Shown one piece after another: positions 1-64,000 of a stretch of 64,000 nt of DNA. The translations under genes and the position numbers were made by a program. Below the pieces are notes generated by a model. The model was not told the DNA's origin and made no database searches. It saw only the letters and a list, made by a program, of their open reading frames with translations. Within the stretch, counting starts at the first letter, position 1. The number at the start of each line of letters is the position of its first letter. This DNA is from Oculina patagonica. Taxonomy: Eukaryota. The DNA lies in the NCBI RefSeq assembly GCF_052425735.1, contig NC_135760.1, forward strand, positions 9,300,001 through 9,364,000. Reading direction: 5' to 3'.

Positions 1-2842
1 TCAAGAAAACGTTTGAACTCAAAGGCATGTAACAATACGATGCGACTGAGCAAGGTCTAATGAAGGAAAAAAAAAACAAGTATGTCATTTGCAAAAATAC
101 AAACTTGTTGATTTCCTTAATGAATACCCAGACAACCATTCGGTCTTGTTGCGTTAGCTTGTAACGCTATCATCCGACAACGTTAACTGAAATAGCTGTA
201 CTGTCTCAGCTAGGGACCAAAACTGCTGGACTATATCACGGATTTTAACTGATTTTTGAGCCGCCAAAATTTATATTTATGTCGCAGGAAACCTAAAAAT
301 AATAGTTCATTTTTATTAAAAATTGCTATATTAGAGTACTGAAACTGTTAACGAGCATCTTTGGCTGCGGATGGCTCGGATGGAAGCGGATTGCAACTTG
401 AAAAAGTTAGGCAAACGTTTTCAAATTGTTTTCGCGCGTCTTGTAAATATCGATATTTATAGCCGTAGCTTGATTTCTATCCACAAATTAAGGTTATATA
501 TTTCTTTAGATGTTTAAAGATAATGTTTATTAAGGGTTAAGTTGCCTACCACTAATTTCAGAACAGTTTAGATCAAAAATTTGCGAAAGCCCCGTGACAT
601 AGTCCCTTTAATAACGATGTGCCCGTTTAAAGTGGGTTCCGTAAAGCAGGTTTCGACCGTATTTATACAATGTATGTATGGGGGCGGGGGGGGGAGCAAG
701 GGACAACGCTGGAAGGGAGGACGGACGGCGGGGAGACTGCGTCGCAGGGCCGCCCGGACAGAAGCGGGGCGGACGGCACGCCGGACGCCACGCCGCACAC
801 GTGCTGGACGTAACGACGGCCAAAAAGGAGTATGTCACCTATGTATGTATTATAATTTGTTTGGTTCTGTTTGTTATCTAATTTTTTTGTGGAGACGTCT
901 TCAAAAGGAACATCATTAGTTACGTATTTAAGTATATTGTTTATTCGTGCTGTGTTGCGATTCGTAGCAGTAATTAAATTAAAATCACTTCTTGGTGAAA
1001 TACTTTTCACTTGACTTTGAAGAAGGCGACGGCAAAGTTAAAGTCAAATTTTTTTACAGTAAGAATACTTTTATCTTGTCGATTGTGCTTGTCAATGAGT
1101 TCACACTTTTTTACTCACAATATCGAGGGAAACACTCAAGTTTTTTATTTATAGATGTTTTGTCCGCAGAAAAAGTAATTGTGTTCCTCAAATTTGTTTA
1201 CAATGCACCTTAACAAATTAAAACTGTAGTCACCAACAATTTAAGCCCATTAAGTAATTTATACCGAAGCACTCCATAGTTGATAATAATCAAGATAAAT
1301 TTCTTGAATTTGCTACTGAACATTCCAGTTACATGAAACACTGTATATATTTGGCATTATTTGTCATTATATTTAAATATCGCCGCCTTTTTAGTTAATT
1401 GCCTAATAATGATTATTTTATCTTTTGGCGACTGACTGTAAGCTTTTTAGATAAAGTTATGTTGATTCGATGAATTGTACCTTCTATACAGTTAATATAT
1501 TTTTGGATTCGTTACGTCAGTGGAAGTAAAAATTGTTTTATTGAGTTTTATTTGTCAATGTTTTATTGCCGTATTTTGAAATCTCGTTTACGATGTAACA
1601 TTCCGCTAAAAAATGACTACATCGTAAGACCGCCCCAGAAATTATTGCGTGAAATGTTGCAGACGAACATGTTATCACAAGGCCGTACCTAGCGGGGGGG
1701 GCGTACCTAGCGGGGTGGGGGGAGGGCAGTTGCCCCCGCCAGGAAAACTAAAAAACTAAGAAAACTAAAGAAAAAACTAAACTAAAAAACCCAGTTGCCC
1801 TGCCAGGGAAACCTGCCCCCGCAGACAAAAAATCCTAGGTATGGCCCTGTATCTGCGACATTGAGCGCAGTGTTGCCGCTCGCAGGGTAATCAATCATAT
1901 GTCTGCGGCTGGGGAATTGCTTTTTGAAAGCACATACTCTGTTTACTTACTAATGGCATTACAGTTTTCTCAGCTTTTCTTCTTGCTGAACAGCAAAACG
2001 AACAAAACAGCAACAACAACTGCAGCTTTCGCCTTATTGTCAGCTGTCGCCATTTAGCGTCAGGACGATACCGGGGGAGGCGCTACAAAAAGGTTTATAT
2101 GGGAGGTTCCTCCCCGACGTCCAAACCCTTACCCGTTTATACTTTGACAGAAAAGCTACCTCTTTCATATACTTTCCGTGGAAAATGGTGTCTCTTTCAA
2201 ATATCCATAGTAGTAATACCGTGCCTCTTTCCCAAACCTTCCATTTGAGTAATCCCTTATAATACTGAAAACAATCAGCCTTTAGGTGTGTCTGTTTGAG
2301 AGGTTTTGTAAGGCCCTTTCAGATACGACGGGGGTGAAAACGGGTTCGCTGATCGATGGATTTGGCCTTAAAACGCGCCGGGGTTGCGGAATTTTTGCGC
2401 TACATTGAGCGGATTCGTGGATTTCGAAATTACAGCGGATTGTGGATTAGCTGAGAATTTGGCGCGGATTACGGACTCTTAATTACAGTGTAATATATAA
2501 GAGCCAAAAATTAGCACGGATCGTCGGATTGGCGTACCTGGCCACCTCCCTCAAATACCCATAGGACGTTCCCCGCCCACCATTTCTATACTTGACTTGC
2601 GAAATCCCCCTTCTCTTCCATTTACCTCCAGCCCGCCGTAACAAAGGGTACCAATCTCGGGCGGAGCCTCCTCTGATCTTACAGCCCATTGTAGTCATTG
2701 TAGCAGGGTTCCTGACTTTAGGAAGTACCTCCAGTCCGGGGAAGTGGGGTCGAATTCGTCAGCAGCAAAAACTGCGGCGAGAGGAAGGAACTAGTGGAGG
2801 TGTTTTCATTATAAGTGACCAACGTCAGCTTTAGGGTTATTA

Positions 2843-2973
2843 CCGTCAACTCTCTCTAAAACGGACACCGTCGGGACCTGCTCCAACTGTCCGTTTTAGA
2901 GAGGTGTCCTTCCTATAGGGAGTATAGTTACGTTAAATGGGGGGGGGGGAGGAAAGAAAAAAAATTTTTTTTT

Positions 2974-3010
<37 letters not shown>

Positions 3011-3099
3011 TTAAATGACTGTAAGCGGTAGAGACGGGACCAACACCAGGTGTCTGTCTTATTGAGATATCAGTTAAGATCAAGAGAGAGAGTTGACTG
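2843..3099. mobile_element. TA-target MITE (Tc1/mariner-type); related copy ~60271-60460
   Basis: C.GTCAACTCTCTCT / AGAGAGAGTTGACTG ends; GGACACC repeats. Confidence 0.72.
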
Positions 3100-3101
3100 T
3101 A

Positions 3102-4056
3102 CAGTATGTTGCCCTTGGTCCGGACGAAAAAGACGCGAACGTGTATGCCTTAGCTTAGAAGAAGAGCAGTGAGCTGAGACTTGTCCTGTAAGTTACCGAA
3201 ACACAACAGCTTCTGTGCTTACTCGCCTACCCTGTAATATCAAAAACGGTGGTTCGGTTTGACGGCCCTTGGTCCGGACAGCGGGTCCTTGGTCCGGACA
3301 GCACGCAATATTTACGCAACAATTGTTCAAAATCCAATCTAAAGAAGTTTCTTGCACATTTTTTATATGTTTTATACAGTGAATATAAACTACAGCGCTT
3401 ATTAGCCTCGATAAGGGGTTTGAAGTTTGAATAAAGTAAAACTCATCCTTTTAGTTTTATATTGTTGTAAAATGAAGTTTATTAGTATGCCTTAGAACTC
3501 AAAGGTGTAACTCTTGCCAGAAAAGGTGTAACTCTTTCAAAGGTGTAACTCTTTCACGGTATCATTTAGCTTGCCACCTTCAGAAGTTTTTAAGTTATAT
3601 TTGGTTGCCGTCAGTGTCCGGGCCACGGACCTAGTCAGGAAAATTACTTAGAATTTTTTATTCGTTATTTTGGACGGAAACTTAAGCGGTCAGTCAAATT
3701 TTTGGCACTAGTAGAAAGAATATTTCCTATACATCGATTCTATCAAAAAAAATTACCTCCTTTACCGCGCTCAGTTTGGATATACAGGAATGAAAAGAAA
3801 ACCAGTAAATTTGAGGCGCCACGAACAACTAAACATCGCAAAAACAAACTTCACCTACCTTCAGGTCGCTTTGAAGTTTTCGACCTCACCGCCAGCAGGT
3901 AAGCCTTCGAGCGAGGTTAAGACAGCAAACAGATCAAGAAATCTTTGGAAATGTTCGGTTTTATTAAAAATTTGTTTTTTATCCGAAAATTACACGATGA
4001 ACCGAATGGCGAAAGTGTCCGGACCAAGAGCTGTCCGGATTTAGGGCCACATACTG
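3102..4056. mobile_element. TA-target non-autonomous DNA transposon
   Basis: TIR CAGTATGT.GCCCT..TCCGGAC / GTCCGGA..AGGGC.ACATACTG; TA on both sides; directly abuts the previous MITE. Confidence 0.75.
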
Positions 4057-5204
4057 TACGCCGAAAAAAATAAAATTACTTGTCAAAAAAAAGGAATTCG
4101 AAGAAATTTCTATAGCGCTATCAAAAATCGTAGAGTTAAACATACTTTGTATATAAACAAGCTTTTCTACGTGAATATCGATGAATACAAGATTAAGTGC
4201 GTCGAAAGAGTTGCCGCTGATATATTTTGTGAAAATTTGAAAATTTCCCTCCGAGTTGTAGCGTTACACGAGCCGGCCAACGGCGAGCCCGAGTCAACCG
4301 CGAGTCACGAGTCAACCTCGAGTCAACGCAAAAATGTTTTTTTTTTTTGGTAGGAAAATATATCTATGAATATATATTATAGGGAAAAATATTCTCCACT
4401 GCTAAATAAATCCACTGAAGGATAACAAAGGCATGACTTCCCTATACGGAGAATGTTTTTCAGAAGTTCGACTACTCGGCACGATCGATCGGCGGTGAAC
4501 AAGCAGCTTGTTCGATGCTCAAGTTTTAAAACGAAAATGAACCCTATTTATTTGATGAACTACATCATCAAAAACACGGTTTTTGAATAAAGCAAGAATA
4601 GCGGATTTGAATGAAGATGGCCTGTTTGGCAAAATACTGAAATATGTCTTGTTGGTAGCTGATAAGGTCGGTCATAAAATTGTACTTTTTTGTTATCTGT
4701 GAAAATTTGGGCTGAATTCCGTGCAAAACCTCGGAAGCAATGGATAAATCTTTGTTAAATAGAAAACTTTTAACAAAGACTTGTCTGCTGCATTCTTCCA
4801 TTTTAGCGATCTTTCCTTTTTGGGAAGAATATTTTCATTAAACGTTTTCCGATTTCGCGAGGTGAGCGATCGGCGATGCCCGAACGAGCTGCTGCAGATA
4901 GGCTCTTACCGATAGTGCTAGCATTTTTTTTTACATTTTATCCCAAAAAGCACTGCTAGCATTATTTTGGATTTTCGACTGATTATTTGTATAATTTTGT
5001 GTTAAAAATCACAATCTGACTTTATTTATGGCGTCCAAAGTCTCCCAGATGCATTTTGCCCACATTTTAGTCAAAGGAGCCAAGGAGGCCTGGGGAATAG
5101 GTTTAATAGGTCAGCGGTTGCCTTCTAGAAACCCTGTCCATCACAAGTCCATCACACTCGTTCCAAGATGGCGTCATCCACATAATCAGGGTCGAAACCA
5201 GGTA

Positions 5205-5560
5205 CCGTATTTATTCGATAAGCACCCTGGGCGCTTATTAAATTTTTGGACCTTGAGGGTGGGCGCTTATTCGAGGTGGGCGCATATTCGAGGTGGGCGC
5301 TTATTCGAGGCTGGGCGCTTATTAGATTTTCACCATTTTCAGCAAGTAGTAAGTTTATTTTGTAACGAAACAATAAATAATAACAAAACGTGAAGGTGTA
5401 CCAAAGCAGAATTTTAACTGTTCATTGAAAGTTTCTGTAAAATACGGGGAAGTTTCTTAGTAGTACTTAGTCAATTTTAACTCCTCTTCTACACTTCACT
5501 TTTTTGTGGGGTGGGGGTGGGCGCTTATTCGAGGTTAGGCGCTTAATCGAATAAATACGG
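5205..5560. mobile_element. TA-target MITE
   Basis: TIR CCGTATTTATTCGAT / ATCGAATAAATACGG; internal GGGCGCTTATTCGAGG repeats. Confidence 0.78.
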
Positions 5561-5814
5561 TATATGGGATCAGGGATCACAGCCTTGGGATCGGGATCAT
5601 GGACACATGATCCCAGGTCACAAGTCATGGGATCCGGATCGGCCAATCAAATGGGATCAGAAAGGAATCAGGGATCAAATGTTGCCACATTTTGGGGATC
5701 AGGAATCAAAATTTAGAAAAATCTAATATTCTATGTTTAAAAAAATCCGAAAAAAGTGACAAACAACTGCAAGCAAGGCTGATCATATAGACTCTTGGTT
5801 TTAGGCCATCGTAA

Positions 5815-6365
5815 CTTGATTAAAAATATAACACAAACAGCGGTGATAAACATTATGAAAAAATCGCATTTTTATAAACTTGACGTTTCGTATGCTAAGC
5901 TACATACATTTTCAAAAGTATGACCGTTAAAATTTTTGGCAACTATTTATATATTGTATGAAAGGGGTCTGGAACCGAGACTGTGACAATTGATCTACAG
6001 CAGTAACTTAATATTTACATTTTGGTTAATAAAGTAACAACCTCTCACTGCCGACATTGGCATTTAAAGAAGGTTGTAGTTCATTAATGTATAAGGTCAG
6101 TAAGGTTGGGAAAACAAAACGACGATTGCATGACAGAAAAACTGAACTCTTTAAGGCTCTCACTAAATGCGACCATCAATCAGCTATTGCTGATCACATA
6201 AAAACCACAGGCCATAACATCAAATGGGATCATTTTGAAATCCTCGCGTCAGGCAAAACTGAGCTCCACTGCAAGATTAAAGAGACCATACGAAACGTCA
6301 AGTTAATAAAAATGCGATTTTTCATAATGTTTATCACCGCTGTTTGTGTTATATTTTTAATCAAG
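5815..6365 (+). mobile_element. Penelope-like element remnant: GIY-YIG endonuclease fragment with inverted pseudo-LTR
   Basis: VGKTKRRLHDRKTE..SAIADHIKTTGHNIKWDHFEILASG..KIKET resembles the C-terminal half of PLE GIY-YIG. ~78-bp inverted repeat at 5815-5893 / 6286-6365. Confidence 0.85.
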
Positions 6366-6436
6366 GCTGATCATACTACGTGAAAATAGGCTTTGCGAGA
6401 CAACACCACGACTGGAACCGATACAGCAGGATTGCA

Positions 6437-6481
6437 ACCGCGGACAGCTGTTTCGTTCTTATTGGAACTCATCAGCGCGGT
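6437..6481 (-). ncRNA. Minimal type I hammerhead ribozyme
   Basis: Minus strand: accgcg CTGATGA gttc-caataa-gaac GAAA c-agct-g TC cgcggt. Intact core, stems I and II, palindromic stem III. Confidence 0.85.
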
Positions 6482-6948
6482 GTAGCGAATCTAAATGACG
6501 CCAGCCCAAAGGCCAACGCAAATAAATTGCCCACTGTATCAAGTTCCGTACTTTGAACTTACTTGTCCCCCGAATCACGCGCTGCCACATCACGTGTTTC
6601 GGGGGACAAGGAATTCAAAGTGTCACGATGGAGTCTCGCAAAGCAAAATAACTTAAATGTGGTAGGCACAGCCATTCCGAACATTTAAGCGCATGGACAA
6701 AACCATGCTAAATAAAAGCACAGCATATCGGATCTGAAAAGATCTACGGTCCAAAAATATGTAAAAGTAAGACTAAAACTGCAAGGGACCGCGAACGATA
6801 ATGCTGCTATTCGTAGGATCTACTGAGAGATCTGATCAGCAATAAAATGAAATAACAAACAACTGCAAGCAAGGCTGATCATACTACGTGAAAATAGGCT
6901 TTGCGAGACAACACCACGACTGGAACCGATACAGCATGCAGGATTGCA

Positions 6949-6993
6949 ACCGCGGACAGCTGTTTCGTTCTTATTGGAACTCATCAGCGCGGT
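6949..6993 (-). ncRNA. Minimal type I hammerhead ribozyme (identical second copy, 512 nt away)
   Basis: Same sequence as 6437-6481. Confidence 0.85.
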
Positions 6994-7330
6994 GTAGCAT
7001 GACGCCAGCCCAAAGGCCAACGCAAATAAATTTCCCACTGCAAATAAATTTACACTGTATCAAGTTCCGTACTTTGAACTTACTTGTCCCCCGAATCACG
7101 CGCTGCCACATCACGTGTTTCGGGGGACAAGGAATTCAAAGTGACATAACCCGTACACTGTATCAAGTTCCGTACTCAGTTTGAACTTACTTGTCCAATA
7201 ATAGTTGAAAACTGCGTAGCGTCTTTTATGCTAGAAATAATTGTTAATGTTCCAAAATGACGCTAAATGGTGGTATAAAACTGCTCCGACGTTTGGGCAA
7301 TACTGCCTTCTTCAGGGTGGCACGAAGAAG

Positions 7331-7374
7331 GCACCCTGAAGAAGGCAGTACTATGATTGCCGAAACGTCGGAGC
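7331..7374 (+). ncRNA. Penelope-type minimal hammerhead ribozyme within an inverted repeat (~7235-7422)
   Basis: gcacc CTGAAGA a-ggca..tgcc GAAA cGTC ggagc. The opposite-strand copy at ~7284-7320 has GAAA>CAAA. Confidence 0.7.
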
Positions 7375-7651
7375 AGTTTTATACCGCCATTTAGCGTCAT
7401 TTTGGAACATTAACGATTATTTCGAACTTACTTGTCCCCCGAATCACGCGCTGCCACATCACGTGTTTCGGGGGACAAGGAATTCAAAGTGTCACGATGG
7501 AGTCTCGCAAAGCAAAATAACTTAAATGTGGTAGGCACAGCCATTCCGAACATTTAAGCTTTGATTGATCATTGCTCACAACTTTGATTGATCATTGCTC
7601 ACAACACTCCTCTAAAATTGTCTACGAAGGAAGAGAGAGTTCACAAAAATT

Positions 7652-10600
7652 ATGTCGAAGCCCTCATCGAAACTCGCAGGGACAGCAGTTTTGACGATCG
7701 CTCTTCTGTCCTTACAAGGGGCTTTATGGTATTTCCGACCACAACCTGCCGGGAAAGTGCCTTTATTGTATCGCTACAGTGCTGTAAACAGTCATGGTGG
7801 TAATAGAAAGCTTTTGGCTGTGAACTTCAGCATGAATTCAGATCAAAAGTTGTCGTCTGGCAATATAAGGCATCTTGGAACAACAAATGATCAACAGCAT
7901 GTAAGTTGTACACTGCACATTTTCTGATGAAATAGAGAGGATATTGTAACTATACATATACTGTATGGTTGCAGTGATGAAATTGAAAATTTTTATACCT
8001 ATTGAACTTTACAATAAGCAAAACCGAGATTCGAGACTCCAAAATCGCAGTGAATTGAACGTACGATATTTTGAGCTGAGCAGAAAAGTCAATGAAAAAC
8101 GTTCCATTTTAGAATTTTCTGCACGAGCCAAATATTAATTATTAAAGGAGTGTAATTTTCTAATTTAGACATTACATACACTTGTATCTCGAATTTTTGC
8201 ATGACTAAGCAAAACTATCGAGGCTGTTGGTAAAACCCGTGACGGTCAAAAACCCGTGACGGTCAAATTTGGAAAAACACGTGACGGCTATGTCCGTGAT
8301 GGATCCGTGACATATCCGTGACGGATAGATTCTTACATATTATAGATACTTATAGATACAGGCTATAAGACTGAAATCCGTGACGACTGTTTAAGACTGT
8401 TATAGACTGATCAAAGGAGAGGAGAAATGAGTCAATTTCGTGAAATCCGTGACGACTTGTAGTGACTCTCCCTGTTTAAGACTGTTATAGATACTTATAG
8501 ACTGAGTCAATTTCGTGAAATCCGTGACGACTAGAAGTTCCGTGACGGTTTTAGTAGTGACTCTACCTGTTTAAGACTGTTATAGACTGATCAAAGGAGA
8601 GGAGAAATGAGTCAATTTCGTGAAATCCGTGACGATTAGAAGTTCCGTGACGGTTTTAGTAGTGACTCTACCTGTTTAAGACTGTTATAGACTGATCAAA
8701 GGAGAGAATAAATGAGTCAATTTCGTGAAGTCCGTGACGACTAGAAGTTCCGTGACGGTTTTAGTAGTGACTCTACCTGTTTAAGACTGTTATAGACTGA
8801 TCAAAGGAGAGGAGAAATGAGTCGATTTCGTGAAATCCGTGACGACTAGAAGTTCCGTGACGGTTTTAGTAGTTAACCGGTTTTAACCGGTTTTGACCGT
8901 CACGGATTTTGGCAGGCCGTGACGTATAGTGAGCTGCTTTCCGTGACGGCCGTCACAATCCGTGACGGCCTGCCAAATCCGTGACGGCTAAAACCGGTTA
9001 AAACCGGTTAACTCTCTTTAACTTTTCTCTATCTAATGACACAAGAATCATATCAGGCAATTTGTTATAGTAAATAGGGAAAAGACCACTCAACTTAATG
9101 GCGAGTGACCCTCCCTGTTTATTGCAAACAAGAAGCTGCCCGCCAGGAAAAACCCCCTCGTGGGAGGAAACCTGTCCCTTCCCGAATACAGCTTCAAGAA
9201 CTTTGAAGGAGAAAAGTTGAAGGTCAATGCAGAAGATCCTTGGATGCCTCCTCCTGACAGATCCTGGCAAAAGAAATAGGACAATTTGATGAGAATCACA
9301 GGTAGTGGTAGATTATAAGACAAAACCCCCATTACCACCCGGCCACATTGCCTCCGTTTTAATAGCCTGTTTTAATGGTAAGATGGAGGACTTGAACCCA
9401 GGACCCCCGGGTCACAAGACCAGACCATTTACCGCTCTACCACACTGCCTCGGTTTAGCCTGTTATAAGAGAGACATCAGTGGTAAGATGGAAAACTTGA
9501 ATCCGGGACCCCCGGATTACAAGACCAGATCACCATACCGCTAGGCCACATATCCTCCATCTAGCCAGTAACAAGTGAATCAGATAAGGTAAGGTTAAGG
9601 TATTGAATCCGGGACTCCCGGATTACAAGACCAGAAAGCTACGGTTGGCTATTTACAAAGGGTGACCGAGGAGTTGATTTCGGACTTCCGAAAAGCAAAT
9701 CCAGGTAGTGATAAGATGGAGGATTTGAACCCGGGATCTCCGGATCACAACCATTTATCGCTCGGCCACATTGCCTCCGTTTAGCCTGTTATGAGTGAAA
9801 CAGTAGTGGTAAGATGCAGGACTTGAATCCGGGACCCCCGGATTACAAGACCAGATCACTATACCGCTATCAGTGATGACAATTCTCGCTACTGGAAATG
9901 GAAAGAAAAATAATGTCCTGGATATCTTCCTCTGACATCTCCTGGAAAAAAAAGAAGGAAATTGGTGAGAACCATAGGTATCATGAGGCACACTAGTTGG
10001 CTATTCACAAAGGGTGGCCAAGGAATTAGACTCTCGTGCATCCTTTGCAGTATACAGGTGCATCTTCGTCTTCCGGTATGTCTTCCTTTGACATATCCTG
10101 GCATTCAGGATGAAACCAGACTCGACATCCCGTACACTGGAAATAGTAACCATTCTCAGGTCTCTTGCATGAACAAAAGACCTTAAGAGTGAAACGTTCT
10201 TTGATTCCTTTAGGATGATCAGACGTCCTATCTCTATGAGGGAACATAGTCAAAAATCCCTCTTCAAGACAATTAAAGAGGTGTTGTCTCATAGCTCCTT
10301 CATCATACGAAATTAATGTTGGGTCTTTTCCCAATGCCAGAGATAATGCGTTTGCTATTGCATGCAAACCACAAGTGTCGTCTTCGTTAGTTCCTTGGTG
10401 ATCTGCATCCATAATAAGCATGGTAATCTTGTCGTTTTTTAAAGGAGGCCGACCATAGCGAAGAAGATTGCATATGGATTCCTGAGTGTCAAAGCTGACG
10501 CTCGTATAAGCGGAGTCGTAAATTTTCACTTCTTTCCCTCGTTTACAGTCGAGGGTACTTAGCGTGAGCCAGTGTGAGCCGGTGCCTGCTATAGATGTTC

Positions 10601-13600
10601 TGTTCACAATTTGTATAAAGGGATTAGTTGGGCATGGATCGTAGGACAGATTGGACGCTTTTAAGACGGTGTCAAAACCCGAAATATACGGGAATTGACG
10701 CCGCATCAGTATCTGAGCAGCATCCATTATTTTGTCATTTAACCAGGCTGTCCGATGTTGAAGGATTTCCTTTTCTTCCAGTCGTAAGTCAATGCCACTT
10801 ATTTTTAACCAAACACGACCATCGGGCCTTTCGTTGTCTGCGATGTCTTCATCTTCTCCCGGTTCTAGTGTTTTGCTTAGAACACTGTTGTCCTTTTGGG
10901 CTTCGTCTTCCACTTCTTTTTCGTAAACTTTATCAGGGTTTGCTGGAATGACTTCATAGTCGTTCGCCCGAGGGCGTTTTCTCCCCGACTTATTAAATTA
11001 CCTTCTCCCTTTGGTTTTCGCTTTCTTTTTAATTCCGTTAAGTTTATTTTACGCCTCGTCTTGACTTCTAAACCAAGACTTTTTTTAACTGCTATCTTAT
11101 GGTATTTTCTATTTCTTAAAATCTGACGGATAGTCACCGCTAATCTACAATCCGTGACGGCCAAAATAGCTCCTTAACGTCTTAAAATGCTTGTAAAGTT
11201 ATAGAAAAACCTATCTATTTCTTAAAATCTGACGGATAGTCACCGCTAATCTACAATCCGTGATGGCCGTCAAAATCCGTGACGGCTGAACCTGTAACAA
11301 ATCCGTGACGGCCAAAATAGCTCCTTAACGTCTTAAAATGCTTGTAAAGTTATAGAAAAACCTATCTATTTCTTAAAATCTGACGGATAGTCACCGCTAA
11401 TCTACAATCCGTGATGGCCGTCAAAATCCGTGACGGCTGAACCTGTAACAAATCCGTGACGGCCAAAATAGCTCCTTAACGTCTTAAAATGCTTGTAAAG
11501 TTGTAGAAAAACCTATCTATTTCTTAAAATCTGACGGAAAGTCACCGCTAATCTACAATCCGTAATGGCCGTCAAAATCCGTGACGGCTGAACCTGTAAC
11601 AAATCCGTGACGGCCAAAATAGCTCCTAATAGCTAATCTACAATCGGTGATGGCCGTCAAAATCCGTGACGGCTGAGCCTGTAACAAATCCGTGACGGCC
11701 AAAATAGCTCCTAATAGCTAATCTACAATCCGTGATGCTTGAAGTAATGGTCTACAATAGAAAAAAAAAACATCTATTTAAAACCTGTCTCCTTGACCGC
11801 TAATCTAAAATCCGTGACGGCCGTACCTTGTGTCAGCTGCGAGATGTTTGAGAGTGACTAAATATGCCAAATAATGGATAATTGATAATTAGATAATTGA
11901 TTGATAATTGATAATTCCCCGTGACAGGCACGTGACATACACGTGACGGTCCCGTGACGGTCAAGAAAAATATGTCCGGGACGACCGTCACGGGTGCTTG
12001 ACCGTCACGGGTTTTACCAATGCCCACTATCGAAAGTGACAAATTACATGTATTGTATTAAAGGTGACAGTAGGTCAACATGTTCTTTTGGGACTGGGTC
12101 ATAGTCCAGTTTTTGGACTAAGCATCATATAATCTGAAATTATAAAACAAACAGCTCAACCAATGACAAAACAGATTTCGACCATTTGATAATAAGAAAC
12201 CCTTGTCACTTTTCAAGTTGGTACTTAGCAAGTTACACATTCATGTGAAATTGTTATGCACCTATCAATGGTTTGCCCCAGATGCAGGGTGGGGGGAGGG
12301 GGGGTGTCAAATTCCTACCCTTGGCCAGGCCCTTTCCACTTTCTAAGATGGTGGCTGAGGGAACCCTTGTGGATGTCAAAATCCCAACCCAGGTAGAGCT
12401 ACCTATGCCAGGTAGAGCTACATACAGTCAAATTCCCCCTCAACCCGCTGGGGCAAATCATTGATAGGTGCATTACCAGACTTATCATTGTAAACCTGGT
12501 TAGAGGGGGGGGAGGGGGGGGGAAGGTGGGGCACCCTAGCTCCCTGACTTTTTATCCTGGTTTACTTAGCAAGAAACTATGACATTTAACGAAGTAAATC
12601 TGGAAATGATACAAGAAATAATGCTACTTTGTTCTTTTCTGATTGCAGGAATGTTCTGCCTTGCACCATTTAAACAGCTCAGGACAGCGATGTCATTTTG
12701 TCAAGTCAACTGAGAGTTGTCAGATGGATGAAGGATTTATTCAATATGTACAGTTTCCATACTGCTCATTTCCTACAAACCTTGTTCCTCTTGCATTTTT
12801 CTTGCTGGTATGTAAGTAATTTTTTGGATTTGCAATCCTAAAAGACACCTTGATAACTAAAAATTCCCTAAGTGAGCTAGACCAAAAAATTATCTATGAT
12901 TTACAGCCCTAAGTGAGACAACCTTGCCATTCCTATCCCTTTTCATAAGGGAGTTCCCATCCATGGTAAGAAACATCCAAATTTTATACAGGCCAGTTTT
13001 TTAATTCTTCAGTGCCAATCATCTTTCTAATTTTAAGATCTCCTGAAGTAATTTAAATGTCCCTCTTGTTATATATGCAATAAAAAAGTCAGGTAAAATA
13101 AGTCTGCATTTAGCCTAGAGGTAGAGGCCAGGGTGCATTCTGTCTACACACCATGCCAAAGATACGCCAAGTTTTATTACAGGTCTAAGGTCCAGCATTA
13201 TTCATACCTAAAATAAGTCATCTGTAAGGGGTATTGAATGGTTTTTGCGAGCATGCGAGCAGAGAGTTTTTGTTCGCGAGCACGAGCATTGACAAAAGTA
13301 AGTCTTGCAAGCAACGAGCACTTTTCAAAACGCTTCCTCCGTAAAAAACCGAGCGTGCAAGCACTTGCCAAAATATGCGAGCACGAGCAAACAAGCACTC
13401 ACTAAAATTTTGTGAGCATTCTGAGCAGAAGTGTAATTTTGCGAGCATTGCAAAATTTTGATGGACCATTCATGACCCCTTCTGTACGCCAGTTTAAAGG
13501 TGCTGACTACGATCTTACGCCAGTATGCAGCACAATTTTGAATCCATGCCAAAGATCTTCGACATAACTTAAGTAGAATGCAGCCTGGCCTAGAGGCCCA

Positions 13601-16600
13601 TCTGTCATCAGGTCAGAGCTTATTCAGGTTTTCCTAGCATTAAGTGTCTGGGGGTATTTAGAACTGCTTCCCCTAGCATTAGATTCACGGGTAACTGTTT
13701 ATACACCTGGGTGGACAGAGGCACAGTGAAAGTAAAGTGTCTTGCTCAAGCTCAAAATGTTGTGTGACCCATTAAGCCACCATGCCTTCCATACTAAAAT
13801 TCAGGGATAGCAATATTTTCTGCAAATAATTTGTTTTATCTAGATTGTATAATTCACTGTAGTAGTCAGGTGCCGCGGCAATCATATTTCTAAACATTTT
13901 TTTTAGTTTTTATGGTTGGCATTCCTCTTTATAACTCTTGGATTGACAGCGGATGACTAGTAAGTTGCAAAAATTAATTATGGTTCCTTTTAATTACCCT
14001 ATAAATTTCAGCATAATTTTCTGATGCGGCATTTATTCGAGGGTGGTGTTTATTTTAAAATAATATTCAAGTACTAAATTTTCAGTTGCAGATTTAAGTA
14101 AAATACAGACCAGCATTGACATTATTACAAATTACATTTTAGCTAGTTTGTGACAAGATTCTAGCCTGTGTGAAAATCTGAATTTATTTAGAAACCCTTT
14201 TGTTTGAATTGAAGTTGCAAACACAAGGGTCTTTATTAGAAGAAATTTAGTTCTTTTAAGTCATAACACACTTCAGGACTCAAACAGTAATCTTTAATGA
14301 CATAATAACTTTGTTATTAGATTATTTAAACATGAACATTATTGTTTTGTTTATTTTTATATTTGTATTTCATGTGTAGCTTCTGCTCTTCTTTGCACGT
14401 GATCTCAAAGACATTACGAATCAGTCAGAATATTGCTGTATCCTTTTACTTTAGTGAGAAATTCTCTGCTGGATGCAAACAACACAATACAATCACTGTC
14501 AGTGGCAGATGTAGGCAAGGAGCATAGGGAACATGATCCCACCACCCCTTACCTGGTTGCGAAATGGCCACTTAATTTTTTTTTTAATTTCGAGCCCTGT
14601 CTTCTACGGTGGCCCATATAGGACATGAGCAATTTTTTTTTTCGATTGAAATTTTAACTCAAATTTCAGTTACAAAAATCCGTATTGTGTAATTGTTTAA
14701 ACGTACAACTCGGATTTATACTAAAAAATCTTAGTTGTAAACATCGTTCAATGTACACTCGGATTTTTACCGCAAAAATCCGAGTTGTTAATTTTTCAAA
14801 AACACAACTCGGATTTTTAACACAAAAATCCGAGTTGTTAAATTTTCAAAACACAACTCGGATTTTTACTTAAGACACGGGGTTTTCCGCCGGGAACAGC
14901 TTAAAGTGCATGGTAAATAAATGTGACGGGCCTACACGACTCCTACACGTTACATCAGGCAAGACCAAGGTTTCGTTCGTGACATCAGGCAAGACCATGG
15001 TTTCATGGTTTCATGGTTTTTGCCTGAACTAAACTATATAGTGACATATACAAAACGCAAAACAGTCAGTAGGACTTGCGCGTGAAAGATTTCAAATTTA
15101 TATTTGAATCATGTGGTGCCAACGTAACGCAACGAGCAAAGGAGGTAGTAAAATTCTAAACATCGAGCTTAAAAGACAGAGCGCTAGATCAAAATAATGC
15201 AAGAAGCATAGCCTTTACAACACATAATGTCTCTCTGAAACCAACTTTCAGCTTTTTCATAGTAAAGCTGAAACAGTCTCTGGCGAAGCCGGACCAAGAT
15301 AATCCGTGATAAGACCGAATACATCTTGCAACAGTATTGATTAAAATGCCGGGCCGGCATCAATAACATGCAAGTAGTTTACATTTTCACGGAACATTTC
15401 AGATCTTGTCCTTCCAGAGCGAACATTTTGAGAGCTTAAAGCATATCTTGCAATTAGAATTTAGCCAAAACAAACTAAACTAGCACAACATGTGGTAGAG
15501 TACAGATTTAGAGGCGTCATTCAACTCTACAAACGGAATCCACGCAGTTCGGACTTATGACCTCTAGACACTTCCTTGGCCACAATCTTACGGCTCTACA
15601 ATACATAATGCCTCCAAATAGTAACAGTACCCTCGGAAAGAAGTCAGAAGCAAATAAGGTCGAAAGACCGAGCACTTTAAGCTGTTCCCGGCGGAAAACC
15701 ACGTGTCTGAAGTAAAAATCCGAGTTGTGTTTTTGGAAATTTAACAACTCGGATTTGTGCGGTAAAAATCCGAGTTGTGTTTCTGGAAATTTAACAACCG
15801 AGTTGTGTTTCTGGAAATTTAACAACTCGGATTTTTGCGGTAAAAATCCGAGTTGTACATTGAACGATGTTTACAACTAAGATTTTTTAGTATAAATCCG
15901 AGTTGTACGCCTAGACAATTACACAATACGGATTTTTGTAACTGAAATTTGAGTTAAAATTTCAATCGAAAAAAAAAATGCTCATGTCCTATATGGGCCA
16001 CCGTAGTCTTCAGTTCCCCCTCCTCTTATTACAGTAGATCATCTATCACATATTTAGCACACTTCAGGCAGCTGTAATCTCCTATCAAATTTGGGCCAAC
16101 AGGCTTTAAGGGAGGTCACCCTGTAGTAAATTTGTTTTAACCACTATTGAGTTTGAATATCAATATATAATTATTTCAATGGGCAATTCCAGAAAATATC
16201 CATACACCACGAAGGACGGCTCCCCTTGCCTTCGGAAATTCCAAAATGCGTTACCCCCCCATGCCCTCGGAATTCCATAATCCTTAACCCCCCCTCCCGT
16301 TCGGATTTTTCGTTTTTTCTTTAAGTCCTTTACAATTCCCGGCAGGGTTCGTAAATATGCCCAATTTGACGTATTTTACATCAAATTATTTCAAATGACT
16401 CGATCTGTAACAGAGGCTGGGATGAAAATGTAAAAAAAAATACCTTATACCTCCTTACTCTTGTTCAACAGATACAACCTACATTAACTTTACATTGCCC
16501 CAAACTGGTACAGAACATTAAAATAACAATATCGTGTTATGTATGTGTGTACTTTCGGAAGATAATACAATCGAGTGCACTGACATATCCGCCATCTTGA

Positions 16601-19600
16601 ATTTGAGCCTCCAGGGTCAGCAGTCACTCCCAACCCACGTGCTTCAAAATGGCGTCTCGAAGCGTGGCAAAATAGTTTCGCGCTCCACTGAATGTGCTGA
16701 ATATGTTGTGGATCCGCTTTTTACAAGAAAAAAGAGTGAATGAAGACATTCATCAACGTTAAGGCCTCTGGAGCTTGATGTACAACCCACATTTTATTGG
16801 TTTTCTTTTGTAAATGAACGTTTACACACGCCTGATCGATCGATACTTGTCTTGTATCTTTTTGTCCGCGGGGATCCTGCTTCTGAGACGCGGTCGTCAG
16901 TTCGTGCTTTATTTACAAATGAGTAATCCACAAAAATTAGCATTTCAAGGAACACACTTTTGTCTGTCTCCTCTGGAAATCCAAGATCTGGAACTCCCCC
17001 ATGCCTTCGGAATTCCAATCGCAAGTATCCCCCCCATGCCCTCGGAATTCCAGTTCAAAGAACCCCCCCCCTTGCCCTCGGAATTCCAAAAAGCCGTCCG
17101 TCGAGGTGTATGGATATTTTCTGGAACTGCCCAATTTTGTTTAATATTTTACATTCTGTGAAATTTGATTTCCTTGACTTTATTGTAAATATAAGGGTGT
17201 TACATTTCTAGCCTTTGGCAATGGTGCACCTGATATTTTCAGTGCCATAGCAGCTTTCTCTCAGAGCAGAAATCAAAATGGAGTACAGCTCGGGATACAG
17301 GCCCTCTTTGGTAAGACAATAATATTACCTGTAAGTAGTACATATTCAAATCAGGTAAGTTTTTTCGGTGATCTCCAGAATAATCAAGGTTGAGGCATGC
17401 GCGAGTGTCAGAGAGTGAGGTCTGATGACACTTTTGGTTAATATTGTACATAGGCATGCAATGCATGCAGAGAGCTATGAAACTGATGCTCTTTGCACAC
17501 ATTGCAGATCTATAATGCTAGCTTTCATAATTAAGCAGATCAGAGTTTGTTTAAAAAAGCACAGTTTGTGCACTTCACCTTTTACTTGAAAACGCCTCTC
17601 TGTTTCTTTGCAAACACTTTCTCCTTTAAATATATAACCTGCAATCAAGCATTCTTCGGGAGCAGGAATGGTGCAGTGGTGAGAGCACTCACCTCCCACC
17701 AATGTGGCCCGAGTTTGATTCCCAGACCGGCGTCTTACATGTATGTGGGTTGAGTTTGTTGTTGGTTCTTGTCATCGCTCCAAGGGTTTTTCTCTGGGTT
17801 CTCCAGTTTTCCTTCCTCCAGAAAAATCAACAGTTCTAAATTCCAATTCAATCGGAAACAGTGGACGAAGAGCCAGCCTGTGAACTTGCCACTGCAAATT
17901 CCCATTTGTTTATTTATTTATTTATTTATTTATTCTTTTTTTTTTCAAATTTTCTGCATCTTTATAATGCACTTAATATATATCCATATTTATGACTGTC
18001 TTGCAGAATGCGAAATAGGAGGTATCCTACCTTAAGCCAAATTCACCCACTCCATTGGTCGTTGGGTCATAGACTTTTGTTTGTAATTTCACTGACCAGT
18101 ATTGCTCATGCCTCAATTTTTCTGTAAATCATTTTATTCACCTGATGCGAAGCAGTTGTATTCTCATAGAGACCTTTGATTTCCTTTATATCCACTTTTG
18201 GCAAGTCTGTTCCTGAGTCTAGAAACTAAAAAGGCTGCCACTTTTCAATGACTTTTAAAACTCCAGTTTCTATAGGCGAATGTTTTGCAGGTTGGCCCCA
18301 ATCATTTTCCAATCTTCATCAGTTTGCTTTATAACTGTTGATGTGGTATACTTATATTCGTATAATTTGGTAGGTAACAATTTTTTTTATCAATTTATTT
18401 ATTTGTTGTTTTTTTTTGTTTCCACGTTTCAGGTGCTGGTATGTTTGTGACGACAGTTGTTGTTAGTGCTATATCCTTTGTCTCAACAATCACGTTGACA
18501 ACTCGTCCTTTCACCAGGGATGTCTTATTCTCCCTGGGAGCTGTTTCATTGACGTTCATCACATTATATGAAGAAAACATAACATTAGGAGAGTCAATAG
18601 GTAATTAACTCCCAGCTTGTTCCCTGATCATTATGGCTATTTATGTCTGCACAATTTATAGGCCTTCACTGCTAGCTGTATCAGAACTCTCATTTCAGGA
18701 GTGTAGCACAAATTACATGTATCCATCATAAAGGAGATGGCATGTAAAGAAATCTGTGAGAGATCCATTCAGTTTCTCTGGTTGATTGTTGCTTGGTTTT
18801 GAATTTTTTGCACAACCAACCAGATACAATACACAGATCTGAACCAGGTTGTTCAAAGCATGATTATGATAATTCAGGACTAGCGTGAATTTTGATTTCA
18901 GTCTTTTAACTTTTCTGGTTTTCTGTTTATATTTTCTCTCCTCCAGTTAAGGACTGATGTCAAACTCCAAAGAATATGAGCACTAAAAACACCTTTAACT
19001 TTTATTCCTGGGTTGGTGTTAATCAGCTTTCGAACAACCAGCCCTGTAGATCAAGCTTTGTCTTGAATCAGTTTGGAATCTCAGACGTCTGAGGACTTAT
19101 CAGAGCTGAAAATCACTTTCTATAAATTCTTTTAAAAGTTAGTTCCTAGGGAAATAGTTGGGTCAGAAACACAATTATTTCCGACTTTTGGTGTTCTAGT
19201 GCCGGTACCTATCCCCCACCTGGGGGCTGCAAGGCCCAGGGTGGGTACTTGCAGTATACATGACGGGGGGGTCCGACGGAGCTTCATATTGCGAACCCAA
19301 AAAAATACATGAGCCTGAAATTTTACACCCAAAAAAATACCTGGACCAACAAAATTTTCTATCCCAAAGAGTACAAGACCTAACACCTTGATACTGATTT
19401 ATTCAATCAAACATACTTTAAGAGCTAAAAAAATACATGACAGATCTCTCGACCCAAAAAAATACCGAGGGTGTAAATTTTCAACCCAAAAAAATACGTC
19501 GGACCTCCCCGTCATGTATACTGCAAGTACCCCTCCTGGGCTGCAAGGCTGAACTAAGGCTGATTCAGTAAGAAAAAGTTTTGAGAGCTTCCAGCATTAA

Positions 19601-22600
19601 ATCCATATAACATGACTATTGATGAGCCTTTTAAAACATATGTCACATTTATAAGAAAAGGGTAATTGATTACTTTTTTTCTTATTTTACCAATAGGTTT
19701 CATAGTATTGTATGTAGCGTACGTTCTTGTTGTCATTTTTGGCCACTACATCTACCAAAGATGGAAAAGAAATTCAGGGCGTGTTGAAATTAAAGCTGAA
19801 TCCCCAGAATCAGGTACGTTCATAATGTAATTGGAGTAACTGCAGAGTACCCTGCCACACAAGCCCATTACTAAATTGAGGTGTCTACATGGTACGCAGT
19901 CGGTATTAAAGCATTCTTGTTTATGATGCTTCTGAGATGTTCGCTTTCAAACCATTGGAGTCTTTTGAGTCCCAATGACTGAATTGGCAGTGGACTAACT
20001 AAATGTTGAACACTGGCAATCACAAAGATCTTAACAGTTACCAAGCGCTATGGTTAAAAACAGGAAGAATACTAAGGTAATCACCCCCCCCCCCCCCCCG
20101 AAAAAGAAATAACACAAAGGGGTCCTTATTTATAAATGTTGATCAAACCGGTTATGTGAAAGGTCGGTATATCGGCGAAAATATCCGCTTGATACAAGAT
20201 GTAATACACTTTACAAGCCAAATAAATGAAAAAGGAATTGCTATTTTCCTCGATTTCAAAAAAGCCTTTGACACGATCGAATGGACGTACCTTAACGCCC
20301 CCTCGAACTATTTAATTTCGGACCTGATATTATGAGCTGGATTAAAATAGTATATAAAGATGTCTCCAGCTGTGTTGTTAACAACGGTCATGCTTCTACC
20401 TTCTTCCCTTTACAACGAGGCGTTCGTCAAGGATGCCCTTTATCGGGAATCCTATTTGTCTTAGGAATCGAACTATTTGCAAGAGCGTTAAAAAACAAAA
20501 CTTCCATTAAAGGGATCGAAGTCGACAATCATGAAATAAAAGTGGCACAATATGCTGATGACACCACCGTCTTTGTCCGTGACAGAGAATCGGTCCACGA
20601 GCTTCTTGATTTTCTCAAAGAATTTAGTGCGCAATCTGGGCTAGAAATAAACACAGCTAAAACTGAGGCGATGTGGCTAGGACAATGGAAAAATAACCAG
20701 GACACTCCCTTTGGTTTCAGGTGGCCAAAAGAGCCAATACTTTCTCTCGGTATCTTCTTCTCGCACAATCAAGCACATGCTGACGATCTTAACTTCGGTG
20801 CCAAAGTTCGTGACTTAGAGAAAACTCTTCTCGCTTGGCAGAAGAGAAAACTAACACTATACGGGAAAATCAATATCGTTAAAACGCTAGGCCTTTCCAA
20901 ACTGATTTTCAATGCTTCAGTTTTACACATTCCGGATCACTTTATAAAGCAAATTAATAAGATTACGTTCAATTCCATTTGGGGCGGTAAACCTCCCAAA
21001 ATCAAAAGAACCACGATCATAGGTGAGAAAAAAGACGGGGACAAAAGTGTGATTCCAAGGACAAAGCATTAAAGATCGCCTGGATTAACAGAATTCAAAC
21101 TCAATCTTCGGCCGCATGGAAAATTATTCCAGGCTACTTCTCACGACTTAATGGCAACCTTGCTTTTTTAACAAAATGTAATTACGAAACTAAAATGCTG
21201 AAGCTCAATAACCTCCCGGACTTTTATCGGTCAATACTAGAATACTGGCAGTATTTTAAAACATTAGATTCTAAAGAAACAGACCTTAGACATGAAATTC
21301 TATGGAACAACCGCAACATTTTAATTGACAAGAAGCCAGTTTTTTATAATAATTGGTTCACTCAAAACATTGTTCACGTGCATCATCTATTGGACGAACA
21401 AGGTAATTTCTACGATATTGCAGAATTTAAAACCAAATATAACCTGAATGTGCCGTTTACTACCTTCTACGGTCTCATCGACGCCATTCCTAACGCATGG
21501 AAAAATAAAATAAAACAGCGCTTCCAAATCGAGAGTAACTCAACAAACGGTAACACAGCCCTGTCCACAAGTTCAATTTATTCTGCTATCTTGAAAAGCC
21601 TCTTCAAACCACCAACCTCTCAAAGTAAAATTCTGCGTCACGGCTTTACTGAAAAACAATGTTCAGAAAGTTTACTTACTACCTTTTAAGATTACAAAAG
21701 AAATTAAAATCATAATGTTTCAATTTAAAATTATACACAACATACTACCTACCCAAATGAGTTTATATCGTGACGGTATCTCAGAAAACGATACCTGTCC
21801 TCTTTGCAAAAACGAAATACAAACCTTGAACCATTTATTGGTTACTTGCATCAAAACGACCTCCTTTTGGAAAACTGACTTTTCATAGCTGGTGGTACGA
21901 GAAAACGCACGAAACGATACGCTTAGATCAAAGTAAAATATTGTACGGTTTTTTTGAAAAGACATCGCACTGGCAGCCTCTAAATTACCTTATTCTACTA
22001 GCAAAATATTACATTTTCTGCACAAATGGTCTACAAGATGAACTTTGTTTCCAGAGCTTTCTACTACGGGTAAAAGACAAATTGCAAATACTTAGGGAGA
22101 TCGCAATTGCAAAAAAATCATTAGAAAATTTTCAGCTAACATGGGCCTTTATTTTGTAAATCTTAAAATTATAAATATAGTGTAAACATAAATAACCGTT
22201 TAAACATCTGTTATAGCTTTTAGAATTGTATGTGGCGACTATGATTAGTAAGTACATATAGGGAAAAGACAATGTTCTGTCAAACTGCTGTAATTAAATG
22301 TTTGTAAGTGATGTAATAACATATTGTAGTCTATTGAAAGTAATGTAAATAATATACTGTAAGCATTATCCCGTAAATCTACGTAAGTACTGTTCTGTAA
22401 GTTTCGTTGTGTATTATTAATAAAGTTAAAAAAAAAAACAAAGGGGTCCTTAGTCATTTCTAACTACCGGTACATTGTATTGTTCCAGAAAATATCCATA
22501 CCCCTCCCACAGAAGGTTTTAGGTTTGAATCCCCCTCACCCCTCTGGAAATGTCAGTTAAACCCCATACTTGTGAGATCCCAACTCGTTTGGAATGTGTC

Positions 22601-25272
22601 CAATGATCTTCCGTGGGGTGGGTATGGATAAGTTTTCTAGAACTGCACATTCGCCATCCATTTCTTTTAGTATTTCTCTGTGTTCATCTTAAAGTGTCTT
22701 AAGTTTAATCCTTAACGTATTTAGATCATTGTCAGGTCATTATGCAGTGTATACCTGGGCCGGGTTGTTCAAAGCACGATTAAGCTAATCCAGGATTAGT
22801 GTGAAGTTTGATTTCAGTTTTTTAACTTCTCATTGAGGTTTTCTGTTTATATTTCTGTCCTCCATTTTTGACATCGACTAATCTCAAGCTCCACAAAACA
22901 TAAGCAATAAAAACACTTTTATCCACGAGAAATTGAACCCTGGATAAACTTTTAATCCTGGGTTAGTGTTAATCGGCTTTCGAACAACCCGGCCCTGGTA
23001 AAAGTTATAACATATTTTATTTTCATATCATAGACATATATGCCTTGTCTGAACCTTCACTCTTTTTATGTTTAAAAAAGAATCCAATGGCGACTTTCTG
23101 GAGTCAGGTGGCCGTGCTGGAACAAGGGGGAGTAATGAATCAGTAAACGCTGTGACTGTTAACGCAGAAACAAATGACATCAATCGGGAAAACACAATCG
23201 CACATCATTCTCACCACACACTATCAGGTAGGGTGTGTAATTATCACAATAAGTAATATTTATTCACACTGTATTAAGGCAATATTTCTATTTCTTGCAG
23301 ATGCTCTTATTGCAAGCGAAAATACCTTGCTTGCTGCAGCAATTCACAGTGCTCCAATTCCTGCAAGAGAGGAGTTCACATGTTCAGGTATTTATAATAA
23401 ACCAGATTTTTAAAGTTAGTAAGTAATTAAGATTCTTCATCAGTTGAAGTCAATTATTTAGTCAGTCAGTCAGCTAGCCAGTCGGTTGGTCAGTATGTCA
23501 GTCAGTCATTCAGTCAGTCAGTTAGACAGTCAAACATTTAGTCAGTCAGTCAGACAGTCAGTCAATCGGTCAGTCAGTCAGTTAGTTAGTGTGTAGTAGA
23601 AGAAGGAGGAGGGGGAGGGGGGTGGGAGGTCGGGTGACAGGTAGTAGGACAATGAGTCAGAGTAGTAGGTGGCCGGGTTAGTAGTAGTAGCTAGCGTCGG
23701 TTGTGATGTAGTAGTCTAGTAGTAGGACAGTCACAGTAGTAGAGACAGTAGTCATCGGTCAGTCAGTCAGTTAGTCAGTCAGTCAGTCAGTCAATCAGAC
23801 AGTCGGTTCGTCAGTCAGACAATCAGTCAATCAGTTGGACAGTCAGTCAGTCAGACAGAGAGACAGTCGGTCAGTTGGTAGTCAGTCAGTCAGTCAGTAG
23901 GTTAATCAGTCAGACAGTCAGTCGGTCAGACAGTCAGTCAGTCAGACAGTAATCAGTAGTCACTCAGTTGGTTAATCAGTCAGTCAGACAGAAGAAGAGT
24001 AGTAGAGAGTAGACAGCGAGAGAGACAGAGTAGTAGTAGAGAGAGTAGAGAGTAAGGAAGTAAGAGTGAGAGTGGGGAGTAGAAGTAGAGAAGACAGAGT
24101 AGTAGAGAGACGGTAGTAGTAGAGTAGTGAGTAGACAGCGGGAGAGACAGTAAGTGGAGTAGTAGTAGAAGAGAGAAGCGTAGGTGTAGAGTGAGGAGTA
24201 GTAGACAGTCAGTCAGTCAATCAGTTAGTCAGTCAGTCAGTTAGTCAGTCAGTTAGTCAGTCAGTCAGTCAGACAGTTGGTCAGTCAGTCAGTCAGTCAA
24301 TCAGTCAGTCAGAGAGTCCATAAGTCAGTCAATCGGTCAGTCAGTCAGTCAGTCAGTTAGTCATCGGGTGGCAACTTCATAATCTGTGTCAAAATTAATT
24401 TAATGTACGATTTATCAGTAGCATTGAAAAAGTATGATTCATGCCTCTTTGTTTTTTTAAAAAATTAGAACTACTGTATTTAATAACTATATGGAACGAC
24501 AGTGAGTATTCACTCATAGAAAGCTCGAGCTTTTAGTCTAGGGCTCGAGACTAACTTTTTTTGCTAACTAGCCTAGTGGCTAGTGACACCTTTGATTTCA
24601 CTAGCCAAAACCAATATTCTACTAGCCAGAACTTTCAAGCATGGTTTTCTTTTCTTTTTTCTCCCAAGCCAGCGGAGACAAAAGACAGCGACAAATCGGA
24701 CAAAATAGGTTTATCTTCCCAAATCCATGGAAAGTCTGTGCTCCACGAAGACAAAAACTTGCGTTTTCATGGAGGCACTTTGCTGTCTTCATTGGGTCTT
24801 CTCCTCGCTTTTTTGCTCCTACCCACTACAGAATAATCTCGGGTATCAACGTAACCGAATCTCAAATGTGTACATGAAAGCTAATTTGAAAGCGTTCACG
24901 TACGCGGCCTCTCCCCCTCGTTGTTCGTGCAATCTTACGCGATCACTGATTAACGTTACAACCTACATGTACACATAATGTTCGATTTCCCAGGCCGGCT
25001 AATAATTAGCAGAAACAGTTTTCTTTCACTTGTTGCTTTCGAGACCGGAAAGTCCTAAAAGAAGCTATCAATGATCGTTTGTTCCCTTTTCTGTAACTTT
25101 AGCTTGTCCATATTCTTTGATATATGTCAACAGTGTACTTGTTAGTTTTGTTCTCTTAGAGTCATTTCAATTTGCGTTTTTTTTTTTACAAAACTGCCTG
25201 AAATTTTCACTAGCCATTTTGGCTAGTGAAAGTCCAAAACCTACTAGCCAAAACTGCATTTCTACTAGCCTT

Positions 25273-25305
<33 letters not shown>

Positions 25306-28300
25306 AATTTTAGTTTTTATTATTATTGGGTACTGTTAGAAACGTTGTAATAATAATGAACTTTATTAGTTAATGTGATACTCTTGTAATAAAGTTAATG
25401 TTAATCATGTCTATTTTGTTTCTGTTTGTTTCTTTTTCCCAGATGAAGACTTACCTCTTCTGGGTGGAAAACGTAAAGTTCGTGCATGGAGAAAATTTTT
25501 GCAGGGCCTGGAACCCATCGATCGAGAAGACTGGTGTAATAGCAACTTTTTCTGGAAATTCTTTATGATTGTAAAGGTACGAACTTCCTTATTAGTCCGG
25601 CGAAGAGACTCCCATATTAATAGGGCGGGGATGTTCATCCAAAATTGTGAAAAGAACCCCTAAAAAAGACCAAACTGGGCGTAGCTGAAGCTCTCTTCAA
25701 CCCCTAAAAGATACCAAAGTATAACGAGCGGTCCGTACGAACAGTGTAGTGTTTGAGAGAGTTGTCACGTGACTCGTCACCAGTCGAGCATGTATGTCTG
25801 GCAATTGTCAGACGAGACACGTCTGTCATGTTATTTGAGAACATGATCTGTCTAAAGAAGAATTTCACCCAACACGTTCACAGCGGTTTTTCATATCTTG
25901 CAGTAAATAAGGGAGGTAGTTAATGGCATCACTTGGCAAACTATTGATTTTGTTTAAAAAAAACTTAAGCACATCACCTCAGTGACTAAAGAAGGTAGCT
26001 TACTTACTGAAAATAATTCGAGTCATCCTGCTACGTTCTTTAATAACGTGATCTGTCTAAAGAAGAATTTCCCCCAACACATTGAAAACGGTTTATCAGA
26101 TCTTGCAGTGACTAAGGGAGGTAGCTAGTTAAATGGCATCACTTAGCAAACTATAAATTTTGTTAAAAAAAAAACTTAAGCACATCACCTCAGTGACTAA
26201 AGAAGGTAGCTTTTGTACAGAAAATAATTCGAGTCAGCCTTGTGACATTCTTCAATTATGATGTCCGTATGAACTTGCTGCCTGGCTGACGTCACATCAA
26301 GCTAATATTTTAATCACTCACTGCTAGTTAGTGTGACGTTTATCCTTTATAAGTTTTAAATGTCCTCTCATTTCACTTCCGGTATTTCCGGAATCCATTC
26401 AACTTGCGCGACTACTCCCGTGAATCTGTTGCCATCTCACAAAGTTGGGCACTGGCTATAAGTTTGTTATCAGTTTATTTTGACGCAGTACATTTATCTT
26501 ATGTTGCGATGACATTTTCCCTATAAACTGCCCAGAGCTCAAATAATTATATTAATCTCTTACTGCTAGCTTGCGTGACGTGTATCCTTTATAAGTTTTA
26601 AATGTCCTCTCATTTTACTGCCGGTATCTCCGGAATCCACTTAGAAGTCTTACATCAAGTATTTTGTTTGCGTTATTACTCGCGCGAATCTGTTAATATC
26701 TCACGGAGTTGTACACTGGCTTTAAGTTTTTTTTATCAGTTTATGTTGGTGAAGTACATTTATCTCATGTTGCGAGTACCTTCTTTCCCTCAATTAATTG
26801 CCCGGAGCGCGTTCGAGCCTTGTCGCGAATTTTTTTATCCATTGCTTTAATTACCTTATTATAGGAATATAACGAGGCATTTTAACAACGCGAACAAAAT
26901 TTACGCGTAATAAAATTAACGCGAATTTAGGAAAAGTTCTGGTCAAATGCTTATAGTAAAAAAGTTAACATACATAAAATTAACGCGAATTTTTGAAATT
27001 CGCGTTTATAACATGTATCGTTAATTTCCTATAATAAGGTAGAACATTCGTGGACAATAACAAGCCAGTTCCGGTCTAATTTGCATATGTGTGTCTACGT
27101 GCTTGTTCCACTTGGCCTGTGTACAGCCGTCCCGCTCCGCTCAAAAAAATCGCGGAAAGGGCAACGGCTAGTTACACTTGACCGCGCAATTTGTTTACAT
27201 CTGGCGTAGCGTTCGCTTCCCCACTAAACTAACTCCATTAGTGTAGTGTACAAACACTACACTAAAAAATGGAATTTATTGTTATACAGTTTGTATGGTG
27301 CAACCCTAAACGAGACCTTGACAGCTAAAAATATTGGAATTTTTCGCAGAACACCCTATAAAGTGAGACCAAAAATCCGAACTTTACACCCCTAAGCGAG
27401 GCGACAGGCATCCCCGCCCTTTTCACATCCCCCCCCCCCCCCCCCCACCCAGGCTTGTTAGTTTCAGGCAAGATCAAAAAACGTCATCAGTATGTTATTT
27501 TTCAGGTGGAGTATTTGAGCGCTTTCCATTTGTGTGGAAAAACTTGTGAGAATTTTCTGGCAAATTGAACAGTTCAATTTTTCAACAAACCAGTGTTACG
27601 GGACGAGTGTGTTTCCAGTGAAAAGGACCGTTCCATTTCATTTCTCACCGCAATAGCCGCGTATTTCAACGAGGAGCATGGTAATAAAAAAGGTAGAGTG
27701 ATGTTCCGAGAATTCCAGTAAAAACAAGAAAAGAGGAGGAAGGAACTCATGGTTTCTCCAAACAAATGGCAAGCACCCTTTATCTCATACCCCTACCTCC
27801 CAATACCACATACACAGTGGGATCAAGGTACAAGTTCATCCTTTGTGATGGGGGGGGGGGGGATGCGGAAAGAAATTGAACCTCTGTTCACTGAGGCTCA
27901 TGTTTTGTTTGCAGGCTCCTGCAGTATTTTGTCTTAATCTCACTGTACCAGTTGTGGATTACGGCAAAGAGAATCATAACTGGAACAAGTGGCTGAACGT
28001 CCTGCACTGCATAACAATGCCGGTCTTTGGTGTCATGGCAACACAAGGTAAGTACCTTGTGTAAACATTTACCGTAATAACATGCTCGTCAAATAATGTC
28101 AAACACTTCTGTTCTGCCGAGAGACTCGACGTTCTGGATGAGAAAGAGTTGATGTTGGCCGAAAAGTTAAAGTGCTAAACTACCTGCAGACAAGGCAGAT
28201 ATAATGTTGTAAAGGACATTTGTGTATTCTTTGTGTAATACTGCTATTTTATTTCACAAATAACTTTACAGCATGGGTTCCTAGATCTTTGATATGACCG

Positions 28301-31300
28301 AAATAAATTCCATTTTTATTGGCACTCGGAATTGAATTAAGATTGCATTTGTGTTTAAGTATAGTGGTCTCGATATAACCGTAAACGAACTCGTGGATAC
28401 GAATCTCATACAACGAACAAGCCTTGTCGAAGCGGACGTTTTACCAGAATTGTTTGCAACGTATATGACAAACATCGGATGCAATCCATCATTTTTATTT
28501 TCGACCGTTTTGTTCATTATATCGAGTTCGGTTCAACGGACTATGTACCCATACATTCCGGATCATATTGTCTTTACGCAAAAATTCCAATAGCATTCCT
28601 CTCTTGCAAAATCGTAAATTAGTGATGTATATGTATTCTGTAACTTCCAGTTCGTGGGAAAAGACAAACTGATTGGGTGTTTTTAAAAAGAATAATAACC
28701 TTGGTTCGATATTTTCTCGTAGCCGGTGAGCGTTTTCCTGCATGGGCGTTGGCGCTTTTAATTTGTGGAGGAATAGCTCTAGCTGTGATTGTTGCCATGA
28801 CAACTAGAAGTGACAAGCAGCCTTGTGGTCATTTTGTAAGTACTCCACAAGAATAACTTTAAGGGATCGAGGCAAAAACATAATTCAAATAGAGGTTGTT
28901 GAGACGCACAAATTTTAGTGCGTTTGCCCGGACTGTTGATCAAGAGATCTGGGGACGAACCTTTCTTGTGTTTATTACAAGACATTTATTCTCGTAGTGC
29001 CTCTTTACTCATTTGTTCAAATTAGTATCGAAAAACTGTTTCGATGGGCAAGCATCCCATGTAGGAAGGAGTAGCAATACGACTGGTCCCTGCTGTCCAA
29101 ATGACGAATACTGCTAACCATGGGATATTTAATACATACTAAAACGGTGGATAGCGCTTTTGGCGCGCGCTGATTGGCTACTCAAACTCGGAATATCCTT
29201 TGCTATTCACCTCCGAGCAACGCACGCGAGAAAATTGTACTGTTTGAAGGGAAAAAACTAGTCAAAAATCATTCTTTCGGATTCACCTCAGTGTCGGTGG
29301 CTATTGGTGGATATTAACCGAGCCGCGAAGCTGCTCGGCAAATATCCACCACTAGCCACGGTAAGCCACCTCCACTTTGGTGAATAGTTGTTAACTGCTC
29401 TTTGAACAACCGATGTTACAGGCCACAGTACTTTTTTTTCTTTTTTTTTTACAGTTTGATAACCACCAAAGTGTTTAACATTTCAGTGCCATTTATAAAA
29501 TATGTATGTTTTATATTGACGCGCTTCATTCTCTCTCTAGCTATTTGCCTACGTGGCGTTCGTGGTATCAGTAATCTGGATCTACGCCACAGCAAACGAG
29601 ATTGTTAACCTGCTTCAGGTACAGTTGTTGGTGTGAAATAGTGTGTTTACCCTCTTGAAGCAGTTGTTTACTGAACTATCTATTATTACCTAGTCAATTG
29701 CACATTTAAACCCCGCAGTCAGTTAAAGGAGAAGATTTTTTAATGGTACATTTCTTTCATTCTCGTACCCAGAGCTGCTTGTCCCTCTTGATTGGCTAGA
29801 TTTTTAACAGAAAAGAATTTGAATCTAGCCAGTCAAGTCAACCGTAGCAAAATGTCTTACAACAAAGGGATTTTAAAATGGTTGATTTGATTTGCTAAAT
29901 TTAAATTTCCTTTGTTGAGGATCTAGCCAATCAAATCACGTGTCCCCAGAGCCACTTGTTTCTCGTGCCCCAGGCTCAGCCGCCTAGAGGGACAAGAGGT
30001 TCTCGGAACGAGAATGCTTTTTTTTTTCAAGATAACTTCATTAAAGTTGTGTCAATCATGTTGTTTTGTAGACGTTTGGAATCGCGTTTGGCTTGAGCGA
30101 CGCAATTCTTGGCCTCACTTTTCTTGCCTGGGGTAACAGTATTGGTGGTGAGTTTTGCATCTTTCTCAATCTTAGTAGGCGACTGGGGGGGGGGGGGGGG
30201 CAGTCCGTCTTTTCCCTTAGCTCGCTGAGGTAAAGGTAAAGTCTGCTTTCGAGCCAGATGGCCCATCAGGCCAGAGCTTATCCTGGTTTCAGTAGCATGA
30301 AGCGACTAGGAGTATTTTTACTCCCCCTAGATGGGATGCTAGTCCATCGCAGGGTTAGCCTCAGCATTAAATTTGGCGGTACCCATTTATACACCTTGGT
30401 GGAGAGAGGCACTGTGAGAGTTAAGTGTCTTGCCCAAGAACACAACAGTGACTCCGGCCAAGGCTCGAACCCGGACCGAAAAACATTGCGCTTCAAAGTT
30501 CCTAATTCCCGAGCCTCTCACCCCAACCCAACGCTGTCATGTTTTGATCTCGCTTTTTCCTTTTCGCCCTAAACTCATTAATAATCATGAAGTGAAAACA
30601 AAGAAAATTATAACAGTGAAGGAGGTTTGGATACCCGGTCTTAATTAGCATAGATATTTGCGATTTTAGTTCTCCGTTTACTCCGTAGTTTTTGTTTCGA
30701 TTGAGAAGATTTATCAAGCACTCAAGGCTGTGTTCATCGGCTACCCAAACACCTCGAATTTCGTCAAAAATACTCCGCTGCGCGTCGTATTTTCAACTCT
30801 CTCCTCTGTGTTTGGATATCCCGATGAAACACTGTCTCTTGTGTTTAAAATATTACTTCTTGAGCACGCAAACAACTGAGGAAAACGACGAACTGCTCGT
30901 AAATCTACCGACATGCAAGAGAAAACTTACGCTTGTTTTATTTTTCAGATCTTGTGTCAAGCATAGCTATGGCAAGACAAGGATTTTCTCGCATGGCCGT
31001 GTCAGCTTGCATTGGATTTCCTTTGCTCAGTATCCTTTGATATTAATCAGTGATACACTGATTCAATTCTCTTTACCTTTTTTGTAAAAAAGAGTCCAAC
31101 TTGTGTAAATCGAAAGCGGTACTACGCCAGTTTCTTATAAGATGTTTTGAGTCAGATTTAAATTGTACCCTACCTGGAATAGAATCTGTTCGTATAGGTA
31201 TGTTTGAAGTCAAAGCAAAATCGTCTTTGTTCACGAGAGAAAGACACGACAAACATGGGCTTTTGCAAGAATCGGTCACTTGTTGGAAATCATAAGAATG

Positions 31301-32560
31301 TGACAGTCTCTAAAAAAAAGCCACTTCAACCAGTGAAGTTTAAGACTTCTTTGTTTTGGATGTTCCAAATGCTTACAGCTTGCCATCCATGGTGGCGGAC
31401 TTTGCACCATGTAATCGTTTATTCCAAAAGGCCCATTCTAAACTTGGCAACTCAGCGTCGTAAAAATGTTTAAATCAAAGTAGTAGGCTATAGGAGCGTG
31501 TGCAGTAAAATTTATCTTGTGAGGCTCTTTTTTCCAAGCTCTTGCGTGATGATTCAAAACTTGCCAGACTGAACGGTCGGCAGAGGCATTTGTTTGAGGT
31601 TTGTTTGTGGTACGTTATGGAGTGAAAGAGCTTTCTTTCTTAACTTTTCACCAGATATGTTGTTAGGTATCGGTATATCATGCACTGTTGCCACGGTGTC
31701 ACGTGGACATGCAATACCGGTATGTATATCTGTGTCTGCTTTAGCCTTTTCACAGCCTTTTATTTTCTCGTATTTTTGTTCGACCTTTAAACGCGCGAAA
31801 AGAATCGCAAGAGAACTGGGCACGAGCGCAAAAGAGGAAGCGCGAGGGGTCGACCGCGGTCAAACGATAGAAATATGCAAAAAATAAGAAAGGTACTTCA
31901 AAGATAAGGTTTTAATTTTCACAGTTCAAATTTCGATACATAACCGGTATCCTGAAGATTTACTACGTTTTTTGGAGCTTTACTAAAAAAGCTCTACGTG
32001 TTTGAAAACAGCGATACCGTATGCGGTCGGCGCCATTTTGTCAAAGCACTTTGGTTCGGATGCGGAACATTAGAAAGTAAAAACACTCGTTTACCTGAGG
32101 AAATGGGAATATGTTTACACTCAGAGGCTATTTTATCTATCCTTGCTCATACTGAAAACTTCATAATGAACGAAATTCCCCGAAATAGAAAGTAAAGCTG
32201 CCTGAGACGTTTGACCGCGGTGAACGCGAGGGGTAGGGACTAGGGATAGGGCACTAGACCCCACCCTTGCTTTCCACGTTTGCTGTTTTCAGTAGACGTC
32301 TGCTTTAGAGAGGAGTTCCATAAGTAAGAGTTCAATACAACATGCTAACACCTTTTTTTGTCATTATCTCTGTCCAGTTACGTCACAGATATCACCAGTA
32401 CCAGATCTCCGCGGGATTTCTAGCCGCTAGTCTCAGCTCGTCCGCCATCTTAATTCCTTTAATGGGATTCAAAGTACCCCGGATGTACGGCGTGTACTTA
32501 ATAGTTTTATACGTAGCTTACTTGGCGGTGTCTATAGCATGCGAGTTTAAACATATTTAA
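7652..32560 (+). CDS. SLC8B1: NCLX-type Na+/Li+/Ca2+ exchanger (CCX/SLC8B1 family), tandem copy 1, 17 exons, ~671 aa
   Basis: Manually spliced exons 7652-7900, 12649-12807, 13907-13959, 14380-14437, 17196-17310, 18433-18600, 19697-19813, 23081-23227, 23301-23387, 25443-25576, 27915-28047, 28723-28835, 29541-29618, 30072-30147, 30949-31029, 31655-31719, 32378-32560 (2016 nt, consistent phases, GT-AG). Has the Cys-rich N-terminal segment (C..RCHFVKSTESC..YC), alpha1 AGVTFLAFGNGAPDIFS, TVPVVD..NWNKWLN and alpha2 GLTFLAWGNSIGD..ARQG, all typical of NCLX. Confidence 0.93.
8460..8872 (+). repeat. 105-bp tandem subterminal repeats of the Ulp1 element
   Basis: gactctacctgtttaagactgttatagactg recurs at 8559, 8664 and 8769, with partial units upstream. 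Confidence 0.9.
9301..10030 (-). repeat. Stack of degenerate tRNA-derived SINE heads (5-7 copies)
   Basis: Minus-strand units such as tgtggcctagcggt..ctggtcttgtaatccgggggtcccggattcaagt..ttacca with A-box/B-box-like motifs at ~9376-9452, 9480-9555, 9596-9635, 9705-9778 and 9805-9870. Confidence 0.72.
10026..10913 (-). CDS. Ulp1-like (C48 SUMO/NEDD8) cysteine protease + C-terminal PHD finger, transposon-borne, probably 5'-truncated
   Basis: WLNDKIM..SHWLTL..IYDS..HQ..DTCGLHAIANA (His-Asp-Gln-Cys catalytic set), then C4HC3 PHD (CSC..CTGC..WFHPEC..YCKGC). The frame is open from ~10997 with no ATG ahead of the protease domain. Confidence 0.82.
   Translation of the reverse strand: MEDEAQKDNSVLSKTLEPGEDEDIADNERPDGRVWLKISGIDLRLEEKEILQHRTAWLNDKIMDAAQILMRRQFPYISGFDTVLKASNLSYDPCPTNPFIQIVNRTSIAGTGSHWLTLSTLDCKRGKEVKIYDSAYTSVSFDTQESICNLLRYGRPPLKNDKITMLIMDADHQGTNEDDTCGLHAIANALSLALGKDPTLISYDEGAMRQHLFNCLEEGFLTMFPHRDRTSDHPKGIKERFTLKVFCSCKRPENGYYFQCTGCRVWFHPECQDMSKEDIPEDEDAPVYCKGCTRV
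11110..11825 (+). repeat. 151-bp tandem subterminal repeats of the Ulp1 element
   Basis: aaaatctgacgg recurs at ~11224, ~11375 and ~11526, plus shortened units; rich in CCGTGACGG. Confidence 0.88.
12257..12472. mobile_element. PIF/Harbinger-like MITE
   Basis: TIR TGCACCTATCAATG..TTTGCCCCAG; TTA TSD; absent from copy 2. Confidence 0.8.
13125..13591. mobile_element. MITE (TIR AGGCCAGG.TGCATTCT) with a nested MITE (~13227-13480), inserted in a SINE remnant
   Basis: Outer TIRs at 13125 and ~13575-13591; inner TIR AGGGGT..GAATGGT / ACCATTC..ACCCCT flanked by tctgta. Copy 2 keeps only the left end of the inner element. Confidence 0.7.
14605..16005. mobile_element. Foldback non-autonomous DNA transposon, IS3EU-like termini
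   Basis: ~300-bp TIRs starting TACGGTGGCCCATATAGG; 6-bp TSD GTCTTC; internal ACAACTCGGATTT repeats; absent from copy 2. The family guess rests only on TAC..GTA ends and the 6-bp TSD. Confidence 0.88.
16181..17132. mobile_element. PIF/Harbinger-like non-autonomous element
   Basis: TIR GGGCAATTCCAGAAAATATCCATAC / GTATGGATATTTTCTGGAACTGCCC; 3-bp TSD AAT; absent from copy 2. Confidence 0.85.
17657..17932 (+). mobile_element. tRNA-derived SINE with (TTTA)n tail, shared by both copies (also ~38774-39045)
   Basis: A-box-like TGGTGCAGTGG, B-box-like GTTTGATTCC, simple-repeat tail. Confidence 0.75.
19235..19540. mobile_element. MITE with 8-bp TSD
   Basis: TIR CCCAGG..GGGTACTTGCAGTATACATGACGGGG; TSD CTGCAAGG; absent from copy 2; related element at ~62395-62920. 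Confidence 0.87.
20129..22437 (+). mobile_element. 5'-truncated, frameshifted L1/Tx1-clade non-LTR retrotransposon
   Basis: RT motifs DQTGY..GRYIGENIR, LDFKKAFD, GVRQGCPLS, QYADD; C-terminal CPLC..H..C; AATAAA then poly(A); 15-bp TSD ACAAAGGGGTCCTTA (20114-20128, 22438-22452); empty site in copy 2 at ~41700. Confidence 0.95.
20140..22159 (+). pseudogene. Fragmented ORF2 (reverse transcriptase) of the L1/Tx1 element
   Basis: ORF pieces 20332-21072, 21195-21689 and 21941-22159, plus upstream RT motifs, are interrupted by frameshifts. Confidence 0.9.
23460..24364 (+). repeat. (CAGT)n microsatellite with degenerate AG-rich interior (copy 2 counterpart ~42761-43230)
   Basis: Direct reading. Confidence 0.93.
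24539..25305. mobile_element. hAT-like non-autonomous element
   Basis: TIR (T/C)AGGGCTCGAGACTAAC; imperfect TSD TTTTAGT; absent from copy 2. Confidence 0.8.
25843..26800 (+). repeat. Two consecutive two-copy tandem duplications (~205 bp and ~245 bp) in intron 10, shared with copy 2
   Basis: tgatctgtctaaagaagaattt occurs twice; tatcctttataagttttaaatgtcctctca occurs twice. Confidence 0.8.
26854..27039. mobile_element. TA-target MITE
   Basis: TIR CCTTATTATAGGAA; TA TSD; absent from copy 2. Confidence 0.82.
30229..30478 (-). mobile_element. tRNA-derived SINE in intron 14 (counterpart ~47983-48280)
   Basis: Same body as the 38329-38609 SINE. Confidence 0.78.
31030..31654 (+). other. U12-type intron 15 of NCLX copy 1
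   Basis: Donor GTATCCTTTG; branch-like TTTCTTAAC at 31636-31644, just before CAG. Confidence 0.88.
31851..32224. mobile_element. MITE in intron 16 of copy 1
   Basis: TIR ACCGCGGTCAAACG / CGTTTGACCGCGGT; flanking duplication CGCGAGGGGT; absent from copy 2. Confidence 0.78.
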
Positions 32561-34336
32561 TGGCTGTCAGACCGAACATGAAGGGTAGGGTTTAAGGGTT
32601 GGGTGGGGTAACAGTGTTCGGTTATGACTTCTAGGTTTTAAAAACTATTTTTTATATATATATTTTGCAAAGCAGCTGGGGTCGTGACGTATGGCCTTGT
32701 CTTGGACGTGAGAAAGGCTCCACCGAGAGCCTTTCTGGCAAATCTTTTAGTTAACGACTTACAAAATATTATTTTACAAAGTCGTTAAGGTATTCCCCCA
32801 CACAATCGTTTTGCATGAAGTCGTGAAAGTTGAATGCAAACATCAACTTAAAAAAAATGGCCGTGAGATGAATTTGTGTATAGGTAAAATCTGGTATACA
32901 ATTTATCCTAAAACCATTTTTTCTATTATTGTTTTCAAAATATGAATGACAAGTGTTTGCAGCAATTGATGTAACTCGATCCTTTGGGAGAAACTTAAAA
33001 GTTTGTGGAGCCAAGGGCCTGTTTTTATGAAGAAAAGATGTCCCTAGAAGGATGGCTACCCTCTCCCCCAAGCCATCTTTTATCGAGCGTTTATATGACA
33101 AAAGTTGTCCCTGCTGTCCGAGCCGAAATTTTGGCCATCTTGGTTTCACGCATGCTCAATATGTCCTGACGTGTCCCTAGCAGGCGAGTTATTAAAGCCA
33201 GAGTGTTTACATGGAAGAAAGTTGGCTTGCTCCCCAAGGTCACCCTGCCTTTAAAGCGAGTGACCCTGTACCCAGGGTCACCCTGCCCCCCCCCCCCCCC
33301 CGAATTAACTTAACTTTGCGATTTTCTCACGTAAACATTTTGCTGCTATTTATAGAGAAATGTATGACAAAATCTCTTGTCCGGGATAGCTCAGTATGGA
33401 GGCGTGACCCTTCCACCAGCGAAAATCTTTCTCTCCAAAAACAGGCCCTGAACACTTTTTGAGTTAACTTGCCCAAAGTCACTTAAATTTTTATCAGGTT
33501 ATATTAACACAAAGCAGTAGTTTTTAATACGAAATCAAAAAATGTTGCATTTGTGAAACCTATCAGAACTTGAGTGATATGATCACAATTTTATAAATAG
33601 AAAAATTGTATTTTTGTTAACTTATTCATTCAACTGTCACATTCAAATTGTATCATAGTTTTAATTTAATTCAAATTTCTTACGTAAGGTGAGAATAATT
33701 ACATTGAACATAAGTCTTATGACTTTTTAATCTCAACTTACTAAATAGAATTATTTAAATAGAGTACTTATTATGTACAATTTTAGATCCACGATCGCCA
33801 AATTAATTATTTTTACTTGATACAGTCATTTTTAGAAATTTTACTTGTCTTAACTAAAGTATAAAGTTACTCAACTTTTATAGTTGTTTTATAACCGTTT
33901 CGTCTTGTTTAGATTTTAGAATAGTTTTTAACTTTTGAAAACAAAAAACTAATTAAACTTTCAGCCTCCAAAGGCAAAAAGGTATTGTATGTTAATGTAA
34001 GGTATTTTATCATTAGAGAACTTGTAGTATTGTAAATTAGTGTTTAACATACTTCTTGTTCTAATAAATATTATTAATCTGTCGGAGTTTGTCCAGAGTG
34101 TGTCTGCGTTCATTATAAATAAATATTGCTGCTAGATCTTTCTCTTTCATAAAATCCAAAGAGAGTTCAGTGAGAGGTGAAAGTTCTTCAAATCTATCAT
34201 CAAAGCGGGCGCTCAATAAACGAGCCAGAAGTTTAGTCGATTACCCGTTGAAAATTTAAACTTGTTTTTTGATGAAGGCACAAGATTTGATCAGCTGAGC
34301 TCCTTGATAACTCTAGACGTTGCATTGCGACGACTT

Positions 34337-34731
34337 AAGCCTGGTTCTCCTATAATTGCCCCGACCGTTTCTATCGCCTCTGTCAGTTCAAAAAGTTTTT
34401 CTTGCGATCCGGGCGATTATATGAGAACATTACATAGACGATCGCTAACGTCTGCGGCGATCACGATCGCTTGCGTAGCTTTCGTATCCCATCTTCGCCG
34501 TAAAACTGCAATAACTGAGAAGATGGGAGGCAACAAGTTTTGCTCTTTTGTCATTGTGCTAGATCTAGGGCTAAAATGATTGTATTTCGCAGGTATTAGC
34601 TCATATACGAGGCGATCGGACGATCATATGCGAACCCCTGATAGATCGCTTCCACTCGCTTCCGATCGTCTCAGTAGTTGCAAACGGTCGAAAAGATAGA
34701 AACGATCGGGGCGATCAAATGAGAACCAGCC
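34337..34731. mobile_element. MITE in the spacer between the duplicated units
   Basis: Imperfect TIR GCCTGGTTCTC..ATTGCCCCGA / TCGGGGCGAT..GAGAACCAGCC; CGATC-rich interior. Confidence 0.65.
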
Positions 34732-35041
34732 GTTTAACGTTTTTTAACCCCTACCCTCCCTTCCCGTCGGTGAATTAATTCACTCGTTCCAGGCCGTGAC
34801 CGTCTTGTTTTTGGCGCTTTGTTGTGACGCATCTTCCGGAATTAGCACAACCTTGAAAGACCTCTCGTAAATTTCACTTTCTATGATTTGTGGTCAGTTG
34901 TATAAACTGATCGAAAGTGAAAATTCACGTCACTTTACCATGTAAAGCTGCTTCTATGAAAGTGAAACAAACTTTGATTGATCATTGCTTACAACACTCC
35001 TCTAAAATTGTCCACGAAGGAAGAGAGAGTTCACAAAAATT

Positions 35042-38000
35042 ATGTCGAAGCCCTCATCGAAACTCGCAGGGACAGCTGTTTTGACGATCGCTCTTCTGTC
35101 CTTACAAGGGGCTTTATGGTATTTCCGACCACAACCTGCCGGGAAAGTGCCTTTATTGCATCGCTACAGTGCTGGGAACGACCATGGTGGTAATCGAAAG
35201 CTTTTGGCTGTGAACTTCAGCATGAATTCAGATCAAAAGTTGTCGTCTGGCAATATAAGGCATCTTGGAACAACAAATGATCAACAACATGTAAGTTATA
35301 CACTGCACATTTTCTGATCAAACGGAGAGGTTTTTGTAACTATACATATACTGTCATGGTGCAGTTATGATATTGCAAATTTTTATACCTATAGAACTTT
35401 ACAATAAGCAAAACCGAGATTCGAGACTCCAAAATCGCAGTGAATTGAACGATATGTTGAGCCGAGCAGAAAAGTCAATGAAAAACGTTCCATTTTAGAA
35501 TTTTCTGCACGAGCCACATATTAATTAAGGAGTGTAATTTTCCAATTTAGACATTACATACACTTGTATATAGAATTTTTGCATGACTAAGCAAAACTGT
35601 CGAAAGTGACAAACTACATGTATTATATTGAAGGTGACAGTAGGTCAACATGCTCTTTTGTGACTGGGTCAGAGTTCAGGTTTTCGATTGAGCAACATGA
35701 AATCGTAAAACAAACAGAACAACCAATGACAAAACGGATTTTCACCATTTGACCCTTGTCCCTTTTAACATTGGTACTTAGCAAGTAGATACACATTTCA
35801 GAGTGGCCTGAAGGGGAAAAATGGGAACTAGAATTTGGGCAAATTTTCACTGGGGAAAATAGGATTTGGGTCACTGGGACTGGGAATCAGAAAACAAATA
35901 AACAATACAACTGAACTGGGATTTGGAAAATCGGGAAAACAATAGACTGGAAAATGGGATTTATACCCCCTTCCTTCCTCCTTTAGGGCTCTCACTCAAG
36001 TGTAATTATTACCAGACTTAACATCATTGTAAACGTTGTCGGAGGTGGGTGGGGGCACCCTAGCTCCCTGAATTTTTATCCTTGTTCACTTAGCAAGAAA
36101 CTATGACATTTAGCAAAATAAATCTGGAAATGATACAAGAAATAATGCTACTTTGTTCTTTTCTGATTGCAGGAATGTTCTGCCTTGCGCCATTTAAACA
36201 GCTCAGGACAGCGATGTCATTTTGTCAAGTCAACTGAGAGTTGTCAGATGGATGAAGGATTTATTCAATATGTACAGTTTCCATACTGCTCATTTTCTAC
36301 AAAACTTGTTCCTCTTGCATTTTTCTTGCTGGTATGTAAGTAGGTTTTTTGGATTTGCAATCCTAAAAGACACCTTGACAACTAAAAATTCCCTAAGTGA
36401 GACCAAAAAATTATCTATGATTTACAGCCCTAAGTGAGACAACCTTGCCATTCCTATCCCTTTTCATAAGGGAGTTCCCATCCATGGTAAGAATCATTAG
36501 TTTCTAATTTTAAGATCTCCTGAAGTAATTTGAATGCCCGTCTTATTATATATGCTATAAGAAGTCAGGTAAAATAAGTCTGCATTTAGCCTAGAGGTAG
36601 AGGCCAGGGTGCATTCTGTCTACACACCACGCCAAAGATACGCCAAGTTTTATTACAGGTCTAAGGTCCAGCATTATTCATACCTAAAATAAGTCATCTG
36701 TAAGGGGTATCGAATGGTTTTTGAATTTTGAATTATCCATGCCAAAGATCTTCGGCATAACCTAAGTAGAATGCAGCCTGGCCTAGAGGCCCATCTGTCA
36801 TCAGGTCAGAGCTTATTCAGGTTTCCCTAGCTTTAAGTGCTGGGTGAACTACTTCCCCTAGCATTAGATTCACGGGTAACTGTTTATACACCTGGGTGGA
36901 CAGAGGCACAGTGAAAGTAAAGTGTCTTGCTCAAGCTCAAAATGTTGTGTGACCCATTAAGCCACCATGCCTCCCATACTAAAATTCAGGAATAGCAATA
37001 TTTTTAGCAAATAATTTGTTTTATCTAGATTGTATAATACACTGTAGTAGTCAGGTGCCGCGGCAATCATATTTCTAAACATTTTTTTTAGTTTTTATGG
37101 TTGGCATTCCTCTTTATAACTCTTGGATTGACAGCGGATGATTAGTAAGTTGCAAAAATTAATTATGGTTCCTTTTAATTACTTGATTTATTAAACACTG
37201 TTAGTATTTATTCAATTTCAGCATTTCTGATGCGGCATTTATTCGAGGGTGGTGTTTATTTTAAAATAATATTCAAGTACTAAATTTTCAGTTGCAGATT
37301 TAAGTAAAATACAGACCAGCATTGACATTATTACAAATTACATTTTAGCTAGTTTGTGACAAGATTCTAGCCTGTGTGAAAATCTGTATTTATTTAGAAA
37401 CCCTTTTGTTTGAATTGAAGTTGCAAACACAAGGGTCTTTATCAGAAGAAAATTAGTTCTTTAAAGTCATAACACACTTCAGGACAAACAGTAATCCTTA
37501 ATGACATAATAATTTTGTTATTAGATTATTTAAACATGAACATTATTGTTTTGTTTATTTTTATATTTGTATTTCATGTTTAGCTTCTGCCCTTCTTTGC
37601 ACGTGATCTCAAAGACATTACGAATCAGTCAGAATATTGCTGTATCCTTTTACTTTAGTGAGAAATTCTCTGCTGGATGCAAACAACACAATACAATCAC
37701 TGTGGCAGATGTAGGCAAGGAGCATAGGGAACATGATCCCACCACCCCTTACCTGGTTGCGAAATGGCCACTTAATTTTTTTTTAATTTCGAGCCCTATC
37801 TTCAGTTCCCCCTCCTCTTATTACAGTAGATCATCTATCACATATTTAGCACACTTCAGGCAGCTGTAATCTCCTATCAAATTTGGGCCAACAGGCTTTA
37901 AGGGAGGTCACCCTGTAGTAAATTTGTTTTAACCACTATTGAGTTTGAATATCAATATATAATTATTTCAATTTTGTTTAATATTTTACATTCTGTGAAA

Positions 38001-41000
38001 TTTGATTTCCTTGACTTTATTGTAAATAAAAGGGTGTTACATTTCTAGCCTTTGGCAATGGTGCGCCTGATATTTTCAGTGCCCTAGCAGCTTTCTCTCA
38101 CAGCAGAAATCAAAATGGAGTACAGCTCGGGATACAGGCCCTTTTTGGTAAGACAATAATATTACCTGTAAGTAGTACATATTCAAATCAGGGGAGTTTT
38201 TTCGGTGATCTCCAGAATAATCAAGGTTGAGGCATGCGCAAGTGCCAGAGAGTGAGGTCTGATGACACTTTTGGTTAATATTGTAGGCATGCAATGCATG
38301 CAGAGAGCTATGAAACTGATGCTCTTTGTCTCCAAGCCATGAGACCCATACAGCCGGAGCTTATCCCGGTTTCAGTAGCATTAAGCGACTAGGAGTATTG
38401 CTACTCCCCCCTGGATGGGATGCTAGTCCATCGCAGGGTTACCCCCAGCAGTAAATTCGCCGGTACCCATTTGTACACCTGGGTGAAGAGAGGCACTGTG
38501 AGAGTAAAGTGTCTTGCCCAAGAACACAACGCAGCGCCCCGGCTAGGCCACGACCCGGGCCGTTCGACTCGGAGTCGAGCGCGCTAACCATTAGGCCACC
38601 GCGCCTCCCCTTTGCACACAGATCTATAATGCTAGCTTTCATAATTAAGCAGTTCAGAGTTTGTTAAAGAAAGCACAGTTTGTGCACTTCACCTTTTACT
38701 TGAAAACGCCTCTCTGTTTCTTTGCAAACGCTTTCTCCTTTAAATATATATAACCTGCAATCAGGCATTCTTCGGGAGCGGGAATGGTGCAGTAGTGAGA
38801 GCACTCGCCTCCCACTAATGTGGCCGAGTTTGATTTCCAGACCGGCGTCTTACATGTATGTGGGTTGAGTTTGTTGTTGGTTCTCGTCATCGCTCTGAGG
38901 GTTTTTCTCTGGGTTCTCCAGTTTTCCTTCCTCCAGAAAAATCAACAGTTCTAAATTCCAATTCAATCGGAAACAGTGGACGAAGAGCCAGCCTGTGAAC
39001 TTGCCACTGCAAATTCCCATTTGTTTATTTATTTATTTATTTATTCTTTTTTTTTTCAAATTTTCTGCATCTTTATAATACACTTAATATATATCCATAT
39101 TTATGACTGTCTTGCAGAATGCGAAATAGGAGGTATCCTACCTTAAGCCAACAAATTCACCCACTCCATTGGTTGTTGGGTCATAGACTTTGTTTGTAAA
39201 TTTCACTGACCAGTGTTGCTCGTGCCTCAATTTTTCTGTAAATCATTTTATTCACCTGATGCGAAGCAGTTGTATTCTCATAGAGACCTTTGATTTTCTT
39301 TATATCCACTTTTGGCAAGTCTGTTCCTGAGTCTAGAAACTAAAAAGGCTGCCACTTTTCAATGACTTTTAAAACTCCAGTTTCTATAGGCAAATGTTTT
39401 GCAGGTTGGCCCCAATCATTTTCCAATCTTCATCAGTTTGCTTTATAACTGTTGATGTGGTATACCTATATTCGTACAATTTGGTAGGTAACAATTTTTT
39501 TTATCAATTGATTTATTTGTTTTTTTGTTTTTGTTTCCACGTTTCAGGTGCTGGTATGTTTGTGACAACAGTTGTTGTTGGTGCTATATCCTTTGTCTCA
39601 ACTATCACGTTGACAACTCGTCCATTTACCAGGGATGTCTTATTCTACCTGGGAGCTGTTTCATGGACGTTCATCACATTATATAAAGAAAACATAACAT
39701 TAGGAGAGTCAATAGGTAATTAACTCTCAGCTTGTTCCCTGATCATTATGGCTATTTATGTCTGCACAATTTATAGGCCTTCACTGCTAGCTGTATCAGA
39801 ACTCTCATTTCAGGAGTGTAGCACAAATTACATGTATCCATCATAAAGGAGATGGCATGTAAAGAAATCTGTGAGAGATCCATTCAGTTTCTCTGGTTGA
39901 TTGTTGCTTGGTTTTGAATTTTTTGCACAACCAACCAGATACAATACACAGATCTGGACCAGGTTGTTCAAAGCATGATTATGATAATTCAGGACTAGCG
40001 TGAATTTTGATTTCATTCTTTTAACTTTTCTGGTTTTCTGTTTATATTTTCTCTCCTCCAGTTAAGGACTGATGTCAAACTCCAAAGAATATGAGCACTA
40101 AAAACACCTTTAACTTTTATTCCTGGGTTGGTGTTAATCAGCTTTCGAACAACCAGCCCTGTACAGGGCGCGACAAAAGTGCTGTCCGATAGCCCGGGGC
40201 TAGTGGAATTATCCGTCGGGCTAGCGTATTCTGATCACGGGTTGCCCGACGGGCAAGCAACACACGGGCAATAAACATTGTTTTTTTTATGACAACCTTC
40301 AGAAATAAATGTGCATCAGACAAATTAGACTAAAGGGAAAAATTTGGGGCTCAAAAATGTGACTCACTGCATCCTTGGAGACAAAAACCGTACTGGTTTT
40401 ATAGTCGCCAACTTGAACGTGGCGACTATATTTCTCTCTGTTAAGATGAGTAACGGCCATTTTCTGAGGAATTTTGTCTTTCCAGAAAATTATATTGGAA
40501 GATCTTTGCTTTTAAAGCATTCACAATAAGAAAAGAAGTCATAGTTCTCCAATCCATGGTATTGCTTTGCCGTAAAGTACTCCATCACCTCGTAAAACTT
40601 GCAAATGGCTGACCGTTTTTGAAAACGCCCCAAAATGCATTGCAGGCATTGGGTACGTCATGTATGCCTATGAATTATGTCTCTTCAAATGTATCCTTCA
40701 GGATCCTTCATATTTGCAATCTTCTACATTAAGCTACAAAGTTAGTTGCCACAAAATCGTTATGTGTTTTTTTTTTTAATTCTTGTGGTAAGATTATTTT
40801 CTTTTCTTTTTGAATATTTATGTATTTATTGTCTCCAAAGGAAGAAATTATGCAAATTACCTTTGGGCTAGCTTCTCAGAGCTCTGGGCTAGTATGAAAA
40901 AATAACAGCTGCCCGAAGGGCAAGCTGCCTTTTTTATTTTTGTCTCACCCTGCCTGTAGATCAAGCTTTGTCTTGAATCAGTTTGGAATCTCAGACGTCT

Positions 41001-44000
41001 GAGGACTTATCAGAGCTGAAAATCACTTTCTATAAATTCTTAAGTCAGTTCCTAGGGAAATAGTTGGGTCAGAAACACAATTATTTCCGACTTTTGGTGT
41101 TCTAGTGCGGGTACCTATCCCCCACCTGGGGGCTGCAAGGCTGATTCAGTAAGAAAAAGTTTTGAGAGCTTCCAGCATTAAAATCCATATAACATGACCA
41201 TTGATGAGCCTTTTAAAACATATGTCACATTTATAAGAAAAGGGTAATTGATTACTTTTTTTCTTATTTTGTCAATAGGTTTCATAGTATTTTATGTAGC
41301 GTACATTCTTGTTGTCATTTTTGGCCACTATATCTACCAAAGATGGAAAAGAAATTCAGGGCGTGTTGAAATTAAAGCTGAATCCCCAGAATCAGGTACG
41401 TCCATAATGTAATTGGAGTAACTGCAGAGTACCCTGCCACACAAGCCCATTACTAAATTGAGATGTCTACATGGTACACAGTCGGTATTAAAGCATTCTT
41501 GTTTATGATGCTTCTGAGATGTTCGCTTTTAAACCATTGGAGTCTTTTGAGTCCCAATGACTGAATTGGCAGTGGACTTACTAAATGTTGAACACTGGCA
41601 ATCACAAAGATCTTTACAGTTACCAAGCGCTATGGTTAAAAACAGGAAGAATATTAAGGTAATCACCCCCCCCCCCCCCTTCCCAGAAAAAGAAATAACA
41701 CAAAGGGCCTCCTTAGTCATTTCTAACTACCGGTACATTGTATTGCTCCAGAAAATATCCATATCCCTCCCACAGAAGGTTTTAGGTTTGAATCCCCCTC
41801 ACCCCTCTGGAAATGTCAGTTAAACCCCATACTTGTGAGATCCCAACTCGTTTGGAATGTGTCCAATGACCTTCCGTGGGGTGGGTATGGATAAGTTTTC
41901 TAGAACTGCACATTCGCCATCCATTTCTTTTAGTATTTCTCTGTGTTCATCTTAAAGTGTCTTAAGTTTAATCCTTAACGTATTTATATCATTGTCAGGT
42001 CATTATGCAGTGTATACCTGGGCCGGGTTGTTCAAAGCACGATTAAGCTAATCCAGGATTAGTGTGAAGTTTGATTTCAGTTTTTTAACTTCTCATTGAG
42101 GTTTTCTGTTTATATTTTCTGTCCTCCATTTTTGACATCGACTAATCTCAAGCTCCACAAAACATAAGCAATAAAAACACTTTTATCCACGAGAAATTGA
42201 ACCCTGGATAAACTTTTAATCCTGGGTTAGTGTTAAACAACTGGGTTAGTGTTAAACAGTGTGAACAACCCGGCCCTGATAAAAGTTATAACATATTTTA
42301 TTTTCATATCATAGACATATATGCCTTGTCTGAACCTTCACTCTTTTTATGTTTTAAAAAGAATCCAATGGCGACTTTCTGGAGTCAGGTGGCCGTGCTG
42401 GAACAAGAAAACTTATACATGCAGCAAGGGGGAGTAATGAATCAGTAAACGCTGTGACTGTTAACGCAGAAACAAATGACATCAATTGGGAAAACACAAT
42501 TGCACACCATTCTCACCACACACTTTCAGGTAGGGTGTGTAATTATCACAATAAGTAATATTTATTCACACTGTAATAAGGCAATATTTCTATTTCTTGT
42601 AGATGCTCTTATTGCAAGTGAAAATACCTTGCTTGGTCCAGCAATTCACAGTGCTCCAATTCCTGCAAGAAAGGAGTCCACAAGTTCAGGTATTTATAAT
42701 AAACCAGATTTTTAAAGTTAGTAAGTAATTAAGATTCTTCATCAGTTGAAGTCAATTATTTAGTCAATCAGTCAGCTAGCCAGTCGGTTGGTCAGTATGT
42801 CAGTCAGTCATTCAGTCAGTCAGTCAGACAGTCAAACATTTAGTGTAGCAGTCAGTCAATCGGTCAGTCAGTCAGTTAGTTAGTCAGTCAGTCAGTCAGT
42901 CAGACAGTCGGTCCGTCAGTCAGACAATCAGTCAATCAGTTGGCAGTCAGTCAGTCAGACAGAGAGACAGTCGGTCAGTTGGTCAGTCAGTCAGTCAGTC
43001 AGTCAGTAGGTTAATCAGTCAGACAGTCAGTCGGTCAGACAGTCAGTCGGTCAGTTAGTCAGTCAGTTGGTTAATCAGTCAGTCAGACAGTCGGTTGGTC
43101 AGTCAGTCAGTCAATCAGTTAGTCAGTCAGTCAGTTAGTCAGTCAGACAGCTGGTCAGTCAGTCAGACAAATGCTCAGTCAGTCAGTAGTAGTAGTAGTA
43201 GAGTAGGTCAGTCAGTCAGTCAGTTAGTCACACAATCGGGTGGCAACTTCATAATCTGTGTCAAAATTAATTTAATGTACGGTTTATCAGTAGCATTGAA
43301 AAAGTATGATTCATGCCTCTTTGTTTTGCATTTTTTTTTTTAAATTTAGAACTACAGTATTTAATTACTATATGGAACGACAGTGACTATTTACTCATAG
43401 AAAGCTCAAGCTTTTAGTTTTTATTATTATTAGGCACTGTTAGAAACGTTGTAATAATAATGAACTTTATTAGTTAATGTGATACTCTTGTAATAAAGTT
43501 AATGTTAATCATGTCTATTTTGTTTCTGTTTGTTTCTTTTTCCCAGATGAAGACTTGCCTCTTCTGGGTGGAAAACGTAAAGTTAGTGCATGGAGAAAAT
43601 TTTTGCAGGGCCTGGAACCCATCGATCGAGAAGACTGGTGTAATAGCAACTTTTTCTGGAAATTCTTTATGATTGTAAAGGTACGAACTTCCTTATTTGT
43701 CCGGCGAAGAGACTCCCATATAAATAGGGCGGGGATGTTCATCCAAAATTGTGAAAAGAACCCCTAAAAGAGACCAAACTGGGCGTAGCTGAAGCTCTCT
43801 TCAACCCCTAAAAGATACCAAAGTATAACGAGCGGTCCGTACGAACAGTGTAGTGTTTGAGAGAGTTGTCACGTGACTCGTCACCAGTCGAGCATGTATG
43901 TCTGGCAATTGTCAGACGAGACACGTCTGTCATGTTATTTGAGAACATGATCTGTCTAAAGAAGAATTTCACCCAACACGTTCACAGCGGTTTTTTGATA

Positions 44001-47000
44001 TCTTGCAGTAAATAAGGGAGGTAGTTAATGGCATCACTTAGCAAACTATTGATTCTGTTAAAAAAAACATAAGCACATCACCTCAGTGACTAAAGAAGGT
44101 AGCTTACTTACTGAAAATAATTCGAGTTATCCTGCCACGTTCTTTTATAACGTGATCTGTCTAAAGAAGAATTTTCCCCAACACATTGAAAACGGTTTAT
44201 CAGATCTTGCAGTGACTAAGGGAGGTAGCTAGTTAAATGGCATCACTTAGCAAACTATAAATTTTGTTGAAACAAACTTAAGAAAATCACCTCAGTGACT
44301 AAAGAAGGTAGCTTTTGTACAGAAAATAATTTGAGTCAGCCTTGTGACATTCTTCAATAATGATGTCCGTATGAACTTGCTACCTGGCTGACGTCTCAGC
44401 AAGCTCTCATTTTAATTACTTACTGCTAGCTAGCGTGACGTTTATCCTTTATAAGTTTTAAATGTCCTCTCATTTTACTTCCGGTATCTCCGGAATCCAT
44501 TCTGCTTGCGCGATTACTCCCGTGAATCTGTTGCCATCTCACAGAGTTGGGCACTGGCTATAAGTTTTTTATCAGTTTATTTTGGCGCAGCACATTTATC
44601 TTATGTTGCGATGACATTTTTCCCTATAAACTGCCCAGAGCTCAAATATTAATCTCTTACTGCTAGCTTGCGTGACGTGTATCCTTTATAAGTTTTAAAT
44701 GTCCTCTCATTTAACTGCCGGTATCTTCCACTTAGAAGTCTTACATCAAGTATTTTGTTTGCGTTATTACTCGCGCGAATCTGTTAATATCTCACGGAGT
44801 TGTACACTGGCTGTAAGTTTTTTTATCAGTTTATTTTGGTGAAGTACATTTATCTCATGTTGCAAGTACCTTCTTTCCCTCAATTAATTGCCCGGAGCGC
44901 GTTCGAGCCTTGTCGCGAATTTTTTAATCCATTGCTTTAATTAGAACATTCGTGGACAATAACAAGCCAGTTCCAGTCTAATTTGCATATGTATGTCTAC
45001 GTGCTTGTTCCACTTAGCCTGTGTACAGCCGTCCCGCTCCGCTCAAAAAAATCGCGGAGGGACGTCCCCTCTGCGATTTTTTTGAGCGGAGCGGGACGGC
45101 TGTACACAGGCTAGTTCCACTTGACCGCGCAATTTGTTTACATCTGGCGTAGCGTTCGCTTCCCCACTAAACTAACTCCATTAGTGTAGTGTACAAACAC
45201 TACACTAAAAAATGGAATTTATTTTTATACAGTTTTTATGGTGCAACCCTAAACGAGATCTTGACAGCTAAAAATATTGGAATTTTTCGCAGAACACCCT
45301 ATAAAGTGAGACCAAAAATTATACCCTGGGGGCCCCGACGATTCAACGAGGAGCATGGTAATAAAAAAGGTAGAGTGATGTTCCGAGAATTCCAGTAAAA
45401 ACAAGAAAAGAGGAATACCTCTGAAGGTATTCCATTTTCCCAAAATCTTTTAGTGAAGTGGACCGTTCCATTTAAGAGCAAATTTAATTTTGCACAGGAA
45501 CTACTGGTTTCTCCAAACAAATGGAAAGCACCCTTTATCTCATACCCCTACCCCCACTACCAGATACAGAGTGGGATCAAGTTACAAATTCATCCTTTGT
45601 GATGGGGGGGGGGGGGGATGTGGAAAGAAACTGAAAATCTGTTCACTGAGGCTCATGTTTTGTTTGCAGGCTCCTGCAGTATTTTGTCTTAATCTCACTG
45701 TACCAGTTGTGGATTACGACAAAGAGAATCATAACTGGAACAAGTGGCTAAACGTCTTACACTGCATAACAATGCCGGTCTTTGGTGTCATGGCAACACA
45801 AGGTAAGTACCTTGTGTAAATATTTAATAACATGCTCGTAAAACACTATCATACACTGCTGTTCTGCCGAGAGACTCGACGTTCTAGATGAGTAAAGGTG
45901 AGTGTTGGTAGTAAAGTAAAAAAAATCCAACACTAGCTGCAGACAAGGAAAATCTTAACCCTGTTGCAATGTTTGTGTAATCGTTGTGTAATACTGCTAT
46001 TTTAGAGCGGTTTTCACTTGAGTGTCGAAAGTAAATTGCGTTTGCTTTGGTTTTGCATTACTACGCTTACTGATTGGATTAAAAATCTCGCGCCACTTTC
46101 TCAGCCAATCAGAACTAAAACCAAAACCAATTGTGACTCGCTCACGCACGTTTTCTGGCGCTTCAAGTTTTGATTGGTTCACTGGATTGTCTGTGTCCTT
46201 TGTGATTGGCCAGAGTAATTACTTTGGTTTTGGTTTTACGACACTCAATTGAAAGCTGCTCTATCTCACGAATCGATTTACAACATGGGCTCATAGCTGT
46301 TTGATATAACTGGAATTAATTCCTTTTTTTCTTTGGCAACGGGAACAATTTTTTATTGTATTTGTCGATATAGCCTATTCGTAGTTACGATAATCAGAAT
46401 AAAAAGAATTTATGAAAGCCTTATCAAACCCACTGTTTCAAAAGTACTTTTTCACATTTATTGCAAACATCAAATGCAATTCGTCATTCTTTTTTCCCCC
46501 ACTATGTTCATTATTTTGATTTTAGTTTAGTTCAATGAACTGTGTATGGAAACATTCTGATGATATTGTCTTAACCAAAAATCGACTTTCACAGCCTTTC
46601 AATTTTTTAACGCAAAAGAACGCGAAAGAAACAGCGAGTTTGAAGTAGAGGGGGTGGGAGGGTGGGGGCTAGCTCCCTCCACCCACTCCCTCGCGTTTCT
46701 CTACCATCAACGAACGAAGACGAGAAAAAAGAGGGCTGTCAACAGTCGGTACTCAAAAGTCCTCAAAAGTTTTATTCTCAGGTAACATCATAAATAAGTG
46801 ATGTATTCCGTTACTTCCAGTTCATGAGAAAGACAAACTGAATGGATGTTTTTAAGAAGAATAATAACCTTGGTTCGATGTTTTCTCGTAGCCGGCAATG
46901 TCATGATTGGTGAACGTTTTCCTGCCTGGGCGTTGGCGCTTTGTGGAGGAATAGCTCTAGCTGTGATTGTTGCCATGACAACTAGAAGTGACAAGCAGCC

Positions 47001-49569
47001 TTGTGGTCATTTTGTAAGTACTCCACAAGAATAACTTAAAGGGATCGAGGCAAAAACATTATTCAATAGAGGTTGTTGCGAGACGCACAAATTTTAGTGC
47101 GTCGGCCCAGACTGTAGATCAAGAGATCTGGGGTCGAACCTGGCATTGATCTTTTTTGTTTGTTCATCGCAAGGAATTTACTCTCGTAGAGCCATTGTTC
47201 AAATTAGTATCGGAAAATTGTTAGTTTGACCTGCAATGGACAAATTAGTATCGGAAAATTGTTAGTTTGACCTGCAATGGACAAGCATCCCATCCAGGAA
47301 GGAGTAGCAATACGATTGGTCATTGTTTTCCAAATGACGAATACCGCTAACCAAAAGATAAATCACTCAGTGAAAAACGTAAAGTTGGTTTTGCTTATGC
47401 TCATCCACTGATCAGCGATTTATCCAGTGGATAGTGTTATCTGCTTTTGAAGAACTGGGGAATGGCCATTTTATATTGCAGGCCACTGTACTTGTGATTT
47501 TTTTTTTCAGTTCCATAACTGCAAAAGTGTTTGACATCTTAGTGCCACTAATGTATTACTCATATTATCACGCTTCAATCTCTCTCTAGCTATTTGCGTA
47601 CGTGGCGTTCGTGGTATCAGTAATCTGGATCTACACGACGGCAAACGAGATTGTTAACCTGCTTCAGGTACAGTTGTTGGAGTGAAATAGCATATTTACC
47701 CTCTTGAATCAGTTGTTTACTGTAATTGTACATATCTTTATAATGTGAAGGGGTATCCATTATTTAAGTACATTACTTAAAAAAAAAAACTTCATTAAAG
47801 TTGTATCAATCATGTTATCTTGTAGACGTTTGGCATCGCGTTTGGTTTGAGCGACGCAATTCTTGGCCTCACTTTTCTTGCCTGGGGTAACAGTATTGGT
47901 GGTAAGTCTTGCATTTCTCTCAATCTTAGTAGGCGACTGGGGGGGGGGGGGGACAGTCTGTCTTCACCCTTAGTTCGCCGAGGTAAAGGTAAAGTCTGCT
48001 TTCGAGCCAAATGGCCAATCAGGTCATAGCTTATCCCGGTTTCAATAGCATGAAGCGACTAGTAATATTTCTAATCCTCCCTAGATGGGATGCTAGTCCA
48101 TCGCAGGGTTAGCCCCAGCATTAAATTTGGCGGTACCCATTTATACACCTTGGTGGAGAGAGGCACTGTGAGAGTTAAGTGTCTTGCCCAAGAACACAAC
48201 AGTGGCCCCGGCCAGGGCTCGAACGCTGACCGCTCGATGTGGAGTCCAGCGCGCTTACCATTAGACCAACGTGCCCCCCTCCCCCTTAGTTCGCTGAGGA
48301 AGAAACTAAATACGCGAAAGGAAAAAATTGCACTCCAAAGTTCCTCTTTTCCCGAGCCTCTGCCCCAACCCTATGCTGCCAATTTTTTCTTTCGCTTATT
48401 CCTTTTTGCTTCTGGCTCACACAACTGAGGTAAAAGATGAACTGCTCGTTGATCTACCGACAATGTACCAAAGATAACAAGACAAAACTTACTCTTGTTT
48501 TATTTTTCAGATTTTGTGTCAAACACAGCTATGGCAAGACAAGGATTTTCTCGCATGGCCGTGTCAGCTTGCTTTGGAGGCCCTTTGCTAAGTATCCTGT
48601 GATATTCAGCAGTGATACACTGATTCACTGCTAATTTCTTGTCACCGTTTTGTAAAATACAGCACAACTTGTAAAACTGACATCAGAACTACGCACCTTT
48701 CTTTTAAGGCTTATATTTGACCTTAGCTGAAATTAATCTGCCCATGGTATTATATTTAAAGTCAAAGCAAAATCGTTCTCGTTCACGCGAGAAAGGAACG
48801 GTGTAAATGGGGCTTTTGCCATGTTTGCAGAAAACGCGGTTACATGCTAGGGGCATAAGAAAGCCTCCAAAACAAAGTGACTTCAACCAGTCAAGCTCAA
48901 AACCGTCTTTATTTTGGATGTTCCGTATGCTTATAGCTTGCCATTAGGCGATGTAAACCATATGTAAATTGTCAAAATGAACTGTCGGAGAATTTGTGTG
49001 AGGTTTCTTTGTGGTACGTTTAAGATTGAAAGAGCTTCCTTAACTTCTCTCCAGATATGTTGTTAGGTATCGGTATATCATGCACTGTTGTCACGGTGTC
49101 ACGTGGACATGCAATACCGGTAAGTATATCTGTGTCTGCTTTAGCCTTTTCACAGCCTTTTATTTTCTCGTATTTTTGTTCGACCTTTGAACGTGCGAAA
49201 AAAAATCGCAAGAGAACTGGGCACGAGCGCAAAAGAAGAAGCGCGAGGGGTAGGGATAGGGCACTAGACCCCACCCTTGCTTTCCGCGTTTGCTGCTTTC
49301 AGTAGACGTCTGCTTTAGAGAGGAGTTCCATAAGTAAGAGTTCAATACAACATGCTAACACCCTTTTTGTCATTATCTCTGTCCAGTTACGTCACAGATA
49401 TCACCAGTACCAGATCTCCGCGGGATTTCTCGCCGCTAGTCTCAGTTCGTCCGCCATCTTAATTCCTTTAATGGGATTCAAAGTACCCCGGATGTACGGC
49501 GTGTACCTTATAGTTTTGTACGTAGCTTACTTGACGGTGTCTATAGCATGCGAGTTTAAACATATTTAA
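35042..49569 (+). CDS. SLC8B1: NCLX-type Na+/Li+/Ca2+ exchanger (CCX/SLC8B1 family), tandem copy 2, 17 exons, ~681 aa
   Basis: Exons 35042-35290, 36173-36331, 37092-37144, 37584-37641, 38033-38147, 39548-39715, 41279-41395, 42362-42529, 42603-42689, 43547-43680, 45670-45802, 46892-47013, 47590-47667, 47826-47901, 48511-48591, 49055-49119, 49387-49569 (2046 nt). Keeps family-like FCP, LFY, GNSIGDFVSN and ACFGG motifs. Confidence 0.94.
37642..38032 (+). other. U12-type intron 4 of NCLX copy 2
   Basis: Donor GTATCCTTTT; branch TTCCTTGAC at ~38007-38015; AAG acceptor. Confidence 0.92.
38329..38609 (-). mobile_element. tRNA-derived SINE specific to copy 2
   Basis: Minus-strand head gggaggcgcggtggcctaatggttagcgcgc and conserved body ttcttgggcaagacac; CTTTG duplication. 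The same family occurs at ~30229-30478, ~47983-48280 and ~13595-13790. Confidence 0.87.
40164..40952. mobile_element. hAT-like non-autonomous element specific to copy 2
   Basis: CAGGG.G.GACAAAA / TTTTGTCTCACCCTG ends; CCTGTA duplication; empty site in copy 1 at ~19045. Confidence 0.8.
45015..45113. mobile_element. Near-perfect 99-bp hairpin MITE with 8-bp TSD
   Basis: TAGCCTGTGTACAGCCGTCCCGCTCCGCTC..GAGCGGAGCGGGACGGCTGTACACAGGCTA, flanked by GTTCCACT on both sides. Confidence 0.88.
46003..46263. mobile_element. MITE in intron 11 of copy 2
   Basis: TIR TAGAGCGGTTTTCACTTGAGTGTCG / CGACACTCAATTGAAAGCTGCTCTA; not seen in copy 1. Confidence 0.72.
48592..49054 (+). other. U12-type intron 15 of NCLX copy 2
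   Basis: Donor GTATCCTGTG; consensus branch TTCCTTAAC at 49036-49044. Confidence 0.88.
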
Positions 49570-50187
49570 TGGCTGTCAGACCGTGAAGAGTAGGGTAGGT
49601 AGTGTAACAGTTTCCTTCTTGGTGAAGCCGGTTCGGTTATAACTTCTAGGTTTTACAAACTATTTTTTAGTATTTTGCAAAGTAGCTAGGGTCGTTAAGT
49701 ATGCCCTTCTCTTGGACGCGACAAAGGCTCCAATGAGAGCCTTTGTGTTGATTCTTTTAGTAAACGACTTTTAACAAAATATTATTTTACAAAGTATCAC
49801 AGGGGTATTTCCCAACACAATCGTGAAAGTTGAATGTAATCGTCAACTTTAAAATAATGGCCGTGAGATGATTTTGTGTTTAGGTAAATTTCGTATACAA
49901 TTTATCCTAAAGTTTTTCAAACCATTTTTATTGTTTCCAAAATATGAATGACAAGTGTTTGCAAGCAATTGATGTAACTCGATCTTTGGGAGAAACTTGA
50001 AAGTTTATGGAGCCGAGGGCCTGTTTTTATGAAGAAAAGATGTCCCTGGTAGAATGGTTACCCTCTCCCCCAAGCCATCTTTTATCGAGCGTTTATATGA
50101 CAAAAGTTGTCCCTGCTGTCCGAGCCGAAATTTTGGCCATCTTGGTTTCACGCATGCTCAATATGTCCTGACGTGTCCCTAGCAGGT

Positions 50188-51105
50188 GAGTTATTAAAGC
50201 CAGAGTGTTTACATGGAAGAAAGTTGGCTTGCTCCCCAAGGTCACCCTGCCTTTAAAGCGAGTGACCCTGTACCCAGAGTCACCCTGCCCCCCCCCCTTT
50301 ACCGGTATTGCATGTCCACGTGACCCCCCGAGTTATTAAAGCCAGAGTGTTTACATGAAAGAAAGTTGGCTTGCTCCCCAAGGTCACCCTGCCTTTAAAG
50401 CGAGTGACCCTGTACCCAGAGTCACCCTGCCCCCCCCCCCTTTACCGGTATTGCATGTCCACGTGACCCCCCGAGTTATTAAAGCCAGTGTGTTTACATG
50501 AAAGAAAGTTGGCTTGCTCCCCAAGGTCACCCTGCCTTTAAAGCGAGTGACCCTGTACCCAGGGTCATCCTGCCCCCCCCCCTTTACCGGTATTGCATGT
50601 CCACGTGACCCCCCGAGTTATTAAAGCCAGAGTGTTTACATGAAAGAAAGTTGGCTTGCTCCCCAAGGTCACCCTGCCTAAAGCGAGTGACCCTGTACCC
50701 AGGGTCACCCTGCCCCCCCCCTTACCGGTAGCATGTCCACGTGACCCCCCGAGTTATTAAAGCCAGAGTGTTTACATGAAAGAAAGTTGGCTTGCTCCCC
50801 AAGGTCACCCTGCCTTAAAGCGAGTGACCCTGTACCCAGGGTCATCCTGCCCCCCCCTTTTACCGGTATTGCATGTCCACGTGACCCCCCGAGTTATTAA
50901 AGCCAGAGTGTTTACATGAAAGAAAGTTGGCTTGCTCCCCAAGGTCACCCTGCCTTTAAAGCGAGTGACCCTGTACCCAGGGTCATCCTGCCCCCCCCCC
51001 CCCTTTTACCGGTATTGCATGTCCACGTGACCCCCCGAGTTATTAAAGCCAGAGTGTTTACATGAAAGAAAGTTGGCTTGCTCCCCAAGGTCACCCTGCC
51101 CCCCC
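50188..51105 (+). repeat. ~142-bp tandem array (~6.5 units) downstream of the copy 2 stop codon
   Basis: gagttattaaagccag starts at 50188, 50330, 50473, 50615, 50751, 50891 and 51037. Copy 1 has a single unit at ~33186-33300. Confidence 0.95.
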
Positions 51106-52487
51106 TTCCCCCCCCCCGAAACAACTTTGCGATTTTCTCATGTAAACATTTAACTGCTTTTTATAACGAAGTGTATGACAAACTCTCTCGCCCGGAATAG
51201 CTCAGTATGGAGGAATGACACTTCCATCAGCGAACATTTTTACCTGTATTAACAGGCCCTAAATTGCAGGAGAGATTAGCACAAACAATTTTGAGTTATC
51301 TGGCCTAAAGTCACTCTAATTTTTGCATCAGTTTATGTTAACACAAAGCGGATGTTTTTTTACGAAATTAAGAAATGTTACATTTGAGAAACCTATCAGA
51401 ACTTTAGTGATAGGATCACAATTTTATAAATTGAAAAATTGTATTTAAGTTAACTTATTCATTCAATTGTTACATTCAAATTGTATCATAGTTTTAATTT
51501 AATTCAAATTTCTTACGTATAGTGAGAATAATTACATTGAATCAATCTTAAATTACTTAATAGAATTATTTAAATATAGAGTACCAAATATCTACAATTT
51601 TAGATCCACGATCGCCAAATTAAGTATTTTTACTCGATACAGTCATTTTAAGAAATTTTACTTGTCTTAACTTAACTTTTGTAGTTATTTTATAACCTTT
51701 TCGTCGTTATTAGATTTTTAGAAGAGTTTTTAACTTTTGAAAACAAAAAAACTAAGTTAACTTCTAGCCTCCAATGGCAAAAAAGATATTGTATGTTAAT
51801 GTAAGGTATTTTAAAATCATTAGAGAACTTGTAGTGTTGTAAATTAGTGTTAAACATTCGTTTAATCCAAATAAATATTATTAACTATGTCGAAGTTTCT
51901 CCAGAGTGTGTCAGCGTACATTATAATTACATATTACAGGCTTGATCTTTTTCTTGCATAAAAGCCGAAGAGAGTTAACCGGGTGAACGTTCTTCAAATC
52001 TCAGCGACTATCAAATCCGGCGCTCAATAAAAAAGCGAGAGGTTTTGGTCCATTCCCCGTTGAAAATTTGAACTTGCTGTTTCGATAAAACCAGAAAATT
52101 TGATTAGAGCTTTCTCCTCGTTTTTCGGCTTGTAAAACCGTAAGTTGGAAGACCGTTGAAGGCGTAACCCGTTAGCTTGTAGCAAACTTTAGCAAGTCAA
52201 TTCATAAACGGTCTAAAGTCAACTCCAGCGCCAAAAGTTGTACGACAAAAACGCTTGAAAGATTCCTTTTGAACAAGGCATCATTATCACATGTATTCAA
52301 ACTGCAGATAATTAAAGATGAGTTTTGTAAGGAATGGCTAAGGTGGCTTTTGTTGTTGAAATTAATATACTAAAATTTGTTCCCCCGGGATTTCTAACAA
52401 AGAGCACTACTCGCAAAACGACCAGCAAAACTTTGCTTCGTCCCTCATGAAACAACGGCGAGGTTGAGTTTAGTTCAAGGACATGTC

Positions 52488-55400
52488 ATGTCTTTTATAA
52501 CGGTCAAATTTGGAGGTAAGTTTGTAGTTTCGACAGGTGAATTTCTTGGTTTGATTTTTTCAAGTGGTCGAGCGTTTTCAGTGCGAATGAGTTTGTGGTT
52601 GATTCTCGTCGTAGACAACGAAGAAGAATTGTTTAATCCAAATTGTGTGACGGTCAATTTGCTGGACAACCTCAGAAGACGATGTGGGTGCCAGAAAGGA
52701 AGTAAGACAGTTTACTGTGTGTTTATTTAAGCCTATTTGCAGCAGTGCTCTACTGTCTGAAGAGGTGTAAATCGGCGGTTAACGAGCAATTAGCAATGGC
52801 ATCTTATTTACAGAAGTTCAGCTTTGATACGCAACGTAACTTAGCGAGGTGTCCAGAGGTGTACAATATTTCCCTTCGATTCATCCAGAGCTTTCGCGCT
52901 CAGGTTTGCGTCGACAAATCGACGATTGCAGCAACAGTACTGTGAGTAAGAAAAGACACACGACAACTTATAACAATTAGATCAATTTGGTGATAATGGC
53001 GAGAAGCATGTTTATAAAGTTACCCACTCTCGAATTGTTTGGATTTGGCCTCCGCTCTGCCCACTTTCTTTCTTAGCTGAAACAGTGTTAGAACGTAAAC
53101 GTTCATCCTGAAATTTTAAAGCCGTTGTTTTTACCCTAGTGTGGAAGGCGTTCTTGCTCACTCGAGTGATCTTGCTTCTAAACTTGGTGTACCAAACAGC
53201 TTATTTAACTAGTTGCTTAAGTTACTTTAGCCATGGGAAATTTTTATTATACCTGATAATCTATCAGTTAACAATTTTGGCCATTTAAGAATAAACGGTT
53301 TTCATCCAGTAAACTGAAAGTGAACCATTGCTCATAAAGATGCCACAGGGTCGAACTCTCGGTTTTTGCCTTCTCGGTTGCTAAGCAACAACGTCACGTG
53401 CATGCAGGTTCCATCGATTTACAAGGTACCTTATTGTTACTTATTTTCGCGGGACTTAAATTTCGCGATTTGGCCAAAAAAAATACGATTACAGGAAGTA
53501 AATTTCGCGAAAATTGTCAAAATACTGGTCTACATTAACAAACAGTAAGTCTCAAAATTGGTCCAACTGATTTTAATTTTCCACTGCAACAGTTTCCAAT
53601 GACACTGAACAAAACCATATAACAAAACAAAACTTTAAAAACAGTTTGACATGTTCCTTTGCAACAAAGTGGCGTTAATTTGACGACTGTACCAAGATAA
53701 TTAAGTAGTAAACTGACGGAAACGTTGAATATTCACAACGAACTATATAGAAGGGTATTAAATTTCGCGTCGTTATTTTTCGCGAGAACCTTTTTTCGCG
53801 GGTCTTAAATTTCGCGATTTTCTGAAAATCGCGAAAATTAAGTCCCGCGAAAATAAGTAGCAAAAAGGTTGTTAGCAAATCAGGTGGTGTTCAGGTTGGG
53901 GTAACCCGACACGCCACGAAAATCAAAGGTTCCTTTGTCATGAGTCAAAGTCACATTTCACGGTACCTTTGTCACACCTTCGATAAACGCCAAAGTAGAA
54001 GCGCACTATCTTTGATCAAAATCAAAGACAGCCTTTGCTGCAAAAAAAGGTAAGACAAAGGTTTGGCAAAGACGGCTTTTACCTCTTTTACCCCAAATCA
54101 AAGGTGCGTGTCAAAGATCAATTCAAACCAATCTCTGATTTACGTATTTCTACAGACTTTGTTGTCACTAAATCGGGAAACAGAGCCAATCTGACCAATC
54201 GGAAACACCACAAACTGTACAAAGATTTCCGTACTGCGCGTAGGTACTGATTCGTCACGAATGTGGGTTTTCAGAGCTCTGGCCTCAGATGTCTCTCTCG
54301 CGGCAACAGAATTGAGTATGCGACTGCGCGCACGACTAACGGACGTCTGCGGCGAAGTACGCTTTTGGTCCCCCCCCCCCCCCCATTACCCCCTTTTGTC
54401 TGTGATAGCTATGATGTTCAAATTTAAGCTTTTAAATCACCTGTACACTGAACACGTCTATCTAACACGTTTTCTCTTTTTCCTTAGTATTGTTGGACCT
54501 ATCAGATGAAGACGGTGACATTAAAAATTTGCACGAGTTTCCAACTCAGTACGCCCACAGATTTCTAAAAGGACGTGAAGTGTTTGTGCTTATAAAGGTC
54601 GAAAGTAAGTTTTACAACTACGACTTCAACTGAACTGAATGAATTTCGTGTCGTTTAAACAATCCTCCGCGTACAGTGGAATTCCGATTTCTTGCACCTC
54701 CAAGGGAAAGGAAAATGAATTGGGTGAGAAATCAGGGAGTTTAGACTACCTTATTCTTACTAATTCTTACTTAATTTCGCGAAAATTTGGGTGCCGAATT
54801 TCGCGAGTATTAATTTTCGCGATTACAAGAAAAATTAGAAAAAAAGTGTATTAAATTTCGCGATGCTGTCAGTGGTTTCTGGATCAGTCGTCAAAGACTA
54901 AGGGAACTACTGGAAATACACAAAGGTCTAACTCAATCTTACTACAAGAAGTCTGCAAACGGAACCTAGGTGACTGTGCTTTTAAGAGGTCTTGGCTGAT
55001 TAATAAGTTAAAGGAAAGAGTAATCAGAGGAAGGGTGGTAGTCGAAAACAAGACGAAACGATATTTTCAAGGATAGTTAGTTGCAGTTTCATAAAATTAT
55101 TGTTTTGATTAAAAATGGTATTAATTGTCGTGTTTAAATTTCGCGCAATGTTGTTTTCGTGCGTATTAAATTTCGCGATTTTTCGGAAGTTTCGAGAAAT
55201 TAAGGGTCGGAAAAATCGGGATTCCACTGTGTAACGAACCTATCCAATGAGTCCTCAAGTTTTCTTCATTTTATTTCATTTTTACACAGAAGGACAAGGA
55301 GATCAACCAACAACTTACACGGCGCTGTTAAACGACCTAGAGAGATCCAATCCCAAACTTCTAGGTGAGTAATTTCAAAAACAACTGAGCTTAAGAGTAT

Positions 55401-55819
55401 GGAAATATATTAAGCCCTCCCCCCACTGCAGATAGAAAGGGCCCGCCCAGCCCAAATTCCCCCCATTTTTGAAAAGGATCATCTCTACTTCGGGCCTTTC
55501 TCTACCCCGCGCCCCGTCTCTCTCTCTCTTTAATTTGAGCACACTGATCGCTACATTAATATCAAAGCATTCTTTTTTTCCAACAGCTCGATTGGAGACG
55601 CTCTCAAAGTCCTGTTCTGATTCCAAACCCAAGTCCGGCAACAGAAAAGAGTCAGTCTGGAATAATGTTTCCAAAATGCGCAAACAACTTCGTAGTATGC
55701 CAAGTGCAGGGCGCAACAGATCAGAATCTATCCCTCCCTCTAGAGGGGACGGGAAAAATCTTGGTACCACCCCCTCGCCACCAGGAAAATCACGACAAAG
55801 GAAAATTTCCAAGAACTGA
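52488..55819 (+). CDS. Uncharacterized CXorf65/C22orf15-family protein, 5 exons, ~179 aa
   Basis: Exons 52488-52515, 52615-52701, 54488-54604, 55290-55364, 55587-55819 (540 nt, in frame). MSFITVKFGDNEEELFNPNC..NLLDNLRRRC..ILLDLSDEDG..YAHRFLKGREVFVLIKVEKG..YTALLNDL resembles human CXorf65/C22orf15 (recalled similarity), followed by a basic disordered tail. Confidence 0.82.
53429..53868. mobile_element. MITE in CXorf65-like intron 2 (related element ~54748-55205)
   Basis: TIR CCTT.TTG.TACTTATTTTCGCGGGACTTAA; AATTTCGCG repeats. Confidence 0.72.
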
Positions 55820-55964
55820 ACGCTCTGGTTGGACTTTTGTTTTGAATGGAATTTTGTAATATAAGGATTATTTGTACTAATTTGAACTGAATAAGAAATA
55901 TATTTTCTCTCTGCAGTTGTGACTTGGTGTTAATCTTGTAATAACCAGCACTAAACAAAACTAC

Positions 55965-56310
55965 TGCTAAACAAACAGCACCATATTAAAGTACAATAGT
56001 TGTCATTCGAATTGTCACACACTAGGGTTTCCTCAAAGGGTTTTCACCTTGTACAGCATAATAAACAATACCACATGAGAGTACCACTCAATAGCTTTCA
56101 TTCGAATGGTCATACACTAAAGTTTCCACAGATAAAAACAACCTTGTATAATAATAAACAGTACCACATTATAGTGTTGCTAAGTAGCTTTCATTTGAAT
56201 GGTCACACACTAGGGTTTCATCCAGACTTAAAAATTAGAACCACATTGTACAGCATAATATACTGTACCACATGAAGGTACTGCTCAATACATGTAGCTT
56301 TCATTTGATG
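55965..56310 (+). repeat. Degenerate ~95-115-bp tandem repeat between the convergent 3' ends
   Basis: aataaaca.taccacat..agctttcatt.gaatggtca.acactag recurs 3-4 times. Confidence 0.7.
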
Positions 56311-56698
56311 CAATACTCTCGGGTTTGTAATCAGAATAAATACAAGTAAAGACGTGCGCATATTTTCTATTTCTTTAATAAATTTTAACAGAACATTAAA
56401 TTTTGCTGGGAGATGTAGTCTGCTTTTTCGACTGTACGCTGGCGGAATTTTGATTTAACAGTTATGTCCAAAACTATACAATTATTCACTGTGCCACTTT
56501 GGCTCTGAAAGAAGCTAGTGCAAAAGTAAAGAACAAGAAGTATTACCAGTATTAAAATGTTTAGCTCTTTATCCTTAAAAACGCCATTTCTGACTACTAG
56601 TACCAAACTCGACCTCATTTGCAAGCACACTATAAATCGTTCTGTTTCGAATTGGACAACTGTATATGATACACCGCTGACACTCCAGTGAGCCTGCG

Positions 56699-59600
56699 TC
56701 ATGTGCCTGAGTAACCGAGCCCAATTCCACTCTTGCCCCCAGCCCCCCTGGATAACTGGAATGCTCGTGATCGTTCAAACTCCTTCTCAAGATCATCCAT
56801 GAGTTGCTGGCTCTGGGGCTGCGAGCCGTCTTGTTCCGTGGGCGCGTTTCCTCCTCCGTCTTTGATGCCCATTAACCGCCTGAATTTCGCTTGCATCTCT
56901 CCTCCCTGATCATTACTGAACGTTGTACTGTTCCACAAGGTCGATTTTGCCGCATCACTGCTGCTACTTGTACTGCTCTGTTAAACAAAACATCCATTGA
57001 AAAAGTCAGCTATAATTATTTATCTGCTAAGCCGGTCTCCCTGCAAACACAGTGCTAGCAGAGGTAACATTTCAAAACGTTGATAATACCAAGAATTGTA
57101 CAGTTTAAAAGTAACTTTGCAGTGTGATGTACCTTATAATTGGTTAAAAAAGTCATGTAACATGCTTGCCACTAGTGACTCGTTTTCCTTTTATCTTCCA
57201 ATTCTGGCCAGTTGTGACTGTCTTAACATTCACCTGCGCTTTCCACAGGCTACACGATTTATTGAGTTCTCATAAGTTTATTACGGATTATTACTTTATT
57301 TGCGGGCATCGTGATTGGCTCTATCGATCTCTCTCGTGCTTGACACCAGTTAGACGATTGTTTGTCGACGTCTGAATTTTATTTGGTGGGGCATTGTGAT
57401 TGGCTGTAAAATTTGTCGGATTTTATTGCTTTCTGCGGCCTTTTTTCCGCGCTTTCGACAGGTAACACAAATAATAATAATAATAATTTTTGTTTTCGTT
57501 GAGTTCTCACTTCTGGTTGGTTTAAACGTGGGCACGTGACTACAATTTAAATTCTAACATACACTATTACAATTAATAATTTAAAGTTAAAATAAGTTAA
57601 AAAAGGTTTTTTTGACCTCAGCAGTTTTCTTGCCACTCCATAGTAGCTTTCTCTTCTGTGCCTGCACAGCGTATTGGTGAGGGTTAACAACTGACGGGTT
57701 TATGTAGCTGGGTAGGTTCAGCATGGACGCAGCATCTTGGGCTTGTTTCCTCAGTGACTCTGCATGAGCTGCAAGCTTGGCTTGCACTTCCTCTGACGTG
57801 GGAGGACGGGCGGGGCGTGGAAGCGTCTCTAGGCCAGTCGAGGATGCTGTGACGGTAGAGATGGTGGAAAATGAGTAGATTAAACATTTGGTTTTACGGG
57901 AAACTACTGCAGGGTATTGAAAAGAAAGGTTTAGGCAAAACAAACACCTTTGTTTAAATGTCCTGTCAAATTGTGAAAATGATGCTCTCATGCATTTGGT
58001 GCAGAGTTCAAAAGAATAAAGGAAAATGTGATAAAACCTGTCGTTCAGAAAATTTATTGTCACTGACAAAAAAACAGGTACACAATTCGTACATGTGCGT
58101 ACTTCGGATATGTCGGGTCTATAGCAGTGTTGTTGTTATTTTTTGGATCGATTAAAAGCATGTCTGATATAATTGATTTAATAGACCTTATTCTCTTCGC
58201 ATTTTGTTTCCCCAATTTAAACCATATAAAAATACTCTTGAGAATTCCTGCTCGGTATAACCATATTTTCAAATATTTGATCTATATCAATGAATAATTT
58301 ATAGATGGATTAAAAACAGTTCTCTAGAGAACAATATTATATGATGTGGTCAAAAATGGGAAAACAACCACGCGAATAAGGTCTATTGTATGATTCTGCC
58401 TTGGCAAAACATAAGTTTATTAACCATGCAGCAATGTTTCACACAATCAAAACACTAAAGAGTCAAGTTTTCTCTTTAATGATATCTGCCATGTGTGATT
58501 TACTTTCCCTTTCTTTTTCATCCACTGATCAACATTGTGAGCTTCTCACTAATGACAGGTGGTGATTCATAGAAAGGTTTCCAAATTCAGAAGCTTACTT
58601 CTCCTTTGAGAATACCAAGCATATTTCTGAAGTTAGTTTTGACAATTTAGTGGTATGTCAAGACAAATTCAATATCCTCTAGTTGAAATAAAAATTAGAT
58701 ACCGATCGTACTTGTATTTATTTTCTCACATAATTTTGCTAGCCATAAGTTCGGGATTCACGTTTCAATGACTTGGTAGTCAAAAATTTACCTCTCTCTT
58801 CCTACTTCATATATTTGTAACAACACTTAAGAGAATTAGCGCAATTTTCGATTAAATGCCCTAAAACTAAAACCAAAGAATTCACTCTGGCCATCACATG
58901 GGACACAGTGAAAACCGCTTTAATTTGTGTACACCACCGCAGACAGATTCCTACCTTTTACAAACATTTTCTTTTCATGACTTGGAGAAGTGGCTTTCTC
59001 CTCAGACCTGTCTCTGTCGCGGTCACGATCTCTGTTTCTGTCACGATCTCGATCTTGCCATCGATCTCTACCCCAGTCCCTGCCCCTATTATTCCTGCCC
59101 CTGTCCCTGCCTCTGTTTCTGTCTCGGTCCCTGTCTCTATCATGGCGTCGGCTGTAGTCACCACTGGCCCTTCGATCTAAAAAGAAATCAACAACTGAAT
59201 TAACACCCTTTTGCAATTATTATGATATTCAAGAGAAACAGGCTCTCCTAAAAGACTCTGAATTGTGTTGTTTAAAATAATGAAGGAGGGCATTTATTTA
59301 AAAAAAAAAACCTAGAAACTATTTAAAAAACCCTAGATTTTAGAAACATTGTTGATGCTAATCGAAAATTAGCATCAATTTCAAATTTATGACTTTGCAG
59401 TGGAGTTCTCTGTTTACAGTTTCTGCCCCCAGTTTTGACATTGATTGATCTTAAAGTAAACTATACAAAATATTAGCTGCAGTGAAAAACTTTATACAAG
59501 AGAAATTGAAACCTTCACTAACTTTTAATCCCAGATTAACTTTCCATAAAATTATCCATACCTCACCCATGGAAGAGATTTTTCCTAGGACCCCCCCCCC

Positions 59601-62600
59601 CCCCCACCCCCTTCTGGAAATTCCAAAAAAGCTTCAAACATTTTTTGCCTTTGAGAACTTTCCCACCCCAAGGAATTTTCAATTCTTTCTGTGGGCGCAA
59701 GTATGGACATTTCCTGGAACCACACATTTAAGCCCAGCATTTATTGAAGCCCAGTATTTTACAGTATACCTCTTGAATCTCTAGGTGGACTTCTCCTGTA
59801 GTCCTTTCTCCTGTATCTTTCAGGTGATTTCCTCTCACTGGAACCTCCTCTGTCACGTGATCTGCTCCTGCGCCGCCTCCTATCAGGTGACTTACTTTGT
59901 CTGTCTTGTGAATCTTTCCGTTTAGGAGAAGGACTATCCCTCTCCGTGGACCTACTGTCTTTAGGCTTTCCCTCAGAAGGGCTCCCCTCTTTATCTTTTT
60001 TCTCTGGCGAGCGAGTGCCACGCCTAACTGGTGAGCGTTCTAACCGACTACCCCTTCTCTCGCTAGGGCTTTTCCTGCGTGGTGGACTCTGTTCTCTTTC
60101 TTTCCTTTGACTACCAGCTTTATCCTTTTCCTAAAAGAAGACAGTTGCAACCTTCAGAAAAAATAGTTAGTGTTTTTGTCTCTGAATAAAACAATTATTA
60201 ATGTACATGTACATGTTATTCGTTTTTTGCTGTTTGAATTTCCAGACCTGTGAGGCTGGGGATCTTTCTAACAGTCAACTCCCTATTAACAGACACCTCT
60301 ATAAGACGGACACCTCTTAAAGACATACACCTGGTGTTGGTCCTGTCCCTGCCGTTTTTCAGTCATTTTACTGTAACTAAACTCCCTATCAGGCGGACAC
60401 CTCTCTAAAACAGACAGTTGGAGCCAGTGCCAACGGTGTCTGTTTTAGAGAGAGTTGAAAGTACAGACTGCTAAATTCCTATTTAAAGTCCCTGCTACAT
60501 GGCTACATGTAGCAAGATCCCAGAGGGGGGTACTCGGGCTTGTAAATGACGGGGATGATCGAATGGAGGAAAAACTCAGGACCCAAAAAAATCCCTGGAC
60601 CAAAAATAACCCCCCAAAAAATCCCTTGTCAAATTTCCCCTAAATTGCCAGAAGGGGCAATAACATAACACAAATAACGCTCGTTTTGTTTATTCATCAT
60701 ATCATAAAAACGCCAAGGCCGCGCCAAGGCACTTTAGTTCGTTTTTACAGTCGTTCCCGTAAAACCGTGAACACCAGAGAAAAGTTCTGGAATGTTTATT
60801 GTTTCGCGACCAATCAGATGCGAGATGAAACCGCAAAAGATAACCGCCAAACCCCAGCATGGATTAGTCACGACTTGACACGAAACAACAAGCTGGCTTT
60901 TTCTTTCAGGACAAATCTTCAATTTTACCGTTTTTCAAATACTGAAATTGTTCTTTTTCTATTTAAGCTTATGTATCAGCAAATAATAGATATGAACGAT
61001 ATATTTAATACGGAAAAACGATTCATCGAGCAGACAGGATCAGACACAGCTGGACAGCACGTCTGAGAGCAAAAAAATGATCCAATCACAAGCGATGCTG
61101 ACCGTTGTTTGTTTCTCGTGCAGTTCAAAAGGTCATGCTAGTGGGCTGTGATTGGTGGTTTTCGATCCGTAATTTTTTGTAGCTGAGAAACCCGCACCCG
61201 TCAAATGAGGCAAACTTGTATCGTTGTAAATTTTGACAATTTACACTCGCTTTTTGGTCTATTCGGTAGTTTGGTTTTTGAGCCGACAGAATCAAGTAAC
61301 TGGTGTTGGTTTATAGTAAAAAAAATAGCAATTTTTCACAGAGAACCATGAGGATGAATGAATGAGGATGTTTATGCAAACAGCAAAGAGTACTTCACGG
61401 GCGATTCGCGTCAACCCAAACTGGAACATTGTTCAGTTGTGAAGACACGGTGACTCTTTGCTTAGACAGCAGCTCACTGAAATAAAAAAAAAGAATAAAA
61501 TTTTCGATATTTCCAAAGGGTATAAACGCTGCGAACCGAGAAAATTAGCTCGTGGAATTTGAGAATCGCTGTGCAGCACCAAATTTTTATAGGCTAACGG
61601 TTTGCGTGACATCTTGAGCCGGAGAATTCTCATAATATGCCAGGTGTTATGTCTCGTTTTTCGGAACCGAAGTACATGTAAGGCGATGTAAAGCTTTTTT
61701 TTTTTACAAAGCTAAAACCCAGAAATACTTACCCGTATAATTCACAATACTGTAGACACCGAAATAAAAATTGAGAGGAGAGTACAATTTTTCTGCTCTC
61801 AGACGTCCTGTCTACCTGTGTCTGATCCTGTCTGCTCGATTCAACATCGCTTTTCCGAAAAATATCGTTCATATCTATTCTTTGCTCATACATAAGCTTA
61901 AATAGAAAAAGAACAATTTCAGTATTTGAAAAACGGTAAAATTGAAGGTTTGTCCTGGAAGAAAAAGCCAGATTGTTGTTCCGTGTCAAGTCGTGACTAA
62001 TCCATGCTGCGGTTTGGCGGTTATCTTTTGCGGTTTCACCTCGCATCTGATTGGTCGCGAAACAATAAACATTCCAGAAATTTTCTCTGGTGTTCACGGT
62101 TTTACGGGAACGACTGTAATACCCAAAAAATCACAATGGATGAGATGTACGGAAATAAAATGATGGTGCAGCTCAAGAAAAACTAAGACTCACTCATAAT
62201 AATATTGTTGATAAAGCAGGGTGCAAAGAAATTGAATTTGCAAGCTGTAGTCACGATTTACTAGCCCCAAAAATCCCTGTCATGATTACCAGTAATTTCC
62301 CTAAAAAAAATTTCCAAAAAACTTTCACTAGTCTGTCAGGCAAGTAAAAGGATAAAATCCACTAGCCCGATTGCAAAATCCATTAGCCCCAAGCTCCCAA
62401 GGGGGGTACACGAAGCATACATGACGGGGGGTCCGACGGAGCTAAAAAAATACCCCAAAAAATACACAAGCCTGAAATTTCAGGGTGTTCATTAGGCATC
62501 GGAGATCAGAGAATTCTCCTTCTACAACATAGAATTCTCCGACTAAATTTCAAAGGCCTGTACCTTTTATTATATTAAGATGCGGAACCTTTAAAAATCA

Positions 62601-63080
62601 TTTTCCGGTTACTTTACACTATTCTCCTGCTATTACAATTTTTAATGAAAAATCTGAATTTTAGATCCAAATAAATACCTGGCATCAGTTTGAATGAATA
62701 TTTTTCTGATCCTCTGATCGCAACAAAAACCCGGAATGAAAAGTTCGCTTAGAGATAAGACCCAAAAGAAATACATGCATTTTTTTAAGACCTAAAAAAA
62801 ACGTGACAGATCCCTTGACCCAAAACAATACCGAGCATGTAAATGATCAACCGAAACAAATACATCAGACCCCCCCCCCCCATCATGTACATGTATACTT
62901 CGAGTCCCCCCTCCCCTGGGCCTGAGCTATCGGCATGCACTTCTTTGCACGCAGTAAAGTCAGTAAGCAACTCTAACAACACTTTACAATACTCACCTCA
63001 GAAGAATCTCTCTGCAGCTCTGGACGCAAATCACGACCAAACTCATCAAAACGTTGTCCACTGTCTCGTTGATTTGTTGA
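56699..63080 (-). CDS. RSRC2: Arginine/serine-rich coiled-coil protein 2-like (RSRC2), 5' end outside window
   Basis: Minus-strand exons 63080-62997, 60130-59770, 59176-58955, 57846-57617, 56977-56699 join in frame. RS/RD-rich N-terminal part, then [23 protein letters not shown] and a SMAP-like C-terminus ([22 protein letters not shown]). The 62997-63080 exon is less certain. Confidence 0.88.
60748..62116. mobile_element. Tc1/mariner(pogo)-like foldback element in an RSRC2 intron
   Basis: ~330-bp TIRs starting CAGTCGTTCCCGTAAAACC; TA TSD. Explains the mirrored ORFs 60686-61066(+) and 61729-62097(-). Confidence 0.88.
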
Positions 63081-64000
63081 CTAAGGCAATGTGAGTTATC
63101 AAAGCGTGTTAAACTCAATCAATCTAGTGTATTGTACATTGACTATGTGACATGGCACACAGGTTAGCCTTAAAAATGCATAATAATTATGTTCACTAAT
63201 AAACATCATTTTTTGTTGTTGATAGAGAAAGATTCATATGAATTCATATTACATCTGCCCTCTGTTCAAATATCCCACTTGTGAGAACGATCACTTACAG
63301 AAAACTAGGATGCATTCAAATTACTGCAATCAATCGGGGCTTCAAATCCTTGATAAATTTCCAAGACAAGTAACACAACCTCCAAACAAACCAGCACTGC
63401 CCAAATTATGAAAACAGCAAGACTTTATGTGATTAAATGTTATTTGCTAGGCACAGTTTACAGTATATGTCAAGAGTGGCCAACAGTTCCCTGCAGTTGA
63501 AACACGCACTGCAATTTTATTCATACATATTGGTTTTAACTTGCATGTACTGCATACAATGCAAAAGACCAGTCAATAATGAATGTCTTGCAAGTTACCA
63601 TCCAATATCATTCAGAAAGCAAGATTAAAATTCCATCTTGCAAAAACAATTTTCAATTTGGGCTGTACTGTGTTCTTATCTCACTCAATGACTATTTAAA
63701 TTTTATAGTTTGAATTCATACTGTAATGAAGTTCATTCTGTGAAAATGGAGGCAACTAAAGATTATTGCCTGCAGTTCTCAATTTAGCCTCTTTGAAGGT
63801 TGAGAGTGATGTTGGTATATTTTTGCTGTTGCTGCAAGTTTTTTCTTGCATGCCAGTTTATAATCCAGTGCAGTCCCAAAAAGTGGAAAAAATATCAGCT
63901 ACAAATAAGAATTTTATTTTATACTTGTATAATGTGGGTATCAAGAAACTCAAACACAAATATTTCTATGAAATACTGTTCTACCTTTCCTAGGCAGCAA

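Follow-up and report, generated by a model that had tools for sequence, protein, structure and literature searches.

A transposase-less, probably Mutator-like element of the stony coral Oculina patagonica and the probable transposase origin of its protease-PHD reading frame

In plant Mutator-like elements (MULEs) the Ulp1-like protease (ULP) is a separate captured gene, often found in elements that have no transposase. Kaonashi/KI-MULE of Arabidopsis and CUMULE of melon are Mutator-superfamily elements with a Ulp1-like protease (PMC2836005, PMC2528002), a likeness to the coral element analysed here; unlike them, the coral family has its Ulp1 fused in frame to the transposase. In animals, Ulp1 (with PHD) was reported in 2010 in Mutator transposases of Hydra and lancelet, in an account that includes an alignment of Ulp1 and PHD domains from Mutator transposases (Bao et al., PMC2836005). 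The MuDR-type elements of Hydra magnipapillata and Branchiostoma floridae, as outlined there (Repbase Reports 2008/2009, PMC2836005), resemble the coral family in having a cnidarian or other invertebrate host and a MULE DDE, Ulp1 and PHD in one protein; the copy studied here differs in being a deletion derivative without the DDE, a comparison by description. Hydra Ginger1 elements (for example Ginger1-9_HM) also carry a C-terminal Ulp1 and PHD on a cnidarian cut-and-paste transposase, but the Ginger1 core is a Gypsy-integrase-like DDE rather than a MULE one, and the target site duplication (TSD) differs (PMC2836005).

Two further groups are comparable in their ends. The aphid MULE Spectre has 8-bp TSDs and short terminal inverted repeats (TIRs; 74-76 bp in Spectre), as the coral element does, but Spectre belongs to arthropods and encodes a C2H2 finger ORF, with neither a protease nor a PHD reported for it (Dupeyron et al. 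2019, PMC6446971). Rehavkus, a MULE-related group, can be compared by description with the coral element, which has 105-bp and 151-bp minisatellites inside its two ends; Rehavkus, in contrast, makes 9-bp TSDs and occurs in arthropods and annelids, with no Ulp1 mentioned (PMC6446971).

The window, that is, the whole 64-kb stretch of O. patagonica contig NC_135760.1 that was analysed, contains an element of ~3.8 kb at 8222-12025. Its features, and that of the corresponding empty site, are as follows.

8214-8221, unstranded: left TSD copy, 8 bp, ACTATCGA, a perfect duplicate of the right copy
8222-8264, plus strand: TIR at the end downstream of the ORF, with two 17-nt AAAACCCGTGACGGTCA units
8265-9013, unstranded: 3′-side subterminal repeat region, with a 105-bp minisatellite, a palindrome and many CCGTGACGG motifs
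9014-9219, minus strand: non-coding stretch downstream of the ORF, common to the related copy L001 (74% identity)
9220-9981, minus strand: segment missing from L001, with five degenerate ~105-bp units at 9373-9858
10026-10985, minus strand: probable remnant of the 3′ part of a transposase gene, a stop-free frame of 319 codons (10029-10985) with its stop codon (10026-10028)
10038-10175, minus strand: PHD finger, C4HC3 (Pfam PHD 24.0 bits, cut-off 24)
10314-10811, minus strand: Ulp1/SENP-like protease domain (clan CE, C48-type), predicted from family profile, structure model and Foldseek
10990-10997, unstranded: 8-bp indel (position ambiguous by ~3 nt), which shifts the protease frame relative to the SWIM remnant
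11000-11104, minus strand: remnant of the C-terminal half of a SWIM finger and basic linker (YHKIAVKK...KRKRKPKGEG), in a frame different from that of the ORF
11104/11105, unstranded: internal-deletion breakpoint, where coding homology to L001, L005, L007 and L008 ends and subterminal repeats start
11105-11839, unstranded: 5′-side subterminal repeat region, with 151-bp and 85-bp repeats and CCGTGACGG motifs
11840-12025, minus strand: 5′ end of the element, comprising the TIR (11983-12025) and a AATTATCAATT-rich block, homologous to the 5′ ends in L006 and L023
12026-12033, unstranded: right TSD copy, 8 bp, ACTATCGA
35580-35620, plus strand: empty target site in a paralogous duplicated segment, matching the joined flanks

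The 3.8-kb insertion is a real and fairly young transposon copy. An earlier note on this DNA had described a clean 8-bp TSD, TIRs starting with GG and an empty site in a paralog, and all three were borne out. The TIR arms (8227-8264 and 11983-12020) are 38 nt long and 95% complementary; at each end a further 5 nt (GGCTG and GGGCA) lie outside the common TTGGTAAAACCCGTGACGGTC core, which confirms the GG start. The joined flanks match the empty site with 2 mismatches, and the latter has a single ACTGTCGA, corresponding to one copy of the target site. The segments around the element and around the empty site form a ~27-kb duplication, 92-98% identical, and the insertion into one copy of the duplicated segment postdates the duplication. 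Arms of 38 nt are short for a MULE, yet inside the reported range of 14-500 bp; published MULE TSDs, at 8-11 bp, include the length of 8 bp, which is the one made by the MULE Spectre (PMC6446971).

We compared the ends with those of other loci. The TIR at 8222-8264 is 96% identical to the end of L001. The consensus terminus of the family reads GGGCNTTGG, and 19 loci share a conserved terminus GGGCNTTGGTAAAACCCGTGACGGTCAA; three independent insertions have 8-bp TSDs, namely the window element, L016 and L018, the last two with GGGC termini. Other deletion forms are found in L006, L016 (128 bp), L018 (738 bp) and a read joint linking 8966 to 11837.

The frame of ~320 codons reported by the earlier note is there, as 319 codons and a stop, and it does keep every Ulp1 catalytic residue and all PHD ligands. 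The putative catalytic residues, H138 (10572-10574), D157 (10515-10517), Q197 (oxyanion; 10395-10397) and C205 (10371-10373), stand in canonical order, in columns that are invariant or nearly so across 35 relatives. A search for Pfam Peptidase_C48 (PF02902) gave no match at E≤1 in the window ORF itself, which stays below the gathering score; the relatives P0107, P0016 and P0018 do pass the C48 cut-off. The family profile matched SENP1 (1.6e-10) and Ulp1 1euv (6e-10), and the predicted protease model (pLDDT 89.5) matched 1euv in Foldseek (E 1.6e-6, TM 0.61) as well as NEDP1 (TM 0.66-0.69). On this predicted fold the window ORF is assigned to Peptidase C48 of clan CE, with SENP (SUMO) and NEDP1 (NEDD8) structures matching the model about equally well. 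In the PHD finger all eight zinc ligands are kept, in columns that are invariant or nearly so. The family PHD profile matched the PHF2 PHD at 2.4e-13, and PHF2, SHL, DIDO1, Spp1 and BPTF, which we take to be H3K4me3 readers, at 1e-11 to 1e-13; the Trp before FH is kept, and one cage position that is aromatic in PHF2 is Glu here.

What the module belongs to can be seen from its relatives, of which 4334 were found at E≤1e-3. The proteins that end C-terminally in the Ulp1-PHD module are up to 1208 aa long. In P0107 it follows a Pfam MULE domain (PF10551; 32.8 bits, cut-off 27.6), with Peptidase_C48 at 46.3 bits and PHD at 34.4 bits. P0107 is the only related protein to pass the curated MULE cut-off; full-length MULE matches in P0016, P0017 and P0018 fall below the threshold and lie at the same position, and P0016 aligns to P0107 over its N-terminal 560 aa (E 9e-81). 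SWIM, a zinc finger that many though not all MULEs have C-terminal to the DDE domain, was detected in P0017 (21.4 bits, cut-off 19.6) and P0152 (30.5 bits), and its CxCx(n)CxH motif in P0001, P0004 and L001. In contig L007, colinearity with P0016 (residues 263-859) runs unbroken from the DDE half through SWIM and protease to PHD. The module is in one frame with the transposase in P0016, P0017, P0018, P0107 and L007. Because it is colinear with the transposase, in a single frame, in these relatives, the Ulp1-PHD module appears from sequence comparison to be the C-terminal part of one long transposase and not cargo. The link of the coral family to this transposase runs through the partial contigs L007 and L023 and through relatives at ~30% identity. 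L023 carries the 5′ terminus and AATTATCAATT block seen at the right end of the window element and, ~500 bp inward of the terminus, a DDE-region fragment with a SYDTTF motif that matches MULE proteins. This terminus with its DDE fragment is a candidate trace of an autonomous partner with shared ends, for which the earlier note had proposed a search; no complete copy with both termini and a whole transposase was recovered.

The window element is very likely a non-autonomous, internal-deletion derivative of a stony-coral MULE family. The earlier note had correctly reported the absence of a DDE core: when four related long transposases served as tblastn queries, their N-terminal and DDE parts had no match in the window. 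Only the part of the SWIM finger from its His onward is left, and everything upstream of the mid-SWIM finger appears to have been lost. The 319-codon frame is stop-free yet not an intact gene, because its first ATG comes only at residue 87, within the protease fold, and because it is out of frame with the SWIM remnant. The earlier note's 'apparently intact' module is stop-free but without a usable start, and its deletion derivative of a poorly classified family is very likely one of the MULE superfamily. The 8 bp at 10990-10997 are absent from a near-identical copy in DNA run X2. Judged by its sequence, the element is essentially what the earlier note had set against its own proposal, a simple internal deletion of an already described kind, and would be an ordinary non-autonomous copy.

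These observations suggest the following history. Autonomous members of the family and its relatives would encode an N-terminal DNA-binding region followed by MULE DDE, SWIM, a basic linker, the Ulp1/SENP-like protease and PHD. A deletion would have fused the 5′ subterminal repeats straight to the mid-SWIM finger, sparing roughly the last 40% of the transposase gene, and a later 8-bp indel would have divided this remnant into two frames. Both termini and 24 subterminal CCGTGACGG motifs are kept, and therefore cut-and-paste in trans is possible; a full-length transposase from elsewhere in the genome may mobilise the copy with a staggered 8-bp target cut. The long stop-free frame would reflect the copy's youth and selection on autonomous ancestors rather than a function of this copy. 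Of the possible substitutions in the frame, 4.8% give a stop; the chance of no stop at 1-3% decay is 0.25-0.63. As parts of the full-length enzyme, the PHD finger would probably anchor the transposase on histone H3 tails, and the protease would probably strip SUMO or a related modifier off the transposase itself or off factors of chromatin, repair or silencing.

The earlier note had offered, as one option, a cargo element that delivers a chromatin-reading deSUMOylase, a plausible anti-silencing factor. On this reading the protein would be free-standing and would shield the family against SUMO-dependent silencing, its ORF expressed from the retained 5′ end. The stop-free frame with its full set of catalytic residues and zinc ligands would fit such an element, as would the native 5′ end, presumably with a promoter; the module is, however, a colinear part of the transposase ORF in relatives rather than a captured gene, and in this copy the upstream remnant is truncated and frameshifted, with the first ATG within the protease fold. 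(A captured host gene fragment of the Pack-MULE type was rejected, as Ulp1-PHD is colinear and in frame with the transposase in relatives.) The dN/dS of the frame against L001 is ~0.2, which could be counted for a working protein and which reflects ancestral constraint; against this, the near-identical X2 copy differs from the window frame by 4 nonsynonymous and 1 synonymous changes, among them D157E, at the catalytic Asp position, and S164N, at a residue invariant among 11 close homologues, so that the recent changes look neutral and fall on conserved residues. Small contigs at 10014-10189 and 9851-10071, from runs that are presumably RNA, reach the 3′ end of the ORF, and no convincing transcript was seen. 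The ORF-bearing form has a depth of 17-22 versus ~50 in single-copy flanks and is about single copy; by sequencing depth, end-only forms are abundant, and therefore the ORF is no help to amplification. We consider the cargo explanation very improbable. It is likewise very improbable that the remnant, with transcription starting at the retained 5′ end and translation at a non-AUG or internal codon, yields a free Ulp1-like/PHD protein acting in trans on chromatin as an anti-silencing factor or transposition modulator, although residual activity of a truncated product is conceivable, given that the frame keeps all its key residues. If true, such a protein would mark an initial step in the emergence, from the tail of a transposase, of a host or selfish regulator.

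Truncated P-element or Ac products offer an analogy for another role, and in other superfamilies deletion derivatives whose product is a truncated transposase are known to act as regulators. By this analogy the remnant, started at a non-AUG or internal codon, might dominantly inhibit or modulate the family transposase, competing on chromatin through its PHD finger, which is intact together with most of the protease. The product would be without the DNA-binding, DDE and SWIM parts needed to compete at element ends; the lack of a convincing transcript, the single-copy ORF form and the X2 changes at conserved residues also tell against it, and we regard this role as highly improbable.

We give as little credence to another superfamily with 8-bp TSDs (Zisupton/KDZ, Merlin, hAT or P). 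The 8-bp TSD and the short, GG-initial TIRs would fit such a superfamily; the 8-bp TSD with GG ends had reminded the earlier note of Merlin, and it had named Zisupton among the carriers of Ulp1. Zisupton (KDZ group) does make 8-bp TSDs (PMC12730594), with an unrelated type of transposase, and a P-element-type protein, P0097, likewise ends in the Ulp1-PHD module. An 8-bp TSD is, however, within the MULE range (PMC6446971); proteins with the SWIM-linker-protease-PHD order match only MULE in Pfam, even at E≤10, with no KDZ, Merlin-type, hAT or P match, and the DDE fragment behind the shared terminus in L023 matches MULE proteins. Zisupton/KDZ was rejected, no related long protein having a KDZ match at E≤10, and so was Merlin, with no match to an IS1016-like DDE transposase in related proteins and an 8-bp TSD that is not diagnostic by itself.

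With the MULE derivative as the preferred explanation, a misleading signal is cleared: an 'intact' protease-PHD frame in a transposase-less element would be the young relic of a fused transposase. The family description (terminus GGGCNTTGGTAAAACCCGTGACGGTCAA, 8-bp TSD, CCGTGACGG motifs and minisatellites), with its series of deletion forms down to 128-bp MITEs, can be used in coral genome annotation. In cnidarians and other invertebrates, transposases of several superfamilies have repeatedly gained a Ulp1-type protease with PHD, and a full-length member would be better suited than the window copy for asking why.

All 24 CCGTGACGG motifs in the 64-kb window lie within the element, against 0.13 expected by chance, and are presumed to be candidate transposase-binding sites. 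On the 3′ side, the 105-bp minisatellite (8503-8873) has 3.5 copies and the palindrome (8871-9013) has 39-nt arms; this region reaches a depth of 200-1300 in DNA runs, versus ~50 for the flanks. On the 5′ side, the 151-bp repeat (11149-11627) has 3.2 copies, and the 85-bp repeat lies at 11547-11737. Neither ARAGORN nor Rfam found a tRNA in the segment at 9220-9981. Its ~105-bp units have a tRNA T-arm-like core, itself high-copy in other parts of the genome, and the segment probably arose by local expansion or as a SINE-like insertion nested in the element.

The element is a real insertion, younger than the duplication in which it lies. A perfect 8-bp direct repeat, ACTATCGA, flanks it at 8214-8221 and 12026-12033, and its ends are formed by inverted repeats, with 38-nt arms (8227-8264 and 11983-12020) that are 95% complementary; five extra bases lie at either end outside the shared core of the terminal inverted repeats (TIRs). 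When the flanks were joined in silico, the resulting 41-mer aligned to 35580-35620; two positions mismatched, and ACTGTCGA was present once. This empty site is within the second copy of a ~27-kb duplication (92-98% identical), showing that the insertion is genuine and postdates the duplication. The joint 8213 to 12026, in which the element is skipped, was also seen in contigs of the DNA runs, where it represents either an allele without the insertion or the paralogue. A further copy of the element was not found in the window, and tblastn queries taken from four long relatives (their N-terminal and DDE regions) had no match there. The repeat, the arms, the 41-mer and the tblastn result together confirm what the earlier note had observed, namely an insertion with target site duplication (TSD), TIRs and an empty site, and without a DDE core. 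The duplication itself is tandem and segmental (7000-33400 versus 34300-50300), and its offset shrinks from ~27.4 kb to ~17.0 kb along its length, which shows that the first copy gained several insertions, this element among them.

All 24 copies of the 9-mer CCGTGACGG in the 64-kb window fall within the element (0.13 copies expected from shuffles), and these motifs are placed in minisatellites directly inside both element ends:

8503-8873: minisatellite with a 105-bp unit, inside one end
11149-11737: minisatellites with 151-bp and 85-bp units, inside the other end

The minus strand at 10029-10985 reads through 319 codons without a stop and ends at the stop codon at 10026-10028. In Pfam, this ORF matched the PHD finger at 24.0 bits, exactly the cut-off, and gave no match to Peptidase_C48; a single-sequence PDB search returned PHD matches and only a marginal Ulp1 match. 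A family profile of 35 sequences, namely the window ORF with 34 relatives, matched the PHD fingers of PHF2, SHL, DIDO1, Spp1 and BPTF at 1e-11 to 1e-13 and, over the whole catalytic domain, SENP1 (1.6e-10), yeast Ulp1 (1euv; 6e-10) and SENP8/NEDP1 (6e-9). AlphaFold with 11 close homologues only gave a pLDDT of 37, which was cured by the 35-sequence alignment (mean pLDDT 89.5). For the predicted structure, Foldseek ranked Ulp1, NEDP1 and SENP1/2/3/5/7 at the top, with probability 1.0 and target-normalised TM of 0.6-0.69. As the SENP and NEDP1 structures fit the protease model about equally, the fit does not distinguish between SUMO, NEDD8 or another substrate. The columns of His138, Asp157, Gln197, Cys205 and the eight PHD ligands are invariant or nearly so. 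Thus, the frame was correctly described as keeping all Ulp1 catalytic residues and all PHD ligands; of the two domains proposed for an HMM check, PHD was recovered by Pfam at its cut-off, and Peptidase_C48 was not recovered in the window ORF.

The frame is nevertheless a fragment and not a gene. In its closest relatives, which are metagenome-derived ORFs with 60-89% identity, the protease is preceded by a basic linker and a SWIM finger, CSCx6CYH. The window has lost everything before the SWIM histidine; what is left of this upstream region (11000-11104) is in a frame other than that of the protease. DNA homology to four loci with related sequence (L001, L005, L007 and L008) ends exactly at 11104, beyond which the 151-bp subterminal repeat starts. 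The frame is broken by an 8-bp indel near 10990-10997, whose 8 bp are missing from a near-identical copy in the DNA run X2. The first in-frame ATG is codon 87, inside the protease fold, with the N-terminal strands and the first helix of the fold preceding it.

An exhaustive, profile-free search with a 527-aa relative, P0001, yielded 4334 proteins at E<=1e-3; the protease-PHD module is C-terminal in proteins as long as 1208 aa. One related protein, P0107 (950 aa), carries in Pfam a MULE transposase domain (32.8 bits, cut-off 27.6), Peptidase_C48 (46.3) and PHD (34.4). Three others, P0016, P0017 and P0018, have full-length MULE matches at the equivalent position, which are sub-threshold, and SWIM is above the Pfam cut-off in P0017. 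Residues 1-560 of P0016 align to P0107 with E 9e-81 and to P0018 with 5e-91, through the SYDTTF, ..TDxE.. and TTNxSEGFN motifs and into the SWIM finger. A coral-type fragment, P0113, opens with WKEVPxD, a stretch found after the last DDE motif of P0016 and P0017; it comes from contig L007, which is colinear and unbroken relative to P0016 over residues 263-859.

A scan of metagenomes with the 23-nt terminal core yielded 17 further loci. One of these, L023, shares its 5' terminus and AATTATCAATT block with the right end of the window element and carries, ~500 bp further in, a decayed fragment of the DDE region matching P0016, P0018 and P0107. A complete autonomous copy with both termini, such as the earlier note had proposed to look for, was not among the loci recovered. 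The 10-kb flanks on each side of L001 and L006 were without a transposase part related to the family (a single terminus of L001 was within reach), and the contig position of P0002, another related protein, was not found. Judged by sequence comparison, the colinear relatives together with L007 and L023 show elements with these ends to be probable descendants of a MULE in which SWIM, an Ulp1-like protease and PHD are a natural part of the transposase.

Other relatives differ in their N-terminal parts. P0097 (1208 aa) carries the Ulp1-like and PHD tail on a protein with matches to a P-element transposase HTH and a TNP-like RNase H, so the Ulp1-PHD module has become fused to transposases of two superfamilies or more. 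In P0001, an ORF at L002:170-1847 (also found in L003 and L004), a RING-like Cys/His cluster replaces the DDE region and is followed by SWIM, the Ulp1-like protease and PHD; this ORF is 99.8% identical across three independent samples, and its open frame starts right after a tttttag resembling a splice acceptor. P0001 could be a further deletion form, or else a gene from another coral that is chimeric or has been domesticated. Residues 26-128 of P0107 match the CG-1 domain (26.5 bits, cut-off 23.5), a match that was found in none of P0016, P0017 and P0018. CG-1 is the DNA-binding domain of CAMTA factors, and binds CGCG/CGTG boxes. CGTG is contained in the subterminal motif of the family, CCGTGACGG (8237-12010 in the window). 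It is possible, from these sequences, that the CG-1 domain of P0107 and the motif are a matching transposase domain and binding site.

The breakpoint at 11104, the partial SWIM finger and the frameshift support one of the two readings offered by the earlier note, that of a deletion derivative. The family, which had been called poorly classified, can be placed in the Mutator superfamily through P0107, L007 and L023. We consider it very likely that the element is a non-autonomous deletion derivative of a MULE family; the small remaining probability falls partly on a truncated product that is expressed and partly on membership of another superfamily.

An expressed truncated product could be argued from the stop-free frame and from purifying selection, as dN/dS was ~0.2 relative to L001 (89% nucleotide identity) and 0.07-0.25 among more distant copies. 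Low values are, however, expected, because most of this divergence arose in functional transposase lineages; the ratio relative to L001 describes ancestral lineages and says nothing about the window copy. Recent changes appear neutral. The near-identical copy in X2 departs from the window frame at one synonymous and four nonsynonymous positions; the nonsynonymous changes include D157E (the position of the catalytic Asp), S164N (a residue invariant among 11 close homologues) and R179Q, all three within 10371-10577. This copy may be a second one or the same locus from another colony. The PHD finger has a fifth nonsynonymous variant, G315R, which is present in X1, also a DNA run, and in the run X20. 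With five nonsynonymous changes among six, neutrality is a better fit than a ratio of 0.2 (likelihood ratio ~8 by a binomial estimate), with the reservation that the numbers are small and that the X2 copy may not be orthologous. Nor is the intact frame evidence of function: 4.8% of the possible substitutions in it create a stop, and at 1-3% decay it would stay stop-free 25-63% of the time. Among the runs listed as containing this sequence, none is recorded as RNA. In two that are guessed to be RNA, the contigs are small and of low depth, covering 10014-10189 and 9851-10071; the rest of the ORF is without any, though contigs cannot prove absence.

As to a different superfamily, Zisupton TSDs are also 8 bp (PMC12730594), like that of the window element. 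Zisupton/KDZ membership is not supported, as no related protein gave a KDZ-type signal; in the literature, a search combining Zisupton and Ulp1 found nothing. MULE TSDs range from 8 to 11 bp, those of the Spectre MULE being 8 bp, and Rehavkus combines a PHD finger with a minisatellite ahead of the 3' TIR (Dupeyron et al., PMC6446971). Ginger1 and Mutator transposases have been aligned over their Ulp1 and PHD domains, and Mutator transposons of hydra and lancelet encode Ulp1, for which roles in transposition or repair were discussed as possible (Bao et al., PMC2836005). A survey of arthropod MULEs (PMC13359780) mentions none of Ulp1, PHD and SWIM. The suggestion that the element delivers the module as cargo with an anti-silencing role is not supported, the module being fused to the transposase in relatives and the frame being a fragment. 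The window element is a new but dead member of a kind described since 2008-2010.

The terminus GGGCNTTGGTAAAACCCGTGACGGTCAA is common to L001, L006 and the metagenome loci. Two complete short derivatives have 8-bp TSDs, as the window copy does:

L016: 128 bp, with the 8-bp TSD AGAAGTGA
L018: 738 bp, with the 8-bp TSD CCCAAGCG

In contigs of X1 and X2, 8966 is joined to 11837, giving a shorter form that lacks the whole interior; with L016 and L018, this form indicates that the family grades into MITEs. DNA-run depth was 200-1300 at the ends and 17-22 in the ORF interior (~48 in one flank contig), and therefore end-only derivatives have been amplified, while the ORF-bearing form is approximately single copy. 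A further deletion form, L006, has the 5' end and, of the protease, the part from the middle on. L001, a related copy, lacks the segment 9220-9981, which holds another repeat array:

9373-9858: five degenerate tandem units of ~105 bp with a tRNA T-arm-like core (reverse complement ...GGGTCCCGGATTCAAGTCC...)

Neither ARAGORN nor Rfam found a tRNA or any other RNA family in the element. The T-arm-like cores at ~9644-9677 and ~9718-9750 are high-copy in the DNA runs and are present also in the runs guessed to be RNA. In L006, 8 kb downstream of the related element, the region 18091-20006 contains a zf-RVT ORF and a fragment of a piggyBac-type transposase (DDE_Tnp_1_7), both unrelated to the present finding.

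Follow-up and report, generated by a model that had tools for sequence, protein, structure and literature searches.

The window, by which we mean the whole stretch of DNA that was analysed, comprises 64,000 nucleotides of the coral Oculina patagonica (contig NC_135760.1, positions 9,300,001 to 9,364,000 of the forward strand). It contains a tandem segmental duplication, in which about 7580-34294 corresponds to 34970-52107, with an NCLX/SLC8B1-like gene in each half. Exon pieces of both gene copies matched the Pfam family Na_Ca_ex (PF01699), and a 671-aa hypothetical protein of O. patagonica (P0159) aligned by tblastn with approximately 95-100% identity to copy 1 and 80-95% identity to copy 2. 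Because 16 exons of this protein were hit in each copy and one further short exon was not, the genes consist of 17 exons, and the exon at the junction discussed below is number 16. The next protein relatives are only about 73% identical, too distant to share the transposon insertion described below, and the 3′ flanks of the two gene copies diverge by 9.1%. Exon 16 encodes part of the second Na_Ca_ex domain, and the adjacent exons match PF01699 as well. A 1209-nt contig of an RNA run (X4, from organism B) joins 49119 to 49387, with the end of exon 15 as its upstream loose end; since this contig is spliced and the intron is bounded by GT..AG, 49119/49120 is a used donor site. The relevant features of copy 2 are as follows:

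49056-49119, plus strand: exon 16, from the spliced X4 RNA contig and residues 590-612 of P0159 (tblastn)
49098-49123, plus strand: template of the inserts, made up of the last 22 nt of exon 16 and GTAA of the donor
49120-49386, plus strand: intron 16, 267 nt, GT..AG, from the joint in the X4 RNA contig
49387-49569, plus strand: coding part of exon 17, with the stop codon at 49567-49569 (Na_Ca_ex profile positions 91-150)
49570-50016, plus strand: proximal 3′ UTR, covered by X4 contig 13 over 49638-50016

Downstream of this calcium-exchanger gene copy, 913 bases on the plus strand (50188-51100) form a single tandem array, for which Tandem Repeats Finder gave a period of 142, 6.5 copies and 96% matches. 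The initial annotation had described six antisense copies of the exon 16/intron 16 junction within units of about 142 bp, and this was borne out, five copies being exact and one carrying a 2-nt deletion:

50188-51100, plus strand: tandem array of six full units (136-146 bp) and a 64-bp partial unit
50299-50324, 50442-50467 and 50584-50609, plus strand: inserts of units 1-3, exact reverse complement of 49098-49123
50722-50745, plus strand: insert of unit 4, 24 nt, with TT lost
50860-50885 and 51006-51031, plus strand: inserts of units 5-6, exact reverse complement of 49098-49123

The 26-mer TTACCGGTATTGCATGTCCACGTGAC occurs exactly on the plus strand at 50299, 50442, 50584, 50860 and 51006. On the minus strand it is exact at 49098-49123 in copy 2 and has one mismatch at 31698-31723 in copy 1, and none of 100 shuffles of the window gave a match to it. 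A genome-wide search of the 529-Mb assembly found it in seven places, namely the array, the copy-2 source and the one-mismatch copy-1 junction. The inverted match grows to 29 nt with one mismatch, and its arms lie 1175 nt apart. Within the 26-mer, copy 2 (GTAAG) and copy 1 (GTATG) are told apart by a single base, the A at 49123, and the inserts show the state of copy 2. This bears out the earlier claim that the inserts match the donor of copy 2 and not that of copy 1. The array units vary at only four substitution sites (mean pairwise 1.3%) and by several indels, in a nested pattern; unit 1 retains the copy-1 state GGAAG, and units 2-7 read GAAAG. A divergence of 1.3% between units, as against 9.1% between the 3′ flanks, indicates that the array is much younger than the gene duplication. 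No Rfam family was found within 48000-52500.

The last unit of the array lacks 38 bp between two GGTCACCCTGCC direct repeats. This 12-bp direct repeat is present twice per unit (window 50240-50289 and 51088-51100), and a contig of a coral metagenome (DNA run X1, see below) that covers 50059-50251 also lacks the 38 bp between the two repeats. The shared absence may reflect recurrent slippage or conversion between the paralogs.

The array unit proved to be the inner segment of a dispersed element, running from GAGTTATTAAAG to a C tract. Positions 11-112 of the 142-bp unit have at least 439 candidate places on all chromosomes, at about 87% identity. We defined the ends of the element by aligning 11 dispersed copies with both gene-linked copies. 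The dispersed copies (loci L008-L020) are 553-593 bp long (about 570 bp) and have the ends GGGCCTGTTTATAT...ATATAAACAGGCCC; their inverted termini are near-identical over about 50 nt (57 of 70 positions in L017), and the ends are present in both gene-linked copies. The flanking triplets were identical (TAA, TGA, TCA, TTA) in six of ten dispersed copies, which is a 3-bp TNA duplication, and paired TAA with TTA in three others of the ten; at the gene-linked copies the flanks are degraded. The element is short, non-coding (the largest ORF in gene-linked copy 2 is below 60 aa) and high in copy number. Judged by termini, TNA duplication, length and copy number alone, it would be a Tourist-like (PIF/Harbinger-type) MITE. 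Its two gene-linked copies are:

50017-51259, plus strand: MITE copy at gene copy 2, 1243 bp owing to the array, ends GGGCCTGTTT...AAACAGGCCC
33015-33448: MITE copy at gene copy 1, 434 bp

The insertion lies 448 bp 3′ of the stop codon and is present at both gene copies. In both gene-linked copies, about 165 bp from the middle of the family sequence are missing, and their identity to the other copies is about 80%; they are an older, shorter variant of the family. Because the missing 165 bp and private changes are common to both gene copies, a single MITE insertion must predate the gene duplication. Gene copy 1 holds one unamplified unit without an insert (33185-33301), in agreement with the initial annotation, which had overlooked that the unit is part of a MITE and that the insert sits in an expanded C tract.

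The C tract is about C6 in the 194 family members that have the exact flanking pattern. Six members carry a tract of C16-C29, in some cases interrupted by T or A, and none of the six has a foreign insert. These six loci (C9:21055981, C13:21908745, C3:3334259, C1:46698420, C9:15372851 and C1621:6569) suggest recurrent homopolymer expansion within the MITE. Gene copy 1 has an uninterrupted C16 at 33286-33301. The full units of copy 2 read C8-C13, 2-4 T, the rest of the insert and then C5, and the element ends its array in a further C tract:

51099-51117, plus strand: terminal C tract of the element, C7 TT C10

Since runs of C flank the insert on both sides, the insert split an expanded C tract. 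No similar insert was found in the other MITE copies genome-wide, that is, in copy 1 and more than 200 dispersed copies. The left junction consists of the C run, 2-4 T and ACCGG, and the right junction of GTGAC followed by C5. On the right side, the C tract and the template context have C or CC in common, and on the left side unit 4 shows a CTT overlap where the other units have 3-4 T. Both sides are compatible with priming homology, though weakly. The converse direction of transfer, in which the 26 nt passed from the MITE into the exon, was rejected, because the stretch is conserved Na_Ca_ex coding sequence in both paralogs and is absent from other MITE copies.

Taken together, the array is probably a private structural mutation of a transposon copy, that is, a templated repair scar that was subsequently amplified, rather than a built regulator. 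The initial annotation had put forward a local template switch followed by amplification, and this idea fits the shared insert junctions, the copy-2-specific base and a source lying 1.18 kb upstream in cis. In the proposed course of events, the two gene-linked copies and the family alignment document the opening steps: the putative Tourist-like MITE entered the 3′ flank before the tandem duplication of the NCLX-like gene, and its C tract, C6 in most family members, grew to about C16. The G/C homopolymer would then have stalled replication or broken, and the plus-strand 3′ end exposed by resection (...CTT) would have bent back to pair with the AAG of GTAAG, either in its own strand or in the nascent pre-mRNA, and served there as a primer. 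A polymerase could have read 24-26 nt across the boundary of exon 16 and intron 16, the extension yielding ACCGGTATTGCATGTCCACGTGAC. The next template bases are ACC, and a match of 1-2 C would have let the extended end join up with the C tract again. Such a pattern would be that of a polymerase-theta-type templated insertion or of template switching. Afterwards, a head-to-tail duplication using GA or CGA as microhomology may have doubled the stretch from GAGTTATT to the insert, slippage or unequal exchange may have produced 6.5 units with four substitutions and several homopolymer length changes, and the last unit would have lost its 38 bp between the GGTCACCCTGCC repeats.

Several observations bear on these later steps. 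The position of the insert in the expanded C tract of the MITE explains a break at that site, and the antisense orientation of the insert on the plus strand implies that a plus-strand 3′ end copied a sense-strand template (folded-back DNA or nascent RNA). The copy-1 donor GTATG offers no AAG for a ...CTT end, whereas the copy-2 donor GTAAG does. The unit boundary CCCCC-GA-GTTATT shares GA (CGA in the copy-1 state) with ...CCCGAA and ...GGCGAGTTATT of the element, and this suggests, as far as the letters can indicate, a head-to-tail duplication at 2-3 nt of homology. Because the insert and its junctions are common to all units, the capture came first or in the same event, and the amplification came after it. 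Microhomologies of 1-3 nt and a varying T count make the priming model one that a single locus cannot prove.

Runs of 16 or more G, as present here on the minus strand, belong to the sequences known to block replication and to be mended by polymerase-theta-mediated end joining. Comparable products are known from other systems. In C. elegans, short inserts are copied from nearby sequence with about 1 nt of priming homology, and they also occur in natural isolates (PMC4032859); tandem duplications with inserts depend on polymerase theta (PMC7368036); and a further report describes G-quadruplex DNA as a replication barrier that is handled by polymerase-theta-mediated end joining (PMC4654259). The array resembles polymerase-theta (and FoSTeS/MMBIR) templated insertions in its 26 nt taken from nearby sequence, its apparent 1-3 nt of junction homology and its replication-impeding G/C tract, as well as in its association with a tandem duplication (PMC4032859, PMC7368036, PMC4654259). 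In the published cases, however, the template lies in the immediate vicinity of the break (PMC4032859, PMC7368036). The template of the array is 1.18 kb off and inverted, and the product is amplified six-fold, unlike what has been reported; the distance is thus not an exact fit to classical short-range templated insertion.

The same scar could also have been copied from unspliced nascent pre-mRNA, as RNA-templated repair, instead of from a resected DNA strand. The insert spans an exon-intron boundary and is antisense, its polarity fits the copying of either plus-strand DNA or pre-mRNA, and the break site lies within the transcribed 3′ flank. DNA and RNA templates are, however, indistinguishable by sequence, and a DNA fold-back needs no extra assumption, whereas an RNA template requires that the unspliced intron start persist until polymerase II is 1.2 kb downstream. 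We consider the RNA template quite unlikely, and templated repair followed by amplification remains our preferred reading.

To see how general the array is, we compared contigs or reads of four runs over 48950-50400, where contigs can drop repeats and break at homopolymers. The RNA run X4 gave the spliced contig mentioned above, with zero depth in intron 16. Over 49638-50016, contig 13 of this run shows two differences to copy 2; as copy 1 differs at about 50 sites, this contig represents copy 2, the 3′ UTR of which is hence at least 447 nt long. Its contig 14 reads the copy-2 letters 50003-50140 and then continues with 28 letters that are unique genome-wide to 51177-51204, so that the following stretch is missing:

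50141-51176, plus strand: stretch absent from the copy-2 form of X4, comprising most of the MITE core and the entire array

The joint 50140/51177 has non-canonical ends on either strand and a 2-nt AT overlap. These non-canonical ends and the shared AT make a genomic deletion allele more likely than splicing, although a run of RNA only is not proof of it. We considered the joint as an intron and found this unlikely, since no GT-AG, GC-AG or AT-AC ends exist within the 2-nt ambiguity on either strand. An origin of contig 14 from another MITE copy was excluded, because its first 14 nt are unique flank, copy-2 letters follow, and its last 28 nt are unique. In addition, X4 contig 9 (49055-49506) carries the copy-2 base at 49091 and copy-1 bases at 49431 and 49446; paralog-diagnostic sites are thus mosaic in organism B, by gene conversion or a different paralog history.

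The DNA run X1 contains both paralogs, and its one contig across 50059-50251 goes on with C18, which is a form like the last unit of the array. Depth over 50273-50400 was zero in both X1 and X4, and no insert was seen in either. The absence of the array from these two runs points, weakly, to a feature that is not fixed, since contigs collapse repeats and the samples are possibly of different species. From the same absence, the array is most likely neutral or nearly so.

As the existence of the array rests on the assembly, we also considered that the array or its inserts were made by mis-assembly or by chimeric reads around the homopolymer. Neither X1 nor X4 has an insert-bearing contig, homopolymers are error-prone and X1 shows C18 after 50251; moreover, a scan of metagenome contigs with TTACCGGTATTGCATGTCCACGTGAC gave no match, and a protein search with an array ORF (window 50387-50530, minus strand) gave no candidate. 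On the other hand, the six units differ by four nested substitution sites and several indels, as real repeats do, the insert is identical to the copy-2 junction in cis, private base included, and the unit junctions are identical and orderly. X1 and X4 are other samples with short-read contigs that collapse repeats, so that the assembled individual is untouched by them. We accordingly regard an artefact as very improbable.

The initial annotation had noted an ATTAAA in each unit and a first AATAAA after the stop codon (49567-49569) at about 51870, and both statements were correct. The first of the ATTAAA hexamers is:

50193-50198, plus strand: ATTAAA nearest to the stop codon on its 3′ side, followed 12 nt later by GTGTTT and repeated in all seven units

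The dispersed MITE copies read GCAAAAATAAC at this place, so that only the two gene-linked copies have the ATTAAA. It is therefore possible that the MITE provides a poly(A) signal and that the mRNA would end ahead of the inserts. On another reading, the array acts as a poly(A) or termination module, with seven ATTAAA and GU-rich signals in copy 2 and with the antisense inserts as passengers. Between the stop codon and the ATTAAA at 50193, which is the earliest strong hexamer, there is only an AGTAAA at 49759; the ATTAAA is absent from dispersed MITE copies and kept by copy 1. However, runs of contigs cannot display 3′ ends, the X4 form without any ATTAAA is still expressed at a similar contig depth (16 versus 10-27), and one signal works without amplification. 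We hold this function to be unlikely.

The initial annotation had gone further and proposed that the pre-mRNA folds back onto its 5′ splice site, or forms dsRNA against the paralog, as a copy-number-tunable regulator. This proposal found no support, the pairing being only thermodynamically possible. In its full form, it states that the array is transcribed in the copy-2 3′ UTR or in nascent RNA downstream, and that the six antisense inserts, by pairing either with the donor of exon 16 or with the exon itself in one or the other paralog, tune splicing, editing or RNAi by copy number. For the 26-bp duplex, the predicted energy is -55.4 kcal/mol, compared with -53.9 when copy 1 is the partner and -47.8 when the spliced mRNA is, and all 26 pairs are present in the predicted minimum-energy fold of 49040-50330, with pair probabilities of 0.8-1.0; according to these predictions, pairing is possible if both arms lie in one RNA. 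No AATAAA occurs before 51870, and the copy-2 RNA of X4 reaches at least the equivalent of 51204, so that at least one allele shows read-through past this site. The masking of splice sites by long-range pairing is, furthermore, a recognised type of regulation (PMC8052449, PMC2724269).

Against these points, no X4 contig shows the array in RNA, none of them covering 50175-50400, and the first ATTAAA with its GU-rich stretch precedes the first insert by 106 nt, the signal occurring seven times in the array. The array is absent from two other samples, and in X4 copy 2 is expressed without it; likewise there is no conservation, the array arm being missing from X1, X4, copy 1 and all other MITE copies. 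The short intron 16 (267 nt), located 1.2 kb upstream, can be removed by co-transcriptional splicing before the array is transcribed, and a duplex of 26 bp is short for Dicer-type processing. Two small-RNA runs (X34 and X35; size-fractionated ncRNA, raw reads) gave no reads on 48950-50400, even in the MITE part, and are thus no test of the proposal. Regulation by the inserts is therefore highly improbable. A specific version, in which the six antisense copies of a read-through array in array-bearing colonies clamp the last copy-2 5′ splice site and also, acting in trans, the near-identical exon 16 of the other paralog, and thereby set the exchanger dose, has an even slimmer chance of being true. 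If it were true, the array would be a young, polymorphic, self-made antisense regulator born of a repair accident, with repeat number translated into the dose of a mitochondrial Na+/Ca2+ exchanger.

Like the long-range complementary regions that mask splice sites in human genes and the intronic pairings of Drosophila, the array has one arm at a 5′ splice site, the other arm more than 1 kb off and a predicted duplex of high stability. Unlike those regions, which are conserved and usually intronic, its position is 3′ of the stop codon and may even be 3′ of the poly(A) site, and it is not conserved. Pairs of inverted-repeat transposons in 3′ UTRs, for example inverted Alu elements, form edited or nuclear-retained dsRNA of hundreds of bp. 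The array is comparable to such pairs in that a transposon-borne sequence of the 3′ flank could pair within the transcript, but its pairing spans 26 bp and the partner is a coding exon, not a second transposon. The array is not evidence for a working regulator.

As to the element itself, its inverted termini of about 50 nt starting with GGGCC, the TNA duplication, the length of about 570 bp, the lack of coding capacity and the hundreds of copies are those of Tourist-like MITEs, and the tandem expansion of one inner segment is that of MITEs with an internal minisatellite. In contrast to other Tourist-like MITEs, the repeat unit here includes foreign host-gene sequence. On the repair-scar reading, the locus is a clean natural example of a fragile homopolymer in a transposon that captures a piece of a host gene by template switching and then amplifies it. 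The scar is unusually legible, since what was captured, and later amplified, is a splice junction of the very same gene. Repair scars of this kind can create long-range complementarity to a splice site in one step, which is raw material for regulation at the RNA level. The array is probably also a structural polymorphism, situated in the 3′ flank of only one member of a pair of coral NCLX-like paralogs; it could serve as a length marker, and array, single-unit and deletion alleles could serve as a natural experiment.

Some further observations concern the remainder of the window. Intron 16 of copy 1 contains about 390 bp (31851-32240) without a counterpart in copy 2, the alignment blocks stopping at 31850/49251 and restarting at 32241/49251. 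A dispersed short repeat (about 80-250 bp, 81-86% identity) is found in several introns of both gene copies, at 13670-13750, 30262-30478, 36855-36935, 38345-38609 and 48028-48279, and its open frame reads ...DGMLVHRRV.PS.KF.GTHLYT.V.RGTVRVKCLAQEHN.... In the homologous intron of both copies (23440-24365 and 42742-43240) there is also a degenerate tandem repeat of short period, one frame of which gives SVSQSVSQ.... A convergent gene may lie downstream, over 6 kb away from the array, since the minus strand at 57587-59216 has ORFs that combine an RD/RS-rich stretch with a C-terminal part that looks conserved.
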